DNA from: Eledone cirrhosa
Lineage: Eukaryota
NCBI GenBank assembly: GCA_964016885.1
Contig: OZ024743.1
Location: 30,132,001-30,196,000, forward strand
Direction: 5' to 3'
Length of the DNA stretch: 64,000 nt
Shown here: positions 1-64,000 of the stretch, piece by piece
Layout of the letters: every line of letters starts with the position of its first letter
Numbering within the stretch: position 1 is the first letter of the stretch
The notes under the pieces: generated by a model
What the model saw: only the letters and a program-made list of their open reading frames with translations
What the model was told of the DNA's origin: nothing
The model's database searches: none
Position numbers and translations under genes: made by a program

Positions 1-39
<39 letters not shown>

Positions 40-41
<2 letters not shown>

Positions 42-855
42 TTTCGTATTAATTTTTTCATATTTATCGTACGAGCATTTATGTAGTTTGCATTAGAATT
101 TATGTATTGTAGCGGTACTCTTATATATCGTATTAGCATTCATTTTCGTGACTCTGAATTATTATTTCGTGTTAGTTTTTTTTTTTTTTTAGCATTTTGG
201 CCCCCTACTTGTCCTGTCATTGTAAGATAGATTTGGCCGATTACTACTAACTCATAAAATTCTTTCACTACAATCTCGTATTTAGTATTCCGTCCCACCT
301 ATTAAACTTTTCTATAGTTGAGAGATTTGATAATTGTGGTAGTGGAATCGTAACCAGAAATTGTGTTTTTTCATACTTTTAACATTCTTATTTTTCTATA
401 TATTTACTCCATATAGATTTACTTATTGTTTCGACTTCTACCCCCTCCCCCTCTCTAGTATACTTCTCTTGACCTCTTATCCTTAGGATTTGGCTGTAGT
501 TGTCACTTTCAACGAACGACTGGGTTTCCTCCACTCCCTCTCCCTCATTCTTCTACTGGCAAGTTCAGCTAACCCTTCCTTCCACAAAATGCCATGATAG
601 AATTATGTGTCTCAACAACAAACTTTTGACCAATCCTTGTGAAAATCACTTTTACCATATATGGAATTACTCCCTGAGAAGCTCGGCTATTCATTTACCA
701 GGATAAAAATATTTCATTTAGTCCAGAATTAGCCGTCGAAACGGCTTGAGCTCAGCCGTCGGCGTCCTACTCGTTCCTATTACCCACTCTACTACCCTAA
801 GTATTGATTACTTGGGTGCTTATGGTCCATCTGGTTCCTTACCACATTTCCTTCG

Positions 856-858
<3 letters not shown>
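40..858 (+). mobile_element. 3' UTR/pLTR end of a PLE (same family as 26492-28648), probably continuing upstream of the window
   Basis: 500-858 aligns by eye with ~28300-28648 (cactttcaacg...gccatgatag...gtccagaattagccgtcgaaacggcttgagctc...ggtccatctggttccttaccaca); ends at (TA)n. Confidence 0.75.
669..765 (+). ncRNA. Variant hammerhead ribozyme motif (CUGAGAA core, long stem II, long stem III with palindromic loop)
   Basis: actcc CTGAGAA gctcggcta...tagccgtc GAA Acggct tgagctc agccgT C ggcgt; C3-A8 mismatch, imperfect stem I. Confidence 0.55.
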
Positions 859-893
<35 letters not shown>

Positions 894-1474
894 GCTCATA
901 TATACAGATACATACATACATATACACATATACACATTATTTCTTTACATGTGCCTTTTAATCTTATAGCCTGGTTTAATTCGTTTCTGGCGGGGATCAT
1001 TTAAGAAAAATCTTTGTCCAAGTAAGTTTGTTTCCTGATGAGTTCGAAACTCGAGAATTTATCCTTGATTGGATATTTCCGAAAGCCATACCCTAAGGGT
1101 AAAAACGTAATCCTGGTATGTGCATATGCATTTTTTCTTCTAACTTTAATTCTATACCTAATTGTGTATGGTTGCCGATATATTTAATCGATTTCCACGT
1201 GCTATTGAAATGATGGGTAAATATTATATGGCTTTTGGTCGCGAATAAATGGGTATCGTTTATTTATCTATTATTTCTTCACAGGTGGCTTTTAATCTTA
1301 TAGCCTGGTTTAATTGTTGTTTTGTGTGGTTGATTATGTTGATTGGGAGAGGAATTGAGTATATATCTTATCAAATGATTCTAAGAACATAATTTATAGT
1401 ATATTGAGCCACATCGTGAATGGTTACCAAAAACATATCTATAACTTTATCTAGTTTGTGTATGTGTAAATCTT

Positions 1475-1567
<93 letters not shown>

Positions 1568-1590
1568 TTATATATATATACATATATATG

Positions 1591-1624
<34 letters not shown>

Positions 1625-1647
1625 CATACATATATATGTATATATGC

Positions 1648-1678
<31 letters not shown>

Positions 1679-1738
1679 CATATATATATATTATAAAAAT
1701 AGACAAAGAAGCCTTCAATACATCAAAAGTCTTTATTA

Positions 1739-1779
1739 GTCTACAATGTTTCGTCCCATTAATAAGGACTCATCAGGGC
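1739..1779 (-). ncRNA. Minimal type-I HHR in the inverted 5' pLTR piece of PLE-1
   Basis: Reverse complement gcc CTGATGA gtcc ttattaatg ggac GAAAC att GTA gac (stem I carries G>A). Confidence 0.75.
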
Positions 1780-2748
1780 AATTAAACAGACAAGAAGCAT
1801 TAACGGCCAGAACAAGCCAAAACTCAGAAGAATAGGGAATTCATATCAATGAAAGCTTATGAGAGATATGAAGGAAAAGCATGCTAAAGCTAAAAGTGTG
1901 CAGTTACAAATATGGACTATAGGGCAAGAAAGTGCTTTTATATTTTTATATTATTATATTATTTATTATTATAATATTAACATTTATATATCATATTATT
2001 TCTATGTAATGGAATTATACGTATAAATATGTCTGATATTTAAGGTACTGTTTTGTTATATCTCGTAATATTTTGTAATTATTTTATGAATGTAAACTGC
2101 ATATACCCCTATATACTTATTATCAATACTTTATGTATTTATGTATTTATGTATATATATATCTTTCAACATACTCCAGTTTTATTATGATATTTTTTCT
2201 TGCCCTGTGTAAAACTTTATATTCAACTTGTTGACATTAAGTGATATGTATGATGTAGTTTTGTATATTTTTGATGTCAGTATATTATTATATTATTTCT
2301 TGTATAGCTTATTTTTGTATAGTTTATTTTTTGTATAGTTTATGCGCACCGTCAGGGTGAGTTTTATATTATAAAGTTTATATTATAAAGAGTATATTTA
2401 TACTTATTAAGTGTTAGTATGTGTTTGTGTAAATGTGTATATATATGGATATATATATATGTATATACATACATTAAGCTTTATATTTCTTATTACCCAT
2501 TATATCGTATTGTAATTCTGATATTATATTACCATGTTGTATTTAATGTATTTGTATTATACTGTAATTTCAACGTTGGTTTGACATTTCACTCACTTTC
2601 TTGCCCTATAGTCCATATTTGTAACTGCACACTTTTAGCTTTAGCATGCTTTTCCTTCATATCTCTCATAAGCTTTCATGGATATGAATTCCCTATTCTA
2701 CTGAGTGTTGGCTTGTTCTGGCCGTTAATGCTTCTTGTCTGTTTAATT

Positions 2749-2789
2749 GCCCTGATGAGTCCTTATTAATGGGACGAAACATTGTAGGC
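2749..2789 (+). ncRNA. Minimal type-I HHR in the 5' pLTR of PLE-1
   Basis: gcc CTGATGA gtcc ttattaatg ggac GAAAC att GTA ggc, then AATAAA at 2791. Confidence 0.85.
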
Positions 2790-3009
2790 TAATAAAGACT
2801 TTTGATGTATTGAAGGCTTCTTTGTCTATTTTTATAATTTTGGGGCTCTGTTGTATTACATTGAGCTATATCCTATACTGTCATTTCTATAATACGACGA
2901 GTGTGTTTTACTCCAACGCAATTTAGTATTTTTATTCTTATTACGGCTCCCGATTGGTTTAGCTTTTTCCTATATACTGGTGTTTTGACCTTTATATATA
3001 TCTGACAGT

Positions 3010-5579
3010 ATGCTAAAAAAGAGCTACTTGCCTTTATCTCTGAAGAATATTCCCATCCTCTCTAGAAATACTTATGAAAAACTCTTGATTGCTAGCGTTA
3101 ACTCCTTCGTAAAAGGGATTAGATGGCGTGCTTTCAACTTTGATATTAACAGGAATAAGACTAACCCCCGGGATAAGACTCCATTCAATAACTTTGGCTT
3201 CAAGACTTATAAAAGTCCACCGCATAATGTTCTATTAGATAATTTTGAGAACGATTTACTTTCCCTTGTCAAAAATATAAAATATAAGCCGCATAATAAA
3301 TATGGGAACTATAATAAATTTGACAGGTTCCAGTCTAAACTTAGGAATATTGTTAAGGATTTTAAAGGGAATAAGTCTATTCTAGTCCCGGCTGACAAAA
3401 CTAAGAATCTTTACTCTATGGATTATATTGCTTACCGTAGTTTTATTTATAAGGAGCTGCATAAAAATTACAAAAAGACAACGCAGGATAATTTGGATCA
3501 AATAAATAATGAGGGCCTCAAGATAGTTTCGGATCGGGGTCTTGATAAGTATACCCAACCATATTACCCTAGGGAACCGAGATTCACACTTAAGGATCAT
3601 AAGGTAGACTTTATAAGTAATCCTTCTGTTAGACTTATCAGTCCTTCTAAGTCTGATATATCTATAATTAGTAAGAAAATCCTTGACCTGATTATTCCTA
3701 CCGTTAGGGAAAAGGTTCATTTTAATCTATGGGGAAATACTAAGGATGTCATAGATTGGTTCTCTGGTATCAATAAACTTGATTCTAGTAGGTTTATCCA
3801 GTTTGATATAGACGCCTATTACACGTCGATTTCACCTATCCTCCTTAATAAGGCTTTAATTATGGCCATGAGAATGTCTAGTCTTACGCGACCCCAGATA
3901 GATGTTATACTAGCCGCCCGTAGGACTATCATCTAATTCGAAGATACTCTTTGGACGCGTAAAAACACACCCAACAACTTTGACGTTACAATGGGTTCGA
4001 GTGATTCGGCCCAGGTAACTGACCTTGTTGGGCTGTTCCTCCTGAACGAACTGTATGTTAGTTTTCCGCACCTTAAAGGGTGACTTTATCGTGACGATGC
4101 ATTATTTGTGATAAACTCTAGCACTAATAACATTGAGCATAGTAGCAAGAAACTATATACATTTTTTTAAAATTTTAACCTTTCGATCACGATTGATAAG
4201 AATAATAGAGCAGTCAACTTTTTAGATGTGACATTAGACTTGGTCACTAATAGTTATAAACCCTTCCACAAGCCTAATGAGACACTCTCTTACGTTAATC
4301 CCAATTCCAACCACCCTAAATCTATGATTAGTTCTATAATTAATGGTGTATCTAGGGAATCTCCACACTCTCTAAGGATATAGGAATCTTTAATTCACAT
4401 GCAGAATATTATAATAACGCCCTAGCTAACTCAGGTTACTCTGGTAAAATACATTATAAGGAGGACAAACTTGAAATGACTCCGATTACCCATAATAACG
4501 TAATATCCCATAATATGGCCTTGAATGGGAGTACAAAACATAGGAATCATAGAAATATTATAGATATATCCAAACCGAACCCTAAGTTTAGCTACCGAAA
4601 TAGTAGTCGGATTAGTGAGTCTAATGGTACGCATATCGGGTTCAGTTCTAGGGAGCAGGATAGGCGCTCTGAACGTTCACCCAGTGGTAATGTTTTAACT
4701 GCTTCTAATAGTGTTAATTCAACTGATCCTTATATTTACCCTGATCCTATTAATAGGATACCATATTACGGTAGAGATAGTAAAGGTAGGAATAGGAGGA
4801 GACTCAATACTTACTTTAACCCGCCTTTTGATCATGAAGTATTAACTAATATCCCTAGGTCTTTCTTTTCTATCTTAGAGAAAAATGTCCCTCCTACTAA
4901 TAAATATCATGGTATATGTAATAACAACTTAATTAAACTCTCCTTCTCTGACATTAATTCTCATCTAGCTAGCACTAACAATAGGATAATTAGGGATAGC
5001 TACTTCTCTTTGCGTACTGCTAATCTAGATAGCTCTATTAATAACTTACCGCCCGAGCAGATCTTATCTTATAATAACCATAGGAATAATGCATCGCGTA
5101 ATCAGCTAGTTACTAGTACCCGGAAGCGTAACTGTAGAGTAAGTAATAACTGCCCTTTAAATGGTCACTGTCTCTCTAGGAACATTGTTTATGCTTGTGA
5201 AGTTAAGACTAATTCTTCTTGTAGAACACATATAAGCTCCACATCTAATACTTTTGAAACTAGGTTTAATTCACATATTTCTAATTTTAAGCATATCAAG
5301 TTTAAGAACTCTACTTCTTTGGCACACCATATCTGGGATTTAAAAGGGGCTGGTATACCATATAGCCTAAATTGGCGAATAGTAGCACACTCTAATCACC
5401 TATCAACGAACACTAAATTCTCTAATCTTTGTATCCTAGAGACCCATTCTATAATTTTCTCTAGGAGCATATTGCTTAATAGAAAATCTGAGATATTTTC
5501 TTCCTGTCCGCATGCCATCTCTAATTCTTTATTCTATTATAGACCTAAAAGTTCCGGTAGTTTAAACCGTATCCATTAG
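3010..5579 (+). pseudogene. Disrupted PLE polyprotein (RT + C-terminal GIY-YIG-type endonuclease), Hydra-clade-like
   Basis: SLKNIP, RWRA, TLKDHK..F..NPSVRLI, FDIDAYY, MGSSDSAQVTDLVG, LYRDD, YFNPPF, NC..CPL..HCL..NIVYAC, LLNRKSE..SCPH; stops at 3934 and 4081 and a frameshift near 4350. Confidence 0.88.
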
Positions 5580-6209
5580 CTGCTATATTTCCCTATCTCT
5601 TTGGTTTTAGTTCATTTTTATTACCATTATTATTAATTTTCTACGGTTGTTTCGATTTTCGAATTTTAGTTTTCATAGTCGTATTAGGTACCTTACCATA
5701 TCTATCATCTTAAACATTGTTACATTTTTACTCAATATTATCGCCTTGTAAGTTTGTATCTTATTGAATAGTTTAATTTTGAGTCTCCTACATCTAAAAC
5801 TAATGAACCTCCTCCTTTCCACACTTCATATTCGCCCCGTGTTATAATATTATATATAAATTCTACTTTTATACTCCTTTTTTATTATATTATATTATAT
5901 ATTAATTTTTACTTTTATGATCCTTCCTATCCTCCATAGTTTCACTTCTTTCTGTTCCCATTGGTCTACCATAGTTTTATTTAGAGTTTTTTCTTTGATA
6001 ACGTAATTCATCTGATCGTATCGTAATATATATTATATTATAGTTTTTATTGAGATATCCTAATTTTATACGACTTTTATACGACTAAATTCCATTTAGA
6101 GTTACTAATAATATCTTTTAGGCAATTTTAATATTAATTAATTTAATAAGGTTTTCTATTCAACTCTTTAGTTTAGAATAATAATACCTTCTATATTTAC
6201 ATAATTGTT

Positions 6210-6290
6210 TCTACGTTAGGCACAAGGCCAGCAATTACCCAGTGTATTACTGGTACTTTATTTTATCGACCCCGTAAGGATGAAAGGCAA
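6210..6290 (+). repeat. Fragment of an octopus-type interspersed repeat (SINE-like)
   Basis: ggcacaaggccagcaatt...ctggtactttattttatcgaccccgtaaggatgaaaggcaa; related tatcgaccccagaaaaatgaaaggca near 55893; family recalled from memory only. Confidence 0.4.
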
Positions 6291-7345
6291 TAATGAATCG
6301 TTATACCTACGTACTGTGCTTGTTTTTGTTTTTGGTCTTCGTTTTATTTTGTTTTATTTATTTTTTTACTACCACTTGATGTCTGTCTTCCTATCATCAT
6401 CATCATTACTTCTTTACTACCACCTGCTATTTTGCCTTCATATAATATGCTTTGCATCACAACATGCCTCCCTATATTAATATATTAATCGCGTAAATAT
6501 GTCCTAAACAATTTCAATTGACTCTGCCAGTCTGCTTTTATATTTTTATATTATTATATTATTTATTATTATAATATTAACATTTATATATCATATTATT
6601 TCTATGTAATGGAATTATAAGTATAAATATGTCTGATATTTAAGGTACTGTTTTGTTATATCTCGTAATATTTTGTAATTATTTTATGAATGTAAACTGC
6701 ATATACCCCTATATACTTATTATCAATACTTTATGTATTTATGTATTTATGTATATATATATCTTTCAACATACTCCAGTTTTATTATGATATTTTTTCT
6801 TGCCCCGTGTAAAACTTTATATACAACTTGTTGACATTAAGTGATATGTATGATGTAGTTTTGTATATTTTTGATGTCAGTATATTATTATATTATTTCT
6901 TGTATAGCTTATTTTTTGTATAGTTTATTTTTTGTATAGTTTATGGGCACCGTCAGGGTGAGTTTTATATTATAAAGTTTATATTATAAAGAGTATATTT
7001 ATACTTATTAAGTGTTAGTATGTGTTTGTGTAAATGTGTATATATATGGATATATATATATATACATACATTAAGCTTTATATTTCTTATTACCCATTAT
7101 ATTGTATTGTAATTCTGATATTATATTACCATGTTGTATCTAATGTATTTGTATTATACTGTAATTTCCCCGTTGGTTTGACATTTCACTCACTTTCTTG
7201 CCCTATAGTCCATATTTGTAACTGCACACTTTTAGCTTTAGCATGCTTTTCCTTCATATCTCTCATAAGCTTTCATGGATATGAATTCCCTATTCTTCTG
7301 AGTGTTGGCTTGTTCTGGCCGTTAATGCTTCTTGTCTGTTTAATT

Positions 7346-7386
7346 GCCCTGATGAGTCCTTATTAATGGGACGAAACATTGTAGGC
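7346..7386 (+). ncRNA. Minimal type-I HHR in the 3' pLTR of PLE-1
   Basis: Identical to 2749-2789, followed by AATAAA. Confidence 0.85.
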
Positions 7387-7563
7387 TAATAAAGACTTTT
7401 GATGTATTGAAGGCTTTTTTGTCTATTTTTATAATGTTTCGGCTCTGTTGTATTACATTGAGCTATATCCTATACTTGTCATTTCTATAATACGATGAGT
7501 GTGTTTTACTCCAACGCACTCTAGTATTTTAATTCTTACACATATATATATATATGCATATAA

Positions 7564-7666
<103 letters not shown>

Positions 7667-7891
7667 TACATACATATATATGTATATATACATAAACCTA
7701 TTGATTTTATAAAATATACATATTCATTTTATTAAAAGTAAGTTGTTAGTCTTGTTTGCCTAATAAACATGTGAAACTCCAGAATAAAACTACATACTAT
7801 TTAGCCTTAATGAAATTGATTGGTATTGATTACCCTTATCGGTCAGTCGTCAGTCCACAGACACATTACACACACACGCACACACACTCAC

Positions 7892-7960
<69 letters not shown>

Positions 7961-7966
<6 letters not shown>

Positions 7967-8380
7967 TAAACGGAATAGAAAATGCTGACAAATTGTTCAC
8001 AGTTGAAAAATGGTTTAATTAGGAATAAAAGAGTATTAGTGATTGTATGGGTTAGTATTCAGTTGTGGTTTTAAGTTTTTAAGTTTTTACCGGTTGCGCA
8101 TTTCTAAATGCTTTTCAAAAATAATTTTGAGATAGAGTGTCCGTGCTGTTTGCTCTGATCTGCACGGACACTCTATCTCAAAATTATTTTTGAAAAGCAT
8201 TTAGAAATGCGCAACCGATAAAAACTTAAAAACTTAAAACCACAACTGAATACTAACCCATACAATCACTAATACTCTTTTATTCCTAATTAAACCATTT
8301 TTCAACTGTGAACAATTTGTCAGCATTTTCTATTCCGTTTACCAATATATAATAACTTGTGTGTTACACCTCTATTCTTT

Positions 8381-8386
<6 letters not shown>
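7961..8386 (+). mobile_element. Non-coding foldback derivative of the PLE-2 pLTR (~190-bp arms + ~40-bp tail)
   Basis: 7961-8162 matches 15962-16163; 8162-8386 is the reverse complement of 15923-16147; flanked by (TA)n; variant HHRs at 8085-8121 (-) and 8187-8223 (+). Confidence 0.88.
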
Positions 8387-8442
<56 letters not shown>

Positions 8443-8444
<2 letters not shown>

Positions 8445-9560
8445 GTAGCAGCAGGATCCGGCGTTGCACAAAGTAGGAAACGTGAAATACAACAAGCATA
8501 TGCAAAGATTGATGAATGTAGCTGAGTACTTTTTGAATTCCTTTATTCTCAGGGAATGATTGTTCTTCTACCGGAAACGTAGAACACCAGCAGGGCTGAT
8601 TGTGGAAATCCTGTATGCAAAAGGAGTAAGTAAGTGTTGTGGGGCAATGTATGTCGTAAGTCTGTTCACGAATTACGTCACGGATTGGGAACACACGTCA
8701 GTCTGAAGGAGTGACGTAGTCAATTGTGTGAAAACCAAGTAGGGATGTACGTTTAAGTAGGGATATTGAGATGACGAAAACAGCGTGGCAACGCTGCTGC
8801 AGCAGCAGGGGGTCACAGTGCAATTAGCACAAACGCTCGGTGGCACTCGTTGCACTGCGTTTACACAGCAACAAAGGTGCGACTAAAGGGTTCAGTGCAG
8901 AATTAGCACAACCGCTGTTCGGTGTACTTGCGCATAATCATAATGCGGGGTTGGTGCACGAATCATCAACAGAGCCGGATTGGCAACGAATCATCAACAG
9001 AGCCGGATGAATGCACGAAGCGTCAACGGGGCGCCGACAAAAATGTTAAGGTCCTCATCATTTCCTCAATCTCCCCAAAATGGTCCTGCTTAAAAGTAAG
9101 TAATTGTTGTGTCCTCCGTTAAATAAACCAAATGTTTAACGAAATATTATACGCTACTTACCATGTTTAAGTAGCGTTTACATTGAACATGAAAATGGCT
9201 TGTAATGCTCAATATTAATTCTTAAAATTTCCTAGAAACCATTAATGGAATGGGAATTTATTTTGTCCACAGCAATGCGAGGTACAAACTAATGCGTGCT
9301 GAACATTTTGGGGAAATCGGTTGGATTATCTTTAAGTTACGCCTCAAAAAATCAGAAAATGACTAAAAAATACGGTTTTTCGCCTTTTGCGAGCCATAGG
9401 GGAGAAAATGTTATACATTCTTTAGCCAATTGCACTTCAAAAATATAATTAACGGATGTGTAAAGTTTGAAATAGATCGGTCGGGTACTTCTCGACTTAT
9501 AGGGATTTACACAGACAGACGGACACACACACACACACAGACAGACATCCTCTATTTTAT
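8443..9560. mobile_element. Probable non-autonomous Helitron/Helentron-type element
   Basis: Starts tagtagcagcaggatccggcgttgcac; ends gtgtaaagtttgaaatagatcggtcgggtacttctcgacttataggg...(acag)n...ttttatgtatg, resembling invertebrate non-autonomous Helitron ends; no transposase ORF. Confidence 0.45.
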
Positions 9561-9585
9561 GTATGTATGTATGTATGTATATATA

Positions 9586-9643
<58 letters not shown>

Positions 9644-10050
9644 CAAATAACGAAACAAAATTAAATTTTGTTTCGTTTGTTTCCGGCCTTTCTAGAGAAT
9701 CGTAAAAGCACATATCGTTATATGCTTTTTCTATGAAAATTAGTAGTGGGCAGACTAATTTGCATACATCTACATATGTACACGTGTGTGTATTCATATG
9801 CATACTAGTATTTCAGTATACATATGTGGATGTACATTTTGAACTTAATTGTTTAAGCGTCAGTCATACAAAAGTGAGTTACAAACGAAACAAAATTTAA
9901 TTTTGTTTCGTTATTTGTTTTTATCGTCTCCGCTGAACCGGTACGTACTCACGCTCTATGCAAATTAGTCTGCCCACTACTAATTTTCATAGAAAAAGCA
10001 TATAACGATATGTGCTTTTACGATTCTCTAGAAAGGCCGGAAGATAGGTA

Positions 10051-10095
10051 AATATTGCTGATGAGATGTAACAACATCGAAACTAGTCCAATATT
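10051..10095 (+). ncRNA. Canonical type-I HHR, array copy 1
   Basis: aatattg CTGATGA gatgt aaca acatc GAAAC ta GTC caatatt: 7-bp stem I, 5-bp stem II, palindromic ACTAGT stem III; predicted cleavage after 10088. Confidence 0.92.
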
Positions 10096-10516
10096 CCTTG
10101 TCTGGCTTTCTGGAGAATAGAGGAACGGTGTTTCCTCGAAAACCAGTATGACTCTAAAAACCGGTTTGTCTGTGTGTTTACATACAGAATAGCTGGACAC
10201 TCACAGTAAAGTGTCCAGTGAAAAACTCGGTACATCTACATATGTACACGTGTGTGTATTCATATGCATACTAGTATTTCAGTATACATATGTGGATGTA
10301 CATTTTGAACTTAATTATTTAAGCGTCAGTCATACAAAAGTGAGTTACAAACGAAACAAAATTTAATTTTGTTTCGTTATTTGTTTTTATCGTCTCCGCT
10401 GAACCGGTACGTACTCACGCTCTATGCAAATTAGTCTGCCCACTACTAATTTTCATAGAAAAAGCATATAACGATATGTGCTTTTACGATTCTCTAGAAA
10501 GGCCGAAAGATAGGTA

Positions 10517-10561
10517 AATATTGCTGATGAGATGTAACAACATCGAAACTAGTCCAATATT
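10517..10561 (+). ncRNA. Canonical type-I HHR, array copy 2
   Basis: Identical motif; predicted cleavage after 10554. Confidence 0.92.
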
Positions 10562-10982
10562 CCTTGTCTGGCTTTCTGGATAATAGAGGAAAGGTGTTTC
10601 CTCGAAAACCAGTATGACTCTAAAAACCGGTTTGTCTGTGTGTTTACATACAGAATAGCTGGACACTCACAGTAAAGTGTCCAGTGAAAAACTCGGTACA
10701 TCTACATATGTACACGTGTGTGTATTCATATGCATACTAGTATTTCAGTATACATATGTGGATGTACATTTTGAACTTAATTGTTTAAGCGTCAGTCATA
10801 CAAAAGTGAGTTACAAACGAAACAAAATTTAATTTTGTTTCGTTATTTGTTTTTATCGTCTCCGCTGAACCGGTACGTACTCACGCTCTATGCAAATTAG
10901 TCTGCCCACTACTAATTTTCATAGAAAAAGCATATAACGATATGTGCTTTTACGATTCTCTAGAAAGGCCGGAAGATAGGTA

Positions 10983-11027
10983 AATATTGCTGATGAGATG
11001 TAACAACATCGAAACTAGTCCAATATT
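10983..11027 (+). ncRNA. Canonical type-I HHR, array copy 3
   Basis: Identical motif; predicted cleavage after 11020. Confidence 0.92.
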
Positions 11028-11447
11028 CATTGTCTGGCTTTCTGGAGAATAGAGGAAAGGTGTTTCCTCGAAAACCAGTATGACTCTAAAAACCGGTTTG
11101 TCTGTGTGTTTACAGCAGAATAGCTGGACACTCACAGTAAAGTGTCCAGTGAAAAACTCGGTACATCTACATATGTACACGTGTGTGTATTCATATGCAT
11201 ACTAGTATTTCAGTATACATATGTGGATGTACATTTTGAACTTAATTGTTTAAGCGTCAGTCATACAAAAGTGAGTTACAAACGAAACAAAATTTAATTT
11301 TGTTTCGTTATTTGTTTTTATCGTCTCCGCTGAACCGGTACGTACTCACGCTCTATGCAAATTAGTCTGCCCACTACTAATTTTCATAGAAAAAGCATAT
11401 AACGATATGTGCTTTTACGATTCTCTAGAAAGGCCGGAAGATAGGTA

Positions 11448-11492
11448 AATATTGCTGATGAGATGTAACAACATCGAAACTAGTCCAATATT
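11448..11492 (+). ncRNA. Canonical type-I HHR, array copy 4
   Basis: Identical motif; predicted cleavage after 11485. Confidence 0.92.
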
Positions 11493-11740
11493 CCTTGTCT
11501 GGCTTTCTGGAGAATAGAGGAAAGGTGTTTCCTCGAAAACCAGTATGACTCTAAAAACCGGTTTGTCTGTGTGTTTACATACAGAATAGCTGGACACTCA
11601 CAGTAAAGTGTCCAGTGAAAAACTCGGTACATCTACATATGTACACGTGTGTGTATTCATATGCATACTAGTATTTCAGTATACATATGTGGATGTACAT
11701 TTTGAACTTAATTGTTTATATATATATATATATATATATA

Positions 11741-12240
11741 TAGATGACATTCTACAGGACTAGAACTGTTTCTATCTTTAGAAATCATCAGGAATCAGGC
11801 TTTCCAAAGGTAAATGTGGTATTTATATCTTTTCAGGTGGTAGGAGTGGGTGTGGAGTGGGATGGGTGGAGGTCATTGGTTGAAAGAAAAGGGAATTCAT
11901 TAAAAGCTAATTCTTTAAGGCTATAATTTATATTTAGAGTGGCAAAAGCAGAAAGAATTCTATAAACAAGTTCAGAATAGGGTGTTACTCCTTATTTTTA
12001 AGTTTCTCTTAAGCTAACAATGCCTATTTTCAGGTGTCTATAAGATGGTTGGGGGTCGGTCATGGTTGATGGATTTAAAGAAAAGGGAACTTCTTTAAAA
12101 GCTAATTCTTTAAAGCACTACTTAGAGTGACAAAGACCAAGAGAATTCTATAAACCATTTCAAAATATTGGATGCTTGTCATATCATTATTGTCATATTT
12201 CTCTTAAGCTATATTCCAGGTGTCAACAGACACATTCACA
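11741..12240 (-). mobile_element. Solo diverged relative of the PLE-3 3' pLTR, with HHR at 11749-11795
   Basis: Colinear with 13803-14325 with many substitutions; revcomp attc CTGATGA tttctaaagata GAAAC ag ttctagtc ct GTA gaat. Confidence 0.75.
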
Positions 12241-12900
12241 CACACACACACACACGCACCCCCCCACACACACACACGCACGCACACACACACACATACA
12301 CACACACACACACACGTACACACACACTTATATATATATATATATACACACACATATATACATACACACATAGATACATATTTATCTATCTCTCTCTCTA
12401 TATATATATATACATATATATATGTCCTCCCTTGGAGAAAATCACGTGTCTATAGCGAAATTTACTGCTAGAACACACCCGCTGAGGCTATAGAAGGCAA
12501 GACTTGTTGACGAATAAAATCCTTTGTTCTGTCGTCAAAGTACATTAAATCTCAGACCCTGCAAGCGGAATAAGTCGATCTCAGATTTACAGAAACCTAG
12601 CGTGGATGTTACATGTTATTTGTGATGTATATCGTATGCTATACGATATGCATTATGCATTGCATTCGGTATCCGCGTGATGGTCCAGGTCAGTCAAAAA
12701 TCTTTTCCTGAGTACAGTCTTTTTCGTTGCTTTGGCAATGCGGCTGGACTTCCAATCCCTATATTTGATTTGCAAAGCTGTCTAAACGTATTGCTATAGC
12801 TGTGGGGTATTATTCCCCATCGAGTGCTAAAGCTAAATTCCGAATTTGCATTCGTTAGCTTAGCCGCAGTCTAAAGCTTCGTTAATGCTGTACTAAAATT

Positions 12901-12943
<43 letters not shown>

Positions 12944-13086
12944 ATTATTAGCTATAGGATTATCCTGGAAGCAGTACTGGTTAATTACTACACTGGATAG
13001 AGCTGACGTCGGTTAGCGGTTACTCAACAAGTTATGAAAGAACAGTTGAAGAAAATCAGTTCCTCATTCTTTATATACATATATAT

Positions 13087-13589
<503 letters not shown>

Positions 13590-13655
13590 TGTATATATAT
13601 ATATATACATATATGTATATATACATATATGTATATATATATATATATATATACA

Positions 13656-13726
<71 letters not shown>

Positions 13727-13808
13727 GTTATTCCGGGTTGAATCGGAGGTAACCACAGTAAGTAAGGTACTCAATACATAGCAGAGTATAACAGTTTTAA
13801 TATAGATG

Positions 13809-13859
13809 AGATTCTACAGGACTAGAACTGTTTCATTCATTAGAAATCATCAGGAATCT
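13809..13859 (-). ncRNA. Type-I HHR in the 3' pLTR of PLE-3
   Basis: Revcomp agattc CTGATGA tttc taat gaat GAAAC ag ttctagtc ct GTA gaatct; 6-bp stem I, weak stem II. Confidence 0.8.
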
Positions 13860-14399
13860 GGGTATCAAAAAATAAATATGGTATTTATAGGTCTCTACAA
13901 GTGGTAGGAGAGGGTGGGGAGTTGGATGGGTGCAGGTCATTGGTTGATAGAAAAGGGAATTCATTAAAAGCTAATTCTACAAAGCTATAGTTAATTTTTA
14001 TTTTTATTTATATTTATTTATGTTTTTAGAGTAACAAAGGCAGACAGAATTCTATAAACAGGTTCCGGATGGCATACCATTCCTTGTCAATAAGTTCCTC
14101 TTAAGCTAACAGATGTCTATAAAATCAGTGGGGGGTCAGTCAAGCTCGATAGAATTAAAGAAGAGGGAGATTCTTTAAAAGCTAAAGTCATTAAGGTTCT
14201 ACTAAGTGACAAAGGTCTAGGGAATTCTGCAGACAGATTCAAAATACTGAGTGCATATCTTACTATTATCTTCGAACTTCTCTTAAACTAATCAACAATA
14301 TGCCAAAATCAACAGACACATTCACAAAAAAACAAAAAAACAAAAAGACAAAAAAAAAACAGAAAAACAAAAAAACACACACAAAACAAAAAAACACAC

Positions 14400-14584
14400 A
14401 TACTCACTCACACACTTACGCGCAACCATAAACACACACACAAACACATATACACACATAAAAACACACACACACATATATAAAAAATATATAAATATAT
14501 ATAAAAATATATATTCATGTACACACACATACATACACACATACATACATACATATATAAAATACATATACACATATACATACG

Positions 14585-14632
<48 letters not shown>

Positions 14633-14675
14633 TATATATATATATATATACATATATACATATATATACAAACAC

Positions 14676-14719
<44 letters not shown>

Positions 14720-14763
14720 ACACACACACACATATATATACATATATATATATATACACATAC

Positions 14764-14828
<65 letters not shown>

Positions 14829-14990
14829 GACATACACATACATACACACACACACACATATATACACAAATAAATAGACTCACACGCATACATACAAACA
14901 CGAGTATACATATGTATAAATATCTATACACACACACATACACACACATATATATATACATATACATACACATATATATACATATACATA

Positions 14991-15048
<58 letters not shown>

Positions 15049-15085
15049 TATATATATATATATCTCTATACACACACATACAAAT

Positions 15086-15125
<40 letters not shown>

Positions 15126-15276
15126 ATACATACACAAACATACACATACATACACAGACCTATACATAAATATACACATATATATACAGACATATAACGC
15201 ACATATACACACACATATATACATACACATACATATACACATACATATACATATATATACATATATACATATATAC

Positions 15277-15343
<67 letters not shown>

Positions 15344-15366
15344 TATATATATATACATACACATAC

Positions 15367-15399
<33 letters not shown>

Positions 15400-15545
15400 C
15401 ACACACACGCGCATACACACATACACACACCCACACAAAATATATATACACACACACTCTCTCTCTCATGCACATATATATATATATATATATACATACA
15501 CACACACATACACACACACATACACATATATATACATATATATAC

Positions 15546-15588
<43 letters not shown>

Positions 15589-15673
15589 CATACATATATA
15601 TACATATATACACACACCTGCCCACACAATCATATACATATATATATATACATACATACACATATACATACAT

Positions 15674-15744
<71 letters not shown>

Positions 15745-15797
15745 TATACATATACACATATATATACATATATATATATACACACACACACACGCAC

Positions 15798-15832
<35 letters not shown>

Positions 15833-15891
15833 TACATATATACATATACACACATATATATATATATATATACATATATATACATATATAT

Positions 15892-15922
<31 letters not shown>
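14400..15922. repeat. Long compound (TA)/(CA) microsatellite, one of many TA, CA, GA and TAA tracts in the window
   Basis: Direct reading of the sequence. Confidence 0.95.
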
Positions 15923-15928
<6 letters not shown>

Positions 15929-16085
15929 AAAGAATAGAGGTGTAACACACAAGTTATTATATATTGGTAAACGGAATAGAAAATGCTGACAAATTGTTCA
16001 CAGTTGAAAAATGGTTTAATTAGGAATAAAAGAGTATTAGTGATTGTATGGGTTAGTATTCAGTTGTGGTTTTAAGTTTTTAAGT

Positions 16086-16122
16086 TTTTACCGGTTGCGC
16101 ATTTCTAAATGCTTTTCAAAAA
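16086..16122 (-). ncRNA. Variant HHR (UUGAAAA/GCAA core) in the inverted pLTR of PLE-2
   Basis: Revcomp ttt TTGAAAA gcatt taga aatgc GCAAC cg GTA aaa. Confidence 0.6.
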
Positions 16123-16473
16123 TAATTTTGAGATAGAGTGTCCGTGCTGTTTGCTCTGATCTGATTAGTTTTGGGAATTCTACCTGTTTTTATGTTAAAA
16201 AAATGGCTCCAGCGTTATTTTTGTGTTGCAAAAATGCTTGTGGTCAAAACAATTTTGATTGGTCGGTAGAGGTCATGTGAATGTAAAAAGTTGATTTTGC
16301 GCCAAGACTGTTTTTATGTTAAAATGTTAGAAAAGTGGCTCCAGCAAAAATTATGGTCAAAACAATTTTGTTTGGTCGACAAACTTGACTCCACAAATAA
16401 GGAAACCGCCACCGGATACAAACCCTCCGAAATCGGCGACAAACTCCAAAACCTTTGCGATACTATCCAAACT

Positions 16474-17595
16474 ATGTTCACTACTACCAACCCAGGAAAA
16501 ACCAACGAAGAACCATGTGAGATTGATTCACACAAAATGAAAATTCGAACAATTCCAAAATGGAACAAATCCCTCAGAGACAGAAAGTTCTCATTCTGGA
16601 AGATGATACAAAATCACAACAAAGCAGAGATATATGAAAAATGGCTTAACTCAACTCCTCTAACTCTCCCCCGTAAACTACAAATAAAGTCCATTCCAAA
16701 TGAACCCGAACCTCAAAGACACCTTAGGGAAAGAATGGCATTGGAAAAAATGAAGACAGAAATTGAACTTCTTAAACTGAGGGCCCAGACAAATGAGGAA
16801 AAAATCAAAACCATCGATGAAGAGATACTCCTGGAAATCAACAACAAAACTGAAGGCCCCAAGGTAGAGAAGATCTCCAAATTATGGAAAGGGGACTGCA
16901 ACAGAGAAGAACTGAAATCCCTTCAACGCTGGGAAAAAAGTGCCGCTTGGTTCCTACACTATGAATCGACTTTTCAAACGGATTACACCTCCAATAACCC
17001 GTTCATAAAAATAGGAAAACCCATAACTGAACCGCACAACAACTTCTCAAACCCCCAAGCCTCAAACAAACGAAGAAGGAAGCATCACACCGAAGATGAA
17101 CTTCCCAACCTCGCTACCATAAGAAGGAACAAAAACCCAAGAAATCATCTCCCCCAGAATGACATTTACAACTTTCCCCCTTCAAGGAGACACCATACCA
17201 AATCACTCAACTACTACGCGGATTCCTCATCGTCAAACATAGGGAAAAGATACCACCGCCATGATAGATGCAACAACTTCCCCGCCTCAAGGGGACAGCA
17301 AGGTAATTACCATTTTCTCAACTCTCACTTCCACAATACACAACAAACCCACACCACACGATACAACCAACAACGTAGGCCACTTATAACACCACAATAC
17401 AACATGGCACATAGAAACACACACCCATACTCCCAGTACAGGAACACCCCATTCAATCTACAACCACCAACCCGAACCACATTTTACAACAACAAGGAAT
17501 ATAACAAACACAGGAGACCACTTAACATCAGCAGACAACCCCTCTACCCCAACCATTTTTTAGACACAGCACACAGATACAGGCAAACAAAATAA
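16474..17595 (+). CDS. PLE-2 ORF1: charged, coiled-coil-like N-part and basic His/Asn/Arg-rich C-part; true start uncertain
   Basis: Open frame (RERMALEKMKTEIELLKLRAQTNEEKIKTIDEEI); the track start at 16291 lies inside the inverted pLTR; first ATG outside it is at 16474. Confidence 0.65.
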   Translation: MFTTTNPGKTNEEPCEIDSHKMKIRTIPKWNKSLRDRKFSFWKMIQNHNKAEIYEKWLNSTPLTLPRKLQIKSIPNEPEPQRHLRERMALEKMKTEIELLKLRAQTNEEKIKTIDEEILLEINNKTEGPKVEKISKLWKGDCNREELKSLQRWEKSAAWFLHYESTFQTDYTSNNPFIKIGKPITEPHNNFSNPQASNKRRRKHHTEDELPNLATIRRNKNPRNHLPQNDIYNFPPSRRHHTKSLNYYADSSSSNIGKRYHRHDRCNNFPASRGQQGNYHFLNSHFHNTQQTHTTRYNQQRRPLITPQYNMAHRNTHPYSQYRNTPFNLQPPTRTTFYNNKEYNKHRRPLNISRQPLYPNHFLDTAHRYRQTK

Positions 17596-19880
17596 CACAA
17601 GACAGGGAGGAGAAACCGATAGTAATAAAAATTATCAATCTTACTAGTGCAGAACCAACACCCAACCTTATCAACTTACTCTCCAAAGGTCTTAAATTCA
17701 CACCGACCCCACTACGTCCTAACTACTATGAAATGAAGGAAGACATCACAGACTTCTGTAGAAAGTTACGACTTAGTGAACAACTATTCGACCAGTACAA
17801 TGAGGATGAATCATTAGCCAGAAATAGAAGCAATTACACCCCTTCAAAAGGTAGAAATAAAATCCTGGACGAATTCTGTGAACACATCACAAACTTCCCT
17901 TACCAACACTTGCACAGACAAAAACACAAGCCAAACCTCAACAAGAAAGAATGGGAAGAATTAAATAGATTAAAAACCGACAGAACCATTACAATTAAAG
18001 AGGCTGATAAAGGGAGTACAGTAGTCCTAATGGAGACATAATTCTATATCAACTTAGCGCTCTCCACTTTGGAAAACGAAACATACTACGAAAAGGCTGA
18101 ACACTACAATCAACAGAAAATTATGAGAAACCTAAAAGCTCTAATCAACCAATACAAAGAAGGACTCACTAACAAGGAATTCAGCTTCATCACAGACTTC
18201 ACAAGTAAATCCAGCCTTTTCTACGGTATCCCTAAAGTACATAAAAGCGAATCAATCAGTAAGGCATGCAAGGAAGCCACAGACATAGTCATCAATGTCC
18301 CCTCACCCAATGATCTCAAATTAAGACCTATAATAGCAGGCCCCGCTTGCGAAACGCACCGTCTTAGCAACTTCATTGATACCCTTCTCAAACCCTTCCT
18401 CAAGCACATCAAAAGCTATATAAGGGACGACCTAGATATGCTCAATCACCTCCCTATTATGCCACTTTCTGAACAAACCCTACTAGTGACGTTCGATGTA
18501 GTCAACCTATACTCCAACATCCCCCACAACCTAGGAATAGAAGCTATCCAATTCTGGCTGGATAACTTCCACAATGAACTCCCACAACGCATCAAAAAAG
18601 AATTCGTGATAGAGGGACTCAAATTTATCTTGGAGAACAATTACTTCGTTTTCAATAACAAACCCTACAGACAGAAATCTGGGACCGCTATGGGAACGAA
18701 AACAGCCCCTACGTATGCCAACCTAGTCATGGGATACCTGGAAATCACCCTCTACACTAAAGTCCTAAACAAATTTGGAAACACCCTCCACTTACACATT
18801 GAAAGGAACTGGAAGCGATATCTTGATGACTGCTTCATCCTTTGGCACGAAAACATCGAAAAACTTAAAGAATTTCACACCCTTATAAATGGGCTCAACA
18901 CAAATATTAACTTCACGATGGAATACAGCCATCAACAACTCCCCTTCCTCGACATCCTCATTAAGATCCATAACAAAAAAATAGAAACAGACATATACTA
19001 CAAGCCCACAGACTCCAAGCAATACCTCCCCTTCAACTCTTGCCACCCTAGACACGTTAAAATTAATATTCCCTACAACTTAGCCAAGAGAATCTGTACT
19101 ATAGTCTCCAATAAAAACATCTGCTACTTACGGCTACAAGAACTAAAGGACACACTCATAGGCAGGGACTACCCTGCATCACTAATTGACAATGGAATCC
19201 AACGTGCCCTAAAACTCAGTACCCAGGACCTTAGACACCCTAAAGTAAATCAACCAAAACTAAAAGCTCTTCCATACATCTCCACACACAACCCCCTCAA
19301 CAACGAGGCCTTTGACACCATCCTCCAGAACATCCCTGTATTGAAAAAGGACCATAGAATGAACCAAATTCTACGAACACACGATATCATAAAGAGCAAA
19401 AGACAATCCAAGTCAATGAAAAACATCTTAACACATGCCAAAGTACTGCCAACCACAACAACGAAACCCACAGTAAAAAAATGCGATAGACCCAACTGTG
19501 GCATTTGCATCAACCTAATAGAGGGTTCGGAATTCTATTTCAAAGATGGACAACGTTTTATAGTAAAACACAATTTCACATGTGCATCGGAAAATGTAAT
19601 ATATGTATTAACTTGTTCAGGTTGTCGTGAACAATACATAGGCCAGACCAAAAACAGCCTCCGCCAACGCATGACTGTCCATAGATCCCAAATTAAAATA
19701 CGGGAATACAGGAAAATACCACTGAGTGAACACATTGATACCTGCGCCGCCCAAAATCATCCCAACTTCAGAATCTTTCCCCTCTACAAATTTAAAGATA
19801 ATGCCACCCACACCCAGCGCATCAGCAAGGAATCTTACTTCATTAACAAATACGGACCCCGTCTAAACACTTCTCCCTAA
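17559..19880 (+). pseudogene. PLE-2 RT + Cys knuckle + GIY-YIG frame with one premature TAA (18039-18041)
   Basis: INL..LSKGLKFTPTP, EADKGSTVVLM, FYGIPKVHK, LRPII, FDVVNLYSNIP, GTAMGTKTAPTYANL, RYLDD, FLD, CDRPNCGIC, NVIYVLTC..C..QYIGQT, GPRLN. Confidence 0.92.
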
Positions 19881-20061
19881 GACGAACCCACAACATACAC
19901 ACGTCAACATACATACCTACATCAGCACACATCTCTACCCACATATAAACACAATGACACACGTAAACACACATGCTCTATGGTGCAATACAAAAAAATA
20001 TGTGTGCATATATATGTATGTATATATGTATATATATATATGTGTATGTGTAGTGAAAATA

Positions 20062-20101
<40 letters not shown>

Positions 20102-20486
20102 GTGAATATCATTTCACACCTTTTATTGTTAAGATTGTTGATGTTCTATTAAGAGAACCGATTTTACTGAAAAAATCGAATAATGTACACCATTTTACCA
20201 GGGGGGAAAAAATACTGGTCCACCCACACACGCACACACACACACGCACGCGTGTATGCACAAACACATACACACGCGTACATCAACATACAAAGAGACT
20301 TATACACACACACACACACGCACTTCTCCGTATAAGACAAAAGCTGAAAAATATCTTTTGACCTTCGAATGACTCTGCTGTGTGTATGTACGCACACACA
20401 CACACACACACACACTTATCTTAATAGCCATTTGACACACATCGCTGGTGGCTATTGTCGCAGCATCGAACACCTTACTACTACTA

Positions 20487-20520
<34 letters not shown>

Positions 20521-20841
20521 TTGTTGTGAAAGAGTCATTTCTCAATCTTGGCGCAAAACCAATTTTTTATCCACATGACCTCTACCGACCAATCAAAATT
20601 GTTTTGACCATAATTTTTGCTGGAGCCACTTTTCTAACATTTTAACATAAAAACAGTCTTGGCGCAAAATCAACTTTTTACATTCACATGACCTCTACCG
20701 ACCAATCAAAATTGTTTTGACCACAAGCATTTTTGCAACACAAAAATAACGCTGGAGCCATTTTTTTAACATAAAAACAGGTAGAATTCCCAAAACTAAT
20801 CAGATCAGAGCAAACAGCATGGACACTCTATCTCAAAATTA

Positions 20842-20878
20842 TTTTTGAAAAGCATTTAGAAATGCGCAACCGGTAAAA
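20842..20878 (+). ncRNA. Variant HHR (UUGAAAA/GCAA core) in the 3' pLTR of PLE-2
   Basis: ttt TTGAAAA gcatt taga aatgc GCAAC cg GTA aaa; compensated U3-A8, A13C, palindromic ACCGGT. Confidence 0.6.
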
Positions 20879-20996
20879 ACTTAAAAACTTAAAACCACAA
20901 CTGAATACTAACCCATACAATCACTAATACTCTTTTATTCCTAATTAAACCATTTTTCAACTGTGAACAATTTGTCAGCATTTTCTATTCCGTTTA

Positions 20997-21039
<43 letters not shown>

Positions 21040-21120
21040 TTACATACATACACACATAATACATATACATGCATACATATATATATATATATATACATAC
21101 ACACATACATATATATACAC

Positions 21121-21156
<36 letters not shown>

Positions 21157-21297
21157 ACACACACATACTTATACACATATATATACACACATATACACAC
21201 ACATACATACATACACACATACACAGACATATACATAAACATACACACACACATACACACGTATACATACATACATACATACACATACATACACACA

Positions 21298-21347
<50 letters not shown>

Positions 21348-21444
21348 CATACATATACACAAACACATACATACATATACATACAAAAATATACACACAT
21401 AAAACATAAAACACATATACACACAAACATATATATACACATAC

Positions 21445-21477
<33 letters not shown>

Positions 21478-21504
21478 CAGATACACACACATATATATAT
21501 ACAT

Positions 21505-21562
<58 letters not shown>

Positions 21563-21749
21563 ATATACATATATATATACACACATACATACATACATAC
21601 ATATACACAAACACATATACACACATACATACATACATACATATACACAAACACATATATACATATACCTACATAAATATACACACATAAAACACATATA
21701 CACACAAACATATATATATACATATATACATATATATATATATACATAT

Positions 21750-21796
<47 letters not shown>

Positions 21797-22014
21797 TACA
21801 CATATACACATATACAAACAAATATATACACATACAAGTAAATAGGTACTCAATAAATATACGCATATACACAGGCACATAAAGACACCTCTACAGGCAG
21901 AAAATGTAGATACGAAAGAGGTACTCACATGACCATAGTGGCCGTATTTCAGGTTGAGGAGGGGTGGGGGTAGGGTGGGGAGGAGGTATAGGGCCCAGTA
22001 GGGGGAGGTCGTTT

Positions 22015-24156
22015 TTAGCCATCGGGCTTTAACACTGGCTTAAAGTGTTTGAATGTTGCAAAGTTCTTGTGCATGCAGTTCGGGCAGTGTTCAGAGAGTT
22101 TGTTCAGTAGCGGGCCCTTGGCGAATAAAATTTCGTAGCTCTCTGAAATACAAAGGTCGCAGCCCTTGTGTCCTCCGTTGTAAGAGCGCGCTTTCTGGAG
22201 TAATTTCCAATTAAGCGTGAAGGGGGTGGAGTTCCTTTTGAGGTCCCAAACGTAGGAGGCGAGTGTTGTTTGATTTGATTTATCCGGTCTTCTGAAGGAG
22301 TGGGTATGGGCATACCAGCGGGTCTTAAAGGTGTTGGAGGTCATGCCGATGTAAGTTTTTTTGCAATCCTCGGTGCCCGAGATGACATCGCATTTGTATA
22401 CGATGTCATTTGTGAGGCATTTGTTTTCTAGTGGGCATGCTTCCTTATTTAGGCAATTACATAGAGCCCCAGTCCGGGGATTGGTTTCGGAGGTGGTTGG
22501 CTTATTTAGTTTAGAGTTGTGGTTGGCTATATTCCTAGCTAGGTTAGGTGTGGTGGAGTAAGAAAGTCTTATAGTGTTCTTATTAAAGATGGTGTAGTAC
22601 CTATGTTGTATGGGGAAGTGTAATTTCAGTAAAGTGAAGAAAATCCTAGCTATCGGAGTAGATACCTCTCTATTGAAGGGAGGGTTGTACCAGCTAATCT
22701 GCCTATGTCTATTCCTCCTCTGCAATTTTGCGGTGGTTTCTAGGTAAGTTATCTTATCTTTAAATCCGCTACGGGCTAGGGCGTCATTGTAGTAGGAGGC
22801 AGATGCATTAAAAATATCTTTGTTGGCGGAGAGGCCAGATATTCTAATAGAGACGCTTTTTACTAGGTTATCAGTAATGTTTTGGGGGTGGTTTGAATTA
22901 ACATTAATATATTTAAGGGACTCATTAGGTTTGTGGTACGGGTAATAGAGGGAAGTATCTAGGTCGAGAGTGACATCTAAGAAGTTGGCCCTAGTCAAAT
23001 TAGAATCTATAGTTATACTAAATCCTAGATTAGAGAAGAAAGAGCTTAAGTTTTTCCGAAACCCATCGGTGGTTCTGGGGCTAACCTTATGCAGGGCGAA
23101 GAGGCCGTCGTCTCGGTATAAACCTCCAGTTAGGCCGGTAAAGAGGTTCTTCAGGTTATGTAGGATGTACAGGCCCACAAGGTCGCTAATTTCAGCCGAG
23201 TCACTCGCCCCCATGCTAACGTCAAATGGGGTCTGAGATTTCTTGTTGATCCAGTAAGATCCATCGTGGTATAGAAAGGTCTTACGAGCGTGGAGGATAA
23301 TAACTTGCTCGGCATCGGTAATGGTGGTAAAATTCCTGGCAAAGTTAATTGCGTCCTTCAGGAGGGGCTCCGAGATAGAGGCATAGTAGTTTTCTATGTC
23401 GAGTTGCAGGAAGCGAGTGTGGTGTTTATCGGGTAATTCTCGGAACCATGATATTGCCTCAGATGTTCTACTCCAGAGTGGAAGTGATGAGGCCGCCCGC
23501 AGTAATGGTAGAACTCTATCCAGGATCTTCTTACTGATAGAGCCGATGTCAGAACGAGTGGGGTTGATAAGTCTGACTGATGGTTTGTTGAGGAAATTTC
23601 CCTTATGGTCCTTCAGGGTAAAGTGCGGGGTCTTTACCCTTAAAGGTTAGGTTCGGTCATGTAATTTAAGGGACTTGGCGATTTCTTTTCCGGCCGCGTT
23701 TGTCTCAGTCAGCGCCCTCTCTATTACCTTTTTGTAGGTGGTCGTGATGGTATTTTTTGCCAGCTTATTGTAGGTCTGTGGGTCTACCTCATAAACGTTT
23801 TTGGTTTTATCGGAGGAGACATAAAGATTAGGGGATTTTTTTATATTCCGTAATTCGGCATTTAAGTAGGCCTGGAATGGTGTGGTGGCTCTACGGAATT
23901 TAATATCCTTGATCATCTTGAAGAGGTCTTCCTCAAATGGTTGGAGTAGGCTGTTGGTGGGTGGTGTCTTATTCGTTTTGAAGCCGAACTTCTCATCATT
24001 GGTAGATGCTACATCAGGGTTGTCGAGGAAGAAAGCCCTCCATCTAATTCGCTTGATGAACTCGTCGGTACGTCTGATGAGTGTTTTTAAGTATAGTTTC
24101 CTTGGAGGGATAGGGATGTTCTTCAAGGAAATATCAAGGTCGAGTTTGGTCAGCAT
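22015..24156 (-). pseudogene. PLE-3 polyprotein (713 codons; RT + GIY-YIG, Hydra-clade-like) with one in-frame TAA at 23647-23649
   Basis: SLKNIP, RWRAFF, FTLKDHK, LDIENYY, MGASDSAEISDLVG, GLYRDDGL, FLDVT, WYNPPF, CNC..CPL..CL, IVYKC..YIGMT..FKTRW, CDLC..E, LLNK; frame otherwise open by manual translation. Confidence 0.92.
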
Positions 24157-24246
24157 TGTTTCTTGATGATGGTTATAAGGGGCACAGAGAGTGCTAAAAT
24201 GTACGTTATTCCGGGTTATAAATACCATATTTATTTTTTGATACCC

Positions 24247-24297
24247 AGATTCCTGATGATTCCTAATGAATGAAACAGTTCTAGTCCTGTAGAATCT
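24247..24297 (+). ncRNA. HHR in the inverted 5' pLTR piece of PLE-3
   Basis: agattc CTGATGA ttcctaatgaat GAAAC ag ttctagtc ct GTA gaatct. Confidence 0.75.
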
Positions 24298-24337
24298 CAT
24301 CTATATTAAAACTATATATATATATATGTATGTATGC

Positions 24338-24734
24338 AAAAGTTCTATTTAAAATTGTTGGGATATAAATATTTTATAACTGATATAAAGCACTCGACAA
24401 GTTTTTGGAGTAGATATACGATATTAATAAATGGAAACTATATTTATAAAACCATATTTATTTCATTATACATATTTCAGGGATACCAAATTAAAATATA
24501 GTATGCCTTCATCAGACAAAATACAATATATAAACAGTTTTATAAATAATTTTGACGTACCCTATTAAATGCAACCATTATTTTTGTCTGATTATTATTG
24601 TATTTTGTCTGATGAAGGCATACCATATTTTAATTTGGTATTCCTGAAATATGTATAATGAAATAAAGATGGTTTTATATATATAGTTTCCATTTATTAA
24701 TATCGTATATTAATAAATGGAAACTATATTTATG
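24338..24734. mobile_element. Foldback mini-element with an HHR in each arm (24461-24521 on -, 24603-24663 on +)
   Basis: Arms 24414-24528 and 24596-24710; ttttgt CTGATGA aggcatacca tattttaatt tggtattcct GAAAT atgt ATA atgaaa, overlapping AATAAA. Confidence 0.82.
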
Positions 24735-25065
24735 CGAGCAATGAACGTTGATGTGGGTTTAACCCCCAAAACTCTTTCCGAGCAATATAAGGAACACTTT
24801 TGATTATTTATGCCCTTGAGAAGCCCAACTGGGCGAAACGTACTATAGTGCTATTTTAAACAAACGTGTTTTAACGGTCTATTCTCCGATTTTTTACTTT
24901 TCCACGTGCTTACGCTCTGCTAACTCCCTAACCCACTAAATATTAACACTTCGAATATTTAATACTGCCGGCACTAGTATCGAGCGCCTTTGGCATACGC
25001 TACTTGGCAAATAACTATATGTATCACCTATCCTCCCCTTTTTTCTCTTTCTCAATACGTAAATA

Positions 25066-25152
<87 letters not shown>

Positions 25153-25181
25153 CATATGTATATACATATATATATATATAT

Positions 25182-26458
25182 AGTGACGAAACATAACTCA
25201 ATTGCATGAACACATAATCCTTTATTTACTGCTATATATATTTCGAGGATAGCCATTGAATGGCTATGACCTCATCAGGCAGTTAGTCAGTTCTTAGATA
25301 TGCCAGCTCTGTGTTTATAGTGTTGATGGTATCAGAGCCTTGGGACATATGAGCTTGTTAGGAATAATTTAATGTTGTCAGCAGGAATAGTCTTAATTCT
25401 CATTGGTCAGTTTGTAGATTCTACTAGGGTTGGTATTTGACCTCAAAGCGGCAGGTGGTGTTATAATGTTCAAACCGTCAGGCAAGCTGACAATAGTTCC
25501 ATATGACTGATTTTCACAAAAAGCATTCCTGGTCAGATATATATTGAATTAAGGTTAATAGTATGAAATACATACTCCAGGTCATTCTTAAATTGAGGTA
25601 TTTATGTGGAGTGGTGCTACTGAAAATTATGGTTAGAATAGAAAATTTACAAATAAAAATACTTATGTAGGTTGGCTTGCACCTACACTCACCCCCACCT
25701 CCACAGACACACAGACACATCCACACATACACATTGAGGAATTAATGTGGGGTGGTAATACTTAAAATAATGGTTAGAGTCAAATACATAGATAGTTTAG
25801 AAAATTTAAAAATAAAAGGCTTATGTTGGTTGACTTGTACATACACTCACACACCCCTCAGACACACACATATACACACACAAATCCATGCAGGTGTGTA
25901 TGTATATATATGTACGCACAAGTATATATATATATATATTTAGAAAAAAAATATATATATAAAACATATATATATATAAAATATATATATATATAAAATA
26001 CATATATACACAAAATATATATACACAGAATATACATACATATATATATATATAATACATATATATACATATATATATATAAAAATATATATATACATAT
26101 ATATATATAAAATATACACACATACACATATAAAGTACACATATATATATACATATAATATATATATATACATATGTATATAAAATCAGGTTCAATAAAA
26201 CCTGGTTTCGATTACGCCTAAACAGTAGAGGATCCGGTGGACCATCCACCAAAGGGGCCACAACATATGGGTGGTTGTTGTTGTCCATTGGTCATTGGTA
26301 CGGGGTGTAGGGGTCCTACAGGGGGGCGTTGTGCGAGGCCTTAACCGGGGTTTATCCATACAGCTTGAGAAAAGTTCCCGTCCTTAGGTGTCTGCAGGCA
26401 CCGAATAAGGCGGGCTTTTTGTTTAACTGCTTGGTTCCGCCATGAAGTATCTCGTGTG

Positions 26459-26461
<3 letters not shown>
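25182..26461 (-). mobile_element. PLE-5: 3' fragment (endonuclease C-terminus + 3' UTR + pLTR)
   Basis: 26352-26460 encodes THEILHGGTKQLNKKPALFGACRHLRTGTFLKLYG*, matching the C-termini of PLE-3/4; HHR and AATAAA near 25225. Confidence 0.7.
25228..25283 (-). ncRNA. Type-I HHR in the PLE-5 pLTR
   Basis: Revcomp actgc CTGATGA ggtc atagccat tca atggctat cctc GAAAT atat ATA gcagt, then AATAAA. Confidence 0.82.
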
Positions 26462-26491
<30 letters not shown>

Positions 26492-26494
<3 letters not shown>

Positions 26495-28647
26495 AAAAAG
26501 TATGACCCCGACGGCAGAGCTCAAGCCGTTTAGACTCACACCCATCACTGAGCAGGAAAGAAATATCATTCTCCACGCCAGGAAGACAGTCCTACTTTTC
26601 GATTACACCAAATAGATAAAGAGAGCTTCCGACCCCCCGACCCCCACCTCGACGTCAGTATGGGCGTGACGGATTCGGGCGAGGTCACAGATCTTATAGG
26701 ATTATTCCTACTATTTCAACTCACCGAAATGTTCCTGCATTCGGCGGTGGATTGTACCGGGATGATGGGCTCCTCACCCTCAAAGGGTACAGCCCCAGTA
26801 GTACAGACCAGGTCCGTAAAAAACTAATCAACTTCTTCCGGGACTGGGGATTTAAAGTCACACTAAGGACATCCCTAACCCGAGTCAATTTCCTGGACGT
26901 TACACTTAACCTCGAAAATGATCTGTACTACCCATACAGGAAACCAAACGACAACCTGCACTACATCCACCGCCGCTCTAACCATCCTAGAAACATCATC
27001 AATAACCTGGTTAAAAACATCTCCCTACGCATATCTCGTTTGTCCGCTAATGTGCAGATATTCGACGAACATGCGCCTCATTACAACCAGGACCTCAAGC
27101 GGAGTGGCTTCCGGGGGAAATATCCTTTTATCCAGCTTCCCTTAGTGGAACCAGCAGGCGACACCGCTGCTCACGCAAGGTAACTTGGTTCAAATCTCCC
27201 CATAATGCCGAGATGGAAACACATCGGGAAAATCTTCTTTAGACTCCTAGAAAAACACTTTCCACTACAACACCGCTACCACAACATAATCAACAAAAAC
27301 ACAATCAAACACTCCTACAACAGCACACACCGCTACGGAAGAAATAACCTAGACATCAGTGGAGGTGTAACTGCCCTGATAGATCTACGTGCCCCCTCAT
27401 CAACAAATGCCGAGAACGTAACGTGACTACTACTGCAACGTGAGGACGGACACCTCCAACAAAGCTTATATAGGATTAACCACGTGTGAGTTCAAGACCC
27501 GGCTCTACCAACACCGACATATACCCGGTCCGGCGACATGCCACTACACTTTCGGGCCACATCTGGGACCTCCAAAATAATAATATAACCTACAATCTCA
27601 CATGGAACTTACTGTCCAGAGCTAACTCTTACAAGGGAGAACGCCGTCCGTGTAACTTATGCTCGGAGGAAACATTACAAATGCTGTTTTCGAAGGACCA
27701 ACTCCTAAACCAGAAAGACGAACTGGTAACCGCATGCAAACACAGAGTGCGTAGGACTTACCTCGCCCTCAAACCCCTTAACGACCCGGGTAGGTAGACA
27801 AGGTTGTTACCCTCCCCCACTTGCCGAATAAGTTAGGGGAAACTCCAGCTTACATAGGTAGATGTAACTCTTTTCTTTACCTCTTTGTCTCATCCTATCA
27901 CTTTCTTCCACCCCCTATTTTCTTCCTCGTCTGATTTTCCCCTTTCACCTACCCCGATGCAGCCCATCGGGCCTCTGTAGCATCAGTTCCCCCACCCCTC
28001 TATTTTTAAGATAGAATTGGCCGAATACGTTTTACTAACTACTTATAGCAGTTGTGTTAAACCCCTTTAATTTTGTTACTACTCAATTTCTAGAAGTTTG
28101 TTCTATTCTCAACTTATTAACCTGTAATTGTAAGATAGCATTGTGATTTTTTTTATTCATTTCTCACTATCTAATTTTATATATTTTTTTTATTTCATTC
28201 TATTATCTTTTATTGTCTCCTATTCTCATTTGATTTACCTATTCTATAACCTCCCTCCTCCACTTCATACACTATCCTTAGAATCTGCTGTATACATATC
28301 ACTTTCAACGCTTGACCGCTCCACTCACTCCCCTATTGTTCTACAGGCAACGTCAGCAAACTCTACCTCCCACCAAATGCCATGATAGACTTATTTATGT
28401 TTGCAACAATTTTAACCAATCCTCTTGACAACTAAAATCTTCCCATATAAGGAAGTACCCCATTGACAAGTTCGGCTATTTATTCACCAGGCTAAGAATC
28501 CTAATTTAGTCCAGAAATAGCCGTCGAAACGGCTTGAGCTCTGCCGTCGGGGTCATACTTTTCCCATATTTCCCACTCTACTCACCTAAGTATTCAGTAA
28601 TCTGGTGCGGTATGGTCCATCTGGTTCCTTACCACAATTCCTTTGTT

Positions 28648-28648
<1 letters not shown>
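26492..28648 (+). mobile_element. PLE-4: 5'-truncated, frameshifted PLE (Hydra-clade-like) with a ~40-bp 5' inversion
   Basis: MGVTDSGEVTDLIG, LYRDDGL, FLDVTL, YRKPND, CNLCSEE, LLNQKDE..CKH to 27797; 26492-26531 = revcomp of ~28528-28565. Confidence 0.85.
28457..28553 (+). ncRNA. Variant HHR (UUGACAA core) in the PLE-4 pLTR
   Basis: acccc(a) TTGACAA gttcggctattt...aaatagccgtc GAA Acggc ttgagctct gccgT C ggggt. Confidence 0.6.
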
Positions 28649-28691
<43 letters not shown>

Positions 28692-28862
28692 GGAAAAGAT
28701 GAAACGAAATTTCATTTCTCTCTCTTAGTGCAGCTGTTACTTAAAGAGTTTATTATAATAAATATTCGGTAAATCCATACGTACATATATATATGTGTGC
28801 ATGTATCTATATACATACATACTACTATAACGTCTGTATACATATATGTATGTACGTATACA

Positions 28863-28919
<57 letters not shown>

Positions 28920-28928
<9 letters not shown>

Positions 28929-29728
28929 TAAAAAAATAATGAATAAAACAATGAAACAGTTCCTTATATTAAACAAAACAAGTTCATTATTTAACGATCG
29001 TTTCTGGGATATATATGTGTTAGAATTGGCATGTATATTTAACAGATCTATGTACAAAATTATACAAAATTATACAAACTATCAAAATTAAATATACATA
29101 CCAACTCATATATATGCCGTCTTCAGAAATAATGAAATATATTTATTGATAATAACAACAATTCAAAATTACAGGTCTGTTTGGGAACAGAGTTCAAATT
29201 GACCAATGGAAACACAAAAAGTTTATACAGTTAGGTGTGTGTATATATGTAAGTAACTTCGTTCACAGATATGCATAAAAATATATGTTCACATGCATAC
29301 GCATGCCGAAAAGATGTATGTAAATACAAAAATTCAGGGCTAATGTCTCTGTATGTTTATAATCTACAGATAAAATACATATACGCATATAAACATATAA
29401 ATATAAAAATAAATATATACACATTCATATACTCACACATATACATACATTCACACACACACGCGCATATACGCATAAACATACACACAACCACGAACAT
29501 ACATACACACACACACTCACACACACATATATGTGTATATACTATTATCATAAGCATATGGACATTAATGCGCGCACATAAACATTGCCACACATATTTA
29601 GATCCAGATACAGAAAGTAGGTGGGGGGGGGGAAGAGGTCAGTATTTACTGGTGTCAGCAAACTGCCTATTTATAAATGTATCTATAAATTTAGAAATAA
29701 AAAGAAAAAGAAAAAAGAAAAATATTAA

Positions 29729-29770
<42 letters not shown>

Positions 29771-29796
29771 AAGTAAAATATAAAATATACATCGAT

Positions 29797-29871
<75 letters not shown>

Positions 29872-30514
29872 CATATACATACACATATACATAAACACAT
29901 ACATACACATACATATACATACACACACCATATATATACACATACACATACACACACGCGCATACATATAGAGACACATACATATACACATATAAATACA
30001 TAGACATATACATATATACACACATATATATATATATATATATACACACATACATATATACATACATTCAAACAGACCTGTAATATATATATATATACAC
30101 ATACATATATACATACATCCAAACAGACCTGTAATTTTGAATTGTTGTTATTATCAATAAATATATTTCATTATTTCTGAAGACGGCATATATATGAGTT
30201 GGTATGTATATTTAATTTTGATAGTTTGTATAATTTTGTATAATTTTGTACATAGATCTGTTATATATACATGCCAATTCTAACACATATATATCCCAGA
30301 AACGATCGTTAAATAATGAACTTTTTTTGTTTAATATAAGGAACTGTTTCATTGTTTTATTCATTATTTTTTTAATATTTTATCTTGACTCTGTATTCCG
30401 TTTATCTTACACCGAAAGTGATTTTTCATTGCATCTCTTCTTTCCATGATATCCGGATTACATTGAGTTCTTCATACGGATTGGACACTACCGTAAACTC
30501 TTGGTAGATTTATC

Positions 30515-30517
<3 letters not shown>
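28920..30517 (+). mobile_element. Non-coding PLE-type element with ~264-bp inverted arms, microsatellite-rich interior and 3' tail
   Basis: 28920-29184 = revcomp of 30119-30383; tail to ~30517; flanked by (TA)n. Confidence 0.82.
30167..30320 (+). ncRNA. HHR with greatly extended stem II (inverted copy at 28983-29136)
   Basis: ttcattattt CTGAAGA [115 nt: cggcatatatatg-agttggtatgtata...tatacatgccaatt-catatatatccca] GAAAC gatc GTT aaataatgaa; 10-bp stem I. Confidence 0.75.
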
Positions 30518-30590
<73 letters not shown>

Positions 30591-30797
30591 ACTATATTAC
30601 AGAAAGAGAAGTGTGTTACACAGTGAGATGTGTGTAAATAATTAATACAAGTGAGTTTTACCGTTACTGCATAGAGAACAATATCTACAGGATTAGCAAT
30701 TAAATAGGAAAAAAACTAAGTCAGAATCAAATCTCTGAATTAGAGTTTTAAATTACCAACCTTATAACTATAAGTTTGCTGATACGAATCTTGTTCG

Positions 30798-30836
<39 letters not shown>

Positions 30837-30967
30837 GTGAAAAATATATTACAAAATGAAAAATAACCGAGGTGTCCTACACGAGTGAAAGTATAAAGAA
30901 ACAAAGATGAAATCGAAAATGCAACTGGAGTCTTATTAAAAAAAATATATATATATTTATTTGGTTC

Positions 30968-31003
30968 CTTTACCGGTTTCGCAGTTCTTCTGCTTTTCAA
31001 AAG
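30968..31003 (-). ncRNA. Variant minimal HHR (UUGAAAA/GAAA) in a solo pLTR fragment (~30830-31036)
   Basis: Revcomp ctt TTGAAAA gcag aagaa ctgc GAAAC cg GTA aag, with AATAAA a few nt downstream. Confidence 0.75.
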
Positions 31004-31033
31004 TAGAGTTGAGATGGAGGGTCTGTGGTTTTT

Positions 31034-31078
<45 letters not shown>

Positions 31079-31079
<1 letters not shown>

Positions 31080-31776
31080 ATAAAATGTGGAGAGGATGCA
31101 CACCAGTTAGGATATGAAAACAGTGAGAAAGAGAAGATTATGAGGAAGAAAATATATTTTTTTCCGTTTTTGTGTGTGTCTCTTTTTTTCTGGGTTAGAA
31201 AATGATTAAAACGAAATGTTTTACTTTATGTGAAGTGTTAAGGTATTACTTGATTTCTTTATTATTTAACAATGGCATTTATTTATCTATTTATCTATTT
31301 AATTATTGTCTCTGACCGGTTTCAGCATTTATATGCATTATAAATGATAGTGACATGTATTAGTGTGGTGTCGCATGTGTTAAACAGAAGGTGCAGAAAG
31401 AATAATGTTATTTATAAACAAGGTTTAAGAAGTGAAAAAAAAAAGAAAAAGGAAAAAAAAAACGTGTATAATGTGGAACTTAAAAAGTCAATGTGGAAGA
31501 AAAAATAATGTTATTTACAAGCACAGTCATAGAAGTTAAGCAGATCAAAATGTATTAATACAGCAAGAGTGCTTAGTTGAACCATGGTTCCGTGATGGAG
31601 GAAATAAATGCCATTGTTAAATAATAAATAAATCAACTAATACCCTAACACTTCACACAAAGTAAAACATTTCGTTTTAATCATTGTCTAACCCAGAAAA
31701 AAGAGAGAGAGAAACAAAAAAGGAAAACAATAAATTTTTCTTCCTCATAATCGTCTCTTTCTCACTGTTTTCATAT
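31079..31776. repeat. Inverted-repeat element (~173-bp imperfect arms) between TA tracts
   Basis: 31112-31284 approximately revcomp of 31602-31776. Confidence 0.75.
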
Positions 31777-31778
31777 AT

Positions 31779-32104
<326 letters not shown>

Positions 32105-32149
32105 ATAGCTGCAAACTCTGCTAAGAGTATTGCAATCGCTTGTCAGATT

Positions 32150-32520
32150 ACAGAAAGTGTGTCGTTTTAGGCTACGGCCAGCCATACGAACCTGTAACAG
32201 ATCCTGAACAAGCAGTGGCTGTGCTCTGAACGTTTTTAAGTGGGGAAAGACCTTGCACTCGATTAATCCCATTCTTTGAGCATCGAAAACACTACCCGAA
32301 AAGAAGATCAATGTTTTCCTCGATGATGGCGACTGCAAAATATATAAACCATGGGTCATCTTCCAAACTATCCCCCCCCCCCGCCTGATTTCAGCGGCCC
32401 ACTATTGGATGTGGATAAAACCTGACCGTCATCCCCTAATGTATCAACCATGTCATCATGAATGTCTTTCGGGCTTAAACTATTTTTCTGCAGCAAATTG
32501 GTAACACCACGAAGATTGTT
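32150..32520 (-). mobile_element. Degenerate, internally deleted mariner transposase fragment
   Basis: With frameshifts the minus strand reads RGV..LQKNSLSPKDIHDDMVDTLGDDG..LST...[14 protein letters not shown] (mariner N-terminal HTH), then VFPHLK. Confidence 0.6.
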
Positions 32521-33499
32521 GTCCGTTTTCAAGAGAAGTCCCTTCTAGTAACATTTGAAGTCTTTAAACAATGCGATATTTTCATGGAGGGAAACTATGC
32601 AAGTATTAATAAGAAGAGTTGAAATTAATGCGTGCAAGATGCCACAGGTCTAGCATCATTCTTTCGTATTTAGGCAATGAACTTTTCAATCATTCCTCAT
32701 ATATGCATGTGTGCATACATACCTCATATCCACATATAAACACATACTCATAATCATATATATGGAGATGTGTATGAATACATATAAACCGCCTTTATGT
32801 ATTATAGGAACATATGTGTTAGTTTATAAGCGTGTGATAGGGAGTTAGGGGAAAGAGGTAGTGTAGGAAACAGTAAAAGATGAACAAGGCAGTTGTTGGA
32901 TATAAAAGGCAGGGGTATATGTGTTTCTTTATTGCTGTAACCGTATGTTACATGCATTATATCTGATTTATCCTACGTACAAAAGCATCATAGTACGAAA
33001 TAACCACTATATTAAAAAAGAATAATCATTTACACATCACAAGAATAAAACGCCAAATATCGTATAATTAGATTAGATCAGGTTATAAAGGTACCCATGT
33101 AATGGTGGCGTTGACATGATCTACTTCTCTGAATGACTCCGGCAGAATAGATTAAGTGGCGTAATATAACTCAATAGAAACAGAATTAAACTCCATTATA
33201 GAGATTTACACAATTGTACGCAATCCGTGATGAATAAAAAGAATTAATACATAAAAACATGACCATACAAAATAACTATTATATGTGAACACAGATTCCT
33301 TCCGGGTTTATATATGCTGCTAAACATGATATTAAGAAAAAAAACCTCCCTACAATCATAATAATACGGAAGGGCACATCTGATATTGTACACTTAGATA
33401 TGCAATATTTCTTCCAACACATGATTTCATATCAAAAACCTTGCAAATATAGATATATATATACACTTACATATACATATTCTTAACGCCCCCCCCCCC

Positions 33500-33615
<116 letters not shown>

Positions 33616-33673
33616 CTGTGTGTGTGTGTGTGTGTATGTATATATGTCTGTGTGTGTATATATATATATTTAT

Positions 33674-34276
33674 GTCAGGTCTCCAGTTGGTGCTACTGGT
33701 AACATGTATTCCAGTACAACCTGTCTCATGGTCGGGTCGTTGGCGTCTAAACTGGCAACCCCACCAAGGTTTCTTGGTGAGGAGGGTGACTTTGGACATC
33801 CTGCAGGACTAAAAACACAACCTGTCAAAGTGCAAAGGAGCTCTTAAGAGTCAATGGCCATCCAAAATCATCGGGAGAGATGACCCCTTAGCCTTTGTCA
33901 AGGCAGAATTCTAGGAGAAGGAAAACTCTGATCTAACACCTGCAGCCCTGATGGTATCCAATGATGTTGACTTGTTCTTCTTTTTGGTAAATATCATCTT
34001 GGTTAAGAGAGTGGGACTGGCTTTGTGCAGTGCCTTTGCTCACTATAAAAGCTCCACGGCACAGGCATTGCTTTGTATCTGGAGATCTCTCTGCACTTGT
34101 CATCACATGGTACCTTGGGCCCAGCACTGCGTCAATAATTGTCACAAGTGTAGTGTTTGTACCAGAGTTTTCAAGTCGCTGGCTGGACTAAAAAGTCACA
34201 CCCGTTAAGCGCATCGGTAGGGTTTCTCCTACATGGATATAAAGTAGTGGCCGTACTCGAAAACGAGCTGGCAGCC

Positions 34277-34280
<4 letters not shown>
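33674..34280 (+). mobile_element. Short non-autonomous RTE derivative (5' UTR-like part fused to the 3' zinc-finger end)
   Basis: 33885-34075 resembles revcomp of 54435-54656; ends with CSVCTRVFKSLAGLKSHTR, like the RTE ORF end at 50811. Confidence 0.6.
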
Positions 34281-34328
<48 letters not shown>

Positions 34329-35040
34329 TATTTATATGTATATCTAATTTACTTTAGAAATTACATTCCGTTTAAGGTGATATTTTATCGAATTTTCTGT
34401 TACTTTTCCAGTGACAGAAGTATGTAGCAATACTCCTTTAATCAAAAATGGAATAATATGTATTGCAATCATTGTAGTGCCGTAAACATTCTAAATCCAT
34501 CCCCAGATAATTTATAACATTCCTACACTACCATCAAAACCTTATATTTCCAAATCCACATCCCCATCTCCTGTATTCACAGGATTATTTCTTTATTTAA
34601 TTCGTAAAAATGTATAACGTTTTTATTTTATTTTATCTTATATCATATATAAGATACCTTTTCAACTTTACTATTATTGACTCATTTAAATGCAGCGATT
34701 CTTATTCTAGATTGATTTGCTTTCTCTCGTAGGGTGCCCGCTAGTGATGCTCTGTTTTGTATTGAATTTAGGTTGGTTACCATGATAACATTTTAATTAG
34801 ATTTCATCCATTTCATTATTATGTCACATTCTCTTGAGTATTAATGATACATTTTGCTCAACCTCTAAATGTAGATTAGGTTAAATAAATAATCTTTCCA
34901 CTCTAGAACCTGCTCGACTGTGGCTTCTATTATCACCAGCACACGCTATAATTTATGCACACATGCATACATACGCACACAATCAATTATGTGTCTGCCC
35001 TTATACACGCACACATACACACACATACACACAGACACAC

Positions 35041-35090
<50 letters not shown>

Positions 35091-35230
35091 CAATGCATAC
35101 ACTAACTCACACACACACTCACTCACACACACACATATATATATATATAAAATATATAGATATGCATCTATGTATACATGCACATATATGTATATATATG
35201 TGTGTGTGTGCATATATATATATATATACG

Positions 35231-35291
<61 letters not shown>

Positions 35292-36259
35292 AGATTGCGC
35301 ACACATACACGTAATCATACACTGTCACATACCAAGTGCAGTCTATGCACGACTCGTCTCTGCATCTGTGAGACTGCGTGAGAGTGTTCATCCTCTAGCT
35401 GAATATCCATATTGAAGGGCAGTAATTATTCTATATTTCCTACCTAACAAATCAATCGCCAGGTAATATATAATGACTTTATAATAAACTGGTTGTCAAT
35501 GCATTGGCCCGTATATTTGCATAGTGGTGTCTGTAAAGAAAATTCTCTGAAATGTCTTGATTTTCTTCTATTCGACCGGACATTTATTATTACCGCAATA
35601 GCTGAAATGACTTTGTATAAACATCTTCCATTCATCTAGAATGCATTTAAAGAAGGACGATCCAGCGGTGTGATAACCTTCATGACATCGATCAGAATTT
35701 ACGGTAATATCAAAAGCAACTTTATTTAGATACAGAGCAGAATTTTAAGATAATACTAAATAATGCATTTGAAATCTGAATTATTCACTTGTGAACGGAT
35801 AAAAACTTGCCATAGAAATAATCAAGCACAGACAAAGCTGCATACACTAGTATCCATTTAAATACATACAAACACACAAGCCTCCATATGCACATATACA
35901 CATGCACACAGACATTTATATCATATTGTGACGTCGTCGTCGTCAGCCTTGCCATTATCTTTATATACCTCGCTATCCTGTTGTATAGAAGTTTGTCGCC
36001 GTCGTCATCCCCATGATTATCATCGACATCATCAACATCATCATAAGCACTCTGGTCTTGTATCACTATGTATTATTATGTCATCTCTCATAATTATTTC
36101 CCCTAACTGTGAAAAAATTACCTCCGCTCGCTTCAATCCGCTGAGTCTGATCTACCACTTGCTCTCACAAAATGCTTCAATCACACACTTTCTTTTGCTC
36201 TCTTGCTTTCTCAGTTTCTGTCTATCCATCTGTCTGCCAGTCTTTCTCACCTCTGTCTG

Positions 36260-36299
<40 letters not shown>

Positions 36300-36804
36300 C
36301 ACACTCTATCTATCACTCACTCTATTGTTATCTGCCTGTTCGTTCTCTATGTGTACCGCTTTTCTATGAACAAATCAGTATGGCAGGCTCCATTTAGAAC
36401 CCTTGGAATCATCTAAAATTTGTTAGCCTTCCCTATCAATTTGAATTCTTTTAACAAATATATATATTCTCAACATAACTATGATTATATATGAAAGTTT
36501 ATTCTTTCATTGTTTTTGTGTGTTTATATGCAACTTTCGAATAAAATTGTTACTGTTGTTTTCTTCATCGCAAATATCAATTGATCGCATTATACCAATT
36601 AAACACCCCTTAGTTCAATTGAAATATATGCAAACCAAATTTGCCAGGAAGAAAATGGTGGAGCCTAATTCCATAATTCCTATTGCTGATGTTCAAGGTA
36701 TCCACGTATTTTGATTTGTATTTCGGCACGTGGGTTTGCGTAAGAGATTAGTGGTTTCAGTTTGGCGACGAGTGACATATTTTTTTTCATAAAGTTGAGC
36801 CTGA

Positions 36805-36905
<101 letters not shown>

Positions 36906-37354
36906 GAGAGAGTGAGAGAGGGGGAGAGAGAGTGATAGGAGAGAGAAAGAGAAAAAGAGAGTGGTGTAGAATGGGAGGGAGAGGGAGAATGAGGGTGAGA
37001 GAGACATACATACAGAAACAGAGAAACACAGACAAAACAAATCTATGAACATTTTGTCATTTAGTTTGCAAAATTGGGAATGAGAAAATAATTTATTTAA
37101 TTCTACAGAGTATAAAAACAGCACAAAAAAAAAGGAATATATACATATATCACCATTGATTTTGATGGTTGCTTCATATAGGTGTCAGACCTTATTTTGG
37201 AGACCTATTTGCAGGCAACCCGCCAAAACATTGAGCCCTCTTTGGATCTTAGTCTTCAAATTAATTCTTTGCTTTAACTTTAATCTGTATTTTAATATAT
37301 AAATATATATATATATATATAACTATATATATATAACTATATATATATATATAT

Positions 37355-37368
37355 AAGAAGAAGAAGAA

Positions 37369-37431
<63 letters not shown>

Positions 37432-37516
37432 GAAGAAGAAGAAGGAGAAGAGGAAGAATAAGAAAAAGAATAAGAAGAGAAGAAGACGTATGCATATATA
37501 TATATATATGCATACA

Positions 37517-37548
<32 letters not shown>

Positions 37549-37600
37549 CTTCTTCTTCTTCTTCTTCTTCTTCTTCTTCTTCGCCTTCTTCTTCTGCTTG
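37355..37600. repeat. Opposed (GAA)n and (CTT)n trinucleotide tracts
   Basis: (gaa)n ~37355-37486 and (ctt)n ~37518-37595. Confidence 0.9.
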
Positions 37601-37830
37601 AGAGGATCGTGGGGATAAAGTCCTCAAACAATAGTTCCACCGGGTCCTGTCAGAAGCAACCGTCTCCAACTGATCCGACAAGAGCCCCAAGCGAGACCAG
37701 CCCAGCTCATGAATGCGTTCAAACCATCTTGCTCCAGGACTACTGCTGCCGATTGTTTTTGCCAGAGAAATCTGTCCAGCGATTCTTTCCTGAGACATTT
37801 TAACCGAATGCCCATATTACCGATGCTCTG
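37518..37830 (-). mobile_element. 3' end of an RTE/RTE-X-type LINE with a (GAA)n tail
   Basis: Minus-strand ..RWFERIHELGWSRLGL...VASDRTRW..CLRTLSPRSS runs directly into (GAA)n. Confidence 0.55.
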
Positions 37831-39396
37831 ATCTCTAAATTCGGAGGAGTGGTAGCTTTACTTATATTGATACTGTGATCTCCGAATTACGCAATCAACC
37901 GAGTAACGTTATTCCAAAGACCCTAGACAACACATCGCCCTGTATGTTTTCCGCTATTCTCCCTTCTTACCTTTTCTATACATCGGTGTCCATCTTTGTC
38001 TGCACGTTGGGCAACAACTCTTATTCTCTTCTATCTAACTATTTCCCTCCTTTCTATTTTTTCTCCTTTGGCCAGGGTGTGAATAAATATTAATCGTCTG
38101 GTAACACGGGATGATCCCACGGATGTGGCGGATTTCCCGAATGCGCACCGGGCACTCGGGCATTTTAGCCTTCCTTGAGTGCTGAGAAAAATAAATTTCC
38201 CCTTCTTTCGATAAACGAAATTAATCGGAACTGCTGCTTCGACCCGGGACCAGGCCGGGATGGGACTCGCCGCGCCGCCGGCGATGACCGCTTAATAGTA
38301 CCTTTATTTTCTAGGCTTAGTCATAATCTTTAGGTGTATCATGCCTCTTCCTAATAGCACCTAACTAAATACACACTCTCTGTGATATCATAGCAACCGC
38401 TTGGTATATACGATGGCCAGCTGGCGATGGAGGGTACTGCGCTGACACACCCGGCGCCTAAGGCAGTTACATTTCTGGAGTACTCGGAAAACAAATTTCC
38501 ATATTACTCGGAACAGCTGGCACGTGGGAGGGGTTGGCTGGCTCGTGGCCCGCAGTCGTCGCTGGTTATTGACCGCTAGCACGGGCATAATTTCACTCTA
38601 TATACTACCCTGACAATTTATCGTGTCTATATATATTACACTTAAACTTCTTCATAAAGGCCCCCTTATGTTAATTGTAACCTTCTCCCTATATCACTTA
38701 CACACACTCTCTCTTTCTTACTCTCTCTCTTTTTTCATTCTCCCATACTCTCTCTCTCTGTTTTACTCTCTCTCTCTCTTTCACTCTCTATCTCTCTTTC
38801 ATTCACACACATTCTCTCCCTTTTAAATCTCTATGCTGTCTGTGTGGATGATGTTTGTTGCTGAAAAAACATATTTTGCGGCAATTTCGAGCATGCCTGA
38901 CTAGCCTGATAGACGCGTGACCTCAGCGTTGACATCTCCGTCTGGCGGGATGGTAGTAGTACATTAAAGGATTGCGCCCCCATATCAGATGGTAATATGT
39001 AGACTTAATAATCAGCACTTGAGGGCGGGGGACGGAGCTACTAAATTGCCGGCCACCCTCCTGTCTCTGATTTAAACACCATGAAGTTTTATCTGTTATA
39101 TTCTTTCGTTATATTTTGAATTACCTTATGATGTCACCGGATTCATACAGGAACCCGGTTATTGAAATGATAATAGTATAATAAACCTTTCAAGGATTTA
39201 CACCAGTACATGTCTCCTGTTATTTCGTAATAATTAACTCTGTACTCGCACCACCAACTACACAAACGAAGACGGGTGAGCTGCATTATGTTGAGTACTT
39301 TCCATAATATTACATCGAAGTTTACCACAGGGAATGACCAGTTCTATCCAGTGGTGAACCAACAAACCCAAATAAATAAATATATATATATATATA

Positions 39397-39589
39397 TAAC
39401 GAAGGAAATGTGATAAGGAACAAGGTGGACCATAACGCACCAAAGTACTCAATACTTAGGGTAGTAGAGTGGGTAATAGGAACGAGTAGGACCCCGACGG
39501 CTGAGCTCAAGCCGTCTCGACGGCTAATTCTGGAGTCCAGAATTAGCCGTCGAAACGGCTTGAGCTCAGCCGTCGGGGTCCTACTCGTT

Positions 39590-39593
<4 letters not shown>
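39397..39593 (-). mobile_element. Mini foldback of the PLE-4-family pLTR end (3' half of the HHR only)
   Basis: 39397-39533 = revcomp of ~722-858; 39535-39593 is a direct copy of 721-779; flanked by TA. Confidence 0.82.
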
Positions 39594-39646
<53 letters not shown>

Positions 39647-40211
39647 TCGTTGGAATAATCTAAGAAACAGTATACTGATATTTAATGTATTCCATATTTT
39701 CGATCCTGTTTTCATTGTAAGATATTTATTCGTCAGCACCGAAATATTTATCTAATTAATTTGTTTGTAAATTTTCGTTTGTCGCCTCGTGAATTATACT
39801 GGATTAAAATCAATTAAGAAATAATATCTTGAGTAAACGAGTGCTTTATTTGTCCAAATCATTAGAGGTTATTTCTAATAAAGGAGAACATATGTTATAT
39901 TTATGTACAGAGTCGTAAAATATTAGCGTATTTAATCTACACAAACATAGTTGAGTTTGCAGTGTTATATATTTATATGTGTTGTGTGTTATCTGAACAA
40001 ACAGAAGCTCCAAATAAATACATACAATTAGGTACAGGACACAGAATTATGCAAAGTAAGATACAACCATTCGTTCGCATAACTGTAGAATAGATGCCAG
40101 GAGTGATAGTTATTTTAGTTTCATGTCAAATATTTCGTAATTGCCAAGTACATCACAGACATTTTATGATATATCGAAATTAAATGATTCAATAATTGTA
40201 CTACACACACC

Positions 40212-40269
<58 letters not shown>

Positions 40270-40435
40270 TACACTCACATATTCAATTTATATATATATA
40301 TATATATATACAAATATACATAGAGAGAGAGAGAGAAAGATGGGCAGAGAGAGAAAGAGCGAGAGAAAGAATGAGGCAGAGAGAGAGAGAGAGAGAGAGA
40401 TAGAGGTAGAGAGAGGTAGAGAGAGAGAGAGAGAG

Positions 40436-40483
<48 letters not shown>

Positions 40484-40639
40484 TGAGAGAGAGTAGGTGA
40501 GGTGTGGGATATATATCACGTTATGACTTATATCGTGACAACTATAATATAATTCACGATATTGACGATATATTAACACATTAAAACTGTAAAACTGTCA
40601 TATTGTGTTTCTATATTGACAAAAATACACGCAAGCCTG

Positions 40640-40752
<113 letters not shown>

Positions 40753-41661
40753 TCTGTATACATCTATATATATACAATATAGATATATTCTGTATATATC
40801 TATATTTTATTCTTAATTTGCTTTTCTGAACTACATATTTTGAACTGCTAATATACCATCATTAGCCAACCTTCATCAAGATATTCGCGTTCTTCAAAGT
40901 AGCATCTCATAATATTTTTCATAATCCCTGTAGGCTTGTTAAACGTATCGACTTCAGACTTCAATTCATTCTTTTGAGCTCGCTAATTCAATTTCATTGC
41001 AAATACATATCCAATAATATTTGTTGTGTTAACTTATCGGCAGTACTAAGCAGTAAATATTTCATAGGATGCTTTCATTGGCTTATAGAATATTATCAAC
41101 TATAATTTTGATTGTATGTACTGTCCTTTCACCTAGATCTTTAATATTTCATATATTGGTATTATTTACTGAGTTCTTTAATTGATTTATCTATTGTTAA
41201 TTATTTGATTGCCTTGGGTGGTTTAATTTCTTTATATATACTTTCTGTAATATATACGATCAGCGTCGATCTTTCTTTATATATTGTTGTTATTCAGCTC
41301 TAGTTACCTTCGAAAACATCATCATTCGGTATATATTTAAATATAGTACACAGAATGATGTAACATTCACCTATCTTATATGTCGAGGGGATGTAATGCG
41401 GCGATTGTGTAGGTCGAACGTCCATCCAAAAGCATCATCAACGAGGCTATTATTTTATTGGAATAACATTTAGTTGATTAAGGCAGTTGACAATTCTCAC
41501 TTGCAATATTTTCATATGTTGACGTTCGAGAGATAGAACCAAATGCCTTTAACATTCAAATTATGAGAGAAATAAACAGATATCCAGTGACAATATTTTC
41601 GAAGATCCGAAATTTGCGAGAATTTGCATTTATAAATAATCCATTCAACACACAGATACTC

Positions 41662-41724
<63 letters not shown>

Positions 41725-42292
41725 GATATGTCTATGTAGAGTACAAATACGAGAGTCTCGCTATGAAGTTTTTAGTAAGCTGTGATGAAGTCACTATTAT
41801 ATCAGTAGCGGTGACAATGCCATATATGGATTTCTGGGTGTTTATCCATTATGGGTGACGTTAGCTTATTTGCTACTGAGAGACAAAATAGTTTAAAACC
41901 ACTATGGTATTTGCCTATGAAACAACGGCTGCATATAGTGCCGACATAACTGGTGAAATGGTGGTAATTAGAAAAGGTTCTAACATAGCATTGTCCGGCG
42001 TAGGTGTGTATATGAAAGCATATATGTTTATGTATAATACTCATGGTAGAGTCTTGCTATGAATTTTTCTATTACCACTGATTATGTCACAGCTATCATC
42101 AAAACTATATTGTGACATGATCTCAGCTCATAAAAACGTCATAGCGAGTATCTTGTATATTTATTATAAATAAACATCTCGTATATGATTCATATACTCC
42201 TTTTGTGCGTTCTACGCTATGTTAGTGCCACACACACACACAACCACCCACACGCACGCACACCCATACACATACTCACACAAAACACACAC

Positions 42293-42336
<44 letters not shown>

Positions 42337-43134
42337 ATGTTGAACGTATATTCTAAAGAGTTAATCATGTGGGCCTTTTTGAAACTATATATATAAACAC
42401 AAAGTTAAGAATGTGTGACACCAAGAAAAATAGGCGAACACATTTCTGTGGACATAGGTTGTACCACAACAACGATAAACACAAACAGTTCGAAGACTAA
42501 GTTGGACTCTAGCTTTTCGCTTAATAGTATTCGACGTATTCTAGTCTTGGAGACAATAAGGCATTCTAATGTAGTAGTAATTTCGTCTGTTGCACCATGT
42601 GAATTTTCCCAAAAGATGAAGATCAAATTGGCCGAACGTTTGGCGGATAAATTCAGGCTAAGGACAAAGAGATTTTCAGTCTCATACATACTCAACAGTG
42701 ACTGGAACCGCCAATTTGTTGTATGGCGGACGCGATGTTTTAATCTTACCAAAGTAAATCTGTAAACGTCATGCAAAAGGTGTACACAACATTTGATTAA
42801 TTCACGAGAAAATGTAGGGTTTGAACTAAGAAAAAAATATTTTCGTTTTGGAAAACAACGATACTGTAGATAACCATACATATGAATTGCTGGATAACAT
42901 ATACATGAAGACAAAGAAATATTCTTAGGTATTGGGCAGCATCATGGTGCATTAGTAGCAGGTAGTTCTAATTCATTTTACCGTCACCATTGTTAGTTTA
43001 CCCGAGTATCCAAGAAAGATTTGTAATTATGGGCACACACACACATACACATACACGCATGCACACAAATAAACAGACCTTTTGACTAACAAAACCCGCC
43101 TCCCTCCACATTTATATATAGAGAGGGATATATA

Positions 43135-43192
<58 letters not shown>

Positions 43193-44030
43193 GGGGAGGT
43201 GTGTGCGTGCGTGCGTGTGTGTGTATGTTTGTGTGTTTGTGTGAGTTTGTGTGTGTGCATGTTTCTATGTATTGTGTACTTATTCGTATTTATATACATA
43301 CATAAAGAAACTCACGCTATGCTTCATTTCTTAAATGTTATATATACAAACACTATTTTCTCCGATAACACATAAACTCCTGAACTGTGTATGTACATAA
43401 AGCAGGAAACAAAGGATTGCATCATTCATGTAAGCATAGCTTTTATCCCAAGACACAGCATAAATATACCAAATATACGCTGAAAGAATACAAAACAAGT
43501 TGCTGAGCAATTACACAATACTATAATGATGAAAAGAACAGCACATCAAGTGTTTCTGATGTGGTGATTATATCGATATTTTACTGTATTTCAACGCGAT
43601 GCTATCGAACGTATGTGTGGTGTATCGTGAAAGAATCCCATCTTAAACCAATGGTTCCTTCATGGTGTTAGTATTCAATAGTTTAATGCAAATGCATCGG
43701 GGACTATTGTGGTCTCTTTCATATATATAATATCATTATTTTCACATCTGAACAATGCATCTATCAATTCAAATGAATAGACATATATCGATACAACATT
43801 TGTATCACTATGAACATAGAGGTATAGGTGTGTGTGTATGTGTATTGTGTTGAACCTCCTTTGGTTTCGACGACATGATTTTCACATATACCAGCGAAAC
43901 TTCCAGCTCCGTGTCTGTAAGAATGCACCACCAACATTTGAACATAAGACGTTACAACTGTAAACACAACACACACATGCAGGGACTCACACATACACAC
44001 TCACATACACATACACACACACACACACAC

Positions 44031-44078
<48 letters not shown>

Positions 44079-47000
44079 AATATATGAGGGGGTGTTTGCG
44101 TATATATATATATGTATATTTATCAATATGCGTATGTCTCTCTCTGTGTATCAGTTTTAGTCAATCATATCGACCACAGTATCTTTGTGTTTATGTCTAG
44201 TAATATATATTTTTGTTATTAACCTCTTTTCATTGAATCACACAGTTTCGTGTTATACGTAAACATTCTACTGATACGCACAAGTTACACTTATATACAT
44301 ACATATTTATTTTTGATGTCCCCCGGGGATGTTTTTATCTGTTAATCTTACAATGATCAATCAATATTTGAGCGACAACTGAGGTATACGTAAGTTTTAT
44401 TATTTTAGGTGTTATATATGTGATGCTCGATTGTGAAGTTTTATTTAATTGATTCGTCTATATGAACACTTGTTTAATATATGGAGATGAAATTAGGTTG
44501 TCAAACGTATAGAGATTAAGGCAGATATGCCAATTCTATACAGAGGAAATGGAACGGATATATGAATATCTCATAGTTTAATCTATATATCTGAAGGGAA
44601 AATTTATTCCAAACGCTATATGATGAGTATAGCCCATAATTGGGAAACGGATTTCATGTACCAAGCCGTATAGACATGTCTAATGACTATATAGCCGCCC
44701 TCGGCATGCATGTGACTATGGAGATTTCATGTATTAGTCCATAACCATGGTATTTATGTTCCTACAGAGGACTTAATGTAGGCCATAAACACCAAGAGAG
44801 CAAATCAAAATTAATGAAGTTTGTGGTGGAGTTTTAGTGCCTCCATCACATTTGAGGAAAAACCAAGAGAGATAGTTTGCTAGGAAAATAAAAGTGAATA
44901 ATCTAGAAGAGATGGCATAAAATCTAGAGCGTTTGCATAGAGTAAGGTAACCACCCGAAAGCTTAAAACGTTCACAGAATCAAACACTGATAATTGTGCA
45001 ATACGAGAGGAATGGTGTTAAAATAGTAATTATTTATTATAATCAAAATCGCTTAAATAATTTATCTTCAAATGATAGGTAGGACATCGGGAGACACGAC
45101 GTTGTTTCTTCAAATATCTTGTGTTTATCAGAAAAATAGGTGAAACTTGTGTTTGAGTAGTTTCCTAATAAGGATCTGTTATGGTAAATTAATGTGATAT
45201 ATACTCACTCATGGTTATATCTAATATGGAGTCTATATCTAATCCAATAAATAATCATAAAAATCAACTGGTACTTGGATATGTTTTGCTTATGTGTAAT
45301 AGTGTATATCTAACGCATATTGTAACAATATTAAGCCCTCCAATATCTTCCGTAATTTGTAGAAATGATACACTGTCGTACTGTTTTTCTGTCTATCAAT
45401 GACAAAAGCATTTCTAAAAAAATAACCAAACGTTAACTATACGGCGCTAGTAAAATGTATGTATAGCTTGTTATAATTGTTAAGAAAATGGGGAATAAAC
45501 TATTCAGATGACACATTATCGTTCAGAACTGTCACGCCAGCTATTCGACATTGCATGACATCAATGGAAATAAATACTGCTTCCGTTCTTCTAAATAAAG
45601 AAATCCGGATTAGCAAAGTCGATGTTATACTAATAAATTAGAAAAAGATAAATATATAAATAAAGAGCTACACGATTTGACAGCAATGTTCGTTAAATCA
45701 AACATTTGGTGTTCTCTCTTTCATTGATTTCATTTTTATTTAATATACACCAGATAGAAAAATCATTGAAATAATTCTCTTGCAAATATAGCGTTATAGA
45801 TAATTAGGCTAACAGCTGTTAATGTTTTCTTATCACATTTCTTTCCTAGAAACGTCTGTAACAATTCGGAAAATAAATCAATATTAGGCATGTATGCAAA
45901 GACACCATGCAACTTTCGTTCATGAGAAACAAAATCACTTGTGTAAATTTCCTTCCCGATTTTCAATTAGACACATCTAACTGGTGGTACCTATGATATA
46001 TCCATTTGCTCAATTATATTCCTAAACTTATCGCGAACACTTCAACCATGTAGTAGTTTTCGATGAATTTGTTTAGAAAGATAAGTGTTTGGAATGATGT
46101 CATTGGTTTTATTTAGACATTTCTTATATATTGATTCATGCTAGTCAAGATAGTATTTCGCATTTTTTATACTTTGTATTATGTATTATAATAAAGTGTC
46201 AAATCATTTCAATCCATTCCACATAGTTATATTAGGTTAGTAATCAGGGCGTACATGTATGAAGAAATATTTTGACGAGTCGTCGTGTAAAATAACATCA
46301 GCACTAAGTGTATTTTCCTCTCAATTCGAAAGGACGACGTTGTATGAGAGTTTATTTCTTTTAAAGGAAAGAAATATACATACGAAGACTGGATAAAGGA
46401 AGCGATGAAGGTATATAAAAACCCTGATATAAATGTTGTAAACCCATAGATAGGATAGAAGTTAATACTAAAGTAATTCGAGTTATTTTAGAAACGAAAG
46501 GCGAAATACATTTGGTCTAATTTTATATTAGTTTAACCACCTCAAACGACATCCATGTTGCTTCGTGTATAGTCAAAGCTGAAATGATTTAAGTCATCGT
46601 ATGTATCGAAAAACAAAGACGTCCATCAACGGTTTGCTTCTATATGCATTTGGTTGTTCTTGCTTCTATCTGATCCCCAGTTCCTTCTCATATATTTCAT
46701 GGATATCAAGCGTGGGTAAAAGAACTCGAGGAAATCCATTAAAAGACAATATTCTTGCTTCGTGGTAATGATTAGCAATTTAATACGTTTTATAAAACCA
46801 GTGTATTTATTATTTCCAGTATTATGTGTACTAATTTGATCTGGTAGAATCTTCTGAGCATAATTAAAGAATTAAAAGGACCTAAAAATTCGCTGTAAAT
46901 CTGTATTTGTTTCTAACACCAGATAATGCAAACGAACGCCGTGAATCGCAGCATTATTCTTAACAATGAAACACTGAATTGTGTTTATTTCAAATAGAAA

Positions 47001-48856
47001 TTATTTGAAACTTTAATTAAATTCTTTACGCTGTTTGGAAATAATTCAAATCGAAGTCACATTGAAATAATGAATTTCTTAAATTATTGTCCCAAAGGTT
47101 TATAGCACTTGAATATATTTCACCAGGTATCACACTCTATTTAAAGATATGTGACATTAACTAAAACGCGTTTTTTTTTGTCTCCTACATAGGACGTTAA
47201 CGGAGTTTATCAAGTGTGTGTAAAAATCCGTAATTAATTTTCAGTTGACAATATATTACAATCCATACTCGCCTATGATATATGCGTATATTTGAGTTTT
47301 CTTACCATTAAAAACGCACTGCAACAATCACTTGTTTGAGAAGCCATAAACGTTTACGTTCGATGATTGCGATTGTTATCATGGAAGTCTGGTTAAGGCG
47401 AGGTCAGAATATCTTGGTGAGAAAAATAAGTTCAAACCTTTTGTACCTGAGACGAATTACAATGGAAATATAAAGAAATTATCCAGGTGATTTGTAAAGT
47501 TTGGTAAACGGGATTCATCCCTCACTAGTGTACACCTGGATGTTTCCAGTCGTGGAAACAAGAAAGTTGAAATTAAATTATATGTATATGAGCAGGAAGT
47601 TTGTTGTCATGTTTTGTTTATTTCTCCCTCAATATATCATATTACGAGCGTGATGAATTCTAAGGTAGTCACTGTTTCACACTCTCACAATTAGGTAGTA
47701 CTCTAATGGTATAAATGTTGGGCTTTTTGGAGAATAGTTGTTGTGGCATTATACATTTGTGAAAATCAAACAATTAATGTATTGAAACAGTTTGACGAAC
47801 TATGCCACACAGAGGACCTTTCTAAACCTATATTTAACTGCAAGTAACTTACGTTCTTTTAGTTGTGAACATTCCATCTGTTGCAAAAGTGAGTGCAATT
47901 ATAGGAGATTATTCTATTTGCCACAAGAATAGTTTTTCTTGGTGGGTTATGTATGAAGGATATGGAAAACATCTGAAATTGTATCAAACTGAAATAATGT
48001 AAAACAATAATCGTTAAAACTAGTGTTATTCTGTGCTGTGTCAATTACCTCCGAAGAAGGAGTTAGTTAGAAACATAACTTAACTCATATATATATATAG
48101 AGAGAGAGAGATTAGAAAACGAAAAATCAGTGATGCATCTGAACTCAATTTATTGTGTGTTATAATTGTTTCGCCGGCGGACAGCGCGAGACGCGATCAT
48201 TGTGTGGGTCTGTCTAATTCTGGACCGCAGGTTCGACAGACACGTCTAATGATTTCGGAGCATATTCTCTCACTGGGGCATCTGACCCTCTGGACAAGTA
48301 CCGTCAAAAACTTCATTCCCTTCGCGCATCCTGTGATTGGCCGCTGGTTTTCGAGGTCATCATAATTCTGACCACAAGTACCAGTCCGCTGACCAACAGG
48401 ACGTTAGCTGTCCCATGTCTGCTAGACTTGAATAAATTACTGATGTGTTTGGTTCTTCACATATCCACGCGCGCGCGCACACACACACACACACACAAGC
48501 ATAAAGATAATGACAGTCGTACGCATAGACGCCCGCTATACACACACATTTAAGGAGAACATATAAACATATAAACATACGCATACATGCATCCAGAGAG
48601 GCACGTACACACACAGACACATGCCGACACGCCTATATACACCAACATACACACACACATACATGCGCATACACATGCACACGCGGGTATATACACGTAC
48701 ACACACACACATACAAACATATACATAGACCCCACCCACCCATGCACGCATAAAAAATATATATACATGAAAGGAATATACACACAAAGCCATATACAAA
48801 TACATAATGGGTCATACATGAAAGGACGCATCTGGTTTTAAATATATACAAATATA

Positions 48857-48996
<140 letters not shown>

Positions 48997-49202
48997 TGTT
49001 ATACTTTGGGAGGGTCAAGTTGCCAATAGGAAACACACGCACCAGTGTTCCACTTCAATTTATTATAATACATTTTTCAACACACGTTTTCAGATAAAGA
49101 ATCTTGCTAAACAAATTCAGAAACGAAATATATATATATATATATATATATAAAATAAAAGAAATAAAATAAATAAATAAAATATATATATATATATATA
49201 TA

Positions 49203-49741
49203 TAAAATAAAATAAAATAAATAAGTCAAATGTTTAAAATTTCGCTTCGTTTATTACTGCTATATATATTTCGGTGAGAGCCATCTTTGGCCGTGACCTC
49301 TTCAGACAGTCCAAATTAATGTGGTAGAGACGAGTACACATGTTGTTGAGGTGAATAACTTTGTCAATACTCTGATATGTCCAGTTCCTGGTTGGGTTGT
49401 TATTTCTCTGAGGAACATATGATTCCAGTTCCTCAGTGAAATAACAACACAACCAGGAACTGGGCATATCAGAGTATTGACAAAGTTATACACCTCAACA
49501 ACATGTGTACTCGTCTCTACCACACCAATTCGGACTGTCTGAAGAGGTCACAGCCAAAGATGGCTGTCACCGAAATATATATAGCAGTAATATACGAAGC
49601 CAAATTTTAAACATTTGACTTATTTATTTTATTTTATTTTAATTTACATTACTCTGGAGTAACCAAACCAACCTACGCACTTCGTCGAGGTCTCCAATCT
49701 GCATACTGAGGTTTTTGGTATACAACGAACATATACTCAAA

Positions 49742-49746
<5 letters not shown>
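49203..49746 (+). mobile_element. Foldback mini-PLE: 214-bp arms, 11-nt loop, ~105-bp tail, HHR in each arm
   Basis: 49203-49416 approximately revcomp of 49428-49641; flanked by TA. Confidence 0.88.
49534..49588 (+). ncRNA. Type-I HHR (inverted copy at 49256-49310)
   Basis: actgt CTGAAGA ggtcacagcca aaga tggctgtcacc GAAAT atat ATA gcagt; related to the PLE-5 HHR. Confidence 0.85.
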
Positions 49747-49787
<41 letters not shown>

Positions 49788-49999
49788 TTCCATATATATA
49801 TATATATATATAATGATGATTTCAGACGTTCATCAGGAAGAAACAATTGTCAGCAATTTGATTGTTTTATAATTTGTATCTCAGCTCTGTAATACATTAC
49901 TGGTATTTGGATAGTGCTTAGTACTACCGTCCATATTTATAATTATATATAAACCATATATAAGTATAAATATTATTATTATTACATATATACATATAT

Positions 50000-50030
<31 letters not shown>

Positions 50031-50470
50031 CATAAGGTGAATGGAATTTTCGGAAGATCTGTTTACATCAGGATGAAACCTAACACTAACCCTTCCCTAA
50101 ACATGAACTACAGTTACAATTTACTATAACAACTGTGGGTCATGGTTGAATTTGAAATCAAAAGGGACAGAGAGCAAGAAAAAATAGCTTAACGCATGCC
50201 GTCCATTGTTTTAATAATTCATCCAATCACTTACTTTAGATTGGTAGTATATTTAGCTGTTTCTAATTTTGGCACACAAGCATACTCACTGTTTTATATA
50301 TATCTAAATATATACATGCATACATACATGCATTCATACATACATGATGGCTGACCCCTCGTTATCGAGTATGGCCATTGCACAAGAAAAAAACAAAAAA
50401 AAAAATTATAAAATGAAAAAAAAAAAATGATAATAATAATAAATAAAAAAAAAGAAGAAAAGAAAAAAAG

Positions 50471-50515
<45 letters not shown>

Positions 50516-50579
50516 CATATATACATACACACATACATACACATGCACTCACACATATATACACACATACATTAATAAC

Positions 50580-50613
<34 letters not shown>

Positions 50614-50706
50614 GCAATAATAATAATAACGACAGCAACAATAATAATATACATATTCATATATATATACACACACACGCACATAAGCATATCTACACAC
50701 ACACAC

Positions 50707-50804
<98 letters not shown>

Positions 50805-50810
50805 TAGCAA

Positions 50811-53800
50811 CTAACAGTGCTGCGATCGAATGTGGCTCTTTAGCCCAGCCAATGATCTAAAATGTCTTGCACAGAGTCGGCAACCAAAACATTCACTGGG
50901 AATAGTCGGCTGTGGTTGGAGTTCGTGTACTTTTGCATGTCGCTTGAGCCCTCCTGCTGATTTACATTCTCTACCACATGTTTGGCAAGCATGATGAGTA
51001 GCATCTCCAACAGCAGCCTGGTAGTCAACCACTGGTCTTACTTTATGACTGCGAAGATGACTTTCGAGTCCAGCTTTGCTTAGGCAGAGTCTCGCACAGA
51101 CGCAGCATGTCAGAACCATAGGAGGACCCTCGCCGTCTGGAAGTGCAACAGCAATGCCCTTCCTCACGTCCCGATTTACTTTCTCGTGTGCGATTCGAGA
51201 TGCCTCAAAGGCAACTTTTCCCTCATATACAGTCTTTCTCCATTTATTACGATCAGCAGCAATATTTTCCCATGTATCAGCAGAGATGTTAGCGTCTTTC
51301 AGAGAGGCTTTCAAGGAATCCTTATACCTCTTTTTGGGTTTATGTGGCGGTCGTTTTCCTTTAACCAACTCTCCATAGAAGAGTTGTTTTGGTATTCTAG
51401 AATCCTTCATCCTGGCAAGGTGACCACTCCAACGGAGTCGTTGCTTAAGCACAAGAGATTCTATACTGTCACACATAGAGCTTTCCAAAGTCTCAACATC
51501 ACTGATGTGGTCCCTCCAGTGAACGCCATGGATCCGTCTGAGACACATCTGATGGAAACGCTCCAATTGCTTAAGGTGGCGTCGATATGTGACCCAGGTC
51601 TCGCAGGCATAAAGAAGACAAGAGAGTACACATGCCCTGTACACCTTTACCTTTGTCCTCCTGCATATGTCTCGCCGACCCCAGAGTCGCCTTTCTAGCT
51701 TTCCGAAAGCATCACTTGCTTTCCTAATCCTAAGTGAGATTTCACTGTCAAGGTTGCCGTAACGATTGACAGTGCTTCCCAGGTAGACAAACTGATCAAC
51801 CACTCCAAATCGTTTGCCATACACATAGATGTTTGGTTCAGTGTACTGCTTACTAGGGGCAGGTTGGTACATGACGACGGTTTTCTTGAGACTGACAGTC
51901 AAACCCAGGGCAGTGCAAGCGTCAGAAAATACATTCAAAATGTGCTGCATATCACTCTCTGTGTGCGCTACAAGATCGCAATCATCTGCATACAAGAGGT
52001 CTCTTATGACTGATGTAAATACTTTTGACTTCGCAGCAAAGCGCCTGATGTTAAATATGCTGCCCGAGGTTCGATATCGGATGTAAACACCATGCTCGCA
52101 ATTCCTGAATGCAATACAGAAAACCATTGCAAAGTATATGGCAAACAGGGTCAGTGCTGGAATATCCCCCTGTTTCACTCCATTTTTTTACTGAGATAGG
52201 CTCCGACATGTTACCTCCGACATTAACCCAAGCCTTCATGTCGTCATGGAAAGACCTAACTAAAGCAAGGAACTTATCAGGGCAACCAAGTTTCTAGAGA
52301 ACCTTCCATAATACATCTCTGTTGACAGTATCGAAAGCCTTTGTCAGATCGACAAAAACCTGATACAGATCCAAGCCCTGTTCAATGCACTTCTCCTGGA
52401 GCTGTCTAGCTGAGAAGATCATATCAGTAGTGCCGCGTCCAGCACGAAAACCAGATTGACTTTCAGGAAGGACACAATCTTCAATGTGTGTCAGCAGACG
52501 GTCCAGAAGCACCCTACATAGAACTTTCCCTACGACAGAAAGCAATGATATACCTCTGTAGTTCCCACAATCATTCCTGTTACCCTTTCCCTTGTACAAG
52601 ACCACCATTACTGCTTCTCTCCAGTCCTCAGGCACGGATTCATTAGCCCATATCCTTCCAAACAGAGAGTGAAGATGTTGCAGGAGTCTCTCACCACCAT
52701 ATTGTAGGAGCTCAGCATGTATGCCATCCATACCTGGAGATCTTCCACTGTTCAGCTTCGAAATAGCCACTGCAACCTCCACAAGCGTCGGAGGTTCTGC
52801 GAGAGCTACTTTCACAGGACTTTCCGGAATGAGATTGAGGAAATCTTCACTGACGACAGACGGCTGATTCAAAAGATCATCAAAGTGCTCTCGCCACCTT
52901 CGTAGAATTCCCTGTGAGTCACGAAGAAGTTCTTTGCGATCCTTGCTGCGAATCGGTGTCACCAGAGAAGAAGACGGTCCATAAACCTCACGCAAGAGAC
53001 TGTACAACAGCTTTGTGTTATTGCAATCAGACGCAGTTTGTATCTCACCAGCCTTCTCACTCCACCACTGATCCTTCATCTGAGAAAGACTCCGCCTAAC
53101 ACGTGATTTTACATCCCTGAGCTCCTCATGCAACGTATTCCTCTCCTGTGGTTTTGCCGTCAAGTAGCGTGACAGAGCTCGCCTCTTATCAGCCAACAAG
53201 TCTTCTATATGTACATCATTCTCATTAAACCAGTCCTGATGTTTTCTCTACACCAATCCCAGAACACGTCTTCCTACATCATAAACCGACTTTTTAAGGG
53301 TCGGCCAATCCTCACCAAGATCTGCAGCCTGCATCTCTTCTTCCAATGTCCTCTTCACATTTTTATCCTTAAGACGAGCAGCATTCAATCTTTTGGGCAG
53401 GGTAACACCAGGAGCCCGGATTTTACGTTTGGTGATTAGATTCACTTTTGCGCGTACCAGGCGGTGGTCCGTCCAGCACTCAGCTCCACGAAGAACACGA
53501 ACACACTGCACATCCTGTCTGTCACGCATCCTGACTGGGACGTAGTCCAAAATATGCCATTCCTTAGATGCAGGATGCATCCATGTGGTCTTGAATTTGT
53601 TCTTTTGTTGGAACATGGTGTTGGTAACACACAGATCCAGCTCCTCACACATCTGCAGCAAGAGCATACCATTGCTGTTACACTTTCCCACCCCATGCCT
53701 TCCGATTACATTCCATGTGTTAAAATCCCTACCCACTCTAGCATTAAAGTCACCAAGCACGATGACTTTGTCTGCCTGAGGGATATTACTTAGAACACCT

Positions 53801-54230
53801 TTCAAGGCATGGTAAAAGGACAGTTTTTCTTCATCGACAGAATTCATAGTTGGAGCATACACACTCACCAGGGTAGCATATCTTCCCTTGTCCAGCGGAA
53901 CTCTCATGGACATAAGACGCTCACTAATCCCTACTGGGAATTCTTCTAATTTATTCACCAGTGCAGTCTTAACAGCAAATCCTACCCCAGCCTCTCTTCT
54001 GGTTCCTTCATCTCTTCCTTTCCAGAAGAATGTATATTCTCCACAAAATTCCGTAAGATGACCATCTCCAGCTAACCTGGTCTCAGATAAAGCCACGATG
54101 TCAAGATCGTAACGTCGAAGCTCCTTTGCAACAAGAGCGGTCCTTCGTTCAGGACGCTCCAAAGAATCCCTGTCAAGCAGCGTCCGTACGTTCCAGCAGC
54201 CAAGACTAAATGCCCTGTTTGGCTCTATTA
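50811..54230 (-). mobile_element. RTE (BovB-like) LINE, disrupted ORF: APE endonuclease + RT + three C2H2 fingers; (GT)n tail
   Basis: LGCWNVRTL, ALSETR, GVGFAV, SVYAPT, LGDFNARVG, TDHRLV, NYRGISLL, QSGFR, FVDLTKAFD, KQG, LYADD, YLGS, LRWSGH; stops at 53248 and 52294, frameshift near 52185. Confidence 0.92.
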
Positions 54231-54424
54231 CAATGGCACGATGACGGGCGGGCCCAGGTTGTGATAACTTGGGGCTCCTGCCCTTATTGCCAATGATCTT
54301 TTTTGTTCCAGAACCCAAATTGGCAATTATCTCGTTTACATTGTTCTGGAACATCATTGAAATTGAAAAAAAAAAGTAATAATAATAGTAATAATAATAA
54401 TAATAATAATAATAGTACACTATT

Positions 54425-54720
54425 AATAATTATTAATGCACTCGTGCAATGCCTGTGCGTGACGAATATTTTTAAAGTGAGGAAAGACTGTGCACTGAGC
54501 CAATCCCACTCTCTGAGCGACAGTAGCTATAACCCGAAAAGAAGAAAAGATCAACATCATCGGTAACTACTGAGCCGCAGGTTTTATATCGGAGTTAACC
54601 CAGTTTCCTGAGATGCCTTCTCCTAGAAGAATACCCTGACAAGGGCTAGGGGTTCTTCACTCCCAGTGGTTTAACTGCGCGATCGGGCATCCAGCTCGAT
54701 TATTTCTATGTCCCCGCGCG
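54425..54720 (-). mobile_element. RTE-type 5' UTR segment
   Basis: Similar to 33885-34075; upstream of and co-oriented with the RTE ORF, separated from it by a (TAA)n tract. Confidence 0.5.
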
Positions 54721-54853
54721 CAAAAAAAAAAAAAAAAATCACTTATTGACACTTATACGTACGACATACATACACACGCATACATATGCGCGCACACAGC
54801 AACACTCATACATACAACAAACACACACACACGCTACTCTACTCACTTACACG

Positions 54854-54884
<31 letters not shown>

Positions 54885-55184
54885 TACCGTCATTACTGAT
54901 ACAAGATTACAAGATTATGTCAACCGTTGACTTTCAAGAGTTTGTATAGTTGACGCCGATCGTATTACAGTCCAGTATTACTATAATTGCTTTACAGCAT
55001 AGAGTTATGGCTCTCCACGGAGTCAACAAAAGAGAGTACCAGTGATGCGCTGGGCCAGTCGCTGGATCCGTGCCAAAAGCAGAAAAATTATTATTAAAGT
55101 TGTTCTTAAGGCCAGGTCATGGTGATGGTGATGGCGGCGGCGGTGGCGGTGGTGGTGGTGGTGGCAGTTGATGTTGTTGTTGTG

Positions 55185-55218
<34 letters not shown>

Positions 55219-56719
55219 CATACATACATACATTCATACATACATACATATATGAGGGAGGTCTATGAATGCATGTAAGTATGTTTATATGGATGCATGT
55301 CTCCCTGTATTTACATAACTATATATATGTATCTGTGTGCAAGCCTGCGTGTTTCATTGTTTAGAGAATACATGAATCGCTCTATAATTCTATCATGCTT
55401 TGAACTAAACTGGAGTGAGCAAAACATCTGCTGTTTGTATAACAACGGATATTTCAAAGAAACATTTAAACTATTTTTTGTGACAGTAATACATCTGTTA
55501 CTAGTGAGAAACAAGTTTTGTGCACAGCCCTGATAAAGCATCGACCTTACCATCCTTAGAATATATGCTATTGTGCAATATCAGAGGGATGTTTTAAAGT
55601 TATATTCTCTGTAATCCAAAAGACTCTTATTATCCCGCATATTGGATCTTTATTGAATGAATATATACATTCGCACATAATAACATAAATTTACATCAAA
55701 TGGCAAATGAAATGCATTGATAGTGTTTCCCTACTTTTCTGAATTCGATATTGAATTATTCGGTATCTATTTGACGACTGATAAAACAATAAGAAAGAGA
55801 GAAAGCGAGAGTGAGCATAAACAGTGTTATATAGAGACAGTGCAAGCAAATTGTGATGAAGAGACTACAGTATATTAGTTCTTATATCATGTTATCGACC
55901 CCAGAAAAATGAAAGGCAGAATTAGAACTTAGTAAATAACTAAATGTCATGAAGTAGTTTGTCCGATGCTCGAACGACTATCTCAATGCGACAACCTTTT
56001 CTTATGGCAATCATTTCTAATTAAAGCACAGTTTCAGCAATTTGGAGGTAGGAACATCGATTATACTTACTAAGTAATTGAAAGTTTGCTCCATTCAAAA
56101 GTGTAAATATGCCATCCGAGCAAAGAAGAGAGCCAACAAAGCTTGGATTGGAAATAAATCCTCTTTTTTGCAATTGCAGTAAAAGCATCTGTAAAAAGCA
56201 TCTGTAAAAAGCCGCAGGAAAAACGATAAATAGGTCCAAGGTGGGAGGACTTTGGAGTAAACAGGCAGACAACTTTAGATTAAGAAATAAATTATTCTAA
56301 AGGACCATCTACCGATTCCGTAATATGAAGTCCCGTCTATGTCTGTTATTGGGGACTCATTTAGGGGGCATCTCTCAGAAGACAGGTACATACACGCATA
56401 TATAACGCTTAAATATGTCACAGCTAGGGAGGAGAAATTCCAACTCAATTTGTGAGAAGCTTTCTATAGATAAGTTATCTTCAGGCTGACTCTTGTGTGC
56501 TCAGTGACCTGGATTAACTTGGAATGACACCAAATCAATGTCAATCAAAAGTGATGATCGCGACTTTAAAAATGGAGACAAGAAAATTGAGATTGCTTTT
56601 ATTATAAAGGAATACCATCGTTATGTCTCTCCGGGAAAAGGTATGCTACGTGTATGGCACGTAGTACAGACGGCCAGATATTAAGTCTATGACAGGTCTT
56701 CGAGATATCGTACGAGTGA

Positions 56720-57340
56720 TGCTAAGAGGTGTGTGTGCTTTGTTTTGTTGACCTAAAAAAAATGCATACGACCATATTCCACATACCTGTTGTGGGAAAG
56801 TCTGCAGGAGTATGGGACCAACGAACAGATTCTTGCAGCCATGATGTCTCTAAACAAATCACTAAGCATTTGTGTTTGGATAAATAGTGCCAAGTCAAAA
56901 CCATTCAATACGGTTGTTGGACTCTGCCAATGCGTATTGTCCCCTCTAGTGTTCATAAACCTCTTGAACGGGATTAATATGCGCAGCTTGTGGTAATGGC
57001 ATGAAAACTGGCGAACATAAGATCAGTTGGCTTATATATGAAAACGACATGGTCATAATTGAAACGTTGAAAGATGATCGATCACATGCAGCGAATAGTT
57101 TGGCTGCCGGGTGCTGAAAAGCAAGAATGAAAATCAGTGCTGCGATATGTGAGAAATTGGATATTTCGAGGAAGATTGTACAGTGTAGCTTGAATGTAAC
57201 TGTAGTTAAACTGAGTTCAATATCATGGAGCCCCTTTCACAAATGATATAAGACGCGAGATTGAATTAAATGTACGAAAATTGTGGTAACTGGTGCCTTA
57301 ATGCACCAGCTTCAGCACTCAGTCATCGGAAAAAGGGATG
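56720..57340 (+). pseudogene. Highly decayed LINE RT fragment (RTE-X-like)
   Basis: CFVDLKK/AYD..P..LLWESLQEYG..SKPFNTVVGL.Q/CVLSPLVFI..LIYENDMV remnants across frameshifts. Confidence 0.6.
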
Positions 57341-57589
57341 AAGGTGTGAAACTCAAATTCGCTCGAAACAGCACTAAAACAGAGGCTATATTGACAGTAA
57401 CAAACTAGCCAATATACGAAGAAATATTGTGAAAAAAAGTTACTAACTGATATATAAATTGATCAGATCAAGCTATTAGCACAAAGTCAGCGAAGGGAAA
57501 ATGAAACATGTGTCAGTGAAAACGAGGTAAATTGTAACACTTCGAATCCCAGGGTTGGGGCTGAATCACCGGCAACAGAACAAATTAAA

Positions 57590-60500
57590 GAAAGGATCGA
57601 AAAAGTGGAGGGAGTGCATGCTCAAGATGAAACTCCAAATGAAAATAATGAGATCGTAAATGACAAAGAAATGAATGAGAATGAACTTGCCAACTTGAAG
57701 GATGAAATTATAATCGAATGGATGAAAATGAAAGAATCTGACATGGGGCAACGAGACACCTAAGATCCAGAACTCCAAACAGAACCAAAAGATAATACAC
57801 AAGACTAACATAATTCTCAAAAACATTATCATCACAAACAAACTAAACATTACTGATATAAATCATCTCTATTATGCATCGGCTAAAGTCACCACTCACT
57901 TATATGGAGTGAAGATGAAAAAACAAAGGAATTCCCACAAGAAATCTACTTGGCAAGAGAACATCAATCGCCAAATAAACCTTCTCCGATCTGACATAGA
58001 AATTTTAACAAACTATAAAGTAGGTGAACATGTTAAACAAACTAAACTTAGAAAATTGAAAAAAAGTATAGTATAAAATCAACAAGTGACATAGACATGC
58101 TGATAGAAATAATCAAGCAAAAAGTGTCGGCCAAAGCTGCTCGTATAAGGCGCTTTGAAAAACGATCTAGATTCTATAAGGAAAATAATATGTTCAAAAA
58201 CGACCAAAGAAACTTCTACAGAAAAATTGGTTAGTCAACAATAACTGCTAAATCAATACCACCCAAGGAGGAAGTGCAAGAATTCTGGGAAAAGATCTAG
58301 GCCGAAGAAAAAGTTCATAACATACATGCCCCATGGATAGACAGATAAATGAAAGATACAGCTCACCTTGAGGAACAAATATGGGAAAACATAATAGTTG
58401 AACAGTTGCCCTTGGCTCTAAGAAAAACCAGCAAATGGAAATCCCAAGGAAAAGACAAAATACAATATTTTTGGATAAATGCCTTCACAGAGTCTCATGA
58501 GCGGTTAGCCCAACTTTACAATGAAATAGTTAAGGAGCCAGAAAAGATACTATCATGACTAGTTAACGGCATTACATTCCTGCTTCCGAAGAATGATGAG
58601 ACAAACAATCCCAAAAATTACAGACCGATAACTTGCTTGACCACAATGTATAAAATTTTAACATCAGTCCTAACTGAATACACATATGACCACCTGATAA
58701 CAAATGACCTATTTCCCATTGAGCAGAAAGGGTGTAAACGAGGCTCATATGGCTGTAAGGATCAGCTTTTGGTTAACAAAATGATACTGGAAGATTGTCA
58801 TAATAGACACAAAAATCTATCAATTGCTTGGATAGATTATAAAAAAGCATTCGATAGTTTGCTACACAGTTGGATTGAAAAATGTTTAGAGATTTTCAAA
58901 ATATCCCCCGTTGTCAGGAGGTTTTTGTCATTCAGTATGTAGACATGGAAAACGACACTCCTTTTGAATAGTGAAACAAAATCACTGGAAGCTGGAGAAG
59001 TTAATATTAATTGTGGAATTTTTCAGGGTGACTCTTTATCACCGCTTTTATTCTGCATCGCACTTATACCATTAAGTAAAATGATCAATGAAACAGAACA
59101 TGGATATAGAGTCTATGGCAAAACCATTAATCACTTGTTCTACATGGATGACCTGAAACTATTTGCAAAAAATGATGAACAATTGCAAGGGCTATTATCC
59201 ACTGCGGATCAGTTCATTGATGACTTTAAAATGGAGTTTGGACTAGATAAATGCGCCAAAGCAACGTTCACCAGAAGAAAGCTGCTGAAGAGTTCAGACA
59301 TTATTCTTGATCGGGGGAACGTGATGAGAGAATTTGATCAAGAAAAAACTTACAAATATCTAGGTGTTTGTGAAGGAGACGGAATCAAGCACTCGACAAT
59401 CAGGGAAAGGATAAGGAAGGAATGTTACCGCAGAGTAAGAACAATCTTAAGAACGGAATTGAATGCAAGGAATAGGATCGATGCCATAAACACGCTTGCC
59501 ATACCAGTAGTAACCTACAGTTACAATGTCATCAACTGGTCAAGCACAGAGAACCGTAGCCTCGATACAAAAATTCGAAAATTCTTAACCATGCACAGAA
59601 TGCATCACCCTAAGGCAGATATAGATAGAACATATCTCCCTAGGAAAGAAGGAGGACGTGGGTTAGTCCAGTTAGACATTGCGTTGAAAACTGCAACAAG
59701 TGGCTTATCTACATATCTAAGGGAATCACATGATAGGATGATCAAACTAGTTTTGAAACACGAAAGCATCAAAAGATCATATTCCATTACAAAGGATACA
59801 CAAAGATACAGTAATGGACTTCACATTTTAGAAGTCCCATTTACTGCTGAAATGGAAAGCACAGAAAAGGCAAAGCAGGTAAAAGTAACTGCAAAGAAAG
59901 AACTGCTACAGAAACTGGCTAAGAAATGGCAAGAAAAGCCTCTGTATGGAAAATACCCAGAACGAGCTAACAATCCTGATGTTGACAAAACTTTAACCCA
60001 TCAGTGGTTGGCATCCTCTGGACTGAAATCGGAGACTGAAGGACTGATTATATCAGCACAAGATCAGTGTCTGCCAACAAAAAATTACCAAGCCAACATA
60101 ATAACTAATGGATGCAGCCCATTATGCCGTGTATGCAAAAAACAACCAGAGACCATTGACCATATAATTTCAATGTGCAGACCTATAGCTCCAACCGAAT
60201 ACCTAAACAGGCATGACAGAGCTGCACAATACATACATTGGATAATGTGTAAGCATTTTGACCTGCCCCATCAAATGAATTGGTGGGAGCATCAAGCACC
60301 TCCCATACTTGAAAAAGATCACATCTCAATCTTGTGGAACATTAGCATCCAAACAGACCGAAAAATAGATGCAAATAGACCTGATATAATATTGAAAGAC
60401 TTTCAAAAGAAGGTATGCCTGCTAATTGATATGGCCGTTCCAATAGACAAGAATGTATCTATAAAAACATTTGAAAAATTGAGCAAGTATAAGGACCGGG

Positions 60501-60834
60501 AGATGGACATTGGAAAAATGTGGAAATTGAGAACTAAAACAATAGCAGTGGTTGTGGGCGCTCTGGGAAGGATACCTAAGGGGTCTAATGATTATTTATC
60601 GCAAATCCCAGGAAACCCACGTATAGGAGAAATACAAAAGATAGTACTAATGGGAACTGCCCATATACTAAGGAAGATTCTGTCAATATAAGTACATCAC
60701 AAGTCTAAACACTAAAGATGCATGTGTGAGTATGTGTGTTCTTTCTTGAACATGGCGGACCTTGTTGTCTCTTGAGGTCACTGGTTGTGACTTGATGATA
60801 ACTCGTATGAACATAAAGCAAGATAAATGCAACT

Positions 60835-60890
<56 letters not shown>
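57590..60890 (+). mobile_element. R4/Dong-clade LINE (RT + CCHC + restriction-like endonuclease), multiply disrupted, ending in (TAA)n
   Basis: NYRPITCL, EQKGCKRGSYGCKDQL, WIDYKKAFD, GIFQGDSLSPLLF, HLFYMDDLKL, CRVC..ETIDHIISMC, RHD, RPDII, IDMAVP, EKLSKY; ORF ends at 60691. Confidence 0.92.
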
Positions 60891-60892
<2 letters not shown>

Positions 60893-63800
60893 TTTCTTTA
60901 TTAACCACAAGGGTTTACATAAAGTAGACATTAAGGACAGTGCAGGACAATGCAGGACAGTACAAATGGGCATTTCTGCGTGTAAAAAAACAAAAACAGA
61001 GGATGTAACAAAAATAACAATGAAAATAACAATGAAAAATTCCCCAATAGGGGGGAGACTTCGGAGGGACATTTGTGGAGAAAGCCCAGTAAAAAGCCAA
61101 GGCAAGTGCCCTCTCCCAGTTTTCCACCTTTAGTTTACAGATATATACTCAGAGTCGGCCCATTCACTCGGGCCATTCTTGCTTCTCTCACCCATCTTTC
61201 AACAAAATGCTGGGAAGAGAGCACTTCCTTCTCTACTCTGATTTTCCTTTTCAAATGAAATTTGAAAAAGTCAATCAGAGCATCACCGAAGAGGTAAGTG
61301 CTCGTCTTCAGCACTTTCAAACGTGTCCACCATACTATCTCTTTCGCCATGGCCACCAGACAGATAAAAACTGCCTGCCCTTCCCGGCTAAAGGAGGAGG
61401 GCGGGGCAATCCTCACGATAGACTCAGATGATAGCTGGATCCGTCCTAAACGCGACAGCAGGTGTTCGACATAAACCCACAAGTCAGCAATTTTCGGACA
61501 CTGGACGAGTGCGTGCAGGACGGTTTCGTCGCCCTGCGCGCATCTCGGACATGCCCGGCTGACGGCACCTCCATGCCTGTAGAGTTTATCCCGAACTGGC
61601 AAGGCTCCTCGGTAGCACTGCCAGGCCAGAGATTTCTGGAAGTTGTCCATAGGCCCTGGCCCGAAAGTTCTTCCGAAGAGATTGGCTAGTTGATTTTCGT
61701 CGACGCCTAGAGTTTCCCCAAGTACGTCGTCGCTCTTCCCCTCCACCAATCCTCTATAGAACGCCGAGGTGGAGTTTCCACCGATCACATTGCCCGATTG
61801 GTCGAGGGCTGTGAGCGCCTGAAGACATTCCAGTCTCCAGGCGCTCCCTCTCAGTCTTCGCTTGACCCAGGACTGCAGCTCCGTCAAGGAAACGAGCTGG
61901 GGAAAAACGCGTCTAGCAAACGGCGACCACACCTGATCACCGTCGAGGAAGAGGTGGAGATGTCGTAGCCTGAGCACGTGCCTGCGCATCATCAGCCACG
62001 GCACGCCCAGCCCTCCACGTAGCGGGTGTTGACACCAGATGGACCGCCTGACCATCGGAGCGCGTCCCTTCCACAAAAAGCGAAAGAGCAAACGCTCCAG
62101 CGCAGTCAGGCGAGGCTTAGGACAAGGTACGACGGTCAGGCGGTAGTAGATGACAGACGCGATGTACGCATTAGCCACCTCCGCTCGACCATTCAGGGAT
62201 AGCTTCCTCTCCGCCCATTTCTGGGTGAGAGAAGCCACCCTGCTCGTTACCTCGTCCCAGTTTTTGTCCGCCTGGAGGTCCGGACCGAACCAGACCCCTA
62301 GCAATTTAACCGGTGCGTCCGTCCAGCGTCCGACGACGCTGTTGGACGGCATGGACCTGCCTCTCCAGGTGCCGAGCTGCAGGCCCATTGACTTTTCATG
62401 GTTGATCATTGCTCCTGTCACCGCTTCGTATTCTCTTAGTGTAGTGCCGATCGCCTCGATGTGTTTTGCGTTCGACACCACTACGGTGACATCGTCTGCA
62501 TATGCTGACACGGATCTTCCGCATCCTAGTTCGCGCGGGACGCCCCTCAACGTCTCCAGTTTGTGCAGTAATGGCTCGAGCGTCAATACGTACAAGAGGG
62601 ACGAGAGGGGACATCCTTGGTGGACCGAGCGCATGATGTTGAACGGTTCCGACAGGTGACTGTTCACTCTCAACACAGAGCAGATGTCGCTGTGCATGGC
62701 AGCGATCCAGCCTCTGAAGACGGGCCCAAAGCCAGTCGACCTCGGGACTGCCGCTAGGTAACGATGTTCGTCCCTATCGAAAGCTTTCGACAGATCTAAA
62801 TTGATCAAGGACCCACCCGTGCCATATTCCCTAGCTACCCTCTCTACGATGTATCGCATGAGGTGGAGGTTGTCGTGGATGGATCTGTCGGCAATGGCGC
62901 ATGTCTGCGCCTCTCCCACCAGACCACCAACGACAAGCGCCAACCTCTTTGCTAGCACCTTGGCCAAAATCTTGAACTCTGTGTTTAGCAGAGTTATGGG
63001 CCGGAAATTATCTATGTTATCCCCCTTGTTCGGATCCTTTCTCAGCAGTGCCACCGCACCTCGGCTCACAGAACTGGCAATTCTTCCGTTCTGTTGCCAG
63101 TTGCAGTAGACGTCCGCCAAGAGGCCTCCGAACAAGTCTGGCATTTATACGTAAAGTTCATAGGGCAGACCATCCAAAGCAGGCGATTTACCCCTTGTGC
63201 AGCCAGTCATTGCCTCCCTTACTTCAGCGGCTGTTATCGGCTTTTCGCAGCACTTCGCCTCAGTGGCCGAGAGCCGCGGCACTCCGTCGAGGTAGACACT
63301 AAAGTCCCTCCCTCGACCAGGCCCACCGCTACCCCCGAACAGCTGAGCGAAGTGTCGCTGAAAAGCTTCACACATTTGCCCGGGATCGAGTAGCATGCAC
63401 CCGTCGTTGTCCACCAAAGACCAGATCGTGGCTTTGTTGCCACGACGCGCCTCCGCCACTCGGGCCCATTGAACGGCTTTCGTCCCCTCGTGTCTGAGAG
63501 CACGCACCCTTGCTCTGACAACGCAGCCTTCGTGCTTTGCATTGAAGAATTGGTCAAGGGCCAATTTCGCTGCAAGCACGTCGGTCGCAATGCCTTTGCT
63601 AAGCGCCTCGTCTAATTTTCTAACTAGTTCTCCCTCTGCTCTATGTTTCTCTATTTCTAAAGCCTTACTAAACCTAATCGATTCTATTCTAATCGCTCTT
63701 TTCAGAGCAAACCACCACTTGTTGTTGATGGCCCCCGTCAACGCCCGCTTAACTAGTTCGCTAATCCGGTCTCTGTAGGCCTTGCGCGCTGGTAAGGACG

Positions 63801-64000
63801 CGTTTAGCTTCCAGTAGCCGGATCCTCGTCTATGAAGCCTATCTAAGTCAAGCACACAGATCTCGAATTTGTGGTCCGTGTAGCTGACTATCTTGAATTG
63901 TGGACAGCCTATGCTAGACCTATCTATTTCCCCACAGAATTCTCTATCTAGGTATGATCTGGATGACCCTATGCGATTTGTCCAAGTCCACATTGGCACA
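60891..64000 (-). mobile_element. Tx1/L1-clade LINE ORF2 (APE C-part + RT + zf-RVT) with one in-frame TAA at 63145-63147; extends beyond the window
   Basis: SYLDR, TDHK, YWKLN, KSPALDGLPYE, FRPITLLN, DLSKAFD, QGCPLS, AYADD, GGLG, CPRC..ETVLHALVQC; AATAAA before an (ATT)n tail. Confidence 0.92.

Follow-up and report, generated by a model that had tools for sequence, protein, structure and literature searches.

A non-coding hammerhead repeat in the genome of Eledone cirrhosa is probably inserted in trans by the reverse transcriptase (RT) and endonuclease (EN) of a Penelope-like element (PLE), which primes both DNA strands on one RNA and uses one start site for each strand. We give this reading a probability of roughly 75%. 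The insertions have two fixed ends, A and B, and follow a rule of one of each. They lie in TA repeats, and their two arms have a common haplotype and independent lengths. The same rule is found in autonomous PLEs. PLE-type trans-mobilisation of this retrozyme is well supported by the footprint. The footprint touches two open questions, the identity of the enzyme that moves animal retrozymes and the origin of the inverted, one-tailed insertions of PLEs. It is countable in a young, protein-free family with a 466-base unit and about a thousand insertions. One start site per DNA end, arms from the same source and arms that are not mutual copies favor twin priming, rather than the fold-back and resolution routes proposed in print. 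The short RNA of the family and an intact candidate enzyme make the idea directly testable.

The window analyzed is a stretch of 64,000 nucleotides. It contains a plus-strand tandem array at 9765-11718, called as 4.2 copies of a 466-bp unit with 99% matches. The units differ from one another at 1-6 positions. Unit position 1 is window 9765, and the reference unit is window 9765-10230 (466 bp). No open reading frame of at least 120 amino acids is found within 9637-11718. A motif scan indicated that the hammerhead core is retained in 4/4 full units. The type I motif of unit 1 is located at 10051-10095 on the plus strand, with a very short stem III of 2 pairs and a predicted cut after 10088; the cores of the other units begin at 10524, 10990 and 11455. 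An Rfam search was empty across the window, with no hammerhead match at the gathering score. Stem I of the hammerhead varies yet stays pairable in two related families, as judged by eye, and the related families represented by L132 and L200 have retained both the hammerhead and the sequence near site B. The predicted monomer fold of the unit has a z of -9.8, and 0/100 shuffles are as stable.

The repeat is widely dispersed. The 31-base hammerhead core has 1,633 exact matches in the genome. The junction pattern for site A (unit 83-91 followed by TA) has 575 forward matches, while the 1,155 matches counted in reverse include repeated entries and overstate the number. The strict pattern for site B (unit 160 followed by AT) has 66 matches in the genome, and reversed-pattern controls for both gave 0. 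We estimate the family at about 1,100 insertions. Their arms range from less than one unit to about 16 units, or from monomers to multimers. Tandem, non-coding, dispersed and highly self-paired, with a predicted type I hammerhead, the 466-base repeat has the sequence features of a non-LTR retrozyme. An octamer-like ATGCAAAT is located at window 9958-9965 (unit 194-201) and at L132:1638-1645. It is retained in families 1 and 2, to which the window copy and the L132 copy belong, and has one base changed in family 3. Newt satellite 2 has an internal snRNA-type promoter, and the octamer-like motif of the retrozyme may be part of a promoter of this type.

In the window, the array is preceded by a short inverted head. 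A first-pass annotation had described this head as inverted segments of 44 and 86 bp before the tandem units, all within (TA)n, and the match is exact. On the minus strand, 9637-9680 is the reverse complement of unit 117-160 (44/44 bases) and 9681-9766 that of unit 193-278 (86/86 bases). Perfect matches of this length to the 466-bp unit far exceed chance. The pieces had also been called out of order, but this appearance depends only on the point chosen as the start of the tandem unit. In minus-strand orientation, the head consists of the first 86 and the last 44 bases of a contiguous 434-nt stretch, unit 193..466,1..160, from which 304 nt are missing. The pieces are collinear apart from this skip, which is blunt and without microhomology. 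The head is not a pair of scrambled pieces but a single, short second arm interrupted by a skip. It meets the long arm head to head at 9765-9766, where the 86-bp piece and the forward array overlap by 2 bases (TA).

Both outer ends of the window copy are in (TA)n tracts, called at 9558-9639 and 11717-11742. The short arm ends at 9637 on fixed end B, the tail end, and the long arm ends at 11718 on fixed end A (unit 91). The window copy thus obeys the A+B rule. In unit 1 the tail between the two ends covers 9856-9924 on the plus strand (unit 92-160) and contains a predicted 13-bp hairpin at unit 117-148. The left target tract, (TA)n/(TATG)n, covers 9558-9636. The right tract, 11719-11742, also adjoins an older PLE-3-like copy, which begins at about 11743 with its tail-less end (86% identity between 11718-11827 and 24327-24217 by self-BLAST).

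Could the 130-bp head result from chimeric assembly or from a rearrangement of the local DNA alone? Both of its junction 20-mers are unique among the fetched loci (absent from the others among L001-L145), and no listed contig or read of the four public runs covered, out of 23 listed, crosses either joint. However, the runs carry other alleles than the assembly, so the absence of the joints is uninformative. The outer end of the head falls exactly on the fixed end B of the family and completes the A+B rule, and comparable skips are found in L055, L085, L130 and L136. We consider an artifact or a local rearrangement to have a negligible chance of being correct. The 44+86 layout is a minor irregularity. 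A template jump may account for the 304-nt skip, as may a later deletion, but neither accounts for the inverted arm itself. An RT jump would be the somewhat likelier origin of the skip, and a later deletion in the palindrome the somewhat less likely one.

Tabulating other copies, as the first-pass annotation had suggested, gave much stronger evidence than the single locus. Three sets of loci were fetched. The first comprises 35 regions chosen as the best matches at the DNA level, together with the window. The second comprises 40 of the 66 site-B junctions, taken in list order with 4 already included skipped. The third comprises 39 site-A junctions from contig C1, taken as they were listed, and the hand-picked L145, both ends of which are in the site-A list. 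In all, 80 loci were chosen by a TA junction at one end, 40 of these on a single contig. Four rows cut by the limits of the fetched region (L038, L053, L054 and L106) and two segmental duplicates (L037) were left out, giving 113 insertions. Copies with both arms of at least 22 bp were scored as two-armed. They make up 77/113 insertions, and another 8 have stub arms.

The outward 3' ends are at two sites about 70 bases apart in the unit. Among 190 such ends, 92 are at unit 83-91 (site A) and 96 at 157-160, plus 161 as listed (site B), with 91 ends exactly at unit 160. The sole 3' end outside these ranges, in L032, is an A end behind an internal deletion. The first-pass annotation had explained the inverted segments as a 5' inversion generated by template switching. 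Their outer end is instead a fixed end of the 3' type, at unit 160, as seen in 66 exact junctions in the genome and 91 mapped ends. The 5' ends of the arms are not enriched at the predicted hammerhead cut, with 7/199 within 15 nt. Their best 10-nt window, unit 111-120, holds 14 ends (p 0.03) and is confounded by the tail hairpin. A separate candidate hotspot of 5' truncation at unit 187-193 is not significant (10/199 ends at 180-194).

Pairing of the two ends is nearly strict. The script assigned A+B to 74 of the 77 two-armed copies, and L032 was added by eye (75/77); the remaining two are A+A and none is B+B. This differs from 50:50 pairing with a p of 1e-18. Of the two A+A copies, L145 was hand-picked and L129 is a four-piece compound. 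Copies chosen by their B end have A opposite in 25/25 cases, and copies chosen by their A end have B opposite in 30/32. The one-armed copies follow the same pattern: 8/36 carry a 10-15-bp stub of the opposite end and 0/36 a stub of the same end. By eye, L053 and L054 together form one further B+A copy, and the L132 copy of a related family is also A+B.

The 3' ends are also marked by their targets. (TA)n adjoins 181/190 3' ends and 9/36 truncated 5' ends, in a sample that includes the 80 loci chosen by TA junction. For PLE-type insertions, target duplications of about 8-13 bp are expected. Informative flanking repeats are found in 13/113 insertions, compared with 3.6% in mismatched pairs, and only those of L062 lie outside a periodic tract. 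This copy (L062:2175-5179) is a rare insertion outside a microsatellite and has a clear target duplication of about 11-13 bp. Four family-1 copies (L039, L057, L058 and L059) are located inside or beside TA-rich parts of older retrozyme copies, and the elements nest mutually.

Predicted folds near the two sites were compared among the families. In family 1, a small hairpin is predicted at window 9841-9862 (unit 77-98), and site A occupies its 3' strand and its AT loop of 6 nt. In family 2, site A is at a comparable predicted hairpin (L132:2046-2066). Families 1 and 3 allow a bulged hairpin immediately 3' of site B, whereas family 2 folds otherwise; none of these folds is more stable than those of shuffled sequences (z 0.4 to -0.8). 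A similar hairpin of PLE-3 is located 5' of the PLE-3 B end.

Sequence comparison of the arms indicated that both arms of one insertion come from the same source haplotype. In the 62 insertions with arms overlapping by at least 100 nt, mean arm-to-arm divergence is 0.6%, compared with 3.5% to the arms of other insertions, and it is lower in 62/62. Partner arms have 467 of 531/543 variants in common. Units within a single arm differ to the same extent (0.7%, 84 arms). The family contains many coexisting haplotypes, with a median distance of 2.9% to other arms.

Two other origins could give such common haplotypes: one source locus that supplied two transcripts, or gene conversion that made the arms alike. 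In the first case, a PLE would prime both ends on two separate RNAs of the same locus, and the asymmetry would be set by the protein and not by one bound RNA. This would explain how 66/68 B arms pass site A, since on one RNA the cDNA of the other arm must be displaced, and conversion or a single active source could yield the common haplotypes. However, partners match in 62/62 despite the many coexisting haplotypes. In L048, L123 and L142, unit-specific variants keep the same register in the two arms, which is weak evidence because two of the sites are CpG and conversion is possible. In addition, B arms stop in the first 85 nt more often than A arms (14/96 versus 5/93, p 0.051). We consider two RNAs quite improbable, and prefer priming of both strands on one RNA.

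Common haplotypes are also expected if the second arm is copied from the first. After a single priming event, the RT would fold back or switch template onto the new cDNA, and the endonuclease would trim the product at the second fixed site. A self-priming model (PMC3846280) and EN-mediated resolution (PMC8557442) have been proposed for PLEs. Among the 68 simple A+B copies, the A arm could derive from the B arm in 40 and the B arm from the A arm in 9. Each of these 49/68 copies, like the window locus, would on its own fit copying of one arm from the other. At the window locus, the long arm includes the sequence of both head pieces. In 3/68 copies, the 5' ends of the arms map no more than 1 nt apart. 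In the other 19/68 copies neither arm contains the other, for example in L073 (A 357 nt, B 79 nt). These 19 copies exclude fold-back as a general route, and with it the template switching by which the first-pass annotation had explained the inverted arm. Containment of A in B is at the level of chance, with 40 cases compared with 36.8 +/- 2.4 after shuffling arm lengths. The lengths of A and B arms are uncorrelated (rho 0.19, p 0.12), and their 5' ends are mostly far apart in the unit, with a median of about 110 nt. Overall, fold-back is an unlikely source of the second arm, and priming at both A and B on one RNA remains our preferred explanation.

The arms also bear on the form of the template. 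Both arms exceed one unit in 20/68 copies and B arms extend past site A in 66/68, indicating that the template is circular or multimeric, or is repeatedly re-engaged. In 21 long arms, 135/175 variable sites are single-unit and 40 are recurrent, some with periods of 2-6 units. These recurrent variants (L106, L130, L136, L140 and L052) are equally explained by multimeric circular templates or later duplications. The minor allele is common to both arms at 13/147 variable sites, in 4 loci. At the 70 central joints we found overlap in 53, a blunt junction in 6 and extra bases in 11, with the overlaps inflated by BLAST ends. Skips within an arm were seen by eye in about 5/77 two-armed copies (the window copy, L055, L085, L130 and L136). 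In three of these the break in the B arm comes after 31-44 nt and lies within the tail hairpin.

The autonomous PLEs of the window have the same architecture. The first-pass annotation had assigned 5' inversions and TA targets to PLE-1 to PLE-4, and each of them indeed consists of two opposed arms ending in (TA)n. If a mini copy of PLE-2 is counted, the window holds five PLE insertions, and in 5/5 both ends are in (TA)n, one with the tail and one without. PLE-1 has A at 1690, B at about 7540 and a tail of about 107 nt. PLE-2 has B at 15925, A at 21002 and a tail of about 35 nt, and its mini copy has A at 7963 and B at 8385. PLE-3 has B at 13726, A at 24314 and a tail of 68 nt (68-72). PLE-4 has A at 26492, B at about 28648 and a tail of about 82 nt. 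PLE-3 spans 10.6 kb (13726-24314), and PLE-2 (15925-21002) is nested in a microsatellite-rich stretch between the PLE-3 ORF and terminal repeat. The structural argument for trans-mobilisation in the first-pass annotation, a non-coding hammerhead repeat in (TA)n with PLE architecture, is supported.

We also considered a LINE-type enzyme acting by ordinary twin priming. Other non-LTR RT frames are present in the window. L1 twin priming yields head-to-head arms, and L1 twin-primed arms are not known to overlap in sequence. Retrozyme arms, in contrast, do overlap. Furthermore, both retrozyme ends are fixed and internal, without poly(A) or a 3' repeat, and the one-of-each rule is found in the PLEs of this genome. 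A LINE-type enzyme is very improbable, and the evidence points to a PLE.

PLE-3 is a candidate for the partner enzyme. Among 20 PLE-3 loci, 8/8 paired ends in view are A+B. The family has uninterrupted frames of 758 amino acids, its copies are 98-99% identical and its target is (TA)n. Motifs identified by eye on P0001, by comparison with PMC8557442, are DKT, a CxCX5C linker, CxxC, CxH, a C-terminal GIY-YIG and an RWR variant of RWK. PLE-3 also has a hammerhead-like motif. DKT, the CxCX5C linker, CxxC, CxH, RWR for RWK, the hammerhead-like motif and the (TA)n targets are as in Hydra-clade PLEs (PMC8557442). By these motifs PLE-3 appears to be a young Hydra-type family. With Pfam, PLE-3 gave only GIY-YIG, at an E of 0.077, and a PDB sequence search with it gave nothing useful.

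PLE-3 and the retrozyme have no sequence in common. Comparison of the unit with 30 PLE-3 loci and the window gave low-complexity matches only, and no homology. Among 30 GIY-YIG loci, a small sample of more than 10,000 candidates, the only match is a neighboring retrozyme. No pLTR or tail homology was found between the unit and any PLE in this set (the window PLEs, 30 PLE-3 and 30 GIY-YIG loci). A PLE partner with homology to the retrozyme may exist beyond the sampled loci. The retrozyme tail of 69-77 nt is close to those of PLE-3 (68-72) and PLE-4 (about 82) alike.

PLEs were previously proposed to mobilise metazoan non-LTR retrozymes (PMC7229834, Cervera and de la Pena 2020; bioRxiv 10.64898/2026.07.22.740005, Li, Clavereau and Pollet 2026). 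The Eledone cirrhosa retrozyme resembles the elements in these two papers. Its tandem unit is AT-rich and non-coding, measures a few hundred bases and carries a single type I hammerhead motif, and its copies, from monomers to multimers, are dispersed through a PLE-rich genome. Its 466-bp unit is above the 150-450 bp range of PMC7229834 and within the 51-972 bp of bioRxiv 10.64898/2026.07.22.740005. In the latter, 8/9 predicted elements were reported not to cleave. The two papers based the mobiliser on co-occurrence and pLTR homology, whereas our evidence is an insertion footprint and no pLTR homology was found. The inverted arms, tails and junctions present in the Eledone cirrhosa retrozyme are absent from the main texts of both.

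Similarities to insertions of EN+ PLEs (PMC8557442; PMC3846280) are head-to-head arms, a one-sided tail, (TA)n targets and microhomology at the inner joint. Unlike these, the retrozyme has no ORF, its arms are multi-unit arrays and its tail is about 70 nt rather than 30-40. The tail is described in these papers as optional or "often only at one end", whereas it is nearly strict in the retrozyme (75/77). The Poseidon PLE protein of Anolis cuts and extends both strands in vitro and has two adjacent internal RNA start sites bounding the tail (PMC11167929, Frangieh et al. 2024). The retrozyme resembles this system in its two adjacent internal starts bounding the tail, its AT-rich target, ends unrelated to the hammerhead cut and a predicted dimer. 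However, the start site in the in vitro experiments described did not differ between strands, whereas the genomic retrozyme copies imply one site per strand within an event. Our counts do not match that lack of strand difference unless pairing within an event is constrained (PMC11167929). The element type and the architecture are each already known. No description of strict A+B pairing or two-armed retrozymes, or of the same-template evidence, was found in a literature search that covered subscription journals thinly.

In the mechanism we propose, the 466-base unit would be transcribed and self-cleave, probably giving a circle or multimer. A PLE protein, probably dimeric and probably from the Hydra clade, would bind the tail region and nick both strands of a TA repeat. 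One 3' end would prime at B and the other at A, with pairing of 1-3 bases at most. Each RT would then proceed through successive units by strand displacement and halt at a random place. The two cDNA ends would join head to head, often at short microhomology. At the window locus, the B arm would have skipped 304 nt after 44 nt and halted at 130 nt, and the A arm would have continued for 4.2 units. We are inclined, with modest confidence, to extend this mechanism to PLEs in general. They may integrate by obligate asymmetric twin priming, in which one dimer and one RNA assign A to one strand and B to the other and both polymerases then roll round a circular or multimeric template. Animal retrozymes would be minimal parasites that need the two-site tail and not pLTR homology, and the "optional tail" and "5' inversion" of PLEs would be one event.

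Several other elements are found in the window. A short two-armed copy of a related retrozyme family is located at 28689-28860, between TA tracts and directly past the PLE-4 tail. Two small head-to-head elements at 24428-24740 and 49126-49560 carry motifs resembling the hammerhead on each strand (24515/24609 and 49305/49539). Two sets of inverted repeats flank TA tracts, one of 265 bp (99%, 28920-30383) and one of 175 bp (92%, 31112-31776). Three broken LINE-type non-LTR RT frames, at 50811-54429, 58559-60691 and 61135-63144, are unrelated to the retrozyme finding.

Follow-up and report, generated by a model that had tools for sequence, protein, structure and literature searches.

The question raised by this locus is how a reverse transcriptase (RT) can be made when its reading frame is one base out of step with that of the gene just ahead of it. 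The window, by which we mean the entire 64,000-nt stretch of DNA that was analysed (Eledone cirrhosa, assembly GCA_964016885.1, contig OZ024743.1, positions 30,132,001-30,196,000 of the forward strand), contains a retroelement in which a first frame, ORF1, is followed by an RT-endonuclease frame in the -1 register. The answer that we consider likely is that ribosomes slip on a U_UUU_UUA heptamer where the two frames overlap, possibly while queued, and thereby make a minor fusion product.

The element itself is a young and abundant Penelope-like element (PLE) of the Neptune type, represented in the window by a 5′-truncated, dead copy. Its RT-endonuclease frame (17526..19880, + strand), identified from the ORF list and by Pfam, scores above the Pfam cut-off for both RVT_1 (E 5e-7, about 18318-18884) and GIY-YIG (E 1.5e-6, about 19596-19865). 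Ahead of the GIY-YIG domain the translation contains a C-x4-C-xx-C linker motif (19482..19508, +), a Neptune/Nematis feature that was compared by eye with the available rows of Fig. S2 of PMC8557442, and within the domain a Cys pair lies between the GIY and YIG positions and is followed by a conserved Arg and His, the CCHH arrangement. A PLE-type RT with a C-terminal GIY-YIG, a CX2-5CxxC linker and pseudo-LTRs (pLTRs) in direct and inverted orientation are the marks of the EN+ Neptune/Nematis elements, and the stretch separating CxxC from the following Cys is long, which by eye is closer to Neptune than to Nematis. The 3′ pLTR (20543..21000, +, ends approximate) carries a short internal duplication and lies within a (TA)/(CA) microsatellite. 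An inverted copy (15865..16378, -) stands at the 5′ truncation point; self-BLAST aligned 15832-16378 with 21134-20586 at 91% identity, reaching 99.5% across 415 bases, and at other loci the same pLTR precedes the start of ORF1 in direct orientation. Neither an Rfam hammerhead search of 15800-21100 at E<=1 nor a simple core pattern returned a match; minimal forms may escape both.

ORF1 (16373..17595, +) is part of an open frame that extends from 16270 to 17595, and identity with other copies begins at 16373. Because ORF1 is truncated at that point, the window copy is without the start codon of its family. In full-length copies ORF1 consists of 436 codons counted from the ATG, which lies 1271 bases upstream of the heptamer in 11 of 29 other loci. 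The RT frame is open up to the end of the locus in 16/29 other loci, and the premature TAA that interrupts it in the window (18039..18041, +) is private to this copy, being missing from 29/29. The window copy is therefore dead on two counts, the cut at 16373 and the stop at 18039-18041.

Inspection of the junction confirms what the initial annotation had described there. ORF1 reads CAT TTT TTA, so that TTTTTTA (17556..17562, +) stands in the X XXY YYZ phase, and 10 sense codons separate its TTA from the ORF1 stop, a TAA followed by C (17593..17595, +). As had been claimed, this stop is the eleventh codon after the heptamer (+11), and it is where a leading ribosome is predicted to pause. The -1 frame opens past a TAA at 17523-17525 and, again as the annotation had it, continues into the RT through IINL (from 17625) and LSKGLKFTPTP (17679-17711), with its first ATG at 17733. 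The heptamer is the sole run of six Ts on the sense strand between 16373 and 19880, in a 3.5-kb element with a T fraction of 0.20. It is thus placed, in phase and inside the overlap, as a -1 frameshift site should be, and it is conserved, as described next.

An offset between two frames may also arise by decay, if an indel in the window copy or its parent has broken what was once a single ORF, and the fact that the window copy is dead lends this idea some support. A DNA search of the element's own genome (3.0 Gb) gave 1,489 candidates, of which 40 were scored and 30 loci fetched, and the same junction and -1 offset were present in 30/30 of these top loci. Because the top loci had been chosen for likeness at the junction, loci found by means of the ORF1 protein were added. 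The resulting 51 family loci (21 of them via the ORF1 protein) contain one indel and one heptamer substitution within 17501-17640; the junction is free of indels in 50/51, and the heptamer is intact in 50/51. Three more families in this genome were compared. In family B, with an ORF1 identity of 58%, the heptamer is in phase at 24/25 loci and the -1 offset is present at 23/25, while in intact copies the first ATG in the RT frame lies 465 bases beyond the heptamer. The commonest class of family C has the heptamer and the -1 layout in 8/8 copies, and family D has the heptamer with the 10-codon spacing in 7/7 copies and an RT frame that is -1 at the junction in 6/7. Since 50/51 loci are without indels and three more families keep both heptamer and offset, the offset is not a copy-specific indel. 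The conservation that the initial annotation had proposed as a check is thus present family-wide and beyond, and the single continuous ORF that it had named as a refuting outcome is not what the family loci contain, since they carry two frames throughout.

Family C does supply a further point in favor of decay, in that seven of its copies, chosen because their frames were long, carry ORF1 and RT as one frame owing to changes in the length of a C run. Because the length of this run differs among the fused copies and other copies are shifted in the opposite direction, we read it as a slippage hotspot; 28/104 listed matches share a 427-codon class. A small fused subfamily of family C may exist. 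Decay is nevertheless barely credible as a general account, given an equal offset in four families and in the foreign loci described below, and given that the longest among the best 150 of 601 ORF1 relatives does not exceed 546 aa. For the window family, in which the copies keep the two-frame layout, we reject it.

The protein encoded by ORF1 has two parts, an all-helical conserved domain of coiled-coil-like, bundled form (16516..16983, +), recognized from AlphaFold2 and from relatives, and a low-complexity tail rich in N, R, Q, H and P (17011..17553, +), evident in the translation, for which alignment between families is not possible. AlphaFold2 confidently predicts the domain to be a four-helix bundle, with a mean pLDDT of 93.6 and helices at 15-25, 27-59, 79-125 and 129-170. 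ORF1 had no family match in Pfam, and a Foldseek search with the model gave nothing at E<=0.001; the best structural match, to a syntaxin-Habc scaffold (Z 9.1, rmsd 6.4 over 124 residues), is in a range common for helical bundles. By analogy, ORF1 is probably a structural RNP protein. The domain has 601 relatives at E<=0.001 (representatives clustered at 50% identity), and the few named ones among the matches listed are from Mytilus and Octopus.

These relatives carry information about the junction as well. Their proteins come without DNA, and their heptamers were for this reason inferred from residues. The dipeptide F[LF] occurs within the last 50 residues of 68 of the 78 relatives that are 330-600 aa long, compared with a mean of 12 and a maximum of 22 in shuffled sequences and with only 6 (n=78) in the preceding 50 residues, and the tails that bear it cannot be aligned. 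A curated set of 85 relatives was drawn from the best 150 of 601. It leaves out P0002, P0055, P0071, P0094 and P0127, short proteins with FL inside the conserved domain; P0101, with FF 41 residues from the end, unlike its kin; P0159; and P0158, in which FL lies 5 residues before the end and which is either a true exception or a decayed copy. Because a T TTT TTR site requires that the codon before FL end in T, a residue with no such codon should be missing from that position, and one was found in 0/85 relatives when 15.7 were expected. Among 6,793 candidates there was no fused ORF1-RT protein of 829-2365 aa, although this is a weak test. P0159 was considered as an ORF1-RT fusion and rejected, as its RT precedes its ORF1 and it looks like a gene model spanning tandem copies.

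Loci outside this genome were collected by searching public contigs with an RT motif that is independent of the junction. The analysis covered 181 pattern loci (2 from viral, 119 from metagenome and 60 from genome contigs), and 70 of them were recognized as PLE-like by their RT match. Within these 70, 11 of the 12 T6 runs that lie at most 330 bases upstream are in phase; nine are T TTT TTR, and two represent one chance site. Wherever ORF1 was detectable in foreign loci the offset is -1 (3/3). A quick RT tree, built without named references, places the heptamer elements in two groups (8 and 3 rows), and its other groups are marked by ATGA overlaps, by acceptor-like sites or by a single long frame. 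Related elements use other couplings at the same place, with ATGA overlaps at 9 loci and acceptor-like sites at 2 clear loci.

This pattern of conservation makes it probable that the heptamer is a site of programmed -1 ribosomal frameshifting. On UUU UUA, the tRNAs for Phe and Leu would shift back by one base and pair again, and translation would resume at 17562 in the RT frame. Most ribosomes would instead continue to the stop, so that ORF1 alone, 436 aa in length, would be the major product and an ORF1-RT-endonuclease fusion of about 1,200 aa the minor one, a division that we think equally probable. The gag-pol-like expression that the initial annotation had suggested thus survives in one of its parts: conservation supports the frameshift, whereas the likeness to Gag holds as an analogy, ORF1 being without a family match or a specific fold match.

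A classical frameshift site has a stem-loop or pseudoknot 5-9 nt downstream, and here none is predicted, in agreement with the earlier remark that no hairpin was obvious. The fold of 17563-17700 has a z of -0.17. In the window family (family A) the segment from +4 to +45 past the heptamer has a folding energy of 0.0 kcal/mol and that from +4 to +75 one of -3.6 (z -1.83), and in family D the +4 to +45 value is likewise 0.0 kcal/mol. For all 13 junctions the +4 to +45 segment has a z above -1, in a model limited to local, nested base pairs. The window family's spacer is in fact nearly devoid of U or G with which to pair.

What is fixed is the distance to the stop. The ORF1 stop is at codon +11 in 27/85 relatives and earlier in 0/85 with P0158 set aside (1/86 against the exclusion zone if it is counted), where roughly 50 earlier stops would be expected at the tail hazard beyond +11, the rows not being independent. 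Over the ORF1 tree the +11 spacing is found in 30/93 rows, with at least 13 changes. The ten residues between heptamer and stop have no common sequence among the relatives. The same spacing follows T TTT TTG (L142, L172) and A AAT TTT (L136), and four proteins without FL carry Asn-Phe or Asp-Phe at that position. The stop comes later in 58/85 relatives, and of these longer tails 16 have a pair drawn from Pro, Gly and Asp at +9,+10 (shuffles: mean 3.4, maximum 12), positions that a ribosome with its A site at +11 would hold in its E and P sites. The shuffle p-value for these pairs is overstated, because the pair set was chosen post hoc and comes from about three lineages, and in some 40 of the 58 those two positions hold no Pro/Gly pair. 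In families B and C codon +11 encodes Trp, and no known pause motif is present.

The spacing from the heptamer A-site codon to the stop, 33 nt, matches that of queued ribosomes. Parts of a disome profiling study report queues behind pauses and stops every 11 codons, with a Fourier period of 30 nt, and find that Pro-Pro and a C after the stop, the base that follows the stop in the window family, favor collisions (bioRxiv 10.1101/710491). Sections of PMC7784341 say the same of Pro or Gly in the P site, and sections of PMC7544508 describe how bacterial ribosomes queue and slip when termination at a stop is blocked. In the reading that we propose, a leading ribosome would hold the stop in its A site and, being slow to leave, would keep the ribosome behind it from translocating off the heptamer, taking the part usually played by a hairpin or pseudoknot; in lineages whose stop comes later, this part would fall to a Pro/Gly pause at the equivalent position. 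If frameshifting does occur, we put stimulation by a paused leading ribosome at slightly less than an even chance. More tentatively still, and as a possibility to which we give about a third of our belief, an entire PLE clade may frameshift without RNA structure, its stimulator being a ribosome parked one ribosome length downstream by a stop or by a Pro/Gly pause. The openly searchable literature yielded no published case of a terminating ribosome that stimulates -1 slippage, nor a description of queue-stimulated -1 frameshifting in the present form.

Two simpler origins for the spacing were rejected. It is not a by-product of IINL, as families A and D and loci L133, L136, L142 and L172 have the stop well before that motif. 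Nor does it reflect a conserved hydrophobic residue of the -1 frame, which predicts that Phe or Leu should be common at +11 in the 0 frame, whereas this was seen in 1/85.

There is a substantial possibility, if somewhat short of an even one, that frameshifting is real and that the stop spacing has another cause, with the heptamer acting alone or helped by an RNA-binding protein (possibly ORF1) or by the nascent chain, and with the 10-residue tail being a constraint on the end of ORF1. The 58/85 relatives with other spacings are in accord with this, and FL at 11-12 residues from the C-terminus would lie near the depth of the exit-tunnel constriction. Cardioviruses and arteriviruses, moreover, have protein-stimulated frameshifts without strong structure. 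A constraint on the tail sits poorly with ten residues that share no sequence, and any cause of this kind must explain why heptamers and dipeptides of several kinds (FL, NF, DF) are followed by one and the same spacing and why stops are nearly absent from the 10-codon zone. Other readings dispense with frameshifting. In termination-reinitiation, ribosomes would finish ORF1 and restart at a codon overlapping its stop (ATA, 17592-17594) to make a separate RT, with the U tract 31-37 nt upstream as a tether. The exact ATGA overlaps at 9 loci of a related clade suggest that reinitiation is real in that sister group; L136 combines a heptamer with ATGA, and an ATG occupies the position in question in family C. 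According to portions of PMC10275272, reinitiation needs a close stop and start, tolerates near-cognate starts at 45% or less and is used by SART1. For the heptamer elements we nonetheless regard it as improbable, since the phase of the heptamer is kept even when the stop has moved by up to 40 codons, the overlap codon is GTA in L172 and CTA in L142, neither of them near-cognate, family B is without an ATG for 465 bases, and all three kinds of heptamer conform to X XXY YYZ.

Splicing would account for the same junction if TTTTTTAG were a 3′ splice site and a donor within or ahead of ORF1 were joined to 17564, yielding an RT message. The initial annotation had raised this caution, and it was a fair one, because all four families of the genome read TTTTTTAG, each with the AG, and the window family has a branch-point-like CTTAAC about 40 bases upstream. 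Further, the codon after FL could begin with G in 61/85 relatives, introns occur in PLEs according to sections of PMC8557442, and L109 and L129 have acceptor-like sites just ahead of IVNLS. The AG follows only 3/9 of the foreign T TTT TTR sites, however, and in 24/85 relatives the residue after FL has no codon starting with G. Within 1,300 bases the window family has a single in-frame GTR donor, which fits 3/9 consensus positions, no donor is common to the families, and splicing leaves unexplained both the kept phase and the open ORF1 tail. We consider it more improbable still than reinitiation. Contigs from five runs of unrecorded kind showed no joint into 17564 among the joints listed, which has no bearing on splicing.

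If slippage by queued ribosomes is indeed how this RT is made, the output of enzyme would reflect how heavily the message is loaded with ribosomes and how fast they terminate. The analysis also corrects how the genes of abundant animal retroelements of this group are drawn, adding ORF1 as a previously unnamed helical family of 601 clusters at 50% identity and a likely fusion route to RT, which anyone reconstituting PLE transposition would need. Should the spacing rule be causal, these elements would provide a natural ribosome queue acting as a frameshift stimulator, and whether frame shifts can be programmed through collisions could then be put to the test in a 200-base cassette, for which dozens of natural variants exist.

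It is useful to set this arrangement beside known systems. HIV-1 gag-pol and the alphaviruses shift by -1 at U_UUU_UUA with the aid of downstream RNA structure, and the present element has the same heptamer in the same phase, with a putative structural ORF upstream and an enzyme ORF downstream. It differs from HIV-1 gag-pol in that ORF1 has no Gag homology, domains of LTR elements are missing and no downstream structure is predicted. Among PLEs, a frameshifted ORF1 has been mentioned for what we take to be the Athena/Terminon elements, and Athena has a T6A heptamer. Athena/Terminon elements have no linked endonuclease and are attached at telomeres, and the present element is set apart from them by a GIY-YIG within the RT frame and by copies that are spread over many contigs. 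The mention is in the legend to Fig. 1 of PMC8557442, which states that ORF1 of PLEs may be set off by a frameshift that has a pseudoknot; four matches to frameshift or ORF1 in portions of the supplement of that paper all concern Chlamys. The PLEs of the legend are alike in having a coiled-coil ORF1 before the RT, joined to it by a frameshift, and unlike the present element they have a pseudoknot, whereas here no pseudoknot or hairpin is predicted and the element encodes its own endonuclease.

Canonical EN+ PLEs are described as single-ORF elements in the sections of PMC8557442 consulted, whereas here the frames are offset by -1 in four families. The available portions of PMC3846280, PMC6431247, PMC5408684 and PMC6515669 report no programmed frameshift for EN+ PLEs, and the openly searchable literature, apart from three main PLE papers (2006, 2007 and 2017), yielded no description of such a frameshift in the present form. 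The Neptune clade, as presented in parts of PMC8557442 and PMC12602865, is alike in its RT, Cys linker and C-terminal GIY-YIG, in its direct and inverted terminal repeats and in its microsatellite surroundings, and killifish Neptune has an unexplained ORF1 ahead of ORF2 (PMC12602865). Its ORFs are called non-overlapping and a frameshift is unmentioned in the sections available from that paper, whereas in the element studied here a helical ORF1 of 436 aa overlaps the RT in the -1 frame at a conserved heptamer. A role for the stop of the upstream frame is known from SARS-CoV-2, in which, according to sections of PMC8168617, a 0-frame stop five codons on tunes frameshifting by allowing the pseudoknot to refold, and lower ribosome loading rescues. 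In the present element, with its stop one ribosome length on and without a predicted structure, the output of fusion protein would be expected to fall at lower loading.

Exactly at the 11th codon after the heptamer T TTT TTA (codon +11), a Trp codon (TGG) is found in B and C, two related families of Penelope-like elements (PLEs) from the same genome, in locus L116 and in the ORF1-relative proteins P0001, P0003-P0007 and P0013, where other elements have the stop. A conserved Asp-Thr-Arg precedes this Trp, and in most of the elements that carry it the stop comes 19-20 codons further on. Family C also includes own-genome copies in which ORF1 and RT share one frame (L043, L058 and L069-L073). This state is due to changes in the length of a C-run about 40 bases 3' of the heptamer, which is itself broken in L069. 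Because the C-run length is identical in several of these copies, a small fused subfamily within family C is possible.

Further arrangements of the upstream frame and RT were observed among other loci. In L128, L087, L145, L161 and L097 a possible slip site lies at, or just before, the end of the upstream frame; in L128 the site is T TTA AAC, and a TAA stop comes immediately after it. A Neptune-like clade of metagenome loci (L089, L091, L095, L103, L105, L114, L117, L119 and L160) has an exact ATGA overlap between the upstream-frame end and the RT start, preceded by a helical-looking tail common to the clade; the upstream frame exceeds 600 codons in L091 and L103. This overlap is a signature of putative termination-reinitiation. 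In L109 and L129 (with their kin L111, L146 and L157), an AT-rich stretch full of stops has a pyrimidine tract and CAG at its end, immediately 5' of IVNLS, a conserved motif near the start of the RT frame, and this lineage appears to be spliced at the site where other elements probably shift frame. Animal-type PLE contigs also occur in bacterial genome bins (L214, L220, L228, L232, L234 and L255); these are contaminating host DNA.

Within the window, two more fragments of the studied element's terminal repeat lie head to head around 8162 (7856-8444). On the minus strand, 22015-24300 holds a second PLE, which belongs to another clade and shares only 21% identity with the element described above. 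A break near 23646-23650 divides it into two frames, and decay is the probable cause. Compared by eye, its RT motifs resemble the Hydra rows in Fig. S1 of PMC8557442.
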